Source: Selaginella moellendorffii (taxonomy: Eukaryota > Plantae > Lycopodiophyta). From it: a DNA stretch of 64,000 bases. The stretch lies in NCBI RefSeq assembly GCF_000143415.4, contig NW_003314404.1, forward strand, positions 124,001 through 188,000. Reading direction: 5' to 3'. A program made the position numbers and the translations under genes. The notes under the pieces are model-generated. The model did not search any database. It worked only from the letters and a program-made list of their open reading frames with translations, and had not been told where the DNA came from. Positions 1-64,000 of the stretch are shown here, piece after piece (position 1 is the first letter of the stretch; each line of letters begins with the position of its first letter).

Positions 1-292
1 ATTGAGGGACCAATCTCAATACGCGAGGGTTCTTGTCAAGCCAGTGCAAGACAAAGCAAAAGAGAACTAAGAGCCAGGCCGAGTATGCTCAGCTAGAAAC
101 ACATAGGAGTTCCTACCTTATGTCCATCTAGCTAAGTACAGGTGCTAAGCCCAGTAAACTAACACTTGAACAAGAGGGGCTGATAAAGGGAACCAGCAAT
201 ACCGACCTCCTGCCATCGTGGCAGTAAGGTAAGAGTGTCCGTAAGGACTGGTCGACAGGTAACTTTCGATACCCGAAGTCACATGCGCGACA
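1..292 (-). repeat. 3' LTR (partial)
   Basis: Direct repeat of 5314-5605, ending at the same CGCGACA terminus. Confidence 0.88.
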
Positions 293-1489
293 CCAACAAA
301 CACTCACTCTTGCCAACTATCACAAAAGCCCATCTGAATAGATCCCAGCCAACAGTACCAAGGAACTCAAGTTGCCTAAGCAAGTGTCAGCAACATCCTA
401 CTAATGTCTCAAACCCAAGAGACCAATCCAAAGTAAACCACAAAGAACATGCGGTATTGCGAAAAGCCAAAAGCTATCAAAGAGAACAACTAACCATCAT
501 GAAAGATCATCAATTATCCCATCAAAAAGAAATGCATAATCATTGTTGAAGAAAGAATCTACCATCCCGAAGAACAGCAAATCATTCTATACCAACAATA
601 ATCAAGCAAAACCCTTGACAAGAATAATCAACTATCTTAGATGATAATTAATCATCACCAATGATTGTCAGATGCAAATACTAACTTCATCGAAGCTAAC
701 AAGCCAAAATGCCCTCCCCAACAACTTCTAACAAATGGAACAGCGAGCATAAAGCTCAAAGAACCAAAAGCTCAAAGAAGTCTATAGCCAAGTCATATTT
801 AGTAATGATCACGAGTCTTGCATGAACTAACTTCAATGCTAAGAAGAAATTATGGTACAATCCATAATATCCTCTTCAACACATCCATAAGCTAAACTTC
901 AGAATGCAAAGCTAATGAAGAGCATGTCTGCATCAATCCAAAAGCTAAGCATAACGAAGCTATACTCAACAAACGATCCTCCATGAATCCATCTATAGAA
1001 AGACGTAAGTCACTTCATAACAAGCACAAAAAGAATCATCAATGATCAATATATTCCAATTCAAATCCAATAAGGATTCAAACATTCAAACATCGATCAC
1101 TAACTCTTCCACTTATAGAGTTAGCATAGTCCATGACTAAATCATTTTTCAAAGAAAAGCTCAAAGCTCAACCTCTACTAAACAACTTTGTCTAGAACAC
1201 AACTAACTCAAACTTGTCACTTAGATCATTTGAACGTCAACATAGTTGCTAACTAGCAAATGCACGAATGCTAATAACACAAAGCTATAGCCAAATCATC
1301 AACACTATCTTCATCAAGAGCAATGAAACTCAATATCAATCCTAAGGATAGATATATCATCTCACCTGAATCTCAACATCAATAATATCAATGACAATGC
1401 ATCACCTCAATGCTATCAACATCAAAACAAAGCTAAAAGAAAGCAAGAGTGAATCACCACTCAAAACTCTCTCTTGCAACCAAGCTAAC

Positions 1490-1790
1490 CAAAGTCGAAG
1501 ATACTTTAGTCAGTATCCGAGACTAGTTCTTCAACATTACTCAGGTACAGATAACACTTCCTCAAGGAGTGCATCACCACGTCCAAGTCTCAATGAAATC
1601 CAACACTATGAACTAAACGCAACCAAATGATACTAACAGAGGTAGAGTCGACATGCCAACATGGAAAACCCATGTAAGTCAAATGACACGATCCTCTGCA
1701 ATACCATCCGGTAAAGTAAACCCATCACTGCTAAATCTTCATCAAGCGAAGCAAGTGTCCAAAGCCCTTGACAAAGTCTACAAGCAATCA
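1490..1790 (-). pseudogene. Decayed copia-like gag zinc knuckle and protease relic
   Basis: Minus-strand translation with frameshifts gives CRLCQG-GH (CCHC-like), GWYCRGSCHLT (cf. W.LDSG.S.HMT) and LEEVLSVPE..KN (cf. DVLYVP.L.KNL). Confidence 0.55.
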
Positions 1791-4186
1791 CTAGTTGCAA
1801 AGCAACCAACAATCACTTGTCTTGCCTTTCACAAGACCCAAACACTAACTCATGCCATTGAGTTACACACTTGTCCAACATGAACGTAATACCCCAAATA
1901 TGAGATAAAGGTTCATGGACAAGCACAAACTAAATGACCACTCGAATCCAACTTAACCGCAATAAGCTCACCAATGCATTTAGCCACTAGCTCTGAGCAT
2001 GCCTTGAAGAGGCTAGCTATGCATGACCAACACTTAGCCGAAACTAAAGCGAAGACCATGAGATGGACTCATATTGGTACACAACCTCCTCATAGACAAA
2101 ACTACAGTATGGGTACCAACATCTCAAACTCAAACAACTAAGTTGAACATCACCATCCTCAGCCAAGGCGCAGGGCCACCAAGACCAAGTCAAGATCAGT
2201 GAGAGCTCACTACTCTCATAGAGTCTAATAAAATGCAAAGTGCAACCTGCCACCAAGCATAACGCTACAAAAGAAAGGCACAAGGGTCACCTTTCTAGAA
2301 AAGTGCAACGGCCACTTTTCTACACTAACTCCAGACTCTATCCAACTCAATTGCCTTAGCCCCAAAAGTCAGCATCCCTTTCAGGCCGCATCATACAAAC
2401 TACATACTAAAGTTTAAGCCAACCGAAGTCAACTCCAACCCCTTCACTAGTTTGTACTGGCTTACGAAAATGGAATGGTTTTCGAGCAAAGTGACCAACA
2501 GATCAGCCATTGGAAAAGTCTAAGAAATTTTGTGGAAAATCTTTCCATCCCAGAGAAAGAATGACTCTCAATCCAGGAATACAAACTTTCAAGACTCAAC
2601 CAACTTCCTCCTACTTAACAACTTCACATAGGCTCACTTCAACACAAATTCTCATGACCCATATTATGCTTAAGCCTCGAACGTCTTTTTGCCCATTCTT
2701 TCAACATCCAACACCGACGTCCGCAGAATGCAAAATGAACATCTAAAGTTTGATCATAAAGACCATATCTTTGGATATTCACATTGCACTAACACTCTTC
2801 TTCAACCACCTTCAAGATCCAATGTGAAACTAAAACACTAACAAGAAAAAATGACATGGAAAATCAAGCTCTAAGGAAAATTCCTCATCACTCGAAGTAA
2901 CAATGCCACTTCCACTAACACAAGTGCTAGTGATGTCAATGCCCCAACTACACATCTTCTCCATCCAACAATCTACTCTAAGTGTTAACAGATCAATTAA
3001 TAAACTATAGCAACTAAATGCTACAACCCTTTTCCAACACCTTAGTGGGCAAATTCAAGGAAACAAGGAACCAACTTAAGCTTAGCATAATGGACCACCA
3101 ACGAGAATCCAGTCAAAGCTACTACAATGCTACTTTATGCAAGTAGACTAGCTTCACCATCAACCACTTTGGGGTTGATCATCATTTAACCAGGCAACTT
3201 CGTAAACACATTGCTCATTATCACATGGATATGATATAAGTATCACAATGATTTGATCATCAATTGAGCAACACCACGAACAATGCCAATGTCATTACTT
3301 CAAAGGTTTACATGAATATCAAGTGCCAACTCAACTTGACAGAATGCAACATAAATGCCACACTCTACCGATAGAGATTTACAACACCCAACACCACTAA
3401 CTTTTGTTCACAACACAGACAAGCTCATGCCACTCACTATCCAATCAAACTCAAAACTTAACCCAACACCAAGCTACTCCAGGAGCAATAGCAAAGTTCC
3501 CCAGAAAAGAATTGAGCATTGCAACCCAAGTCTTCCAATAGCAAGCCTAGACAAAATGGTATAGCGCTTCACCACTATCCATCCCACAACTCACCATTTG
3601 TAAGACTATCATAACCAATATGCATTAAAGTAAGGACTCTTGATTGCATAATGTGAATACGAGCAATGAGTGAACACCTCGTTGCAAATCATCTCTCCAA
3701 GAGAAGAAGATGATTTACGTGTTTGATCCTTCGTTCCCGATGACTCTCTTTTCGGTTTCATCTTTGACCAAACCTCAAACTTGCTTTCGCACTACCTTCA
3801 GTCCAATCCAAGAAAAGTTTATGAGAGAGCACGGCAATGATTACTTGAACCAATAGACTAATCCCTATAATCTTGATTGATCCACTTGTAATCATGCCTA
3901 GGAAGGATCCACTAGTGCCGTGCTTAAACAGCTATGGACCAGCCTATTTGCCACTCATAGCAAACCCAGGGAAGGTTTGCTTTTACCTATGGTACAAGGA
4001 ACAACTCATGGAACCGCTGATAGGCTAACATTAATCCTGCCAACTCAAAGTGTAACCTCAAGTTGCTAATGTGCCTCACTCACAAGCCCAAGCTCAAACT
4101 CATGTGAACGGAACACCTCAATTCATCTTATGAGCCCAAGAGCAAGCTCACATTATCACGGTACAAAAAAGGTAACAAAAACCATA

Positions 4187-4430
4187 CCCAAGGAACGATT
4201 GCGAAGCCTTTGCACCCAAACGTGTACCCACTCGGATCATTGTTTTTCATCTCTGCGTATGCAACGAGACTAGTTGCCCAATCTCATTGGATAGTACTCG
4301 CCGAGACTCCCAAGGAACGATTGCGAAGCCTTTGCACCCAAACGTGTACCCACTCGGATCATCGTTTTTCATCTCTACGTAAGCAACGAGACTAGTTGCC
4401 CAATCTCATTGGATAGTACTCGCCGAGACT
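4187..4430. repeat. Tandem duplication, 2 x 122 bp, in the retroelement leader
   Basis: CCCAAGGAACGATTGCGAAGCC... starts at both 4187 and 4309; the copies are nearly identical. Confidence 0.95.
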
Positions 4431-4434
4431 CATC

Positions 4435-4445
4435 CTCTGATACCA
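4435..4445 (-). promoter_or_regulatory. Primer-binding site for tRNA-iMet
   Basis: CTCTGATACCA reads TGGTATCAGAG on the minus strand, directly after the LTR end. Confidence 0.92.
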
Positions 4446-4447
4446 AA

Positions 4448-5605
4448 TGTAGCGCACGTGGTTTTGACCCTTTATCCTATGGTGATTTACCATAGGATAA
4501 CACCACGAAGCGGAACCTAAACCCTCTTTGTGCCACGTGACAGATGCCACGTGTCACATGCCACGTGTCCATGCCACGTGTCCATAGGAACCCGAGGTTC
4601 AGGGCCTTGGGCCACTGAACGAAGGAACGGTGCCAAACTCCCAAGCATGGAGCCAAAGAGTGATGGAACCGAACCACGGAGCAACTCCCGAGCATAAAGC
4701 CCAAGGAGCGAAGGGACAGGAGCCCGGAGCGACTTGGAACAGTCCTAGAGTAACCAGCATCCCAATGCTAGGACTAGCGCGCAGAACGGAGCCAAACGGA
4801 GTTTGGCGCTATTTCGGCATACCGGTGGCCTAACGCGAGGACATGGGTACTCCACCAACTAGCATGGAATGGAGCTTGGGCTTAGACCCAAGCCGGACGC
4901 AGAACAAGGACAGGCACGCAAACGGAAGCTAGACTATGCCTCAGGTTGGTCGGCCATGCCCGACCTACCCACTATCCCTACTATACATTTGGAACCCCCC
5001 ATAGCCCCCCCCCCCCCCCCCCCCCTCCTTGAGGAACACACGCTTTGGGCTTTCACCCCAAGCCTCCCTTAGTATCAGGAGTTAGTCTCTGGGACAAGCT
5101 CGAAACTTACTAAATATGGAATGGCGCTAGATTGTGAATTTGGACACGGGACGAACACCATTGTGTTCAGGCCAATCTCTACATTCCGTAAATATGCCAA
5201 ATGAGTAGATCTAGACACTTTCCATAAATAGCATTTGGAACCAAAATGAGACTAACACAAAGGGTATGATAGCGAAGGTGTTTGGCAGACACAGTAAGCT
5301 ATCATCCAGCGATATTGAGGGACCAATCTCAATACGCGAGGGTTCTTGTCAAGCCAGTGCAAGACAGAGCAAAAGAGAACTAAGAGCCAGGCCGAGTATG
5401 CTCAGCTAGAAACACATAGGAGTTCTTACCTTATGTCCATCTGGCTAAGTACAGGTGCTAAGCCCAGTAAACTAACACTTAAACAAGAGGGGCTGATAAA
5501 AGGAACCAGCAATACCGACCTCCTGCCATCGTGGCAGTAAGGTAAGAGTGTCCGTAAGGACTAGCCGACAGGTAACTTTTGATACCCGAAGTCACATTCG
5601 CGACA
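4448..5605 (-). repeat. 5' LTR (1158 bp)
   Basis: Imperfect inverted termini TGTAGCG...CGCGACA. PBS is 2 nt inside. The terminal 292 bp are duplicated at 1-292. Confidence 0.9.
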
Positions 5606-6689
5606 ATTTAGAACTCCTCATAACCCCCTTTGAGGAACGCATGCTTTAGGCTTTCATCTTTAGCTTGAGTGGAAATTGAAAAAGGGTCTAGCAATAATGA
5701 TATCTTGCCGTTGTGGTAGTAAGAAAAGAATATCCGAAAAGACTAGCTGGTATATAATTTTCAATACTTGCAATCACATTTGCGATAACCACCCCTTTCA
5801 AAAATACTCAACAATAATCATATTAGAAAGAAAAGAATACACCATGAAAGAACTAGTTATCTCATATATGCATGACACCAATTGCAAAACATTAAAGTAT
5901 CACTATTGTCTGTCCTAACAATTTTTTTCACAATGCCACAAACTTCAATATACAGAACATTATGCTTCCAATTGATCCTTGGCTTTTATTATAAAACCAT
6001 TCCTTCCCAAAAATAACATCTATGCAACCAAGATTTATAACCTAGAATGAAAGATGGTTGAAAATTTCTTGAACCATCAAAATAACATTTAGAGTCTATT
6101 CATTATAAACATAAGTGCTACATCCATTTACCATAACCACCTAATAAATTACCAAACTTTTTTTCACAGATAAACCAAATTTCTTCACCATTCTGGAGCT
6201 CAAAAAGTTATATGTAACACATAACTGCACAATTGTGAATGTTCTTTTTGGCCTTCATCATTAATGCCATATTCTTCATCAAGATTTATATCCCACTCCT
6301 ATGATACTCAATGAAGAGTGAACCCTAACCCAACACAGGCCATAGAATATTTTCAGAAAATTCCTGTCACAAACAGCATTGACACAATTCTGGCAGTGAA
6401 AAGAGCCAAGTGTAGAGTGCACAAGTTTTCTATAAAAATGTTTCTACTGTAATTTGCTAATTTACTACTGAATTGTTCATAGATGCCGAACAAACAGGGC
6501 ACTGAAATATACTGGTAAGCAACAGAAGGAACAAATGCAGACAGCCATACTTGGAAGTTGCTGTTAACAAAGCATCAAATGGGATCGAAGCTTCTGACAT
6601 TAATAAAGATTCAGAGGACCTTGAAGTGTTTACTCTTGCAATAATACATAAGTTGCCTCGCAGAGTGAAATAGCTTGCAGGGTGTTCTG

Positions 6690-7373
6690 GAATTTGCATC
6701 TGCCTTGGCATGTTGTGATGGGAATCTCTGCTGGACCAAAAGCCAATGGCCTCTCTGTCGATAAAGGTGTTGAAGCGTGTTTCCTGGAGACATCGCTCAG
6801 ATCTCCAACCAGTGGGGGATCAAATCATTCATGGCATTTGCACTCTCAATCGTGAAGCTGAGACAAGTTGAGTTCTGGCTCGACCACCTGGAGAACATCC
6901 TCACACTTGATCATCCCAACACTGTGTTATAGTTTTTGATGATCTTCCCCATGATTGTTTGCAAGCTTACAGGATGGGTTCAAAGTTCGCTGCATTGGGA
7001 CATGTCTCTGCTTCCAAGCTCTCTTCAGGCAAGGATTGCCGAGGCACACGAGATGACTAGCGATAGCAACGGTCTGAAGTTCATTCTGCCTATGGCGGCC
7101 GAGAAGATGTTGGTCAAGATTGCCGGCGAATAGCCTTCGAAGTTGAGCGCAGAGCTGTAAGGGCAAGTGACATTGATCAGGAAGAAGTGGGACGAAGAGG
7201 TGGGCGACCCCAGCGGGGAGCAAAGATTGAGCAACTTCATAGTGAACAACTTCATCTTCACAAAATTGGTGTTTGACAGAAAGTTATGGCCAGATTTCCG
7301 AGAGGAAGATTACGTGAGAGCTCTGGTGGAGTTTCAGGGAGGAAACAGACGATTTGGACGCCATGATAGTTGA
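6690..7373 (+). pseudogene. cis-prenyltransferase (UPPS/DHDDS family) pseudogene
   Basis: Motifs HLPWHVVM, WGIKSFMAFALS, DMSLLPSSLQARIAEA and SGEQRLSNF...LWPDFREEDYVRALVEFQGGNRRFG, broken by frameshifts, deletions and stops. Confidence 0.85.
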
Positions 7374-7417
7374 AAGCTTGTATACCATCTCTAAAATACA
7401 TGGACTACAATCATTAC

Positions 7418-9229
7418 TCAGCAAGCAGCCGCAACCTTGGTGTCTGGCATCTCCGCTTCTTGCGATACATCTTTCAGCCTCTCGGACATCTCCGCCACCT
7501 TTGCGTCATTCCCAGATCTCTGGTACGCATCCAGAAGAGCTCGTAGCGTTTTGGCCGGCCATTTTGCCCCCGCCGCCTCCATGTCCGCGGCCACCTCCTC
7601 CATCCTCTCGTAACTCCCTGCCCTGGCCATCTCCAACACGACACTCTCGTAGCAATGCGAACTTAGCTCCATACCCGCCTCTCTACACTTCGCGTAGATC
7701 GTGTACACCCTCTCCACCGCTTTGCTCTCAGGCTGTTCCACGCCTCTCCGGCCAAAAGCTCCCACCATGGACTCAAACGCTGGGTCCTCCACAAAGCTGC
7801 CATCCTTGCGGTCGATCACTCGTCCCAAGTAGTTCTCGATCTCCTCGAGCCGGCCACATTGCGCATACAACTCAACGACATAGCTCTGGAACGCCGACGT
7901 CGATGCAATCTCTGGAGTTGTCTCCACAAACTCGATCAGCTTCTCTATCCCTTCCACGGTCGCAGTCCTGCTGTGAGCCTTGGCGGCCTCCTCCACCGCC
8001 GGAACCGCGATGTTCTGCGGCAGCTGGGAGCTTTCCTCTCGCATCTCGCTGAGAACCTGGTGGAACCTGTCCAGCGCGTCCAGGCGAGAATAGCCGATGA
8101 GTAGCGCCGCGAAGGTCTCCGGGCTTCGCTTGAAAGGCTCGTCACCTTTCCTGCAAACCCTCTCCATCTCCTGGAACGTGCTCTCGAACCTGTCCATGCG
8201 TCCCATTTTCGCGTAGGCGTGCAAGAGCGTGTTGAAAGTTATGGCGTCCGGCGAGAGCCCGGCATCCCGGCACTCCCTCACCATGGCCTCGAGGCCTTGC
8301 CAGTGGTGGTAGCGCGCAAACATGGCGATGAGGATGTGGTATGTCATGGCGTTTGGCGGGCACTCGCGGGAGAACTGCTTCATGCCGTGGAGGATTTGCA
8401 TGGCGCTGTCGAGGTCGTTGTCCTTGGCGTAGGCGATGATGAGCGCGTTGCAGCACTGGCTGGATTTCCTCATTCCCTTCTCGAACATGTCGTCAAACCA
8501 GCTCCGAGCCAGCATTGTGTGCCCGACCACGCCGGCGTAGGAGATCATCATCGAGTAGAGCCGGTCGAGCTCCATGACCCTCGCGGATTTTAGAACAGTA
8601 GGATGGTCTTTCATCCAAGTGAAGATCTAAGACAAGCTTATCAGAACAAGGAGCGAAGATCTAAGAACAAAGCAGTCACTTACCTCCAGACTGTGGTGGT
8701 GATGCGGTCCTCCCATGAGATCGGCCACCATTGGAATCCAAAACCTTCCAAAGTCTCTCATGTAGCTCTTCTCGTCGAGGATGGCCTCTCTCGCCTTGAC
8801 AGCGGCACCATTCTCGATCCTGAGCCGGATGAGCCGCGCTGCGTAGCCGGGATGCGGCCTCTTGTCACCCCTGACTCCCGCCAGCGTCGATCCGCCAGTG
8901 GAAGTGGCCGGAGTGGATCCCTCCGGCTCCAATCCCACAATGTACTCGAGATAAGGAGTGTCGCTCCAGGCATCCACATCATACTCTTGCGGCTTCACGA
9001 GCGGGGAGATCAACCTGGAATAGAGACGCGAACCTGGAATGGACAGACCCGTCCATCCCGATCGCCTTGCCGCGGGCGCCAATGCTGTGAACTCACCGCG
9101 AGAGAGAACGAATCCTCTGTCGGTGCCGCGCGGTGTGGACAATGCGAGCGCCGAAATGTGGAGGCAGCGCCGCCTGCCCAGCACGCGGAGGAGCGCCCGG
9201 GACGCGACGCCGCCGCTCACCATCGCCAT
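7418..9229 (-). CDS. P-class pentatricopeptide repeat protein, probably organelle-targeted; exons 9229-8684 and 8626-7418
   Basis: PPR motifs (CNALIIAYAK, PNAMTYHILIAMFAR, PDAITFNTLLHAYAKMG). A 57-nt GT-AG intron joins the two ORFs in frame (HSLE|IFTWMK). R/L/S-rich N-terminus. Confidence 0.9.
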
Positions 9230-9259
9230 GGAGCTGGAAGGAAATTTAGGGTTTAGGGT

Positions 9260-10465
9260 TTAAGCGTCTTTAGCGATGCCCGTCCTCTCGCACGGCTAGG
9301 CATCGAGCCTGCGATCGTGTTCCGAGCCCGCGGATCTTGCAAATGGCCGGCGCATCCACGCCGCCATCGCCCAATCCTCGCTCTCGCACAGGCACCAGAG
9401 CTACCTCGACAATCTCCTCCTCCAGATGTATGGCATTGCACAGTCGATCTCGGTCTTCCAATCCATGGGCGATGAGCGCCGTGACATCTTCTCCTGGAAT
9501 CTCATGCTCGCGTCTCACGCCCAAAACTCGCCACTGCCCCAGTGCCAGTGATTCTCCTCACAGAAGCGCGCGTGAGACATGGTGTCCTGGACGACCATCG
9601 TCTCCGCCACTAAGCTCAAGCCGAGCGCCCTCGTCAAACTCAAACAGGCAGGGCTGTGAGAGGCACAAGATAGTTTACATAGGAAAGCAAGCAGCGGCAT
9701 CACAGGGGATTTGGCGAATCGCCCTCTCGGCATGCCCGAGCTCGCCCGATTTCGCAAGATTGTCGACGATGCACGACATTGCCAGGAGCGTGATGAAGGT
9801 CATGGAGTCTGGCGCCAGGCCCTCTTAGTTCATATATGGAAGATATTGATCGCGTCGCCGATCCTCCCTCTGCTGGCATTGATCGACACCAGGACGTTCC
9901 ACGAGGTGGTGTCCCTGCGATGGATCCTCTGGAAGAGATCGACACTGTCGCGATTCCCGAGCTGGAGGTGCAAGGACAGCAAGAGATTTGCTAGCATCGC
10001 GCTGTGGCCTATCGAAGATCTCCTGGGCTTGGGGGAGATCTCCTCCCTGGAGATGCGCCCGGATCAAGCCAGTCCAGGCGAGCGGGGTCCAGGGCGCCGT
10101 GGATTCCATTCCAAGACACGAGATTTCTCTCCAGGATCCTGTGGAAGATCTCCAGCGCTTGCGGCAAATCCCGCAATGGGCATACGCTGGCGTTCCACGA
10201 CACTGCGCACCACTGCGGCATTCTCTCGAAGGAATCTTTGGCATATACGAGGGCACTAGCATCCGGCTTGCGCTTAGCAGCGGAAACGATGCTCATCGAG
10301 GACACCACGTCTCGCAGGCGCTTCAGCAAGAAGAAGCACTAGCACTGGGGCAGTGGCGAGTTCTGGGCGTGAGCCGCAACCATGAGATTCCAGGAGAAGA
10401 TGTCACAGTGCTCATCGCCCATGGATTGGAAGACCGCGATCTACTGCACGATGCCATACATCTGG
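9260..10465 (-). pseudogene. PLS-class PPR pseudogene fragments with internal duplication (about 9420-9620 resembles 10270-10465)
   Basis: NLVSWN, AQEIFDR, CAVSWNA and DVVSSMSIVSA motifs with frameshifts. Confidence 0.75.
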
Positions 10466-10539
10466 AGCCCTGCCTGTTCGAGTTTGACGTGCCTGGTAAG
10501 AATGATGTCCAGGTGACTGTATGCCATAATTTTTTGTTT

Positions 10540-12171
10540 CAGACAAGATCGCCTGGGCCAAGAAGCTGGACGACAAGCTAACCGCAGATTTTGCTGAGGA
10601 TGGCACTGACTGGGCAAGCCATGCGAAGTTTCGGAAGCTTGGAGCGCATGCCAAGAAAACATACATGTTCTTCACGGAGATGAAAAGTTTCATATCGGCC
10701 TTGAGACATGTGTTGACAAACCAACCTCTGGGAAGACCACTGCTCTTGCTACTGTGGCTGGATATCTTCGGCAACTTTGGAAGACCACCTCCAAGAAGGT
10801 CAATGGCGAAGACTTCGTCCATGATCCCTTGAGGACAATGTGGCTGGCTCTTTTGTTGGGCTACATAGATGACCTTCCAGCCGAGTTTTCGCCCCAGTGC
10901 TGGACCTTGAAAGGATTAGAATTTTGGATCCTGTTGAGATTGTCAGAGGAGCTTCAACGCGTTTGACACCACGCTGAAGAGATAACCGGGGGCTGCCAAC
11001 GCAGAAAGAAGAGATGAGGCTTACCATTTTATGAAGAGCAACTGGAGCACGTCGTTGTCTACTGCTCATCCGTCCGAAGTATGTGGAGGATCAGATTAGT
11101 GAGCGACAAAAGCCCCACGTACATGTTAGTCACAGGTAGTGGCCTGGGGCTAACTTGTGTGCTTTTCGTTTTATCCAACAGGCTGAAGAACTGCATGCAT
11201 ATTGCGAACACGAGGTTTGTCGTGCCGGGCGGCTCCAAGCGGAGGTGAGCATAGTGTTTACTTCCTTCAAAGCCTACTGATGGTTTGGAGTAGGAGGATC
11301 CAATTGTGGCGTTTTGCAGGCTTCCCAGAAGGCAAGAACACCGGAAGTGGAACGCGAAACGCATTAAGGTAAATGAAATGTGTGATTTTACGGCTTACCG
11401 ACGCGATTAAGCAGGCTGATGGATCTGAAGAGCAGCTGACTTTGTCCGACATGCATCTCTGCTCGGAATTCAAAAGTGACACTGGCTGGGTTCCCAGGCC
11501 TGTTGCTCATTACGGGACCAGGAAGCTACGGGCCACGTACGACATGTACGAAGCTGGCGTGCAAGAGTATCTCCCAGAGGTCATCTCGCTGGAGGAGCTT
11601 CGTATCCGTGGTTGGCGGCGTGGAAACGATTATAACGGAGTTGCCGGACGCGCTAGACACTGGATGCTTCTACGTGGATACAGAGACAGGAACAGGAAAA
11701 TGTCTATCAGATTCTCTGCGTGCATGCACTATGGCGCTCATCAACGAGACTCTGCAGTGCAGGTCCGACTTTGAGGCTAGTAATGGTATCAGTGAATGGA
11801 CAAGGCTGATCCGGCACGACGACAACAGTGCTCGGGTTGGGTGGAACGCCGAAATGGCAACTCTCATTTTCATCAAACACTATGGTGTCGTTATTGACGC
11901 GCAAGGTCTGCAGCTTTACTTCAGACCTAAAGCGGTTGTTAGATTCGAAGGTGATTTTTCCCCCGTTTTGCTGCTCGCCGACAAGATTTCTCGTTTCTTT
12001 GCACCTGTGAAGTTCAGCCACCCGGGAGTCGTTTGCTTTGGAGACAACGAGAGGCTCGTTTTGGGGGTGCAAATAGCGACTGGCGTGGACGCGGTATTGA
12101 AGCATGGAGATATGGATACGCCATGGCCCAGGTTACAAGGAGGTGTTCATTTCTTTTGGCCGTTTGAGTGA
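10540..12171 (+). pseudogene. Degenerate Crinkler/RHS (CR)-type NTPase plus restriction-endonuclease-fold gene
   Basis: ATVAGYLRQL...DFVHDPLRTMWLALLLGY resembles the segment after Walker A in CR-NTPases. C-terminal FFAPVKFSHPGV...LVLGVQIAT resembles a CR-REase. ORFs 11373 and 11476 are frameshifted relative to each other. Confidence 0.5.
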
Positions 12172-12394
12172 ACTGCTGAAAGTCATCGACGACGGCTGCA
12201 TCTCGAGAGTAGCAAGCACGTCACGGTGGCAAGCAACCCTGAAGAAGCTAAAGCTGAGGCAGAGGAGTTAAGAAAGCTTGGTGGAAGTGGAAATCCGTGT
12301 CGGCGTCTTCGCCATATTGCCATCACCACGATTGAATAATCTTCAGTTTTCCAGCCTCAGATTAGCCACTCAGCTTAAATTAATTCCAAATGGG

Positions 12395-12406
12395 AATTTA
12401 GGGTTT
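12395..12406. promoter_or_regulatory. Telo-box upstream of KRI1
   Basis: TTTAGGGTTT 11 nt before the ATG. Similar motifs lie near the starts of the PPR gene (9245-9261), NUF2 (~19673), the kinase (~51578) and PRMT6 (~62678). Confidence 0.6.
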
Positions 12407-12417
12407 TTCTAGGGCAT

Positions 12418-14430
12418 ATGGCGGCCAAGCTCGCGCTTCTCGACGACGGCAGCGATGGCGAGGCTGAGCCGACGCTGCGGATAAACGAGGAGTACGCGAA
12501 GAGGTTGGAGCACAACAAGCGGCGGGAGGATCTCCAGCGGCTGCAAGAGCTTCGAAAGCGCGGGCTTGTGGACACGGATTCGTCGTCCGAGGAGGACGAG
12601 GATGAAGACGAGGATGGAGTGCTGCCGGAGAAGACCGAGGTACGAATTTTAGAGACGCTAGCCAGGATCAAGAAGAAGGATCCCAGCATTTACAAGCCAG
12701 AGGTGAAGTTTTTCGAAGACGATGGTGATGAAGACGAAGACGTCGAGGAAGAGAAGGCTTTGAAGGAGAGGAAGAAACCAGTGTATCTGAAAGATGTTGT
12801 GGCCAAGCAGGCTCTGGAAAATCCTGAGGGCGACGAGGACGAGGAGGATGGAAATCCTCCCATCAAGACCTATGCTCAAGAACAGCAGGAGCTTAAAGAT
12901 GCGCTTCGCAAGAGTTTTGCTGCGGCGGTCGAGGACGACGATGATGAGGAAGGGCTCTTCACGGTCAGGAAGAAGAGCAAAGAGGAGCTGAGGCGAGAGG
13001 AAGAACAGGCCGAGAAACTGAGGAAGGAAGCTCCTGTTTCTCAGAAGTTGGAAGAGTACTTTGGGAAGGACGATGATCTCGACGAGAAGGATAGGTTTCT
13101 CAAGAACTATCTCCAGAACCAGGGATGGATCGACAAGAACAAAGACAAGCTACCGTCTTACGAGGATGTGATTGGGGAAGTGAGTGAGGAGGAAGAGGAG
13201 CTCGACGATCAGGACCGGTATGAGTCTCTACTTAACTTTCGTTTCGAGGAGGGTGGCGATTCCCAGGTACTTGGACACTCGAGAGTGGTGGAGGACTCGG
13301 TGAGAAAGATATCCGAGAAGAGGAAGGAGCGGAGGCGGAAGAAGCAGGAAAGGCTCGCACAGGCAGAGTTGGCGAGGCAGGAAGAGGTGAAGAGGCTCAA
13401 AAACGTGAAGAAGAAAGAGATGATGGAGAAGCTGTCGAAGATCCAAACTGTTGCTGGGATCCAGGCAGGGCCTGGTAAGATCGATGAGGGTGATCTAGAG
13501 GAGGACTTCGATCCCGACGAGCACGATAGGAAAATGCAGCAGCTTTTCGGCGAGGACTACTACAACGATGAGGATCCAGACTTCCACTCTGGTGATGGAG
13601 AAGCAGCAGGCATGGATGGCATGGATTTTGATGAGGGGATAGAGAAGAGTGAAGACGAAGGACTCGTAAGCCTGGACTACGAAGACAAGATTTCGGACAT
13701 GCCAACGCGGTTTAAGTACGCTCAAGTGAGGCCGAACAGGTTTGGCTTGTCGACGGCACAGATATTGGATGCGGACGAGAAGGAGCTCAATCAGTACGTG
13801 TCGGTGAAGGCAATGGCACCATACAGGACGGAGGAATGGATTCCTCGTGGCAAGTATCACCGTTTGGCAAAGAAGGCGAAAAAGGAGAAGCAAGCTGCCG
13901 ATGAAGGGACTGGTGGCGATACTGGTGGCGATACTCCTGTTTCTCAGCAACACACGAAGAAAAAGAAGAAGAAGCAGCAACAGCAGCAGAAAGAACCGGA
14001 AGCTCAGGCAGAAGAAGCGGCAGTAGTAGAAGCAAAAATAGCAAAGAAGGAGAAGAGAAAAGTTGACGAGCAGGCACTGTCGCTACCAAGGGAGATCAAA
14101 TGCCAGAAGACAAAGGAGAAGCTTGATGAAACGGAAGTTCCTGGCGAAGAACAGGCACTGCGAGAGGCAGAGAAGAAGGCGAAGAAGGAGAAGCAGCACA
14201 AGAAAGTGGAAGGTCTCCATGACAAGGCTGAAGAACACCAGCCACCACGGAAGAAAACGAAGAACGAGGGAGTGGAAGTCGATGCCACTCCAGGAGCCAG
14301 CGCTGCCGCGGAGGGAGAGAGTGGTCCCGGAAAGAAAAAACGGAGGAGGAAGAAGCAGGGACTTAACATGTCCCAGAGCAGGCTTCTATCGTATGGGAAG
14401 ATCGATCTGCCCAAGAAAAAGCGCAAGTGA
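12418..14430 (+). CDS. KRI1: KRI1-like 40S ribosome biogenesis protein (single exon, 670 aa)
   Basis: INEEYAKRLEHNKRREDLQRL, YLKDV, NFRFEE, EEDFDPDEHDRKM, PTRFKY..V.PN.FGLS...ILDADEKELNQYVS and a C-terminal SRLLSYG. Confidence 0.95.
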   Translation: MAAKLALLDDGSDGEAEPTLRINEEYAKRLEHNKRREDLQRLQELRKRGLVDTDSSSEEDEDEDEDGVLPEKTEVRILETLARIKKKDPSIYKPEVKFFEDDGDEDEDVEEEKALKERKKPVYLKDVVAKQALENPEGDEDEEDGNPPIKTYAQEQQELKDALRKSFAAAVEDDDDEEGLFTVRKKSKEELRREEEQAEKLRKEAPVSQKLEEYFGKDDDLDEKDRFLKNYLQNQGWIDKNKDKLPSYEDVIGEVSEEEEELDDQDRYESLLNFRFEEGGDSQVLGHSRVVEDSVRKISEKRKERRRKKQERLAQAELARQEEVKRLKNVKKKEMMEKLSKIQTVAGIQAGPGKIDEGDLEEDFDPDEHDRKMQQLFGEDYYNDEDPDFHSGDGEAAGMDGMDFDEGIEKSEDEGLVSLDYEDKISDMPTRFKYAQVRPNRFGLSTAQILDADEKELNQYVSVKAMAPYRTEEWIPRGKYHRLAKKAKKEKQAADEGTGGDTGGDTPVSQQHTKKKKKKQQQQQKEPEAQAEEAAVVEAKIAKKEKRKVDEQALSLPREIKCQKTKEKLDETEVPGEEQALREAEKKAKKEKQHKKVEGLHDKAEEHQPPRKKTKNEGVEVDATPGASAAAEGESGPGKKKRRRKKQGLNMSQSRLLSYGKIDLPKKKRK

Positions 14431-14829
14431 TGAAGTCGCCGGTTCTGTTGCACTAAAATCTGTTCCTCGTTCTCCTTGATCGTGCGCTCGCGGGGAGAGG
14501 CGTCGGAATCTCTCGGACCAGCTAGGGGGAGGCGATCTTGGCCAGCAGATCGTTGGTGACGATAATGTTGGTGCTCTTGACGTGCTTGTGCACAAAAGTC
14601 AATGGATTTGGAGCTGGAGTTTTGGGCAGACATTTCGATTCAGGGGAAGGAGGCTTTCACCACCCCGTTGAGGGAGTTGTCCAGGGAGTCCCAAGACAGG
14701 CCTATATGCATTCATGCCACGGACAACTTGCAGAGGCTAGCAAAATCGGCGGGGATCGTCCGGAAGAAAGGGAGCTTCGTGGGGAACTTCATCGAGCTTC
14801 ACCAGCGTCCACTCTGGATGCATGCTTTT

Positions 14830-15044
14830 GCAAGGGCAAGCAAGTATATATTTGCTACGAGAATGAGGAGAGTGTGAATCTCCGGGAGGTGCTGCACAGC
14901 TCTGTGTTGTCAAGCTGGATATCATAGCTCTAGGTTGTGTGCTAGGCCTCAACTATCTCCATGACCACAAGGTGGCTACATATATCATAGCTCTAGGTTG
15001 TGTGCTAGGCCTCAACTATCTCCATGACCACAAGGTGGCTACAT
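14830..15044 (+). pseudogene. Receptor-like kinase fragment with a 63-bp tandem duplication (14919-14981, 14982-15044)
   Basis: VYICYE...NLREVLH...SW..IIALGCVLGLNYLHDH resembles RLK subdomains V-VIa. Confidence 0.65.
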
Positions 15045-16929
15045 GGAAGCAGTCATATATTTAGTTAAAGTTTAAAAAATTAATACATTATTCTGAAATA
15101 GTTTAAGTTTTTTAAAAATATTATCAAATATCTAATTGAATAGTTAAATTAAAATTTACACCATTAAATATTTCAAAATTAATTTATAAATTAATTACAT
15201 TTCCTTTTATTTGATTTTGTTATTAAAATGGGAGTACTCTCTTGTCTCAATGACTCCTTCTACGGTGGCCAATGTGGGGAAATTTGAAATTGACTTTACC
15301 CCAGAGTGGGAGAAAATTCTTTCTTTAGGAGGAGCAAAACACTTCAATATTTCTATCTACTCCTTGATAACACACTCAAAAATTTATTTCTGAACTTTAT
15401 ATTTTAAAATTTTACTCCAAGATATATACTTTTATAATAAAAATAAAATAAAAATAATTTTAAGGCTTATAATTAAGATGAAAAATATTAAATTAATTTA
15501 TATAAAATACTAATACAATAAATAAAATTAATATATATACTTGATTATAAGATGAATAAACTCATCTATAAATGCATATCCTTATAAACTACTAATAAGT
15601 TTTCATTATTAAATAAAAATAAACTTAAAATTATATTATATTATATAAAATGTGTGCTTCCAGACAAATGAATATACTTTTATTTATTGAATAATCACAT
15701 GTACTCTTTATATGAATTTTAATATAAAGTATATTTTTAATAATTTAGTATTAAAATATCTGTAAAACTTATAAAGAAAAATCATGTTAAATAAATAGTA
15801 TTACATTATAATAAAATAAATAAATAAGAATAAGAATAAGAATTTCAAAAACAAAAAATAAAAGAAGGAAAAATTATTTTTATTAAAAGTAATATTTAAG
15901 AATAAATAATCAAAGTATTGTCAAAAGTTATTCATTTATTTTGAGTGTTCTTTCCTTTTTGTTAGCAAAGATCTAAAATCTAAAATAATAAATTTATCTA
16001 ATATCTTTATTTATTTTTACAAAAATACAAAAATTAACTTGCTAGAAAGGCAAACACTCTTACCTTGTTCTTCATCTTAAGTTTTTAAAGCTTTAAGCCT
16101 ACTTTTTCCAATTTTCTATGATCAAGACAAACAATTAACCTTAATTGGTGATTTAAAGTATTAGCAAATTCAGGCATTGTGCAAGAAATATAAAATTCGT
16201 GCAAATGAGCACAAGGAAGTGATGCTCAAGGAACTTATAACTTTTGCCAATCTCTAGGATGGTGGCAACATGGCTTTGATATTGTGCTTCAATCCCAATC
16301 TACACACCCCGAGAAGAATAACAAATATAACCTCAAGTAATGGTAGAAACATATGGGTCTTCATAGAAGATTCTAGTATCAAAAGATATATTAGTTTATG
16401 TTTTAATGAATTACATAACAATTTATTATGAAATCTTTTGCTTAATAATAGTTTTGTTATTACTTATTAATCCAATTAATCAAATAAAGTTTATATTATA
16501 AGTATAATTGTAATTATAAACACAAGATTAATCTTATTGCATATTAACCATTAGATGATAGAATAAAAAAATATACTAGAAAGGATTTAAGAAAGTTAAT
16601 AAATTATAAATACAAGATTAATCTAAATGAATAACAACCGTTAGATGGTAGAATATCTTAGAATATTCAAGCATATTTTAGGTATATTCACTAGTATCAA
16701 ACCAAAAACAAACTTTACTTTAATATTTATTTTAAATACACAAGAATATATCGAGATACGCTTATAGGAAGGTGCGTTCTTTGCACTTGCAGCAGACCAT
16801 TCTTCACCAGGCTTTTTTGTGCCATGGTTGGAAATTTTTGAAACGAGATGGTGAATAAACTGGATGGAATGGTGTCAATTCTTGCTCACTCATTGGGATG
16901 GATTGGTGATTGGGAGCTTCAGCGTTGTG

Positions 16930-17110
16930 ATTTGGGGATTTGGAGATCTCGAGACCTACGCATCGCTCCTCCGGCAATGCACGAGCGCCACGGCTCTGGA
17001 TCTCGGGCAGCTCCTTCACGAGGAAATCCTGTTCTCCCAAACGTAATCGCAGCATCCATTCCTGGGAAATCGCTCAAGTTGTGAGGCAAGAGATGGATTT
17101 GGAAAATCGA
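16930..17110 (+). pseudogene. PLS-PPR N-terminal fragment
   Basis: DLETYASLLRQC...ALDLGQLLHEEI. Confidence 0.55.
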
Positions 17111-17739
17111 AGCGCGGAATAAGATTGAGAAGAAGATCAAGAATGCGCTTAAAAATTGCCCATCACATCCTTCTTGGACGAAACACTGTAAAAGCTTCTG
17201 TGGATTTATAAACGAAATTATATTATCGTGAAGAATTACCAATCGATAGAACCTCCATCACAGCTTTACGCATTGAATCTTACAGACTTTGAAGACTTTC
17301 CCAGGGCTCGTGATGACTAATCATCAACGAGCACTGAGGAATCGAACGTAATTGCAGCATGTCCTGTGGTTTATGATTTCCAAGCGCTCAAGTTGTGAGG
17401 CACAATCCATGGGGGCACTTCTAAGAGCAAGAGATGGATCTGGGAGAAGAATCAAAGCGCAGACAAGGATTGCAAGAGGGACCATTTCACGAGATGGATG
17501 GAGTTAGATTGAGAATGCACTTAAAACGTGACACTGGTAAAGAAATCTCCATACAGAGAATCCTTTTCGTTTTGGCTCGCAACTATAGAGCTACTTTTTA
17601 AACATTTTCTGTAAATGGCGCTTAAAAACATTTGGTCAGCGCATTCCAACCGTCCGGTCAAAATAGTCAACGTGACGCATAGCTGGAACGCCTCTAGTTT
17701 GGGTCGTCCGCCGGTACCGCGCGTCATACTCTGGGCAAG

Positions 17740-19662
17740 TTATTGTATGAAACGTCCATCGGAGGACTCGATCACTCTCATCAAGTCCTCGTTGTATCTC
17801 AGAACCTGAAATTGGCGCCTCAGACCCACAAATATAAGCCTTGTCCATTACCTCGTTTTGTATCAGCTCCACTTCGTCGTGTAAGGCCTTGAGCCCGGCT
17901 TCTTTCTTCGACCGAGCCTCGTTTAAGTTACTTGTGATCATTTCCACCTGCAAAAGAATTTGAATCTGAAGAGCAAACCAAATCAAGCGTTCGTACCTCG
18001 TCTTGCTTTCTCGCGATTTGCTCTTCCTGTTTATCCAGTTGATCAATCAGAGGCGCATTTTGCAACCTGAAATCTTCAAGCTCCTTGTCCGCCTCCTGGC
18101 ACTTGACGTCGAAGGACGAATCTAGCTTCTCCAGTAGATTGTGAAAATGCTGGCCTGAAAGATACTTGAGTTAGTATCACATGTGAATACCAAGTTGTCA
18201 CCTTCGATTTTCAGCTTTTCCAGCTGCGCACTGATAACCGAATGCTTCTCTTCATTCTCTTTAAGTTTCATCTTCATCTCCTTCGAATCTTTCACCATTT
18301 TCTTCTGAAGAGCCGCCTGTACAGCAAAACAAGTCAATCCGTCGTGCGAGTCGAGCGAGAGTAACGAAATTACCTGCTTGTCCAGCGAGTCCATCATATC
18401 AAGGCATTTTTGCACTTTCCTTTTCGCCTAAGAGGTTGCAACATGATATAAGTTTTGCTCGGCCAAGGAAAGACAAAAAAAAAAAAAAAACAAGTTAACG
18501 CACTTTTGTGTATGCCTCGTACTTGTGCTTCCATTTGACGACAGATTGACGGGCCGATTCAACCTCAGCTTCCGCATTCTGAACAGCCGCCCTCCTGTCT
18601 TCAAGCATTTTCTGGAAAGGGAGCCCAACGTTAGACCGAAAAGAACAACAAAAAGGAAAAGTAGAATATAGAATTTCAGAGCTTACCCGAAGCTTGTCGG
18701 GAGATTGTACAATCTGTGTCCGCAGCTGGAACCCTTCTTGTTTCATTTGAGCAACAGAGGCTTTCTCGCTTACAATCTAAATACAAACCAACATCTCACT
18801 GTTTAGGAAGAAGAAAAAAACTCCACAGTCCCTCACCTTTTCAGTCAGCTTATTCAGCTCCTCTTTGATCCCGCGTATGTCGCTTTGCAACACGGCCTGT
18901 TGTTTGTTGAGAGCGTAGATTTTCTGCTCCAGTTCTTTCGCCTCCACGGATAATTTCTGGACTTGAGGCTCCTCAGCTTTTCGCTCCGCCTCGTTTTGAG
19001 CAATTGCGTTTTGAAGCTAAAGATGAAGAAATGAGCATGTTCTTGTCACAGAAAGAAAGCAGCCTTCTCACCTGTATCCTGGTTTCTTCCAATTGCTGGA
19101 TTCTGTCCACAAGCTCAGTCTCGGTATCTGGAAGTTCCCTCTCCGCTCTATGCAAAATCAGCATTCTCGAGTGTGATTTATAGAAGAAAGAGGAAAGAAA
19201 ACAAGAAAAAAAAAACTCCACACCTGAAGTATGCAAAGTTGATCACAGCGCTCAGCGCGTGGACTGTTCTAGCCGGCTCCGGCCTGAAAATATCCCTGGT
19301 TCCGAAATCATCCACACCAGCGGCATGCATGAGCTTGGAAATCGCACGAAACGACGCCAGAGTCCCGACTGAATCAGCATAGAGCTCCTGATGCCGCACG
19401 CAATCCAAGGCGCCAAGAACGGGCTGCTGGAGCTCATTCCTAGAAAGACGCTCACTCATGGAGAAAGAACGGATTCCATCGCTTACCTGGGGATTCCCAC
19501 AAGGTATTGCACCAGATTCTCGTATAGCGGCCAGATGATCTCCCTAGACGGCTTTACCAGATTCTCCTCCGAGAGGTCGGTCACGCCGATCTGCGCCAGG
19601 CACTTGAGGATCTCCTTCCTCTCGAGCGTGGGGAACGAGTAAGTGTTGCGTGACCCGGCCAT
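17740..19662 (-). CDS. NUF2: Kinetochore protein NUF2 (multi-exon)
   Basis: N-terminal YSFPTLERKEILKCL, DIFRPEPARTVHALSAVINFAYFR, IVQSPDKL and a coiled-coil C-terminus. Many short GT-AG introns; stop at 17740. Confidence 0.92.
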
Positions 19663-19809
19663 GGAAGAGCATAAACCCTAGAAAACAATTTGGCGGGAAG
19701 AGTTTAAACTCTATACACGTTGCCCGCCATGCTGGGTGCCACGCGATCACATTGACCCTAGCAGTGTGCTCGTTGACTAAATTGACCAGGCGCGTTGACT
19801 GGCACCGTA

Positions 19810-22078
19810 TCACGTTTTCGAGATGAAAAAATCCGCTATTGTTGTCGGCTTTCCTCGCTTGTTTCTTTGGACACCCAGTCTACCCTGTAATTCTTGCTGG
19901 ATTTCAGAGGGAAGCTCTGCAAACACGCTGTGATCGATCTCTTCCTGCTTATACTCCCAAGCCACAGTTTCTTCCTTCCTCTCCGGTTGGAGTGATGCTT
20001 TTCTCTGCCAGAGATCTGTGAGCTTCGCTGGTTTTCTTGACGGCGGTGGTGAGATGGATTCCGGAATGGAGCCGTCTGTGGGAACACTAGCGCCAGCCCT
20101 GTCTTCCTCAAGACGTACCTCCTTGGAGATCGATGGGCACTGTTGTTGCTGCTCACTGGCGTTTCCAGGGTCCCCTGTTACTGGAGGCCGCGTGCCAAAG
20201 TACTGAGTGATTGGGTTTACTCCCTGGAAAGACCAAACAACATCCTTACTAATGGTTTGAAAAGATCACGTCTTTACCATCGGCTTCGCCATGATATTTG
20301 ATGCAGTAAGAGAAAGTCCTGTCACTGCCCAGCTGCTGGTTATCTCGCTTTGCTCCTTTCCAGCTGACTGGTGAGAACAAAACTCGTGCAAGCTTCGCTC
20401 AAAGAGGTATCGGCTGTCCTCTACGATCTTGTCTACGCCATATCTTAAAGGCCGCGACTTTGAGGAGAACTTTGGAGCCTCCGTGGCTCGTCCTTCCTGA
20501 AACCAAGAGAGCGATAAGTAAGGACCAAAACACAAAAGTTTAGCTGAGACTTACAATGTGACAGCTCGCATGAATTGTGAGAAGATGCGCGGTGCGATTG
20601 TTTTGTGAAAGATCTTCGTCCAAACGAAGTTGAAGAGTTTCTGCTAGCTCCTTAAGCCAATATACAACCTGTAAGAGAAATGTCGCTCTGTTAATTCATG
20701 CGTAGTCAAGAAACTAACCTTACAGTCTCAAGTGTTTTCAACGCCCGAGGACCTGGAAACGTTTTACCGCTGCTGTGACTTTTTGGAAGCGTTCGATCTT
20801 GAACCTCGTCCCCGTTTATGCCGCGAGCAGTATTCCACAGCCAAGTCCTACCGCAAAAGAAGATGAGTTAAAGGCTCGATAGACTCGGAATAAAGTTCCT
20901 TACCCAGTGTTTGGGCCATACATATCCTGCAATTTCACTTCGGAAAACTGCAAGAGATCTCCAACCGTTTTTACTCCAAGCTCCCCTTCAAGTTCTTGTC
21001 CAAGCTTGCCTCCTAGTTTTCCGCTGAACACAAGATCCATACTTGTATAACCAAAAGAAAAAAGTAATCAACGAGAGCTACATTTTACTTATAGGCAAGG
21101 TTGCGAGTAAAGATTCAACCGCCGATGACGGGACTAACGTTTGTTGAGCAGGCTTGTGCATTCCACTCGAGAGCTTCGCAAGCATCTACACAAGACCGGA
21201 ATCACTTAGTCCCCCAAAACGTAAAACATACTTTGTTGTGAGCTACGCCGGCTGAACAAGTAAATTCAGTTTCAGCTAGAACTGCCAAACGAATGTCCGC
21301 AACGATAATTGCGCCACACGCTAGCAAATGATCTTCGCGGCTTGCATCCGGCCTACAAAACCATTCTTTCGTGCCAAGCTCCTACAACGCACACACGCCA
21401 AGTCATAAACCACGGCAGAACTTTCAAGCCATCGCACCTGGGGAAGTCCAACAATATGGGACGTCGATGCTTCCTCGCTCACGAGCGTCGACAAATCCTT
21501 TGAAGAAAGCCTCTTGGCAGCCTCGGTAACGTCAAGGTACACTTCGTCAATGGAGGCTCTCTCGCATTTTCCAACGCGCGAAAGCACTGCAACCACCTGG
21601 AAATGGAAGAAATAGCGACCCCTTGCACTTTTTTCTTGGACTTACTTCGGAGCCAGCGTCTCGATAGATTGAAAGATCAGCCTTTTCGTGCAGAACAGGC
21701 ACTTGAACCAGATTGAGATCCGGGCACACCGCCTTTGCAGCATCACCTCGCATTGAGCTGAAGAAAAGAAAAAGAAAAAGAAAAACACCTTCGCTGCTTA
21801 AAAGTTACGAAATCTTAGGAGCTTACCGTTTGACACCGCATTTGCGAGCTTCGTAGCCAACAGCGATGCAAGCTCCACCCTTCCAAGAATTGTACTGAAT
21901 CACGGCCGTGGGCTTCCCCCGCAACTGGGGCTGCCTTCGCTGCTCCACTGCATCAAGAAAAAACCACCAATCAACAAGCGCCGGAAAGCTCTATTCCCAC
22001 ACCTTGGACGTAGAAGCAATCGAGATCAACGTGCGCTATTACCCGAATGCGGCTCGCGGGGCGCCTTGCCAGTGGCAT
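19810..22078 (-). CDS. POLH: DNA polymerase eta (Y family, multi-exon)
   Basis: VIAHVDLDCFYVQ, CIAVGYEAR, ERASIDEVYLD, FTCSAGVAHNK, LPKSHSSGKTF, a ubiquitin-binding-type motif EEIDHSVFAELPSEIQQEL and a PIP-like TIADFF. Confidence 0.95.
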
Positions 22079-22257
22079 CTCTCGCCCTAATTTCAAACCA
22101 GGAAGATGCAACAAAATTAGTGCAAGAGAATCGAACTGCAGACTCTTCGTCACATGATTATTTTATTTCTTGAATACTGATGCAAAGCCGCGAAGATCAC
22201 TTACATTTGTTTGGCAGTTCTAGCTGAAACTGAATTCACTTCGGCGTAGCGCACAAC

Positions 22258-22417
22258 GAGAACCTGGTAAAGCCGTCTAGGGAGATCATCTGGCCGCTGT
22301 ACGAGAATCTGGTGCAATACCTTGTGAGAATCCCCAGGTAAGCGATGGAATCCATTCGTTCTCCATGGGTGAGCGTCTTTCTCGTCTTAGGAATGAGCTC
22401 CAGCAGCCCGTTCTTGG
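22258..22417 (+). pseudogene. NUF2 fragment (end of exon 1, intron 1, start of exon 2)
   Basis: Inverted near-identical copy of about 19411-19566. Confidence 0.9.
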
Positions 22418-23892
22418 TGCAAGCCGCGAAGTTCACTTGCTAGCGTGTGGCGCAATTATCATTGGACATTCGTTTGGCAGTTCTAGCTGAAACTGAATTC
22501 ACTTCGGCGTAGCTCACAACAAAGTATGTTTTACGTTTTGAGGGACTAAGAGATTCCGGCCTTGTGTAGATGCTTGCGAAGCTCTCGAGTGGAATGCACA
22601 AGCCTGCTCAACAAACGTTAGTCCCGTCTTCAGCGGTTGAATCCTTACTCGCAACCTTGCTTATAAGTAAAATGTAGCTCTCTTGATTACTTTTTTCTTT
22701 TGTTTATACAAGTATGGATCTTGTGTTCAGCGGAAAACTAGGAGGCAAGCTTGGACAAGAACTTGAAGGGGAGCTTGGAGTAAAAACGGTTGGAGGTCTC
22801 TTGCAGTTTTCCGAAGTGAAATTGCAGGATATGTATGGGCCAAACACTGGGTAAGGAACTTTACTCCGAGTTTATCGAGCCTCTAACTCATCTTCTTTCG
22901 CGGTAGGACTTGGCTGTGGAATACTTCTCGCGGCATAAACGGGGACGAGGTTCAAGATCGAACGCTTCCAAAAAGTCACAGCAGCGGTAAAACGTTTCCA
23001 GGTCCTCAAGCGTTGAAAACACTTGAGACTCTAAGGTTAGTTTTCTGACTACGCATGGATTAACAGAGCGACATTTCTCTTACAGGTTGTATATTGGCTT
23101 AAGGAGCTAGCAGAAACTCTCCAACTTCGTTTGGACGAAGATCTTTCACAAAACAATCGTACTGCACAGCATCTTCTCACAATTCATGCGAGCTGTCACA
23201 TTGTAAGTCTCAGCTAAAATTTTGTGTCTTGGTCCTTACTTATCGTTCCCTTTGTTTCAGGAAAGTCGTGCCACGGAGGCTCCAAAGTTCTCCTCAAAGT
23301 CGCGGCCTTTAAGATATGGCGTAGACAAGATCGTAGAGGACAGCCGATACCTCTTCGAGTGAAGCTTGCACGAGTTTTGCTCTCACCAGTCAGCTGGAAA
23401 GGAGCAAAGTGAGATAACCAGCAGCTGGGCAGTGACAGGACTTTCTCTTACTGCATCAAATATCATGGCGAAGCCGATGGTAAAGACGTGATCTTTTCAA
23501 ACCATTAGTAAGCATGTTGTTTGCTCTTTCCAGGGAGTGAATCCAATCACTCAGTACGTTGACACAAGGCCTCCAGTAACAGGAGACCCTGGGAACGCCA
23601 GTGAGCAACAACAACAGTGCCCAGTGATCTTCAAGGAGGTACATCTTGAGGAAGACAGGGCTGGCGCTAGTGTTCCCGTGGTGTTCCCACAGACGGCTCC
23701 CTTCCGGAATCCATCTCACCACCACCGTCAAGAAAACCAGCGAAGCTCACAGATCTCTGGCAGAGAAAAACATCACTCCAACCGGAAGAAACCGTGGTTT
23801 GGGAGTATAAGCAGGAAGAGATCGATCCCAGCGTGTTTGCAGAGCTTCCTTCTGAAATCCAGCAAGAATTACAGGGTAGACTGTCCAAAGAA
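22418..23892 (+). pseudogene. 5'-truncated inverted duplicate of POLH with introns retained
   Basis: Reverse complement of about 19862-21346 with small indels and premature stops. Confidence 0.93.
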
Positions 23893-23984
23893 AACTAGTG
23901 AATGTTTTACCGCTGCTTCGACAACTGTACCTAGCCTTTTAAACCGGATATCTTAGGTCAGGTCAGTTTGTAGGGGCGAGCGCA

Positions 23985-25905
23985 ATGTTTTCCAGGTTTC
24001 GCTCTAGGAATCTCTCCTCCCTAGTTACACACAGAAGAAACCTCCATAAGGAGAGGACCGTGGCCTCGTTCTCGGATCAAGACCACTTGAAACACGAGAA
24101 AAAAGCCTTGCTTCGAAAACTCAAGTGCCCCAATTCATCACCGCTCGATGTCGTGTCCCAATTTGTTGCAAAGGCTGCCCTGCAAGGGTGGAGTGACGAG
24201 GTCATGAGAGAGGCAGTGGCGCGGGATTTGCACGAAGAAGAGTGTCTCAGTAGCTTGGTGGCTGAATGGGACTATGCCCACTCGGACGAGACGTTGTTCC
24301 TGGTGCTGGGTTTGTTCTATATTGCTCGCCTCTCTGACGCCGAGAGGAGCGCGTGTGCTGCATCGGATGTCCCGGAACAGCTGCATTGCATGGTTGATTT
24401 CGCCCGCCAGGAGCTGCTCTCTTGTACTGGACGAGCTGCATTTCTACAAGGCTTGGCCTCCAAGCAAGACGAGGACGTGACGGAGCACTTGGAGCTCCTG
24501 TGGGCGCAATTCTGTAAAAAGAGGAACATTCAGGGTTTGTCAGTTAGTTCTTTCAAAGCTTAGTCATGTTTTAACACCAGTTTCTTTGTTTTGGGAGTGA
24601 GCTCCGAGGAGCCGGAACGGCAGACTATATATGAGTATTATCCGGCAGAGCCTTACCGTAAGCCTTCTAATGGAGAATTCAGATGTAAGAGTCCTCTGAG
24701 TTCTTAAAATCTGTTTCTTGTTTTCGTTAGCGACTTCTTTCCAGGGCGCTGCTCCCCATCACGAGGGGATCATGAGGTCCTGGTAGACATGACGAGCACA
24801 AGAAGGTCTTCCATTTCTTCGTATGGCACCATGATGGTGCCAAAGCTCTTCGGTTTGGTACCCCGAATCTTGGAAAGCAGCTTCTTTTTAACTTATCCAA
24901 CGGACAGGCTGGTGAGTATAAGCAAGCAGAGTTACGGGCACTGATTTGTTTCCTCCCTCCTCTGTGATTGCAGGGATGGAACAAGCTTGCCGTTTTACGT
25001 GAACGCCAGGAGCATGGAGTGAATATAAAGTGGGGTTACTCCCGGCTTGCATCGCATCCGGGAATTCCACCTTTCAAAGAAAGGGTGGACTTTCCCGACG
25101 GGATTCCTGCGGGGCCTTTTCTGGGGAGAGAATTGGCGCTGCTGTTCCAAGGGATGGTTAACAACAAGCTCCTGCGAGCACTCACTCTCGAGAGGCCACC
25201 GCTGTCTGTGCTGCCGCACTATTATGCCGTCTTAGTTTGTGCGCAACACGCACGCGCGTGGTTGGGACGCTACGACCTCCGGATCTATTATAACCACGAC
25301 TTAACTTGTAAGGAACAATCTCTCCTCTTAAAGTTGTGTTTTTTGTGATGTTTTGTATTGTTGTTTTTTTGGAGATGGACGGCTTGGCACACAGGACGCT
25401 ACTGAGGAGGAGGAAGAGGAGGTGAATGTTAACATGTGTTTATTTGCTAATTTTATTTTATTTTATTTTATTTGCAAAGGTTTGGCTGAATGGCTTTCGT
25501 AAAGAGCGTACCCCATCTACGATCGAATACATTTTAAGACGCGATACTGTGAATAACATGTGGTATGTGTTATCAAGTATTTTTGTTTTAATCTTTTCAA
25601 TGTTACTTTGAAAAAGGGATTTACTTAAGGATCATATGCTTATTAACATGCGGCCAAAGGACTACGATTTAGCAAAACCACCCAACACGCCAATGTGGCG
25701 TGCATTCAAACAATACATTGGGCATCCTAGGCTTATTTACCCCTATCCAGTTATGACACAGCCCGTGCTACGTGAGATCCAATCGACATACACTGAGGTT
25801 CTTGATTTGGAGACTAAGTCAAAACAAAGTAAAGATGGCCTCTTTCCACCCGCTCCTGAGGAAAATGTAAAGCTTGAGGAGGTAAAGATTGAGAGTTGGA
25901 TGTAA
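23985..25905 (+). CDS. Hypothetical multi-exon protein, possibly disrupted, with a mitochondrial-like N-terminus
   Basis: 192-aa first ORF followed by exon-like ORFs separated by T-rich GT-AG introns. Possible in-frame TGA near 24773. Family not recognised. Confidence 0.5.
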
Positions 25906-27569
25906 GGAAATAAAAAGATTATATTATTTAAAAAGTGATTTTAGCTTTTTTACATTTGAAATTTTTTTTTGAGAGGCACCTGTATGCTCAGGAGAGCTTG
26001 AAGGAATCATTTACCGGAGCTGTTAAGGGATGAATATTTATTTTTTCTTTCTTTTCAATTTTTCCCTGTAATTCCGATGATTTTCTTCTTGCTCTTGGGG
26101 GGTTTTGCATGTTTTAAATCTTCTTGATTTTGCTAAACCTTTGTTTGCATCGGGATTACATGGCATGCTCTCTTAATACCAAAATTTAAAGTGAGATAGG
26201 ATGTTATTGGACTTTTTAGGATGAGCAAAAGTTTGATTTTTTCTTTTTATATCAGAAGTTATTAATTCTTGCATGTGAAAAATTATGTAAAACCCATGTG
26301 ACTTTAGATGGCATAGGTTGCTTCCTAAAATTACAAAGGTATGCTTTATAACAATCACTTATTCAATATATAACAAAGCCATGAGCTCCACTAACATAGA
26401 TTTTAGCATTCATTTGATCTTTGAGTTAATTATAATTTTCATTTTCAAAAAGAAATTCTATTTCCACATTCTTTAGCCTCCTGTAAGTTGTATTAGGCCA
26501 TATATGGCAATTAATATGTGATTGCACATGTTACACTATATATTTATACTTGTGTGGGTTTATTTTTTTGTTTTGAGTTGATATTATGCACAAATATGGG
26601 ATATACCATGTATGCATGGGGTATAACACCTCAAACACCCACAAATGTGATATGAGTGTAAATTTATAATTTTCTAATCATCTCTTTCTTCTTTTATGTG
26701 CTTTTTATTCACCTTTTATTCCATGTGGCTATGCCTAAATTTTTGTAACTTGGAGGCTTTATTGCAATCATAACACGAACTAATGTAAGTATGGTGGTTC
26801 TTGCAAAAGTTTTTTATTTTTCATAGTCTGTTTGCTATGGGACACTTTAATTTAAATACTGATCAATTGTTATAGAAGTGAATGCAATTGATTATAACAT
26901 ATAGGTGAGTAAAAAAGTTTTTCTTGGAAGTTTGGGACATTGGGTTTTTCTCTGAGTAACTACATCTGCTTGTAGCTGTAATAAAATATTAGTTCCATTT
27001 ATTTCTCGCATTCTTAATCATGTGCATATATTTTTGGTATTATAGTGATTTATTTGTTGTACTTGTCTTAATATGAAAAAAAAATTCCATCCCCAAGCAC
27101 ACAGCAATAACAAACTTAAAATGCTCAAAATCCAGCTCGCAAGTTCAAAAAATATTATGCCCTTGAGTCCTAACCCAAAGTTTAAACCTTGCTTACATGT
27201 CATAAAATTTAACATAGAATTGAAATCTATGTAGTGCAAAAACTCAAAAACATAACATTGAATTGAACTTTGCCATACATGGCAAACACAAATATATGGC
27301 TATGCATCAAAAAACATTATGTTCAAAAATACTATTCACATATATATGTTATAACAATTCAAGCACACATATGTTTTTTTTATATATTTTAAGTTTGTTG
27401 CCATAGGTATACCTCCCCTCATGGGTGTACCTTCCCAAAAATTACCATCACAATTTATTTAACTATCTTTTATCTTTGATTTATTCTAGATTGAGAGAAT
27501 AGTTAGAGAACACTTATAGTTTTTGGAGGTTGTGATGCTGACGTCGATGGACGACGCTTATACCAGGCT

Positions 27570-27965
27570 AGGCGAGGCAAGCCAGGTGTTTCATCTCTTC
27601 CACAGAACAACATGACTTTGCTATGGATGAAGGCTGAAGTCTCTTCGGCTCAATGGCTTCCAGATATGCCATCTCTCCCGGCTTCGAGCACCACCACTGC
27701 ATGCTCGACATATTTTGTCGTGCAAACCAGCTGGACGCTGCCATGCAACACATACGATCTATACCTTTGGTGACATGGAGGACGGTCTTTGGTGCTTGTC
27801 GGAAGTGGAAGAATGCAGTGCTTGGGAAGCTTGCTTTCGAGAATCTACTGAATCTGGAGGACTCCGAGTTTGGAGTTTATATCCTGATGGAACAGATATA
27901 CTGGAGCCAGGGAATGTGGGAAGAGCAGGCCAGGATTGAGACGATCAGGAGGAAGAAATGCATAA
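27570..27965 (+). pseudogene. PLS-PPR C-terminal (E-domain) fragment
   Basis: EHHHCMLDIFCRANQLDAA, VTWRTVFGACR, YILMEQIY...GMWEE. Confidence 0.85.
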
Positions 27966-28129
27966 TGCAGCACCCCCTTCTCTTACATGGCTACCCCCTA
28001 AAGATGCTTGGAGGAGGCCAGGACAGGGTCGCAGCTGGTGGACGGACAGCACGGGAGTGCCACATAAGTTCTCGGGCTGCTGATTCCAGTAATCGATATT
28101 CCAGTAATCGATAAGCACTCGATGACTAC

Positions 28130-28207
28130 TGTTCACTCGTGTATCCAGGGTCTCCTGTTACTGAGTGATTGGGTTTACTCCCTGGAAAGAGCAAACATCC
28201 TTAATAA
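28130..28207 (-). pseudogene. Short POLH fragment
   Basis: CCAGGGTCTCCTGTTACTGAGTGATTGGGTTTACTCCCTGGAAAGA matches about 20165-20250 with an internal deletion. Confidence 0.8.
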
Positions 28208-28989
28208 TCGTTTGACAGAAGTTTAGACCGTGTGATGGGCCAGTGAAGGCGGCTACTGCTGAAAGCATTAGTTAAGAAGGTAAAGCAATCACTAATAAGA
28301 AATTTATACCTGGATGAGGTGAGGGAACTTATACATGAATGCGTATGTGATGTGATCTGCTGCATCACCTGCCGATACATTTCATGTACTTTGGCAGCAG
28401 TACACTCTTCTGGATGGCTGTTGTTGCATGTCACAGGCGAGAACTCCAGAAACGGAGTCTTTGACCCATCCTTCTCGACGACAAAGACGAAAATGAACTG
28501 TCGTCTGTCGATCTTGCTCCACCTGTGCTTTGCACAAGCGACATGGTCCACGAGCACGTGTGCCTGGAGCTCCCTTGCGTACCTGTGTCATAGTTAAACA
28601 ATGATGAACTTTATAGATGCATTTCTGATATATACCTCTTCTGTGGAGATAAACTTCCAAACAAGTGAATGAATTCTCGCTGCAAATTCCCATGTACTCT
28701 CCACTCAGAAGCCTTCTCCAAAACCTGCTTGTAGATTTGGCATCGCACTCGAAACCTTCGTAGGCTGCAAAAATATCTTGATTAGACTAGAAAGGAAGAA
28801 AAAAAAGAAGAGAAGAGTTTACTTGTATGGGAGCCTGGACGATTCAACTGGTGGATTCACCGTGGATGTCAGGATCCCCAATGGTTCTGCCTTGAGTAAT
28901 CTGGCTGTAAAGCCAAAGATCTTCTTTGTCGAGACTTCCATCCTTGGTAGGAGCCGCAACACTCTTTTTGACCTCTCCTCATGCTCATC

Positions 28990-30482
28990 GAAACTTGCTA
29001 TGTCGATGGAGTGTCCTGCCCGGGCCATCTCTGCCAAGAGGCTCTTGTAGCAACGCGAGCTCAACCTCAAACCCACCTCCCTACATTTGATGTAGAGCGC
29101 ATAAATCCTTTCCACCATGCCTCTGCGGCCAAAAGCTTCAACTACGGACTGAAATGCTGGGGGCTCCACGAAACTGCCATCCTTGCGGTCGATCACTCGT
29201 CCCAAATAGTCCATGATCTCTTCCAGCCGGCCACTCTTCCAGCCGGCCACTCTGTGCGTACACCTCTACAACGTAGCTCTGGAACGCCCACGTCGACGCA
29301 ATCTCTGGAGTCGTCTCCACAAACTCGATAAGCTTCTCTATCCCTTCCACGGTTGCAGTCCTGCTGTGAGCCTTAGCGGCCTCCTCAACCGCCGGAACCG
29401 CGATGTTGTGCGGCAGCTGGGAGTTCTCCGCTCGCATCTCGCCAAGAACCTGGTGGAACCTGTCCAGCGCGTCCAGGCGAGCGTAGCCGATGAGCAGCGC
29501 TGCAAAAGTCTCCGAGCTGCGCTTGAAACCTCTGCAAACCTGCTCCATCTCCTGGTACGTGCTCTCGAACCGGTCCCTGCGTCCCATTTTTGCGTAGGCG
29601 TGCAAGAGCGTGTTGAAAGTTATTGCGTCCGGCAAGACCCCGGCATCCCGGCACTCCCTGACCATGACCTCGAGGCCTTGCCAGTTGTGGTAGTGCGCAA
29701 ACATGGCGGTGAGGATGTGGCACGTCATGGCGTTTGGCGGGCACTCGCGGGAGAACTCCTTCATACCGTGGAAGATTTGCATGGCACTGTCGAGGTCCCT
29801 GGCCTTGGCGTATGCAATGATGAGAGCATTGCAGCACTCGCTTGATTTCTTCCCTTCGATCATCACGTTGCCAAACCATCTCCGTGCCAGGATTGTGTGG
29901 CCGACCACGCCGGCATAGGAGATCATCATCGCGTAGAGCCGGTCGAGCTCCATCACCGTCGCGGACTTTAGAACAGCCTGATTTGTTAGTTTCATCCAGG
30001 TGAAGATCTAGGAACAAACTTATTAGACCGGAGAACAAAGATTAAAAACTTGAGAAGAATTGTTCTACCTCGAGCGTATGGTGGTGCACTGGACCGGCCA
30101 TTAGATCGCGCACCAGTGGCATCCAGAAGGCCCCAAAGTCTCTCACATTCTTATGCTTGGCGAGGACGGTCTGAATATCTTTCCCATTTTCTATTTGGAT
30201 CCGGACGATCTGCGCGGCACGGCCTGGATATGGCCTCTTGTTACCCCGGACTCCAGCAAGTGTGGATCCACCGGTGGAGGTGGCTGGAGTGGATCCCTGC
30301 TGCTCCAACCCCACAATGAATTCGAGGTAAGGAGCATCACTCCATGCATCGACATCATAATCCTGAGGTTTGACAGCCAGATCGGGCATTCTTGCGATCT
30401 TACCGATTCCACGGGATAGAACCGCTGGAGGTCTGAAAATCCTGCCAAGCACGCGGAGAAGCGCTCTGCCATCGCTCGCCAT
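28990..30482 (-). pseudogene. Paralog of the P-class PPR gene at 7418-9229, frameshifted and 3'-fused to unrelated sequence
   Basis: Same two-exon layout and near-identical peptide. A short duplication near 29220-29250 shifts the frame. Confidence 0.9.
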
Positions 30483-30904
30483 CGCTCGCCATCGCCATTC
30501 GTGAATTTGAGAACCCTCGCATCAAGATCAATCACCACCGTTAGGTCCGACGTTTTAAAACTAGCCGTCGATTCGCCACGGCTAGGGTTTTCACGCTGGT
30601 TCAGGCGCGAAAACTCTTTGACTAGCGATGGAGCTGGATCGCGCGAAGCTCCTGTTTGCTCACCCCCCACGACGCTGTGGATCCGTGCTTGTAAGTTATC
30701 AGAGAGCAGCTCCAGAGATGCCATCGCCGGGGAATTCTGCCACGGTCAACGCGGGACTGACTTTGAGGAATCCTCTCCTTCCAAGAATAATTGCCCGGTC
30801 TTTGTGTCGATCAATGCCAGTAGACAGAGGATCTGCGACGCGATCGATATTTTCCCGGTTGTAGATTCCATGACACCGAAGAAGGGCTTGTGGAAATTTA
30901 GGGA

Positions 30905-31735
30905 AAATCAAGAGTTTCGAAAGCGCGGGATTGTGGACACGGATTCGATGGAGGACCGAGGTACGAATTTTAGCCACGCTAAGAAGCAGGACCCAGCATT
31001 TACAAGCCAGAGGTGAAGTGTCATGAAGACGAACGACGAGGAAGGGAATGCTTCGGGTGAGTGGAAAAAACCAATGTCCTTGTGGCCAAACAAGCTCTGG
31101 AAAACTCTGAGGAGCGATCAAGACCAGCGAGATTTAGGCTCAAGAACAGTGGAAACTTTGATGCGCTTTGCTGCTGCGGTCGAGGACGACGATGACGACT
31201 CTTCGAAGAAGAGCAACGAGGAACCGAGGCGTGAGGAAGAGGAGAGAACCTGAGGAAGCACCTGTTTCTCAAAGGTTCGAGGAGTACTCTGGGAAGGACG
31301 ATTATCCGGGCGAGAATGATAAGCCTATCTCCAGAACCAGGGTCTTACGGGGATGTGAGTGGAGTTGTCGAAGATCCAAACTGTTGACGAGGGTGATCTA
31401 GAGGATGACTTCGATTCCGACGAGCACGATAGGAGCTCTTCGGTAAGGACTACTACAACGAAGAGGATTCAGAGTTCAGTCTGGTGACAGTGAAGCAGCA
31501 GGCTGGATTACGATGACGACGTTCTGGGGATAGAGAAGAGTGACGACGAATAGTAAAGAGGTGCCAACGCGGTTGAAGTGTTTGCAGATATTGGATGCGG
31601 ACGAGAAGGAGCTCAAACAGTACGTGTCATTGAAGGCAATGGCACCATACAGGACGGAGGAGTGGTGCCGATGCTCCTGTTCTAGGGAACACATGAAGAT
31701 CAAGAAAAGGAAGAAGCAGCAGCAGGAAGAACCGT
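30905..31735 (+). pseudogene. KRI1 pseudogene, heavily deleted
   Basis: Collinear pieces of 12545-13997 (e.g. ILDADEKELKQYVSLKAMAPYRTEEW) compressed to about 0.8 kb. Confidence 0.92.
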
Positions 31736-31763
31736 GTGAAAGAATTTCTACGCTATGGCGAGC

Positions 31764-32240
31764 GATGCCACTGGCGAGGCGCCGCGCACGTCGATCTCGA
31801 CTGCTTCTACATCCAAGGTGTGGGAATCGAGAGCCCTGATGCTCAATCTATCGAGACGAAGTAAATCCAAGAGGAAGTGCAAGAATTCGACGGTTCTTCC
31901 ATTTCCAGGTGGTTGCTACGAAGTCCTTGACATTACCGAGGCTGCCGAGAGACGATTTGTCGACGCTCGTGAGCGAGGAAGCATCGAAGTCCCATATTGT
32001 TGGGACTTCCCCAGGACCTGTCTTGGTTTATGACTTGGCCGCTATAGGAGCTTGGCACGGAAGAATGGTTTTCTAGGCCTGATGGAAGCCGCGAAGATCG
32101 TTTGCTAGCGTTTGGCACAATTATCGTTCCGGACATTCGTTTGGCCGTTCTAATTCACTTGTTCAGCCGGTGTATCTCACAACAAAGTATCTTTAACGTT
32201 TGAGACTAACACATTCTTGCGAAACACTCCAGTGGAATGC
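31764..32240 (+). pseudogene. POLH pseudogene, part 1 (start codon to ...SSGM)
   Basis: ATGCCACTGGCGAGGCGCC...CACGTCGATCTCGACTGCTTCTAC through ...AGTGGAATGC, collinear with 22078-21158 with deletions. Confidence 0.9.
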
Positions 32241-32277
32241 TACAAAAAGTCATTTCCTATATTTGAAATATATTGAG

Positions 32278-32915
32278 GAAATTGCGAATGAAGGCATTGA
32301 AGAACCTGTGAGTGATTCGAAGAAAAGAGTGAGATTTTTATGATTCGATTTGTGCAGACAAAGTCGGAGTTGATCGAAGGCGTATGGAGATTAATTAATG
32401 TACACAACAAGGCCCAGCACTGCATGCCCGATTCAAGTTAAAACTTCTACTACAAACATTCATTTTATTCACCGCCTTGACTTTTTTGTAGAGGACTATT
32501 GTGGGAGTTTTCCAGGACATCAAACTCAGCGATCGCAGCGACCAGAGGGTGTCAAACATTGTAAAGTTTTCCGAGAAAATTAAGCAAACATAGTTTGCTT
32601 GTTTCTTTAACTTTGGAGAAATCTTCCAGGACGAAGCTAGGTCTAAAAGGATCAGCTTTCGTTTCGACCGGGCCGCATTCTCTTTCTCGTTCCTTCCATT
32701 CAAAGTTCCATACCAGGCGACGAGGCCAAAGGATGGGTCGACCGACACAACTTATCTCTCTCCCTCTGGAAATGTTCGAATCTCAAGAGGCAAAAAAGTA
32801 CACAACTAGACAGTATATCACTATCTCATTGATGCCAGGGGCCAACTTTTGTCCTGAAAAAGACCTTGGACCCTCGGCAGCGGCTGCTTGCAGCTATGTC
32901 CTCCAAAAAAGACGT
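32278..32915 (+). pseudogene. Fibrillin / plastid-lipid-associated protein (FBN10/PAP12-like), exon 2 onward
   Basis: SELIEGVWRL.MYTTRPSTACPIQ|RTIVG, DQRVSNIVKFSE, FRFDRAAFSFSFLPFKVPY, DTTYLSPSGNVRISRG, YVLQK. Confidence 0.85.
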
Positions 32916-32959
32916 CGCAAAGCTCTAAGAACCTTAGGCTTCAAGAGGAAGTGAAACCA

Positions 32960-34845
32960 AATTCTCGGCAGCTGGGATGCTCAGTGCTTCTTAACGTCCA
33001 ATCCCAGCGGCAGGCTGGCGGCGAGCTCCTCGCCGCAGCCCAAGACCCCCGATCCGGCAAGGGCGTCGATGACCGCTCCATAGTCGTGCTCCGCCACTAT
33101 GAGTAAGCCTCCCGCAAGAGCCAAGCGTTGAGAATGCCCAGGAATGTGATGCTGTCCAGCGCGAAGCCCTGGAGCTGCATCAGTCGGGTGGTTTGGTGGC
33201 TTGGTTACAGCGCCCAGATCGAGCATAGGCTGTGATCATGGAGCTCCAGGACACGGGATCCCTGTCGGGGATCATTGCAAATACCTTTGCTGAGTTTTCG
33301 AGACTCCCGTTATCGGCGTAAGCTGCGACCAGCGAGCTCCAGGATCCCACATTACGGTAGGCTATTGCGTCGAGCGTCTGCAGCTTTTGGAGTAAACGGT
33401 CAAGAGTGCATTGCAGGAAACCACGAAGAACACCTGCATGGCTGCCTCGAGATGGAAGTGTTGGCCGTAGGCCGAGATCAAGGCCGAGCAGGCCACCGTT
33501 TTCCATTCAGGCATCCGGTCAAACAGGCACTTAGCATCTTCCGCACACGCGGTTACCATGGCGCTCCAGCACACGATGTCTTCGCGGGAGAGGAATCACA
33601 TACTTTTTGCGCTCCCTGCAAGCCCCCAGCCTCGCCAAATGCTTTCATCATTGACGTTAAAGAAACCACGTCCATCTCTGGCATGGATTTAAAGCATATT
33701 TGAGCCCCGGCACAATGCCCCGCTACAGCATTTCCAGCTATCATTGTGTTCCACGCTGAAACATCTCCGTAATGGCATGCAGAAAAACAAATCGCGAGTC
33801 TCTGCCAGCTTTTTGAACAATGTGTACGCTTGTAAAAGAGTATTCCAGCTGGCCACGCTACGTACGGGCATCACATTAAACAAGGCAATTGAAACGTCAA
33901 AATGCCCTGCTTGGGCATTTGCTAAGAGGACAGTAGTCCACGAAACGACGCCCCTCTCCTCCGGCATCACTGCCATAGCTTCGCGAAGGTTAGCGAGCTG
34001 GAAATGCCCACGCAGGATTGTGTTCCAAACACCTCTCTTGCGTCCGGTAAAATGCATGCCGCGATGAAAAGCTTCCACGAGAAAACATTGGGATGTTTGA
34101 TGGCCCCAAAAGCCTTGCACGCAAGCTCCAAGTTTCCAGGCTTCCCATACCTGTGAATCAGCAAGTTGGAGCGATATCTCGCCCTCGAATCGTCGAGCAG
34201 CAGGGCAATCCAGTTCTTAGAGCTAGAGCAACCATCGCCTCATCGCAAACTCTCAGCCAACCTTGTCCTCCTCTTCGAAAAGACCATACTTTCCTGGTTG
34301 CTCCATCTTTCATCGCATACATGTTCGCAAGGAGGTCATGGGCGGCACCACCCAAGAGAGTCTTAGCTGCGTGAGCACCATGTTCCAAATTGCTATAGCT
34401 CGTCGATGCACCCAGCAAACAATCGCCAGTCCATGGAGCTTGTTTGCAACGATCCCATGCGAAGCAACGCAAGCCATCCCAAACTTATCCAGTGCGTCCA
34501 CACACGAGAAGAACCAACGTGGAGCCCGGTCTCTCCTCTTCAACCTTGATCGCACCATACACATCCAGCGCGTTTGAAAATGCCCATTATGCGCATAAGC
34601 CGAAATCATGGCGTCCCAGGCAATCGGATCTTTATCTGGGCTTTGATCAAGGATTTTCTTGGAGTGTGTAGCACGACCGTAACCTGTTAGTATGGTGGTT
34701 ACTGCAACCAAGCCCTGCACAGGCATTGTATCAAACAGAAGCTTGGTATGTTCCAGATGCCCGCTTTGGGCACTTGCTGAGAGGATTGAGTTCCAGGAAA
34801 TAACATCATGCCAAGCCTCATCAAGATGCGCATTCCAGCTCACAT
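32960..34845 (-). pseudogene. PLS-class PPR pseudogene
   Basis: Repeated DVISWNSIL, GVVSWTTVL and DPVSWSSMITAYA motifs, plus LLIHRYGKPG, across frameshifted ORFs. Confidence 0.88.
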
Positions 34846-35215
34846 TGCTCCTCCACGTCCCCCGCGGACCACATCCGCCGGACTGCTGCTGCTGGCTCGT
34901 GGACGACGACGATACAACTTAGTTTAACATAAAACATACTTCACTGGTTATGGTCAACCTTGATACGAGAGTCTTTCCACAAGTAACAGATAGAAAAGAA
35001 GCTCAAAGTCTGAATAATTAAAGCTGATGAAAAGTATTGTTGAGACGTAGCCTCAATTTCACATAGCGAATTTGCAGAGCCTAGCAAAAGCAGCTCTTCC
35101 ATTAATCTAGAAGTCCAAAATTTACATATATATCCGTCGTTGTTCAGTCTGACCAAAAAATCGTCACTAACTATCAGTAGCTATCGTAGCGTAAACCAGC
35201 CACATACCATTCCAA

Positions 35216-36137
35216 CTACCCATACTTCCCCACCGCCAAGAGTCGCCCTGGGTATTTTGTTCGGTACCAGCTCTTCTTGTCCGCCTCAAGAAAGTGTAGC
35301 GTGGCGTCATCCACGGGCAGCCCCACCACAGCACCATCTTTCTCCGTCTTGACAACAATCCCACTCACCCTCAGGCTCCTTGAACGTGAATCCCATTCAA
35401 CGATAACATCACCCACTTGGACACCAGGGACGATGCCAGCCACTTCATCTGGTAAGTAGTGCTTCTTGAGGATTGCAGGGAGTTCAACTTCCCCAGCCCG
35501 CCGCACAAAAACCACCTCTTCATTTCGAGGCAGACCAACCATAAGAGGCACCTTAGGAGGTAGTTCCAACTGAATCAGAAAAACACCCGATCAGGATGAA
35601 TCAGGGTATTGAAGCAGTAGCTTACCGGTTCGAAGAGCTCAACAGCAGCCACCCAAGGCTGCCTGCGAAACAGGGAAACAACCTCACCTTTCACAGTCTG
35701 CCCATTGATCGTCACAGTAACTTCTCCACCTTCCTTCCACACCATGGTCTCCTTGTAACCCACGACGATGCACGTTGGCTGTGGGCTTAACGCTAGAGTC
35801 GCAGGTGGAGTTCCGATGAAAAGAGCGACCCCTTTATCGCTACAGGTGCCCACAAACTGCAGCAGCTTCAAAGCGCCATGAGGAGGCTTCACACGAGGAG
35901 GATTCGCAGGAGGAGGAGGGTTTGGAGCCGTCCTCGGAGAGGAGGCCTTCATAAGCGCCTCAAGTTGCTAACCAAAGATGTCATTTCCAATCCACGCTAT
36001 TTACTTACCTCAAGTCTCCTCCGCATGTCATCCAGCTGCTCCTGGAGCTCTTCCTTCTTCTTGCTCTTACTCCGCCCAAACAGCTTCTTCTCGGCTGCAC
36101 TTATCTTGCTCTTACACCGGGCTACCAGCCTCTCCAT
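35216..36137 (-). pseudogene. Hypothetical gene (coiled coil, Pro-rich linker, beta-rich domain), probably frameshifted near 35572
   Basis: Three consecutive minus-strand ORFs, with a short GT-AG intron after RRRLE. Family not recognised. Confidence 0.5.
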
Positions 36138-36259
36138 CTCCACAGAAACCAAAACCCTACCAAAATTCGAAACTTTAGGGCAGAATGACAAAGTTTACGA
36201 GGAAAAGCTCCATTTGGACCAGAGGTATCGATTGATGCTTTTGCCCGAAAAAGTGTGGT

Positions 36260-38198
36260 GAGTGATCTGAGAGGAAGAAGGTGCGCGGGGTGAGGCCGGA
36301 TCTGGATGTGAATGCTGCTGTGTGTGGAGGGGAAGCAGGAGTTGGTCCCGATTCTTTGGACGATTTTGATGATGACGCTTTCGAGGAGATTGATAGGCTT
36401 TGACGCGATGGAGGTTCTGCAGCAGACATGCCAACGTATCTCCGGAAGCTCAATGTGTCCCAAAGGGATGCAGCGCTACTTCTGATTGTTGCGGGGCCGC
36501 GAAGTGGAAAGGTACACACTTTTTTTTTTTTTTTCTTCATTGCTAGTTTTTCTGACTACTTCGATTCGTTTATCAGACCTCTACAATGGTCGCACGTATT
36601 CTGACACTGTTAAACGAGGTATGCAGTGCAGTGCAGTCCTCTCTCTCTCTCGCCCTCTTTTGTTGCAAAGCTCAAGGGTTCGGCACAGGGGGTAGACTCC
36701 AAGAACAATGACCTTCACAACAGCTGCTGCAACGGAGATGATGGACCGCGTCGCTGCTGTGGTGGGGAAGGAGGCGTCCAAGGAACTTATGATCTCGATG
36801 TTTCATTCCTTTTGTTTGCAACTCTGTCGCTCTCATGCGGAGAAGTAAGCTGTTCCCTAATGGTAAAAGCGTGCAGTGTACTGCAACATCCTTCTTTCAC
36901 ACAGCGTTAGCGGAATGTCACAACACTTGGGCATATGTACTCGTTGACGAATTCCAAGATACGAGTGTGATGCAGTACAAGCTTTTGCGGCTTCTTTCTC
37001 TGCACGGGAGGGTCACTGTGGTTGGGTCGGATATCACCAGGTACGTTCTGCTAATATTTAACTTTTGCTAGTCCGTTTTCAGCTTCAATGGTGCCAACTC
37101 TCTCGGTTTTTCCACATTCCGGAATGACGTTCCAAACTACAAAGAGGTCTGAAAACCTGAAATAAATAACGTAGTCATGTGAGTTGTTGTCTGCGTGCTT
37201 AGGTGAGACCACAACAAAATTATCGCTCGACTGGCTGCATTGTAGAAGCAGTGAGATGTTCAACATAATGATTCAGGCTGCAGTGCTAAAGTTGTGCGAA
37301 TGGATAACGATTTTGGAGAAAAGGTATCAGGAATTCAGAACATATATATTTTTGGTTCTCCAGACAGTTGTTATGGAGTGCCGAAATGAAGAAGCACAGT
37401 GCACATTTGTGGTCGATGAAATCCTGGAAATGGCATCAGTGGCCAGTGACATCAAGCCGGTGTTTGCAAACTTTGCTATACTCTACAGGCAACAGGTGTG
37501 TATTTGATTTCGTCATTTTCTCTTGTAGGTCACAGGCAAAATATTTCAATCTGCTTTCCGTAGTCGAAAGATTCCGTTCAATATGCATGGAGTAGCAGTC
37601 TACTGCAAGAAGGTTTCATGCTCGCTTTTCTTTTCTAGTTGGCTGACTTTCATTGCATATTGTAGGTGGTTAAAGACGTGATTGCTTTATTGTGGACATC
37701 CTTAGGAAGAAGTGGGACCGTGTTTGAAAGAAGAGTATTTAAGGCGTTATATCGTGGTGATAAAACGGAAAAAAGGAAGGTATGATATCTGTTTTGTGTC
37801 TTATACAGACATTGGGAATTTTCAGGCAGTGAAGTATGTTGCAAAAAATGAAATTTGTAGTTTTCTTGAAGCAGCAGAGATTATTTTTACGGCAAAAGTT
37901 TCGGGTGCCTTTAGCATTATAGATGCGTGGCCAAGGCCGTAAAAATCAGATTTTACGATGAATTGCATTTTGAACCAGGAACAATCTTTGTCGAGCCTAG
38001 TGACCGCTGTATTGAATATGCTATCTCAGGTAAGAGTAAGTTTCTCTACAAGATGCTTATCCTGTTATGCAGAGATGCTCTTTTGAATCTCGTGAACGAG
38101 GATGAAGATTGTCGGACTGTGAGCAAACATTCTTCTTCGAAATATGTCTAACTTGTGTTGGACTCCAGGTGTTGGACTATCTTTTGGATGATATTTCC
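36260..38198 (+). pseudogene. SRS2-like UvrD helicase pseudogene, 3'-truncated
   Basis: LLIVAGPRSGK|TSTMVARI (altered Walker A), TFTTAAATEMMDRV, VLVDEFQDTSVMQY, FSFNGAN, AILYRQQ, with introns and deletions. Confidence 0.9.
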
Positions 38199-38214
38199 CA
38201 GGAAACTAAGATCT

Positions 38215-38829
38215 CGTGCTATACCAGAGAATGGAAGACGAGCTAAATTGGCGGAGGCGCGAGCCAAAGCGGAGGCCGAAGAGCGGCAGAGACAACTTCG
38301 GGAGCAGGCAGAGGCCGAAGCCAACAAAGCGCTGGAAGAGGCGAAGGATGCCGCTGCTCTCGCCAACGAGCTGGAGGAAGAGGGAAAGGAGCTGGCTAAA
38401 CAGGAAGCACAGGCGGTTGCCAACCCTCAAAAGGCCAAAGACAAAGCCAAGGCTGCGGCAGCGTCGCTGGAAGTTCTGGGGGCAAAGATGAAGGATATTG
38501 GAGCTTCCATCAGCGAGACATCGCAGAATGGCTTGGGTGGTTTCTTCAAGCGAGGCACAGTGGCTGCCGAGAAAGAAGAAGAGAGTCAGGAGGAGGAAGA
38601 AGAAGTGAAGGCAAAGTTTGGTCTGGGAAACTTGTTTAAGAGGAGCAAGGCCACAGTATCACTCCATCGCAAGCAAAGAAAGTTCCTTCTACCAAAACGA
38701 AGACCCCAAGTCACGATTGCCACCACCGCCAGCGATGAGGACGAAGGCTCCGAGAGAGACGAGCAAGGCCCAAAGCTCGAGAGGAAAGAAGAGTACTGGG
38801 AGGATTGTTCAAGCTATATATATCGATGA
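38215..38829 (+). pseudogene. 3' fragment of a pTAC16-like plastid protein gene
   Basis: AIPENGRR...A.AEE followed by an A/E/K-rich coiled coil, as in the pTAC16 C-terminus. The 5' part is absent. Confidence 0.65.
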
Positions 38830-38931
38830 GTAACTCGATAGTATATTGTACAAACCATGATATCGTTTGTAAAGCAATCAAAAGGAGGTATTTTGCGTTG
38901 TATGCTTTTGTGCAGGAAGTTGCTTGCTGCT

Positions 38932-39150
38932 ATGACGCAAAGTGGTGTGCGCGGGATTGAGAGAGCAAGGCTGTGGAGAGATGGAGGAGGAGTTTGTGCT
39001 TTGAAGAATCAACCATGGCCATTGTCTCGTTTGAGAAGATTTAAGATTTCTTTGGTAGTAGCAGCAGCAGCTACTGGCGAGGAGGTCCTGATTGATGCGT
39101 TGGTTGGAGTTGGAGGGCGACGCCGGAGTGCAAGCCAAGAACAACTCAAG
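38932..39150 (+). pseudogene. Fibrillin (FBN10/PAP12-like) exon 1
   Basis: Transit-like peptide, then EEVLIDALVGVGGRRRSASQEQLK followed by a GT donor. Confidence 0.82.
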
Positions 39151-39167
39151 GTGATTTAAATCATTGT

Positions 39168-39410
39168 ACAAACCTTCTCAACAGACGTTAGTCCGTTGAA
39201 TCTTTACTCACAACCTTGCCTATAAGTAAAATGTATCTCATGTTGGTTTTGTTTTTCTTTTGTTTATATGTGTATGGATCTTAGGGGGCAAGCTTGGACA
39301 AGAACTTGAAGGTCTTGGAGTAAAAACGGTTGGAGATCTCTTGCAGTTTTCCGAAGTGAAATTGCAGGATATGTATGGCCCAAACACCGGGTAAGAAGCT
39401 TTATTCTGAG
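39168..39410 (+). pseudogene. POLH pseudogene, part 2
   Basis: KPSQQTLV...GGKLGQELEG-LGVKTVGDLLQFSEVKLQDMYGPNTG; resumes exactly where part 1 stops. Confidence 0.92.
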
Positions 39411-40105
39411 CTCTCTTCTTCAGCTTCTTCAGCTTCTTCTTCTTCCTCAGCAGCAGCATTAGGGTTCCAGCAGCATCAGCAGCATCAGCAAGTGCAGGAG
39501 TACGCGGCTCTGCTGCAGTCGTGCGTTGATGGGGGCAACCTCCTCCACCGGAGCATTGTCGCCAAGGATCTGGAGCAGCACGTCTCTCTCTGGAATTGCC
39601 TGGTAAACATGTACGTCCGGTGTGGGGATGTGCAGGTGGCGCACGCTGTGTTCGACAGGATGCAGAAGAGGAATATGGTGTCTTGGGCTGCCATGATCGC
39701 AGCAAATGCCCAGCACGGGCATTGGGTTCAGGCATTCCGACTGTTCCGGATGCGGGGCCCAACAGCCACACATTTGTGGCGCTGCTCAGCGCTGCTGTCT
39801 CCAAAACAGCAAATGGATCGAGTCGCTCATCCGTGAGAAAGAAGCTGGCATGGAAGAAGCCGGAGTCAGAGAAGAACCAACATCAACAACAACAACAACG
39901 GTGGTCGCAAGTGCCCTCATCAACATGTACACCAAGTGTGGCAGCCTGGAGAATGCAGTTGCTGTGTTTCAAGGGATGGCTTGCCAACAAAAGGATATTG
40001 TGTCTTGGACTTCACTTGTAGGAGCGTATGCCCAGCAAGGCCATTCTGTTGGTGCTGCAGTTCACTTTCAGCGCATGTTGCTTCAAGGCCTCATGCACAA
40101 CGAGG
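39411..40105 (+). pseudogene. PLS-class PPR fragment
   Basis: YAALLQSC, NCLVNMYVRCG, NMVSWAAMIAA, SALINMYTKCGSLENA. Confidence 0.88.
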
Positions 40106-41047
40106 ATTTCTGGCCGTGTGTGGGGATAAGATTCCACACACCATGTTGGGGAAGAATTGGGGCATTGGTTGCAGCGGGGATTTGCTGCGGTGGTCTGCCA
40201 GGTGAAATATGGTGCTGACCGTGTGATTATCTGTCTCCTGTGTTATGCTGTGGGGTCTGAGAATCCAAAGAACAGTGGGAATTGTGGGGGGGGGGGCAAT
40301 TGTAACTACCCTTGAAAGAGGAAATTGGTATACAGATTAAGCACATCTCCTGTCCAACACAATATCCCACCCCCTTTCCCGGGCCTTATCCAGATTCAAA
40401 ACGACCACATGGTCCCAGGTTTTCCAATACCGGATGCTATGCCCATGCCGCTTGTTGTATCAAGGTGATGCCGACATAATGGAGCAAGATCTCAACGTCC
40501 GAAGGTATTTGTTTTCATTTACTAGGATGCCATTCACTATAACATGTGTATAGGAATTTTTTCGTTGCCAATGGAGATGGTCTTCTGAAGGGTGTTGTAG
40601 ACAATGCTGCCGAGAACAGCTAGATATTTGTCACAGTTACGGAGCAGCCAAAACAGAAATATTCTCCAAGTGGCACAGAAAATGTGTCTCAGGAAAGGCC
40701 CCGGTTAACCCCCTCTTAGTCATTAGGATTAGTGCCTTCAGCCATGTGACTTTTCAATCTTTGGCTCCACCATTGGCGCTAGCATTGCTATCATCCTGCT
40801 ATTTTCTTCACTTTTACTAGTAGCTCTGCTCACATGTGCATACAAAGCTCTTGCAGAAACAAAGAAAGCTGAACAATTGCTAGGAATAATGTTCACTTTA
40901 ATAACCACCAGGTGCTTGACTTATGCATAGTAAACCACCTCCACATTGTGAAGGTTCTTGTTGAAAGTGTTAAACATGATTTTGATTCTACTTGAGTTTG
41001 TGTTTCATGTGTCTTCAACTTACATTTCTTGTTTGTGGTTGTTTGGA

Positions 41048-41195
41048 AAGTACTACACAATGATGAGGGGGCCTAAAAGGCTTGGAGTTACATTACATGG
41101 CCAGAATGCAAAGACTAGGTAAATGATTTTAAAGGTGCACAATACAAAAGATTCAACAGTTTGAAAGAGGCAAAGCTTTTCATTAATGAGGAAGA
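41048..41195 (+). pseudogene. Degenerate RNase H1 N-terminal / caulimovirus viroplasmin (hybrid-binding) domain
   Basis: KYYTMMRG...GV..TWPECKD*VNDFKGAQYKRFNSLKEAKLF. Confidence 0.8.
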
Positions 41196-41359
41196 AACAT
41201 GTTTTAAAGTTGTGGGCCAAATAGGGTGGTGGGAAGACCCCAAGTACTATGTCTGCATTGCCAGGTTTGTTGAGGGCCACAGCCAGGCCTCTTGAGGAAG
41301 TAGTAGTTAGTGCATCATAGGAAGAACAAAAATACATTCTAACAAATGACTGAGTTTAG

Positions 41360-43830
41360 AGTGTGAAATAATTGTATAAGAAAAATGTGAATAATGTGTG
41401 AGAGATGTAAGAAATAAAACATGTAGGAAATAGAATCTTAACTTATAAAAAATATAAGTGAAATAGTGTGTGAAATATGAATGTTATTATGTGAAATAAC
41501 ATGAATAACATGTGAAGTAATATGCAAATGTTTTTAGCTGTCTTTGAAATTTGTGTGAAGTATTCCATGTCAGAATATGTATGTGTTTACATATGTAAAA
41601 TCATATATAAATGTTACTAAATATGTAAGTTTCTATATAAAGTGGAAATCAATGTGTAATCAATTTAAAATTGACTATGCATCCACTGTACATAAAAATT
41701 ACAGATAGTTCACATATATTTTTTGTAACTCATAATGGTTTGATGCTCTGATTATAAAAAAAACTCTTGAGTAAATGAGATAAAAAAGAACAAAAAAAAA
41801 AAAAAACTGCAAAATGTGATCTAAATCATCCTATAAAGAACTTTTTTTAAACAAAAAGAAGAATAAAGAGAAAATGAATATAATGATGGTAATTTGATGC
41901 AACAAGTTTGATGTTTCTTCAGAGCCATGTGCATTATGTTCACTGATTATAGTAGTTTTGGTCCCAGTATTGAGATGTGACTTTTGAACAACAGCGGTTT
42001 CTTTGTCATTCATTAATGATACTCTGGTTTTATATGATTAAATTGTTAAGTACTACAGTTACATTGTCAACATTATCATATATGAGACTTGTACGTCCAT
42101 GACATATTCAATGGTAGCAATTCTCCTATCCATCTCTAGAAAGCAAAAGTGAAAACTACCAAAACACTTAACAACATTATGTGTGGGCAAAAAATGTATT
42201 TGTTTCTATGAACAAATTTGAGCAAGATATCCAGCAAACACCAAAAATAATAAATACTACTATGCAAAGGCCTTTTAGCTTCAAATTAAGAACATGATGC
42301 GCCATCTCTCGATTTCTTTAGTGTGAAAACTTCACTTACATAAATTGTATAAAAAAGAATGAAATTTTTATGTGGGATGTAAGAAATAAAACGTGTAATA
42401 TAAAAATGTTTTTAAGAAAAAAGTGAAATAGTGAGTAAAATGTAAATGTTTTTATGTGAAATAACATTAATAACATGTGAAGTAATATGCAAATGTTTTT
42501 AATTGTCTTTGACATTTGTGTGAAATATTCTATGTGAGAATATAAGTGTTTATATATGTGTAATAATATATAAATACTACGTATCACTAAATCTATAAGT
42601 TTTTATTTAAAGTGGATAGGCATTCACTTTACATAAAAATTACAGATAGTGCACATATAATTTTTGTAACTCATAATGGTTTGATACCCTGATTATAAAA
42701 AAACTCTTGAGTAAATGAGATAAAAAAGAACAAAAAAAAAAAAAAACTGCAAAATGTGACATAAATCATACTGTAAAGAACTTTCTTTAAACAAAAAAAA
42801 AGAATAAAGAGAAAATGAACATAGTGATGGTAATTTGATGCAACAAGTTTGATGTTTTTTCAGAGCCACATGTATTATGTTCACCAACTATAGTAGTTTT
42901 CATCCCAGTACTGAGGTGTGACTTTTGAACAACAGTGGTTTCTTTGTCATTCATTAATGGTACTTTGGTTTTATGTGATTAGATTGTCAAGTACTATAGT
43001 TACATTGTCAACATTATCATATATGAGACTTGTACATCCATGAAATATTCAAAACATATAAATGTTTTAGATTGTCTTCATGCTCTATTCAATGGTAGCA
43101 ATTCTCCTATCCATTTCTAAAAAGCAAAAGTGAAAACTACCAAAACACCTAACAACATTATGTGTGGGCAAAAAATGTACTCGTTTTTGTGAACAAGTTT
43201 GAACAAAATATCTAGTAAACACCAAAAATAATAAATATTGCTATGCAAAGGTCCTTTAGCTTCAAATTGAGAACAGTATGCACCACCTTTCGATTTCTTT
43301 CAGTGTGAAAACTTAACTTACATAAATTGTATAAAAAAGAATGTGAAATATATATGTGGGATGTAAAAATAAAACGTGTAATATAAAAATCTGTTAAAAA
43401 AAAGTGAAATAGTGTTTAAAATGTAAATGTTTTTATGTTAAATAAAATTAATAACATGTGAAGGAATATGCAAATGTTTTTAGTTGTCTTTGACATTTGT
43501 GTGAAATATTCCATGTGAAAATATAAGTGTTTACATATGTGCAATAATATATAAATACTACGTATCACTAAATCTATAAGTTTTTATATAAAGTGGATAG
43601 GCATCCATTTTACATAAAAATTACAGATAGTTCACATATAGGTTTTGTAACTCATGATGGTTTGATACCCTGATTATAAAAAAAACTCTTGAGTAAATGA
43701 GATAAAAAAGAATAAGAAAAGAAAGAAACTGCAAAATGTGATCTAAATCATCTTGTAAAGAACTATTCTTAAACAAAAAGAAGAATATAGAAAAAGTGAA
43801 AATGATTTGATGCAAGAAGTTTGATGTTTC
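41360..43830. repeat. AT-rich tandem repeat, about 0.95-0.98 kb unit, about 2.5 copies
   Basis: TACAGATAGT.CACATAT recurs at about 41700, 42641 and 43622. AAAAACTCTTGAGTAAATGAGATAAAAAAG occurs three times. Confidence 0.9.
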
Positions 43831-44194
43831 TTTGTTAACAAGACAATTAAACAACTTTTATGTTTTGATGGATAAAAACAATTCAATAGTCAACTTCATT
43901 TCTGCCAGCACACCAAAAACAATTAATTAGTTAGAGCCTAATACTAAGCTGGTTTAGTATTTGCTGGACATACAGCACAGCATGCGTTGCCCATTATTTA
44001 AGGAGCGAGCGTAGCTACAGGGCTCATTCACAAAATAGCTTGTAAGTTCTATGTTTCCTTGTTCTTCTTCTTTTTTGGACTGGCTACATTGGTAGGTGTT
44101 ATTTCTCACATATGTGTCCAATCTCTCATCTTTTAACTTCTGTTGAACAGGCAACTCTTGGGCATGCTCGAACAACTCCTGGTTTTGATGCTTG

Positions 44195-44670
44195 CAGGAA
44201 TTGAACTTCTATGGGCAGATCATTCTGGAAGGGGAAAGATCATGCAGAACGAGCATTTCAAAGGATGGAAAAACTTATGCATTCAGCTGCAAGCTCACCA
44301 CTGGTACTGACTACGACTCATCTCAGATTGGAGTTATAGAAGGCATACATTCAAAACATATGAATGCTTTAGATTGGTTTCAAGGGTGGTTTATGAATCT
44401 GGGAGTACTCGTGACTTTATCACTGATACTTTCACCATCGAGCTGAAGGATGGACCAGAGCTATTCACCTTCAACTCCAAAGGTGTTATTAATATTCAGA
44501 AAGCAAAGAACATGTTTCCAGTGAACGGTGGTATTTTTGGGGAGGACACAATCGTCGGCAGGTTTGTGCAAGAAGTGATTTATTCTCCTCCAAGTCTTTT
44601 GTTGAAGATCACTGCTACTCTCTACATCATGCCTTACTCATGTGGCTCAATCTCCATGAAGGTTGAGTAA
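44195..44670 (+). CDS. Dirigent / allene-oxide-cyclase-like beta-barrel protein; gene or pseudogene, 5' exons uncertain
   Basis: ELNFYGQ, IGVIEG, FTIEL...FTFNSKG, PVNGG resemble the dirigent-type pattern. Confidence 0.4.
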
Positions 44671-45395
44671 AATGCGCATGCTGCCCCCTATCCTTGCAGA
44701 TCCAATCTCAATAGAGATTGAGATAATAATAAGTCTTCACCAGTAAGTGTTCAAGTGTGAGCATTGGATAGATAGCATGAAAATATGCCAAACGCATTCT
44801 AGTCCCACTGGTAGACTCTTGCCCGAATCACAAATGCGGCAACCTCACAGTTGAGTATCCATTCTACATTGCAATTCGGCAGCAGCAGCTCACGGATCAC
44901 GATGCATGCAGCTCAGCCGGCTCCACTGCGAGCACAACATGACGCTCAGGCTGCCGCTGCATTCGCTACGAAGTCCTCAACTTCACCAGCCGGAATGTGA
45001 TCACCATCGATCCGCGCAGCTGCGACAGCAGCAGGAACTGATCCTCCACAACTTCTGCGGCCAGCTTCACGCTGCAGAATGATCCAAACTACGCCCTCTC
45101 CTACGGGAATATCCTCATGCTCTACAGCTGAAGCAACACCGCCGGATGCTTTAACAACTGGAGAGCCGCACAATCCACAGGCATGCGGACCACATGGAAA
45201 AAATTTCAGCACGGACGTCCAGCACATACTACCACCTGTCTTAAGCTCGCCTTTATTTTCAGTTGTCTTGTTGACATCAAAAAATTGAGCAAAGATATTG
45301 TGTGCAAATTTCTGTGGTGATGAGTCAATGGCTGAGCGCCCAAAGAAGCGATCAGATAATATTGAAGCCAGGATGTGGTTGTGGACCATGTGGTT

Positions 45396-46066
45396 ACAAA
45401 ACAATCGCACTGCGCATCTTCTCACAATTCATGTCACATTGTAAGTCCCAGCTAAACTTTTGTGTCATGGTCCTTACTTATCACTCACTGGAGGCTCCAA
45501 AGTTCTCCTCAAAGTTGCGGCCTTTAAGATATGGCGTAGACAAGATCGTAGACAGCCGATACCTCTTCGAGCGAAGCTTGCACAAGTTTTTCTCTCACCA
45601 CTCAGTTGGAAAGGAGCAAAGCGAGATAACCAGCAGCGCAGGAGTATCTGTTACTACCTCAAATATCATGGCAAAGCCGATGGTACGATTTTTTCAAACC
45701 ATTAGTAAGGATGTTGTTTGCTCTTTCCAGGGAGTGAATCCAATCACTCAGTGGCCTCCAGTAACAGGAGACCCTAGAAACGCCAGTGAGCAGCAACAAC
45801 AGTGCCCATCGATCTCCAAGGAGGTACGTCTTGAGGAAGACAGGGCTGGCGCTAGTGTTCCCACAGACGGCTCCATTCCGGAATCCCAACCGGAGAGGAA
45901 GGAAGAAACCGTGGCTTGGGAGTATAAGCAGGAAGAGGTCGATCACAGCGTGTTTGCAGAGCTTCCCTCTGAAATCCAGCAAGAATTACAGGGTAGAATG
46001 GGTGTCCAAAGCAACAAGCGAGGAAAGCCGACAACGATAGCGGGTTTTTTAAGCTCGAAAACGTGA
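45396..46066 (+). pseudogene. POLH pseudogene, part 3 (3' end)
   Basis: Inverted copy of about 19810-20606, ending EEVDHSVFAELPSEIQQEL...TIAGFLSSKT*. Confidence 0.93.
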
Positions 46067-46193
46067 TACAGTGCTAGTCAACGCGCTTGGTCAATTTAGT
46101 CAACGAGCACACTGCTAGAGTCAATGTGATCGCGGCGGACGTGTATACAGTTTATCTTCCCATCAAATTGTTTTCTAGAGTTTATGCTCCTCC

Positions 46194-48176
46194 ATGGCCG
46201 GGTCACGCAACACTTACTCCTTGAGCGGAAGGAGATCCTCAAGTGCCTGGCGCAGATCGGCGTGACCGACCTCTCGGAGGAGAATCTGGTAAAGCCGTCT
46301 AGGGAGATCATCTGGCCGCTGTACGAGAATCTGGTGCAATACCTTGCGGGAATCCCCAGGTAAGCGATGGATTCCATTCATTCTCCACGTGTGAGCGTCT
46401 TTCTCGTCTTAGGAATGAGCTCCAATCATATTTCGTTTACGAAACCCGCAACCTCTCTCAACCCTCAATCCTGACCGGAAGAACGATTGGAAAAAGCAAT
46501 TGCATGGACCCTATCGCGGGGAGGAAGTGGATGCAAAGAGCGTTGCTGCCACCAAACATGACTGACAGCAGCCCGTTCTTGGCGCCTTGGATTGCTGCGG
46601 CATCAGGAGCTCTATGCTGATTCAGTCGGGACTCTGGCGTCGTTTCGTGCGATTTCCAAGCTCATGCATGCCGTTGGTGTGGATGATTTCGGAACCAGGG
46701 ATATTTTCAGGCGGGAGCCGACTAGAACAGTGATCAACTTTGCGTACTTCGGGTGTGGCGTCTTTCTTCTTTTTTGTTTGATCACAAAGACTGCTAACTA
46801 CTTTTGATTTTGCATGGAGCGGAGAGGGAACTTCCAGATACCGAGACGACAGAATCCAGCAATTGGAAGAAACCAGGATACAGGTGAGAAGGCTGCTTTC
46901 TTTCCGTGTTAAGATGGACAAGAACATGCTAATCTCTTCATCTTTAGCTTCAAAACGCAATTGCTCAAGACGAGGCGGAGCGAAAGCTGAGGAGCCTCAA
47001 GTCCAGAAATTGCCCGTGGAGGCGAAAGAACTGGAGCAGAAAATCTACGATCTCAACAAACAACAAGCCGTGTTGCAAAGCGACATACGTGGCATCAAAG
47101 AGGAGCTGAATTGTGGAGTGTTTTTTCTTCTTCTTAAACAGTGAGATGTTGGTGTGTATTTAGATTGTAAGCGAGAAAGCCTCTGTTTCTCAAATGAAAC
47201 AAGAAGGGTTCCAGCTGCGGACACAGATTGTACAATCTCCCGACAAGCTTCGGGTAAGCTCTGAAATTCTATATTCTACTTTTCCTTTTTTCTTGTTCTT
47301 TTCGGTCTAACGTTGCGCTCCCTTTCCAGAAAATGCTTGAAGACAGGAGGGCGGCTGTTCAGAATGCGGAAGCTGAGGTTGAATCGGCCCGTCAATCCGT
47401 CGAGGAAGCACAAGTACGAGGCATACACAAAAGTGCGTTAATTTTTTTTTTAATATTTTTTTTGTCTTTCCTTGGCCGAGCAAAACTTATATCATGTTGC
47501 AACCTCTTAGGCGAAAAGGAAAGTGCAAAAATGCCTTGATATGATGGACTCGCTGAACAAGCAGGTAATTTCGTTACTCTCGCTCGACTAGCACGACGGA
47601 TTGACTTGTTTTGCTGTACAGGCGGCTCTTCAGAAGAAAATGGTGAAAGATTCGAAGGAGATGAAGGTGAAACTTAAAGAGAATGAAGAGAAGCATTCGG
47701 TTATCAGTGTGCAGCTGGCTCTTGGTATTCACATGTGATACTAACTCAAGTATCTTTCAGGCCAGCACTTTCACAATCTACTGGAGAAGCTAGATTCGTC
47801 CTTCGACGTCAAGTGCCAGGAGACGGTCAAGGAGCTTGAAGATTTCAGGTTGCAAAATGCGCCCCTGATTGATCAACTGGATAAACAGGAAGAGAAAATC
47901 GCGAGAAAGCAAGACGAGGTACGAACGCTTAATTTGGTTTGTTCTTCAGATTCAAATTCTTTTGCAGGTGGAAATTATCACAAGTAACTTAAACGAGGCT
48001 CGGTCGAAGAAAGAAGCCGGGCTCAAGGCCTTTCACGACGAAGTGGAGCTGATACAAAACGAGGTAATGGACAAGGCTTATATTTGTGGGTCTAAGGCGC
48101 CAATTTTCAGGTCCTGAGATACAACGAGGACTCGATGAGAGTGATTGAGTCCTCCAGTGGACGTTTCATACAATGA
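46194..48176 (+). pseudogene. NUF2 pseudogene (full-length inverted duplicate with deletions and a ~140-bp insertion)
   Basis: Collinear reverse complement of 17740-19662. Frameshifting deletions; foreign sequence at about 46425-46565. Confidence 0.93.
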
Positions 48177-49703
48177 CTTACCCACAGTATGACGCGCGGT
48201 ACCGGCGCACGGAGGCGTTCCAGCTATGCGTTCACGTTGACTATTTTGACCGGACGGTTGGAATGCGCTGACCAAATGTTTTTAAGCGCCATTTACAGAA
48301 AATGTTTAAAAAGTAGCTCTATAGTTGCGAGCCAAAACGAAAAGGATTCGGTATGGAGATTTGTTTACCAGTGTCACGTTTTAAGCACATTCTCAATCTA
48401 ACTCCATCCATATCGCGAAATAGCCCCTCTTGCAATCCTTGTCTGCGCTTTGATTCTTCTCCCAGATCCATCTCTTGCTCTTAGAAGTGCCCCCATGGAT
48501 TGTGCCTCACAACTTGAGCGATTGGAAATCATAAACCACAGGACATGCTGCAATTACGTTCGATTCCTCAGTGCTCGTTGATGATTAGTCATCACGAGCC
48601 TTGGGAAAGTCTTCAAAGTCTGTAAAATTCAATGCGTAAAGCTGTGATGGCGATAATATATTTCCTTTTATAAATCCATAGAAGCTTTTGCAGTTTTTTG
48701 TCTAGGCAATATTTATCAATCAATCAATCAATCATTCACGCATTCTTGATCCAGTTCCATCCATCTCGCAAATGGCCCTTCTTGATTTTCCAAATCCATC
48801 TCTTGCTCCAACAGGATTGTGCCTCACAACTTGAGCGATTTCCCAGGAATCGATGCTGCGATTACATTTGGGAGAACAGGATTTCCTCATGAAGGAGCTT
48901 CCCGAGATCCGGGCTTGCGCATTGCCGGATGCGTAGGTCTCAAAATCTGGCTTGCTGCAGGAATCCCTCCAACAGAGCAGGAATGCATATAAAAAAGCCT
49001 GGTTCTCAAGCACAAAGATCGGATATATTCTTGCATATTTAAGATTAATATTAAAGTAATACATTTTGGAAATTATTTGCAGATTCTATGCATCAAACGA
49101 ACAAGTGATTTCACATGAGCATTATATAGTTACACGTATATTTTGGTTTTGAATTGCACACAATGTTATAATGTATACAATCATGTTTTGATTGTTATAA
49201 TAGCAATTGAAATGTGATTATATGCATAATAATGGCTTGGGAATGAGTAAATATGTTTAGGATTATAAAATTTATTATCACAATTGGATGGAATTTTTTT
49301 TTAATATTTCATTCAACATGCTGTTAAGCAATAAGATCATGCGCTCCAACTAATTTAACATGGCATATGAAACCACAAATTTTAATCCACTAATAATTTT
49401 ATCCAAAACTTGGTTGATGCCACAAAATTTTACTCTCTTAGATTAAACGTTTGCTCAAGTTGAGCAATATGTATAACACTTGTGATTCTTACATAGAGAT
49501 TAATAAGACCCCATTAGACTAAATAGTGTGGAGGTTTATGGCCATATTTAATTACACTTTCACAATCATCCTTGTTATTTTTGCCAAACTTAAATGAAAA
49601 AGAAGAATTTAAATTTTTTTTTACTAAATTATTTTGTGAGTCATACATGTCATAAAGAATTCAAACACATATAGTTTTTAAATTTATATATCTTCGACAC
49701 TTT

Positions 49704-49756
<53 letters not shown>
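49704..49756. repeat. Compound microsatellite (TA)n(TG)n
   Basis: Directly visible. Confidence 0.97.
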
Positions 49757-49763
<7 letters not shown>

Positions 49764-50595
49764 GTTGATGTAAGAGATCTTGAGTGTGTTTAGTTAATGT
49801 CATCCAAATGAATATATCAACCAAAACGATCTAAAGGATTTATGTTCGCTCAACATGGCGGGCTCTCAATATTGTGTATGTATACATAGTATTTAGAATA
49901 AAATTTAAGTTTAAAATATTATTTTATAGTAACTATAAATAAAATATTTTTTCACAAAGAGGCCAAGTATTTTATTAAAGTATATTCACTTCCTAAAGTT
50001 TTTGCCATAAATCTTAAATGTATAAATATATTATGTACAAATAAAATTAATTTAATAATCAATAAGATATGATTATAATTTCATTAAGTAGTGACTATTT
50101 TTCTTACTTTTTATGCTAATATTATAAGTAATAAGTTACAAAAAATTTATGTGCAAATAACACAATTAAGTATAAGAGCAAAAGTGTTTTATGTATTTGA
50201 TCACATTCTTGTTTAAAAGTTTATTATTAATGTTTGATTTACAAAAGAAAATTTATATTTAAAGATTAATACTCTATGAGTTATAATGAGCAAATAGTTA
50301 CCACTAATAAATATTAAATAAAACTATAATTAATATATATTTAACTTAAATCCTGTCACTCACAAAGAAAAATTCTTAAACATTCACAAAAATTTAAGAA
50401 GTAGATTTAGAAACTTAAGAAACTGTAGAAACTTATATTAATTTATAATTGAAAATTCTAAGAATGAATTCATCATAGGATTCCCAGAAACAATTTTCAG
50501 CTAGCTAGAGACACGAAAATGTTTCGATGTCTAGAACAAACAACAAAGTTAGTAAAGAAATGAAAAATCAACAAACGAGTCTTACCGGATTTCAC

Positions 50596-51516
50596 TCATG
50601 CTGCTCGAACTTTCTTCACAACCAAGTCGCTACCATGGCCAGGAGCACTCCTCTTCACTCCACAGCGCCTCCTGCGAGACATCGTCTCGATCTTGCAATT
50701 ACCGACGATCCAGGGATGCTCCAGCACGCCATCCAGCGTCAGCCTCTCGCTCGGCTCTACAGCCAGCATCCCGCAGATGAGATCCTCCGCCTCGTCCGAG
50801 ACAGGAGAACCATCCGGGAATACCCCGCCTCGCAAGAGCTCGATCTCCTGGGGCAGCTTGTAGCCCCTCAGCAGCTCATACGCGATCACTCCCAGCGCCC
50901 AAACGTCGACGGCCTTGGTGTACAAGCTCTGCGAGCTTCCATCGCCATGACCACCTTTGCAGCTCGCCACCTCCGGGGCCATATACTTCCCCGTTCCACA
51001 GTACTGCGACATCTCCTTGATGTCGTCCGTGGCCACGCCAAAGTCTCCAATCACCACCTCGTGCACGGCACTAGCGTCCAGCTTGACGAAGATGTTCTCC
51101 GGCTTGAGATCCCGGTGGACGATGCCCCTGGAGTGGATCTCCTTGAGCGTCTCCGCCAGCCTCTGGATGGTCTTGGCGGCCTCCTCCTCGCCCAGCGGCC
51201 CTCCCTTGATCAATCGATGGCACAGACTAGGGCCGCACAGCTCCATCACCATGGTCCCGTAGCAAGCCCCGCCGCTCCTCTCCTTCACGAAGCCCGTGAG
51301 GGAGACCACTCCAGCGCAGGGGCGGAGCTTGGACATGAGCCGGAGCTCTCTCCCGGCCTCCCTCCCCGATCGAAACATCTTCCCAGCGTAGCTCCTGGCA
51401 CCTTTGAGCACGAAAACCTGGCCCTGGCGCCCGCAGCCCAGCCTCTCGCCCCTCGTGTAGACCTTGAGGAGCTCAGCACAGTCGTCTTCGTCGAACTCAC
51501 CGTCTTCGCGCACCAT
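50596..51516 (-). CDS. Intronless Ser/Thr protein kinase, CAMK-group-like (306 aa)
   Basis: LGCGRQGQV, AGK, HRDLKPEN, GDFG, GTGKYMAPE, DVWALG, RLTLDGVLEHPW. Confidence 0.93.
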   Translation of the reverse strand: MVREDGEFDEDDCAELLKVYTRGERLGCGRQGQVFVLKGARSYAGKMFRSGREAGRELRLMSKLRPCAGVVSLTGFVKERSGGACYGTMVMELCGPSLCHRLIKGGPLGEEEAAKTIQRLAETLKEIHSRGIVHRDLKPENIFVKLDASAVHEVVIGDFGVATDDIKEMSQYCGTGKYMAPEVASCKGGHGDGSSQSLYTKAVDVWALGVIAYELLRGYKLPQEIELLRGGVFPDGSPVSDEAEDLICGMLAVEPSERLTLDGVLEHPWIVGNCKIETMSRRRRCGVKRSAPGHGSDLVVKKVRAA

Positions 51517-51700
51517 CGCAGAGCTTCTCCTCTCCTCTCTCGCGCAAGCTTTGCTAAGTGAAAAAAATTTAGGGAGGAAACCCTAGCTTCTCATAACGAC
51601 TGCATCTCGACGGCTGGGATGTGTCGACGGCGTGATCAACGGTGGCGATGCGCCTGACCGTGAATATACCGCTAGTATATTCTCGTTTAAATTGCCATAG

Positions 51701-53298
51701 CTACTCGCCTTTGTGCTTGAAGCTTTGCTCGAAGTGGAACTGCGCCGCATTGACGAGCCTGTTGGTGATGTCCACCACGTCCTGGTCGGGCACTACATTA
51801 CCTCTGGGCGATCGCGGCGATGCCCCGCCTCTCGGCGACGCCACTCTCACCTTCTTGGGCGTGTTTGCGCCGCTGCTCGTCGTGGTCGTGGTGCTCTTCA
51901 CCGATGGTGGCGGCTCCGGCGGCTTCTTCTTGGGCATCCCCTTGAACGCGTTCACTCTCGAGTAGCCCTTGGCGTTCTGGAGCTGCGTGTCCACCCGCCG
52001 GAGCTCCTGCGCGAGCTGGAACACCTTCTTCTCGAAGTACTCCTTGTCCACGCGCTCCTTCTCGAGGAGCTGCTCCAGGAAGCCGGCGTGCTGCTGGAGC
52101 TCCTTGCACCGCTTCATGTTCCGGCTCGCCTCCAGCGTCGTCTCCCGGGCCTTGTTGCGGAAGCCCTTGAGCTCGTAGCTCGCTCGCTCCAAAGTGTCTT
52201 GAGCGGCCTGGAAGAGTGTGTTAGCTCCAAAGTTTCTACGTGAGATCTTGCCCGGACCTGGATGATCTAAAGGCTATGGACGTAGATCTACAGGAGGACG
52301 GAAGCTCCTTACTTGCATGGAGGATTGAAGCCTGTGCTGTGTCGTCTCGAGGATGTTGGCCTTCTCTTTGAGGCGTCCCAGCTCCTTGTTCTGGCAGCTT
52401 ATCCGGTTGTGCGTGGCGTTGAGCCGCCGGACCAGCTTTTGCAAGTTCCCGACCTCCCCGGCAAACACGTCCCGTTCTACTTCAACTTCCTGGTGGATCA
52501 TCGCGTTAGATCGAGGAGTGATGAAAGGAAAGCTTGAAAGAGTGACGAAAGCTTGCCTTTGTATGAGAAACACGCAAGTCCTTGCGAAGGAGCGCGAGCT
52601 CCTCCAGCTGCCTGTCACAGGTTGATTGCAAGTCGTTTATCCGCATTTTCAATCCTGGAGCGAAGAAGCTTGCAAGGTGAATCCTCGCGAAGAACACTTT
52701 GGAGAGAAAGGAAACCTTGTAGCTTTGCTCGTAGACGCGATGAGCCTCCGGTTCTGGGAGCCTCGGCCGCTCCCTGTGCTTCCAAATCCTCGATGTCTCG
52801 CTCGAGCTTTCTGCCAAGAAACGCGAGATCAACAAGCTTGTTCCTCGCTGGAGAAACCAAGAACACTGACCGGGCTTATAGCTAGAAATGTTTGGAGGAT
52901 GGCAAGAAGTACTTGTTTTCGATCTCCAGCGCCGAGGTGTGGACCTTTTGGAACTTGATGTGCTTGTCCTGCTCGTAGAGCACCCTCTTGAGCTCCAAAA
53001 TCTCCTCGAGCAGCGCCTCCTTGTCCCTGGAGCCCATGAGGATCTTCTTGGGCATGAGGCTCCCCTTGGCGCGCATCGACAGCGTCGCGGGCGACACCGC
53101 CATGCCCTTGAGCCCATTGGGCGGTGGCGGCGTCATGGGCATCATCGGCATGGCGCCCGAGAGATCCATGACGGCGCGCAGCGACGCATCCGAGCGTGGC
53201 TTTGGATTGTAGGGGCTGGCCGCCCGCGGCCCCGGCCCGGCGCTCATCGGCCTCGCCGCTGGCTGCTGCTGCTGCTTCTTTACCTCCATCTTCGTCAT
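51701..53298 (-). CDS. Multi-exon coiled-coil protein resembling the N-terminal region of ciliary IQCE
   Basis: DKEALLEEILELKRVL...ALEIENK...LERDIEDL, GLKMRINDLQSTC...LRKDLR, QEVEVERDVFAGEVGNLQKLV, with short GT-AG introns. Confidence 0.65.
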
Positions 53299-53619
53299 GA
53301 TCTATCTCTTCTTGCTCGGGTTGTTCTTATTCTCTCTCCTCCTCCCAGCTTAGCGCATCTCGCGATTTGCATTGGAGCCCACGCCAGGGCTCGAAATTGG
53401 GTCACCGCTCCACCGGTTTGATCGATCGTGGATCCAGATGGGCGATCGTGGTGGCGTCAAAAGCTTACTTGTGTGAGCTTCCTTGGACCTTGGGTGTGAT
53501 GGATGGCGATTTTTTTTCCTGTTTTTCCTCGCTGCCTGCCACACCGGCCGGCATCGCGAGCCCTAACTGCCAGCTTCGTGGCACCGCCTTCGCCCTCGGA
53601 TCCTCGCATCCGAGGGCCA

Positions 53620-56600
53620 TGGTTGCGAGTGTTCTTCCCATGTGCCGGGGTAGTAGTAGTATGGTGCTAGGATGGAAGGTCATCGCTGTCCTCTCGTTTG
53701 TTCTTCCTCTCGCCAGTCCAGTGCCCGAGAATGTGACAATTGGGACGCTGTTCGCCTTCCGGACGAGGATTGGACGGGCTGCCAGGGCCGCGATCGAGCT
53801 CGCGGTGGACCGCGACGACGCGGTGCTCAATGGAACCCGGCTGCTCGTCCAGTTCTCCGATGGCAATTGCAACGCTGTCCAAGGAGCTGCCGCAGGTACG
53901 CTAGCATCTATTTTTCTAAAAGATCGAGAGCTTCCAACTCTTCTTTGCAGCGGTGGAGCTGATCAAGCGGCACAAAGTCGTGACCATCGCCGGCCCCCAG
54001 ACCTCGGAGGTGGCGAACTTCGTAGCACACATGGGACGAGTGACGCGCGTCCCGGTCGTCTCCTTCTCGGCCACCGATCCCACGCTGTCCGAGGCGCAGT
54101 ACCCCTTCTTCCTCTGCCTGGCTCTCAGCGACCGCATCCAGATGGAGGCCATCGCCGGCTTCGTCAAGCTCTTCGAGTGGAAGGAGGTGGCGGCCTTCTA
54201 CTCGGACGACAGCTTCGGCACCAGCGGCGTCATGGAGCTCCACGACGAGCTCGGCAAGGTCGGCGCCACCGTCTCGTTCAAGGCCGCGTGAGCAAGGGGA
54301 TGAGCAAGGACGACGTTGGCGAGTCCCTGGCCCGGTTTGCCGAGTCGGGCTGCCGGGTGTTCGTCGTCCACGCCGACACCGGCGTCGGGAGGACGCTGCT
54401 CATCCAGGCTTACAACCTCCGGATGCTCATGCCCGGCTACGTGTGGATCGTCACCGAGGCGCTCGCCAGCGTCCTCGACACCATCTACGACGACGACGAG
54501 TTCGTGGCGGCGTCGCAGGGAGCCGTGGGAACCCGGAGCTACGTCCCTCGCTCGCCGCAGCTCGACAAGTTCTACGAAAGGTGGCGAAGCGCGAACCCGG
54601 CCACCAGCGTGAACGTCTACGGCCTCTACGCGTATGACACCATCTGGACGATCGCGTACGCGATGGACAGGCTCTTGTCGTCCACGAATGCAAGCCGGAG
54701 CTTCGAGTTTCGACGTCGGCATGGCGACTCGGACCTTGCCAGCCTGCCGGTTCTAAAGTCCGGAGCTCGGATCCTCAAGGAGCTCGCAAAGACGAGCTTC
54801 GATGGAGCCAGCGGAAGGGTGGAGCTGACGAGCCGCGGGGAGCGCAAAGGCTCGGATCTGGAGATTGTCAACATGAACGGGAAGGGAGTTCGGGTGGTCG
54901 GCTACTGGAACCGGGCGAGGAGCTTCAATGTGGATCCTTCCTCGGACAGCCAGGAGCTGGAATGGTTTAGCCAGATGGAGCGGTGCCTCAACCGGATCGT
55001 GTGGCCGGGTGGCAGCTTGAACGTTCCGCGAGGATTGATGATCCCGAAATCCGGAAGGGAGCTCGTCATCGGCGTCCCGCTCAAGCAGGGATACAAGGAG
55101 TTCGTGGACTCCATCGCCGAGAGTGGCAGTGTGAGTAGCTTCCATGGCTTTTGCATCGACGTGTTCAAGGCCGCGCTCTACACGTTCGTGGGATTTGGCG
55201 TTGGGAATTCCACTCCCAGCTATGACGAGCTCGTCGAGAAAGTCGCGAACAAGGTAAAAGAATGATTTTTTCTTCGGTTTTTTCACGAACTCGACTGTGT
55301 GGTTCTTTAGAAGTATGATGCTGCTGTGGGAGACATCACTATAACCACTATAACTCACAAGCGAGCGAAGATTGTGGATTTCACGCAGCCTTACACGACG
55401 TCGGGCCTGGTGCTCGTCGTGCCGGTGACCGAGTTTCGTCCGCATCACGCGTGGGCTTTCCTCCAGCCCTTCTCGACTGCTCTGTGGTGCACAACTCTGG
55501 CCTTTTTCCTGTTCACTGGAGCTGTCGTCTGGGTCCTGGAACACGACAAAAATCGCGACTTTGGAGGCCGTCCGAAGAAGCAGGCTGTCACCACCTTCTG
55601 GTAAGTACACCATAGTATATGCTTCTTCTCCTTCTTTTCATATGATTTCTCTTTTGGTTTTCGTTGTGTGATCGTCAGGTTCACATTCTCGACTCTCTTC
55701 TTCGCGCAGCGTATGGATATCATTCCTTTCTTTTTTCGCTTGCATGACTCGTTTGTACTTCTCACTCGCAGGTGAAAGTGTGAAGAGCATTTTGGGAAGG
55801 ATAGTGGTCATTATCTGGCTCTTCGTGGTGCTTATTCTTACCTCCAGCTACACGGCGAGCTTGACATCGATTCTCACTGTTCGTAAGCTCAGGCCATCAA
55901 TCCAGGGCCTGTCCCGGCTGGTCGGGAGTAAAGTCCGGATTGGATATCAACAGGGATCTTTCGTGAAGGACTATCTCTTCCAGCTTAACGTGGACAACGA
56001 TAGACTGGTGCCTCTCCCCTCCATTTCCACGTACTCGTCGGCTCTGGCCGCCAAAGAAGTTGGAGCGGTCGTGGACGAGCTCCCATACATGCAGCCCTTG
56101 CTTTCGTCCGATTGTAAGTTTGCACTGTCCGGCGAAGAAAAGTTCTCGGAGAGCGGCTGGGGATTTGTAAGTCCTAAGTTCCTTTCGTGTTTTCTCTATG
56201 CATTAAGCCTCTTTTTTTTCCTTTGAACCAGGCATTTCCAAAAGGATCGACACTAGCAGCGGATGTTTCCACCGCGATTCTCACGCTCGCGGAGACCGGA
56301 GAGCTGCAGAGGCTTCACGAGACATGGCTCCACACGATCCAGTGCAGCGGAGAGGCGGTGAAAGTCAAGTCGGACGAGATCAACGTGTACGCCTTCTCGG
56401 GGATGTTTGGACTCGTTGCCGTGGTTGCGGCGGTGGGAGCTCTTGTCCACGCCGCTCGGAGCTCCTGGCAAAACTACAACCTTGCACTGCTGGCTGCTAC
56501 GCCGCTCCAGTGGCCCTCCCGGTTCGCAAAAGGTTCGCGTTTCATTCACTCCTGGAGCTCATACGTCTGGCAAACAGGAAGGCTGAGTTCCATTGCTATG

Positions 56601-56627
56601 ACAGAGGGTGAAGGGCAGCACGAATGA
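53620..56627 (+). CDS. Glutamate receptor-like (GLR) channel with an apparent 1-nt frameshift near 54288 (pseudogene or sequence error)
   Basis: Signal peptide; ATD (GPQTS, SFSATDP, GYVWI, YAYD); GFCIDVF, YDAAVGDITI, VDFTQPY, WFTFSTLFFA, SSYTASLTSILTV, GWGF|AFPKGS. Confidence 0.93.
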
Positions 56628-56660
56628 AACTTGTGAGAACTTCGATCGTGGAGGTTTTCC

Positions 56661-58522
56661 TCAACTTGTTGACTTTCTCCTTGTGCAGCAGCAAATCCAG
56701 AGGAACGAATCGGACCACTGAGAAAGGAAAAATTGAGCACGAAAAGAAGGAAAGCTCGCGAGTCTTACTTTGGATTCGCTACTCGTCTCTCCAGCTCGGG
56801 GGCTCCCGGTTCCATACATCCTCTCGATGACGCTGCGCGTCCTGGCCGTGTCCTCGACGCTCGAGCTCTTCTCCTCGCCGGGGTGGAAGTCGATGAGACC
56901 ATCCAAGTTGAAGTTGCCGGAGTAGAGGCCGGTGGTGGTGCTGGTGTCCCGCGATGTTGACTTTGGAAACAGGAAGGATGAATTCACAGGTGAGAATGTG
57001 AACTTCGACTCGTCCGTGTTGCGGACGACTTCCTCCACTCTGCTCCGGATCTCCGACTTGACATCGTATAACACACTGTGCTTGTCCTTGTAGGTGGCGG
57101 CAAAGAATTCCTGGCTTTGCTGCTCAACGTCGACAGGGTTCTTGGTGAAGTCCAAGTCGAGGTACCTGGAGCTGTTCAAGGCGCTGGCGTCGACCCCGCT
57201 CGGCCTCGACCCGGCCAGCTCGATGCTAAACTCGCTGCTGGTGACGGTGGTGTTGCTGTTCTTGCTGCTACTCCGGCTGGAGCTCTCCTTGGATTCCGAG
57301 CTGGTCGGGTTCACGTTGTGGTGAGCAGTGCTGTTGCTCAAAACAGTGGAAGAATTGCTTCTAATGTGAGGAGCCTGGCTGGTGTTTGATCTTCTCGGCA
57401 GGAGGAAGATATCGCTGCTGCTGTGCCGAGGTCCTCCCGAGAAGCTGATGCTCTTGGTGAGCCCCCAGAGTGACGAGGAAGAACCAAGCTTCTGGGGACC
57501 CGACTTTGCTCGGAGCTTCTTGGCCTCCTGCTGCTGCTGCTGCTGGCGGTAGTACGTGTAGAAGTCGAGGCGGCCGGGAAGGATATGCTCGCAGGGACTT
57601 CCGGTGTCGAAGCTTAGCGGAGAGATGGCGTGAAGCTGGTCCTCGGTTGGCGAGTCCGGGACTGCTTGGGACATGGAGAAGCTAAAGCCGCGGTCGTTTG
57701 CGAGGAGGAGAGCTTCCATCGGGGTCGTGACGGAGGGGAACGAGGCCGGGAATGGAAGGATAGAGTTGAGATCTTTGAGCTTTGGAGCTGGGGGTGTGGA
57801 CTCGGACGAAGAACTCCCGGCTGTTCTCCCGTAGTGGAAGACTGTTGTTGGTGACAAGTTGCTAGCTTCCTCGAGCTCGTCCTCTCTGCTTTGATGATCA
57901 TGGTGGTGGTGGTGGTGGTGGTGATACATTTCAGACTCTGAGAGAAAGCGAAGAACAAAAGAGAGATTTTGATGGAGCTGCTGGGAGAATGTCTTATGGA
58001 CTTACCTGGGAAGAAGCTTTTGGTGTTCTTCATGGAAGACGAAGCAGTATGATGTGGAGAGTAAAATCCTTTTTCTTCTTTTTCTTCGCTTTGATCTCCT
58101 CGAGCTAGTGAATTTCCAGGCCACGTTTCGTCCCACTCGAACGGAGCACGGGCATTCTTCCCTGCGTGCTGCGAGACGCTCTTGCGGATCTTCTCCTGTT
58201 CCTTGGTCACCAACTTGGAAAAGATCGTCTCCAGCGACATATCTGGTGAGAAGTCACTCCTGCTTTGCTCGGGAGAAGAACTGTGCATTGACAAGGAGTT
58301 TTGGTGGTCAATAGCTGGATCACTGCTGCACGATTCCTCGATCTCCATTTGATCGCGACTAGACGATTTGGGAGCTAGATTGGAGCTCGTCTGGAATCGC
58401 GAAAGATTGGACATGATGGTAAGCTTTCTCTCCTCGAGTTCTTCGGCAGTAAGGCTTCTTCTATTGTTTTGCAGGCGATTCTCCTGTGCTAGAGCGACCA
58501 CTATAGAATCCAGCAGCAACAT
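56661..58522 (-). CDS. Ser-rich, probably disordered protein with a PFEWDETWPG motif and His tract; intron 57938-58005; start uncertain
   Basis: Two long ORFs joined in frame by a GT-AG intron (FFP|ESEMYHHHH). Confidence 0.7.
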
Positions 58523-59006
58523 CCTTCTTCCTTTCCGCCAAAACTATCACTTTTACTTTATTGTCTTTCTTCGCCTCTCTCACTCTCGCGGATGATCCAA
58601 AAAGTTTTTGGTGCTCCTAACCTTCAAGCCTTCTTCCCTTCTGGCCACAGATCTCTCGACAGTCACTGTGCATGGGATCTCACAAAACCCCGCGCTGGAT
58701 GCGACGGCATTGATGGATGGATGGATGGCAAAATCGATCGATGCACGAATGCGCGATCTGAAAGAAAATTCGATCCATCGTGGTTGAATTTCATACCCTT
58801 TTGTCGGTGACCAGCCCAGCTTTTGATGAGGACAGCTACCCACGGGCACTATTACGAGCCATGTCGGCCACTTTCTTTTTTCCCCTCTTTTGAGTTCTTC
58901 CAAGATCTTCCACAGGTCGTGAGCTAAGAGACAAAGTTGCCTTTGGACGGCCGAGATTTAATGTACCAGAATATGCCGGTCTTTTGAATTTTAGGGCTAG
59001 GGCTTC

Positions 59007-60879
59007 ATGGAAGCTGGAGAGGACGATGAGAGCGCTTCCCGGCCCTTCACGGCGCGGATCCGTGACTCCGCGCCGGCGCCCACTTGCCAGCTTCTTCTCT
59101 CCATGGTCGACGAGGCGCTCGCGATGATGAAGTAAGCTTGGGTGTGGCGCCCTCTTCCTTCCTGATCGAAATGTGGGCGATTCCTTCGTCTTAGGTGCCT
59201 CACCTATGTCTCCGAGAAGACACTGGAGAAGCTGGAGTTGTCCAAAGGAAGCCTGGATTCGGTAAAGAGGAATTTATTCGCTTCCTTCTTTGGTTTCGTG
59301 ATGGTTTTATTTTCTGTGCGTGGTTTTGTAAGCCCAGGAAGCTTATGCGGCACTCAATGAGGTGAGGCTTTGCTCGGTAGCTTACGAGGCTGCGAGCGGG
59401 CCTGATATTCCCATCAAGGAGAAAGAGCTCTCCATCGCGACGTGGCGAGCTTGCTGGCTCTTCAGTGTAGATGAAAATTCTCGCGTTTTTTTTTTTTGAA
59501 ATGATCGCTAAACGTTTTGTTTTGATGCGTTTGCTTACAAAGAATAGACTCGCGGGGCGGCACTAAATTACTTCTTTTCTACGAGGGAGGAACAATCGAA
59601 GAGCCTGTCAATGTTTTTTAGTATACTGGAAAAGGTAAGCGTGCCTTTCTTTGTCATGGTTCTGTGATCGAAACATCTAAATTTTCCAGTTCAGGAGTCT
59701 GGTTGTGAAACGATTGACGACAACACTCGAGGAAGAAAGCGCGATAAATGCCTACTTGGATGAAGTTTTCCGGCGCGAGGAGAGGGTATGGCGTGTTTTT
59801 TTCTAGCCGAAAGTTTCTGAGAGTTTCTCGTTTTATTGTCAGGCCATCAAAGATCACACAAGTCTATCTCAGCAGTTGCAGACTGAACGAGATCTACGCT
59901 CGAAAGCTTTCGAGGACTTCAAGTTTTCCGAGCGTCACTTGCAAGGCACACAGCCTCTACCGCGACTGACGCATTGGTGTCATTACGTAACACACCTGGG
60001 ACTGCAGGAGAGATACAAGCGGAAAAGAACGAGGCTTTGGCAACGCTGAGACAGCTTCAACAGGACTTCGACGCCCTTGAAGACGATGAATCAAAGAGTT
60101 TCAACCAAAAGGTTAGCTACAAATGCTTTACTTTCGTTGCTGATTTCTGGCTCGTTTCTCTTATTTCCAGCAAAAGAAGTTCTCCGAAGAATGCACTCAG
60201 TTAGCCAGCACCATAGACAAAATGCAGGTCCTCGTTTCCGGTTCGTGACAAGTATCACATAACTTGTCGAGTTGCAGGAGGACAATCGTGCCTTGGAGCT
60301 CGCTGCGCGCGGCAAGAAAGAACAGAGCGTGGAGGAGGTGACTAACTTGCTGCGAGACTACAAAGCTGAGCTCGCAAAGAAGAAGGATGAGCTTGACAGA
60401 TTATCCGTAAGTTTGACGAAAGTTTCCTCCCTTGATCTGCTCCACAAATTGCTCATCAGGTGCAACACAAAGAAGTGGACCAGAAAATGCGATTCTACAA
60501 AGAATACTATCGCCAGTGTGCATGGGAGGTCTGCTTCTATAACCGGATTGTTTTCTTCCTTTCTTGTAACGCGAGCTTCGATGATTGCAGGAGAATGAAC
60601 GTCAAAGCTTGGAGGATGCCAATGCGGTAAGTGCTTTGTTTGCTGATAGAAAAAAAACATTTTTCTCTCCTCGTTCTTGCTTCACAGAGAGCAAACTTCA
60701 AGTTCAACAGATGCGCGAGGATCATACAGCGAAGATATCGCTACTTCATCAAGAAGAAAAAGGCCGAAGAAGCCGCTCGCAAGAAGGTGTGATTTGTGTG
60801 AGTTCTTCTTTGTAATTACTGACGCGAGCGCAATTTGGATCCACAGAAAGAAGCAGCTGCGAAGAAGAAAAAAAAGTAA
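59007..60879 (+). CDS. DRC10/IQCD-like dynein regulatory complex protein (multi-exon)
   Basis: Spliced product has LSMVDEALAMMK|CLTYV, KRLTTTLEEE, a long coiled coil, a C-terminal IQ motif CARIIQRRYRYF and a Lys-rich tail KEAAAKKKKK*. Confidence 0.72.
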
Positions 60880-61127
60880 TTGGTTTGATCGACTCTCTTC
60901 TTCGTTCGTGGTTCCTTCTCAACCGGTTTTGCTATGTAAGAACTCTCGAAGTTCTTACATACTTCTCAAAGTTCTTCCATTCTTTGTCCTCGATTTTGCT
61001 GCTGGAAGCAAGAACTGCAAGGATCTCCTTTGCTCGAGAGCTGCATTGATGCAAATCTCCTCTTCTTCGTTCTTTAACTCATGCTATAAAGTTTCATTTC
61101 TTTCATGGGTTTTTAAACTATCGCCCT

Positions 61128-62612
61128 ATGGCGCTGAGCGCCCCAGTGATCAAGACGATCGCCCAGAAGATCGCGCCCAAGAGCTGGCTGGTGCCCGATC
61201 GGAGGAGAACCTTCGATGCGCTCAAGGAGGAGGCGCGGCGCGTCCATCTGCTGCTCGAGGTCCGCGACGCACGGGTATGGGTCGCCATTTCTCTCCGGGG
61301 TTTAGCTAGGGTTTTTGCGATGCCGCCGCACAGGTCCCATTCACGTCCGCGAATCTCCAGTTCCAGCGCTTCCTCAAATGGAAGCACCACATCACCGTCT
61401 TCACCAAGATCGATCTCGCCGACAAAGAAAAGCTAGCAGTGAGTCTACATTCTCTTTTTCTTTCTTCTCTCTTTGATCTTCCTCTTGGCAGGAATGGAAG
61501 AACTACTTCAAAGGAGAGAACTATTTCTTCTTGAACTCCTATAGCAGGCACTGCGTATCAGCGGTAAGTTCCTCCATTCTTTCTCTTCCAGGCTCATGAA
61601 TTTTTCGTTTTTCTTCTCTTAGCTTATGTCTCTCTTGAAAACCCGATTGCTCGAAGCTTCTCCATCGGATTCTACCAAAGTTGTGATGGTCGTCGGCCTT
61701 CCCAGCGTTGGCAAGACAACGCTCGTAAATGGCCTCCACCGCATTGGAAGGCGTCGTGTGCAAAGTAAGCCCAAAGTTCTCGTGGCTCTTCTCATTCTTT
61801 GTGTTCTATCTTTTTGATCCAGTGCTGGAAAAGCTAACCCTGAGCAAGGTCAGCCTCACTCCATATCAAACGACATCCTTCTTCAACTGCAAGGTATGGT
61901 GTTTTCTTTTTACGTTTCCCATCTGTTGCCACCACTTTTGCTATCAGATATGCTACCGTCCTCCCATGTATGCAATGGACACTCCATCAGTCATGTATCC
62001 TACCATTCTTGACGCTGAAACTGGGCTTAAGCTCTGTCTCACAGGTATCCAAGTTTCCAAAGTTTACCAGTGGAAAAAATTTGATCTTTTCTCTATGACC
62101 CGCAGGAGCTATGCAAGACTCGGTCGTGGGCGAGGTAAAGCTTGCTCGCTTCCTCCTTGCGGTGATCAACTCCATGCGCTCCAGCGTCCACTCCGTGTGG
62201 AAAGCCGAATTCGAGGCCAAGAGATTCATGAAAGACCCGCTAGACAAGACCAAGAAAACCGACAGAGTAAGCGAAGATCCATCCATTTCCTTCGATCTCT
62301 AAACATCTTTGCCCGCAGAAACTGATAAGGCTCGACGATAACTTCGTGCAAGTGAAGGGGATAATCGCGACGGAGCTGCTGAGCTTCGAGGGAGATCTTC
62401 GCCGCGAGGACGAGATGCAAAGGCTCGTGGATCATCAGTTCCGAGCGCTGCACGGATTCTACGAGAGCGTCCGGACGAGCCGGAGGATCATCACGGACTT
62501 TCGAATCGCGCGGAGGCTTCTAAGTTTGTACCGTGTGGGAAAGCTCGGCCGCTACACCTGGGACGCTGTTCCAACCATGAGCACCGAGCTACTCAAACAT
62601 AATCTTAGCTAG
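61128..62612 (+). CDS. Circularly permuted GTPase, RbgA/YlqF/MTG1 (DAR GTPase) family
   Basis: LEVRDAR|VP, G4 TKIDLAD upstream of G1 GLPSVGKT, G3-like DTPS, and C-terminal YRVGKLGRYT. Confidence 0.9.
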
Positions 62613-62711
62613 CACTAAGACAATGACTGTTTAATTACCACTTATAGAGATTGTTGTTATTCTCTCTACCCAGTGATAAACCCTAGGGCGAGAGAGGCGA
62701 GGAGGAGAGCG

Positions 62712-64000
62712 ATGGGCAGCAGGAGAATGAGCACGCAGATCTTTCCCGTGCGCCTCTCGGCGGCGCAGCAGGATGCGGCGTATTTCCACTCCTACAATCA
62801 CGTCGGCATCCACGAGGAGATGATCAAGGTGAGAGCTTCTCGGGTTTTGGGTTTTGGGAGCTCAATGTGGTATGATAGGATCGCATTCGCACCGAGGCCT
62901 ATCGCGATGCCATTTTCGCGCACCAGGAGGCGATCAAAGACAAGGTAGAGCTCGCTCTTTTTCTGTTTGCTCGAATTTTAGCTGTTTTCTTCTCTCTCCC
63001 AGGTTGTGATTGATGTGGGGTGTGGAACTGGTATACTCTCGATTTTCTGCGCTGCTGCTGGAGCGAGAAAGGTAGAATCCGCTACTTTCGGATCGCTCAT
63101 CCTTTTTTCTTTCTTTTTCTTTCACCACAGGTGTATGCAGTGGATGCGAGTGATATCGCTGTCCAGGTACACTTCTTCTTTGTGTTCTTCCCGTGTTTTC
63201 GTGCTGAGAATTGTGTCTTTGGAAACAGGCTCGAGAGGTTGTGAAAGCTAATGGCTTCTCGGATGTTATAACAGTGATAGTAGGAAGAGTGGAGGTCAGT
63301 GATCTCTTGCGATCGATTTCGATTTACTGTGATGTTTCGTTAACGTTTTTTCTCGCCTTCCAGGAGATCCAACTCGAGGAGAAGGCTGACGTGATCATCT
63401 CCGAATGGATGGGCTATATGCTGCTATACGAGGTAGATTTATCGAGTGCATAGGACTCGGTGAAGTAACTATCTGGAATTCTTTGAATCGGCACTTAGGA
63501 CGAGAACGTTCTCCGAACGTGCAGACTATGTTGCCGAGCGTCGTGTGTGCGAGGGATCGCTGGCTGAAGCCCGGAGGCTTGATGCTTCCTTCTTTTGCCA
63601 CTGTAAGTCCCAAAAGATTTCGCTGCGAGAGATTTAACTCTTTCCTTTGGTTTTTTTTTTTTTTTTTAAGCTTTACATGGCTCCCATCACTAACCCCGAC
63701 AGATATGGCGAGAGCATCGATTTCTGGCGCAATGTCTACGGATTTGACAGTAAGATATTGATTTCTTGTTTTTGTAAGTCTAACCACGCGTGTGTTTATC
63801 TCTTTTTTTGGTTTATCCAGTGTCTGCCATCTTGCCTCTTGCGAAGCAATGTGCTTTCGAAGAACCATGCGTGGAAGTGATCACCGCCGAGAATGTAATC
63901 TCATTCCCGATTCTGGTATTGTGATAAGACAAGATTTTTAGTGTCCTTGACATTCTGTAACTCAGGTGAAGCGCATCGATTGTAGCACAGTTACTCTGGA
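62712..64000 (+). CDS. PRMT6: Protein arginine N-methyltransferase, PRMT6-like (3'-truncated by window end)
   Basis: YFHSYNHVGIHEEMIK|DRIRT, VIDVGCGTGILS, VYAVDAS, IISEWMGYMLLYE, RDRWLKPGGL. Confidence 0.9.

What the first reader, a model, noticed from the sequence alone, without database searches (positions are those of the whole stretch)
32241..39167. 6.9-kb circularly permuted insert inside a POLH copy: footprint of an integrated extrachromosomal circle
Seen: removing 32241-39167 rejoins the POLH copy with no gap (GGAATGC|ACAAACCTTCTCAACAG = G-M-H-K-P-S-Q-Q; intact gene GGAATGCACAAGCCTGCTCAACAA). Joining the two ends of the insert rebuilds a fibrillin gene: exon 1 and its GT donor sit at the right end (38932-39166), while the rest of intron 1 and exon 2 onward sit at the left end. 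The rebuilt intron is about 53 nt, a size typical for this window (acceptor reads GAG). Both junctions share TACAAA. Inference: a DNA circle carrying about five host genes, with no transposase or terminal repeats seen, integrated by one reciprocal microhomology crossover.
Basis: partly seen in the sequence, partly recalled or inferred. Interest (0 to 1): 0.9.

Follow-up and report, generated by a model that had tools for sequence, protein, structure and literature searches.

The report
Two-donor DNA circle inserted in spikemoss
In the spikemoss Selaginella moellendorffii, a dead copy of a DNA-polymerase gene is split by a block of host genes whose order is rotated twice, the footprint of a DNA ring built from two separate loci and pasted back into a chromosome; this route is documented in yeast and animals, and my literature search found no base-resolved plant case.

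Summary
The insert is real. The window is S. moellendorffii scaffold GL377708.1. Removing 32241-39167 rejoins a decayed POLH copy without a gap. Both junctions recur to the base on the other haplotype scaffold, and the right one is spanned in two independent sequencing samples. Donor-derived contigs show the fibrillin intron 1 and mRNA running from the insert's right end into its left end, so the permutation holds.

SRS2 is permuted too: 38197 and 32926 abut in the full-length gene, with 12 nt lost. The pTAC16-fibrillin piece therefore sits inside SRS2 and comes from a second donor, absent from the SRS2 donor region I fetched. The predicted single donor order and the closure at SRS2/pTAC16 are refuted. 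The unit was at least 11.25 kb; the window lost 4.3 kb holding the likely closure. The other haplotype carries two head-to-tail copies. One extra T departs from a clean reciprocal crossover.

Best reading (0.75): a two-donor circle integrated by end joining. The mechanism is known from cattle, yeast, tilapia and human. The scan noted similar permuted inserts elsewhere in this genome before (unchecked here).

The parts
31784..32240 (+). Host: 5' part of a decayed POLH (DNA polymerase eta) duplicate
   Evidence: about 9.6% substitutions and many short deletions versus copy B; POLH-Rev1_HhH on a sister copy
32241..32246 (+). Left junction, TACAAA (6-nt end redundancy of the opened donor)
   Evidence: same bases on GL377576.1
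32241..32925 (+). Piece b: rest of fibrillin (FBN10-like) intron 1, exon 2 from 32278, decayed exons, cut in coding sequence at 32925
   Evidence: PAP_fibrillin E=0.0038, below the cut-off; subfamily name from my own knowledge
32926..32994 (+). Piece d (stub): 3' continuation of SRS2, resuming 12 nt after 38197
   Evidence: full-length SRS2 in L008; run X2 loose end at 38197
32994..32995 (.). Site of a 4,325-nt deletion (SRS2 3' end, Gly/Pro-rich gene G, candidate closure, protease-like gene X, TPR-like piece), kept in the second copy on the other haplotype
32995..34917 (-). Piece c: PPR pseudogene fragments
   Evidence: Pfam PPR; same order in the donor region L002
35216..36191 (-). Piece c: lineage-specific unknown gene (SELMODRAFT_431023, 267 aa, three open exons), the only cargo gene that looks intact
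36211..38197 (+). Piece c: 5' part of an SRS2-like UvrD helicase
   Evidence: Pfam UvrD-helicase; 5.0% diverged from full-length SRS2 in L008
38198..38215 (+). Filler letters at the SRS2-to-pTAC16 join
   Evidence: identical in both copies of the other haplotype
38216..38829 (+). Piece a: 3' part of a pTAC16-like gene, cut in coding sequence
   Evidence: an intact transcript continues upstream (run X6 loose end at 38216); name from my own knowledge, not confirmed by tools
38932..39167 (+). Piece a: fibrillin exon 1 (to 39150) and start of intron 1 (GT at 39151)
39167..39172 (+). Right junction, TACAAA (T from the donor, ACAA shared with POLH)
39168..39410 (+). Host: POLH copy resumes
45396..46066 (+). 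Remainder of the same POLH copy after a second, unrelated 6-kb interruption; NUF2 follows

Best explanation
A composite DNA circle was integrated into a POLH duplicate. Step 1 (junctions shown, order inferred): a linear piece of about 1.7 kb from the pTAC16-fibrillin locus (a+b) was captured in a break in a copy of SRS2, with 12 nt lost and a short filler. Step 2 (inferred): a segment of at least 11.25 kb carrying X - TPR-like piece - PPR - unknown gene - SRS2[a+b] - G closed into a ring. The candidate closure lies where G is cut, at about GL377576.1:1,591,160. Steps 1 and 2 may have happened off the chromosome in either order. Step 3 (junctions shown, chemistry inferred): the ring was opened in fibrillin intron 1 with a staggered break leaving TACAAA on both ends, and joined into a POLH break by end joining, using ACAA microhomology on the right. 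The product is POLH5' - b - d - c - a - POLH3'. Later events: a second head-to-tail copy on one haplotype, a 4.3-kb deletion, and decay by small deletions. No element-encoded enzyme is involved; it is a repair accident and probably has no function.
For: Three genes are each cut once, with both ends kept in the product: POLH 0 nt lost, fibrillin intron in register with the donor, SRS2 12 nt lost. All four pieces keep their orientation in nested, rotated order. The donor order is shown for the SRS2 segment. It is also shown for pTAC16-fibrillin: run contigs across that stretch carry non-insert bases at 16 of 16 diagnostic sites where both haplotypes of the insert agree. Both SRS2 halves are equally diverged from the full-length gene (5.0% and 4.9%), as expected of one event. 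No TIR and no Helitron ends. Rotated order is the published diagnostic for circle-mediated duplication (PMC7188851). Multi-fragment circles are reported in rice (table in PMC12975422).
Against: No circle was observed; the evidence is the footprint alone. The closure is only a candidate: the origin of the 0.4-kb piece Y beside it was not traced, and the donor region is a tandem cluster, so the join could be an older tandem junction. The genomic pTAC16-fibrillin donor was not fetched; only short run contigs and 30-letter loose ends were seen, with 20/30 intron identity. No chromosomal SRS2 copy carrying a+b outside this locus was found. The surplus T does not fit a perfectly reciprocal crossover unless the host already had it.
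Confidence: 0.75

Rival explanations
1. No free circle: the composite unit was first amplified head to tail (tandem array or concatemer), and a linear piece cut at the same fragile intron site in two copies was inserted.
For: The other haplotype holds two head-to-tail copies. The donor region is a tandem cluster. Tandem duplication plus trimming is the known false positive for this signature (PMC7188851).
Against: It needs two cuts within 6 nt of the same position in an 11-kb unit. No array of the composite unit was seen outside the POLH site in eight other loci or the window.
Confidence: 0.1
2. Replicative template switching (FoSTeS/MMBIR-like chain of templated insertions) copied b, d, c and a in turn during repair of the POLH break.
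For: Short microhomology and filler at the joins; two donors.
Against: Copying would have to restart twice exactly where another segment ends (within 6 and 12 nt) and keep one orientation throughout. Template switching does not predict that (own knowledge).
Confidence: 0.08
3. One reading: one contiguous donor pTAC16-FBN10-PPR-unknown-SRS2, closed at SRS2/pTAC16, 6.9 kb.
For: The fibrillin permutation and the pTAC16-fibrillin adjacency are right.
Against: SRS2's continuation follows the fibrillin piece directly. There is no fibrillin or pTAC16 in L002, L003, L004, L006, L008 or L009. A further 4.3 kb is kept on the other haplotype.
Confidence: 0.03
4. Gene capture by a transposon (Helitron or Pack-type element).
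For: The cargo is fragments of several unlinked genes, as in such elements (own knowledge).
Against: The ends read TACA...TTGT in a C|A site, with no TC/CTRR termini on either strand. TIR identity is at most 12/30. The ends are host intron sequence.
Confidence: 0.03
5. Assembly artefact.
For: Repetitive, heterozygous region; no run holds more than 45% of the stretch's sampled words.
Against: Both junctions are on a second scaffold that differs by 1-2%. The right junction is spanned in two independent samples.
Confidence: 0.01

Closest known systems
[quoted passage not shown]
   Same: Rotated order of a duplicated block in a recipient site; no TE machinery.
   Different: They kept 3 circle cases, found from dot plots. 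Here the block is gene-rich, built from two donors, and each end is read to the base.
Cattle KIT serial translocation via circular intermediates (Durkin 2012, as described in PMC3420103)
   Same: Circle opened away from its closure; the second circle carried sequence from two loci.
   Different: About 500 kb, repatriated by homologous recombination, with a phenotype. Here about 11 kb, end joining into a new site, no known phenotype.
Nile tilapia vasa duplication (PMC3245284) and the yeast 15-kb five-ORF cluster (Borneman 2011, as cited there)
   Same: Similar size (28 and 15 kb), intron-bearing genes, new location.
   Different: One donor segment each, as described; no nested permutation reported.
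Plant eccDNA: Amaranthus EPSPS replicon, chimeric circles in Arabidopsis, multi-fragment circles in rice (PMC12975422, PMC10462705)
   Same: Circles made of fragments from different loci occur in plants.
   Different: Those are free circles. A 2025 perspective cites germline reintegration only for animals (PMC12722694), and the Arabidopsis paper cites yeast, cattle and cancer cells.

Membership tests
eccDNA-mediated (circular-intermediate) duplication | Recipient site rejoins when the insert is removed | tested here: met
eccDNA-mediated (circular-intermediate) duplication | The two ends of the insert are contiguous in the donor | tested here: met
   donor intron 14/18 in register, donor mRNA joins 39150 to 32278
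eccDNA-mediated (circular-intermediate) duplication | Rotated order in the same orientation relative to the donor | tested here: met
   nested, for two donors
eccDNA-mediated (circular-intermediate) duplication | A closure junction joining the donor's outer ends | tested here: inconclusive
   candidate at about GL377576.1:1,591,160, deleted in the window; neighbouring piece Y not traced
eccDNA-mediated (circular-intermediate) duplication | Not a tandem duplication trimmed by deletions | tested here: inconclusive
   no flanking repeat of the unit in the window, but a dimer on the other haplotype and a tandem donor cluster
eccDNA-mediated (circular-intermediate) duplication | Junctions present in independent sequence data | tested here: met
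eccDNA-mediated (circular-intermediate) duplication | The circle itself observed | not testable with these tools
   old event, about 5% divergence from the donor
Helitron | 5' TC and 3' CTRR termini, insertion between A and T | tested here: not met
Pack-type TIR transposon | Terminal inverted repeats with a target-site duplication | tested here: not met
   at most 12/30 identity between ends; the TACAAA repeat is donor intron sequence
Retrocopy or LTR-mediated duplication | Intron loss, poly-A tail or LTRs | tested here: not met
   introns kept; no long direct repeat at the ends

The most novel reading that the evidence does not exclude
S. moellendorffii routinely moves and shuffles host genes through multi-fragment DNA circles that are captured at chromosome breaks, sometimes as head-to-tail dimers. 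That would make circle reintegration a major TE-independent source of gene duplication in a land plant. This locus would be a worked example, and the scan's other permuted inserts the rest of the set.
Probability: 0.35. Interest if true: 0.75.

Novelty: new member of a known kind. Interest (0 to 1): 0.5.

Why it matters
Reintegration of gene-bearing circles into the heritable genome is cited for yeast and animals, while plant work has mostly shown free circles (PMC12722694, PMC10462705). This locus gives a plant case with donor evidence at base level and with circle cargo from two loci. With the scan's other candidates it makes a genome-wide count of circle-mediated duplications in one plant a direct computation. 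The locus itself is mostly pseudogenes, and no phenotype is implied.

Tried and rejected
Finding the genomic pTAC16-fibrillin donor by protein search failed. The exon 1 ORF gave no hit and the pTAC16 piece none at E<=1e-10, both limited by the tool's length window. Atlas and NCBIfam did not name the pTAC16 piece, so that name and 'FBN10' rest on my own knowledge. P0001 led back to the window's own locus; P0009 could not be located; one search failed on a wrong frame. Read laying was given 1,801 letters around the right junction, so the left junction was not tested on runs and no record could span both ends. The diverged SRS2 copies next to the unknown gene in L002 and L006 were first taken as the donor; the 3' half is closer to the full-length SRS2 (4.9% versus 13.7%). 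Two separate circles integrating one inside the other was rejected, because the second would have to hit the first one's closure exactly. Two independent deletions trimming a dimer was rejected for the same reason. Literature searches found no paper with both Selaginella and extrachromosomal circles and no plant permuted-duplication case; the library lacks most subscription papers.

Full report
Source. The unknown gene in the insert is SELMODRAFT_431023. Its locus L001 is 100% identical to window 25216-46137, so the window is Selaginella moellendorffii scaffold GL377708.1 (window position + 124,000). The insert is GL377708.1:156,241-163,167.

Observation. Joining 32240 to 39168 gives a POLH copy that aligns without a gap at the join to copy B at 20884-22036. 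The copy is decayed: 9.6% substitutions and many short deletions. The junctions are GGAATGC|TACAAAAAG and ATCATTGT|ACAAACC. A strictly reciprocal crossover at ACAAA would not leave the T on the left, so either the host already had that T or the donor was opened with a 6-nt stagger.

Not an artefact. A protein walk reached the matching region on GL377576.1, 1-2% diverged in flanks and insert. It has both junctions at the same bases. Contigs of two independent samples span the right junction: X3 record 22, 38919-39253, 0 differences, and X1 record 7, 39072-39224, 5 differences.

The fibrillin permutation. A DNA-run contig leaves the window at 39154 with 30 listed letters of the donor intron. They align without a gap to the rebuilt intron (20/30). 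The part from the junction on matches the insert's left end at 14/18 in register 0, against 4-10 at other offsets, and only 2 of 128,002 window positions score as well. A contig from a probable RNA run leaves at the exon 1 donor site and continues with letters whose only 12/13 match is at 32278. Contigs running from pTAC16 into fibrillin exon 1 differ from both haplotypes of the insert at 16 of 16 diagnostic sites, so they come from the intact donor and the adjacency is native.

The 69 nt at 32926-32994 are SRS2. In the full-length SRS2 on GL377675.1, the letters of window 38197 and 32926 are 12 nt apart in one exon, and run X2 shows the same continuation. The pTAC16 3' part plus the first part of the fibrillin gene therefore lies inside a broken SRS2, and SRS2 is rotated as well. 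The SRS2 donor region reads X - TPR-like piece - PPR - unknown gene - SRS2 - G, and none of six loci from it holds fibrillin or pTAC16 sequence. On GL377576.1 that region lies about 0.4 Mb from the insertion. Both SRS2 halves are about 5% diverged from the full-length gene, against 1-3% between haplotypes, so the event is older than the haplotype split.

Size and later history. The other haplotype keeps 4,325 nt that the window lost at 32994|32995: the SRS2 3' end, gene G cut at its 5' side, an untraced piece Y, gene X and a TPR-like piece. One unit is thus at least 11,252 nt. The candidate closure is the G|Y join; it is inferred, because Y's home was not found. That haplotype carries two head-to-tail copies (17.7 kb). 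The window shares the deletion with copy 1 and its right part with copy 2, which suggests collapse of a dimer, but phase switches in the assembly could give the same pattern.

Mechanism. Write the first donor as a|b (cut in fibrillin intron 1) and the second as c|d (cut in SRS2). The product is POLH5' - b - d - c - a - POLH3'. Shown: four of the five joins in the window, the candidate fifth on the other haplotype, and the donor contiguity of a|b, c|d and the host. Inferred: a+b was captured in an SRS2 break, the composite closed into a ring, and the ring was opened in the intron and end-joined into POLH. I put this at 0.75. A linear piece cut twice at the same site from a tandem array gets 0.10 and template switching 0.08. 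The single-donor circle is refuted. Transposon capture fails on termini.

Comparison with what is known. It works like, and meets the main tested features of, eccDNA-mediated duplication as defined in PMC7188851, with precedents in cattle, yeast and tilapia. Two features stay inconclusive: the closure and the exclusion of a tandem precursor. Chimeric and multi-fragment circles are known in plants as free molecules, and a 2025 perspective cites germline reintegration only for animals. My searches found no plant case of a permuted host-gene duplication, but the library omits most subscription journals, so that is weak evidence of novelty.

Scan context. Earlier notes list many other permuted inserts in this genome (44 notes fit the words, some of them transposons). 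They are unchecked leads, not support. Note s1-394766, which placed the closure at SRS2/pTAC16, is contradicted here.

Verdict. A real feature and a new member of a known kind, with an unusual nested two-donor layout and a dimeric allele. Interest 0.5. It would deserve about 0.75 if a genome-wide count shows that circle capture is a routine source of duplication in this plant (probability 0.35).

Noticed in passing
GL377576.1:1,582,920-1,600,608 (L005 + L007): The other haplotype's insert is 17.7 kb: two head-to-tail copies joined at window-equivalent 38491 to 32363 with a 5-nt filler. This fits either a dimeric circle with a deletion of about 0.8 kb at the join or a later tandem duplication. 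The window matches copy 1 at the 4.3-kb deletion and copy 2 from 36000 onward (71 versus 2 sites), as if the dimer collapsed; assembly phase switches could mimic this.
   Followed up: partly
window 39411-45395: A second, 6-kb interruption of the same POLH copy (PPR fragment, three AT-rich repeats of about 980 nt at 41370-43832), replacing roughly 0.3 kb of POLH. No sign of permutation in the letters checked.
   Followed up: partly
window 16944-23893 and 45396-48948: Three to four POLH/NUF2 copies in inverted and fold-back arrangement (19862-21346 versus 22418-23893 at 93%).
   Followed up: no
window 35216-36191; P0001, P0008-P0017: An unknown gene family of about 270 aa with no Pfam match. All close relatives found are S. 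moellendorffii, clustered on GL377576.1 and GL377675.1, and this copy kept its reading frame inside a decayed insert.
   Followed up: partly
window 7617-13998 versus 29015-31734: A direct duplicate block (PPR and neighbours) just upstream of the host, eroded by many short deletions; 9420-9623 and 10264-10467 form an inverted repeat.
   Followed up: no
window 38511-39058, run X6 record 28: One donor-type contig of a probable RNA run spans from pTAC16 coding sequence into fibrillin exon 1, suggesting overlapping or read-through transcripts at the intact locus; contigs cannot prove one transcript.
   Followed up: no
L002, L006, L008 (GL377576.1 about 1.19-1.21 Mb; GL377675.1 about 374-398 kb): The SRS2 donor region holds one full-length SRS2 and one or two deleted copies in tandem, interspersed with DUF7722 genes.
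   Followed up: partly
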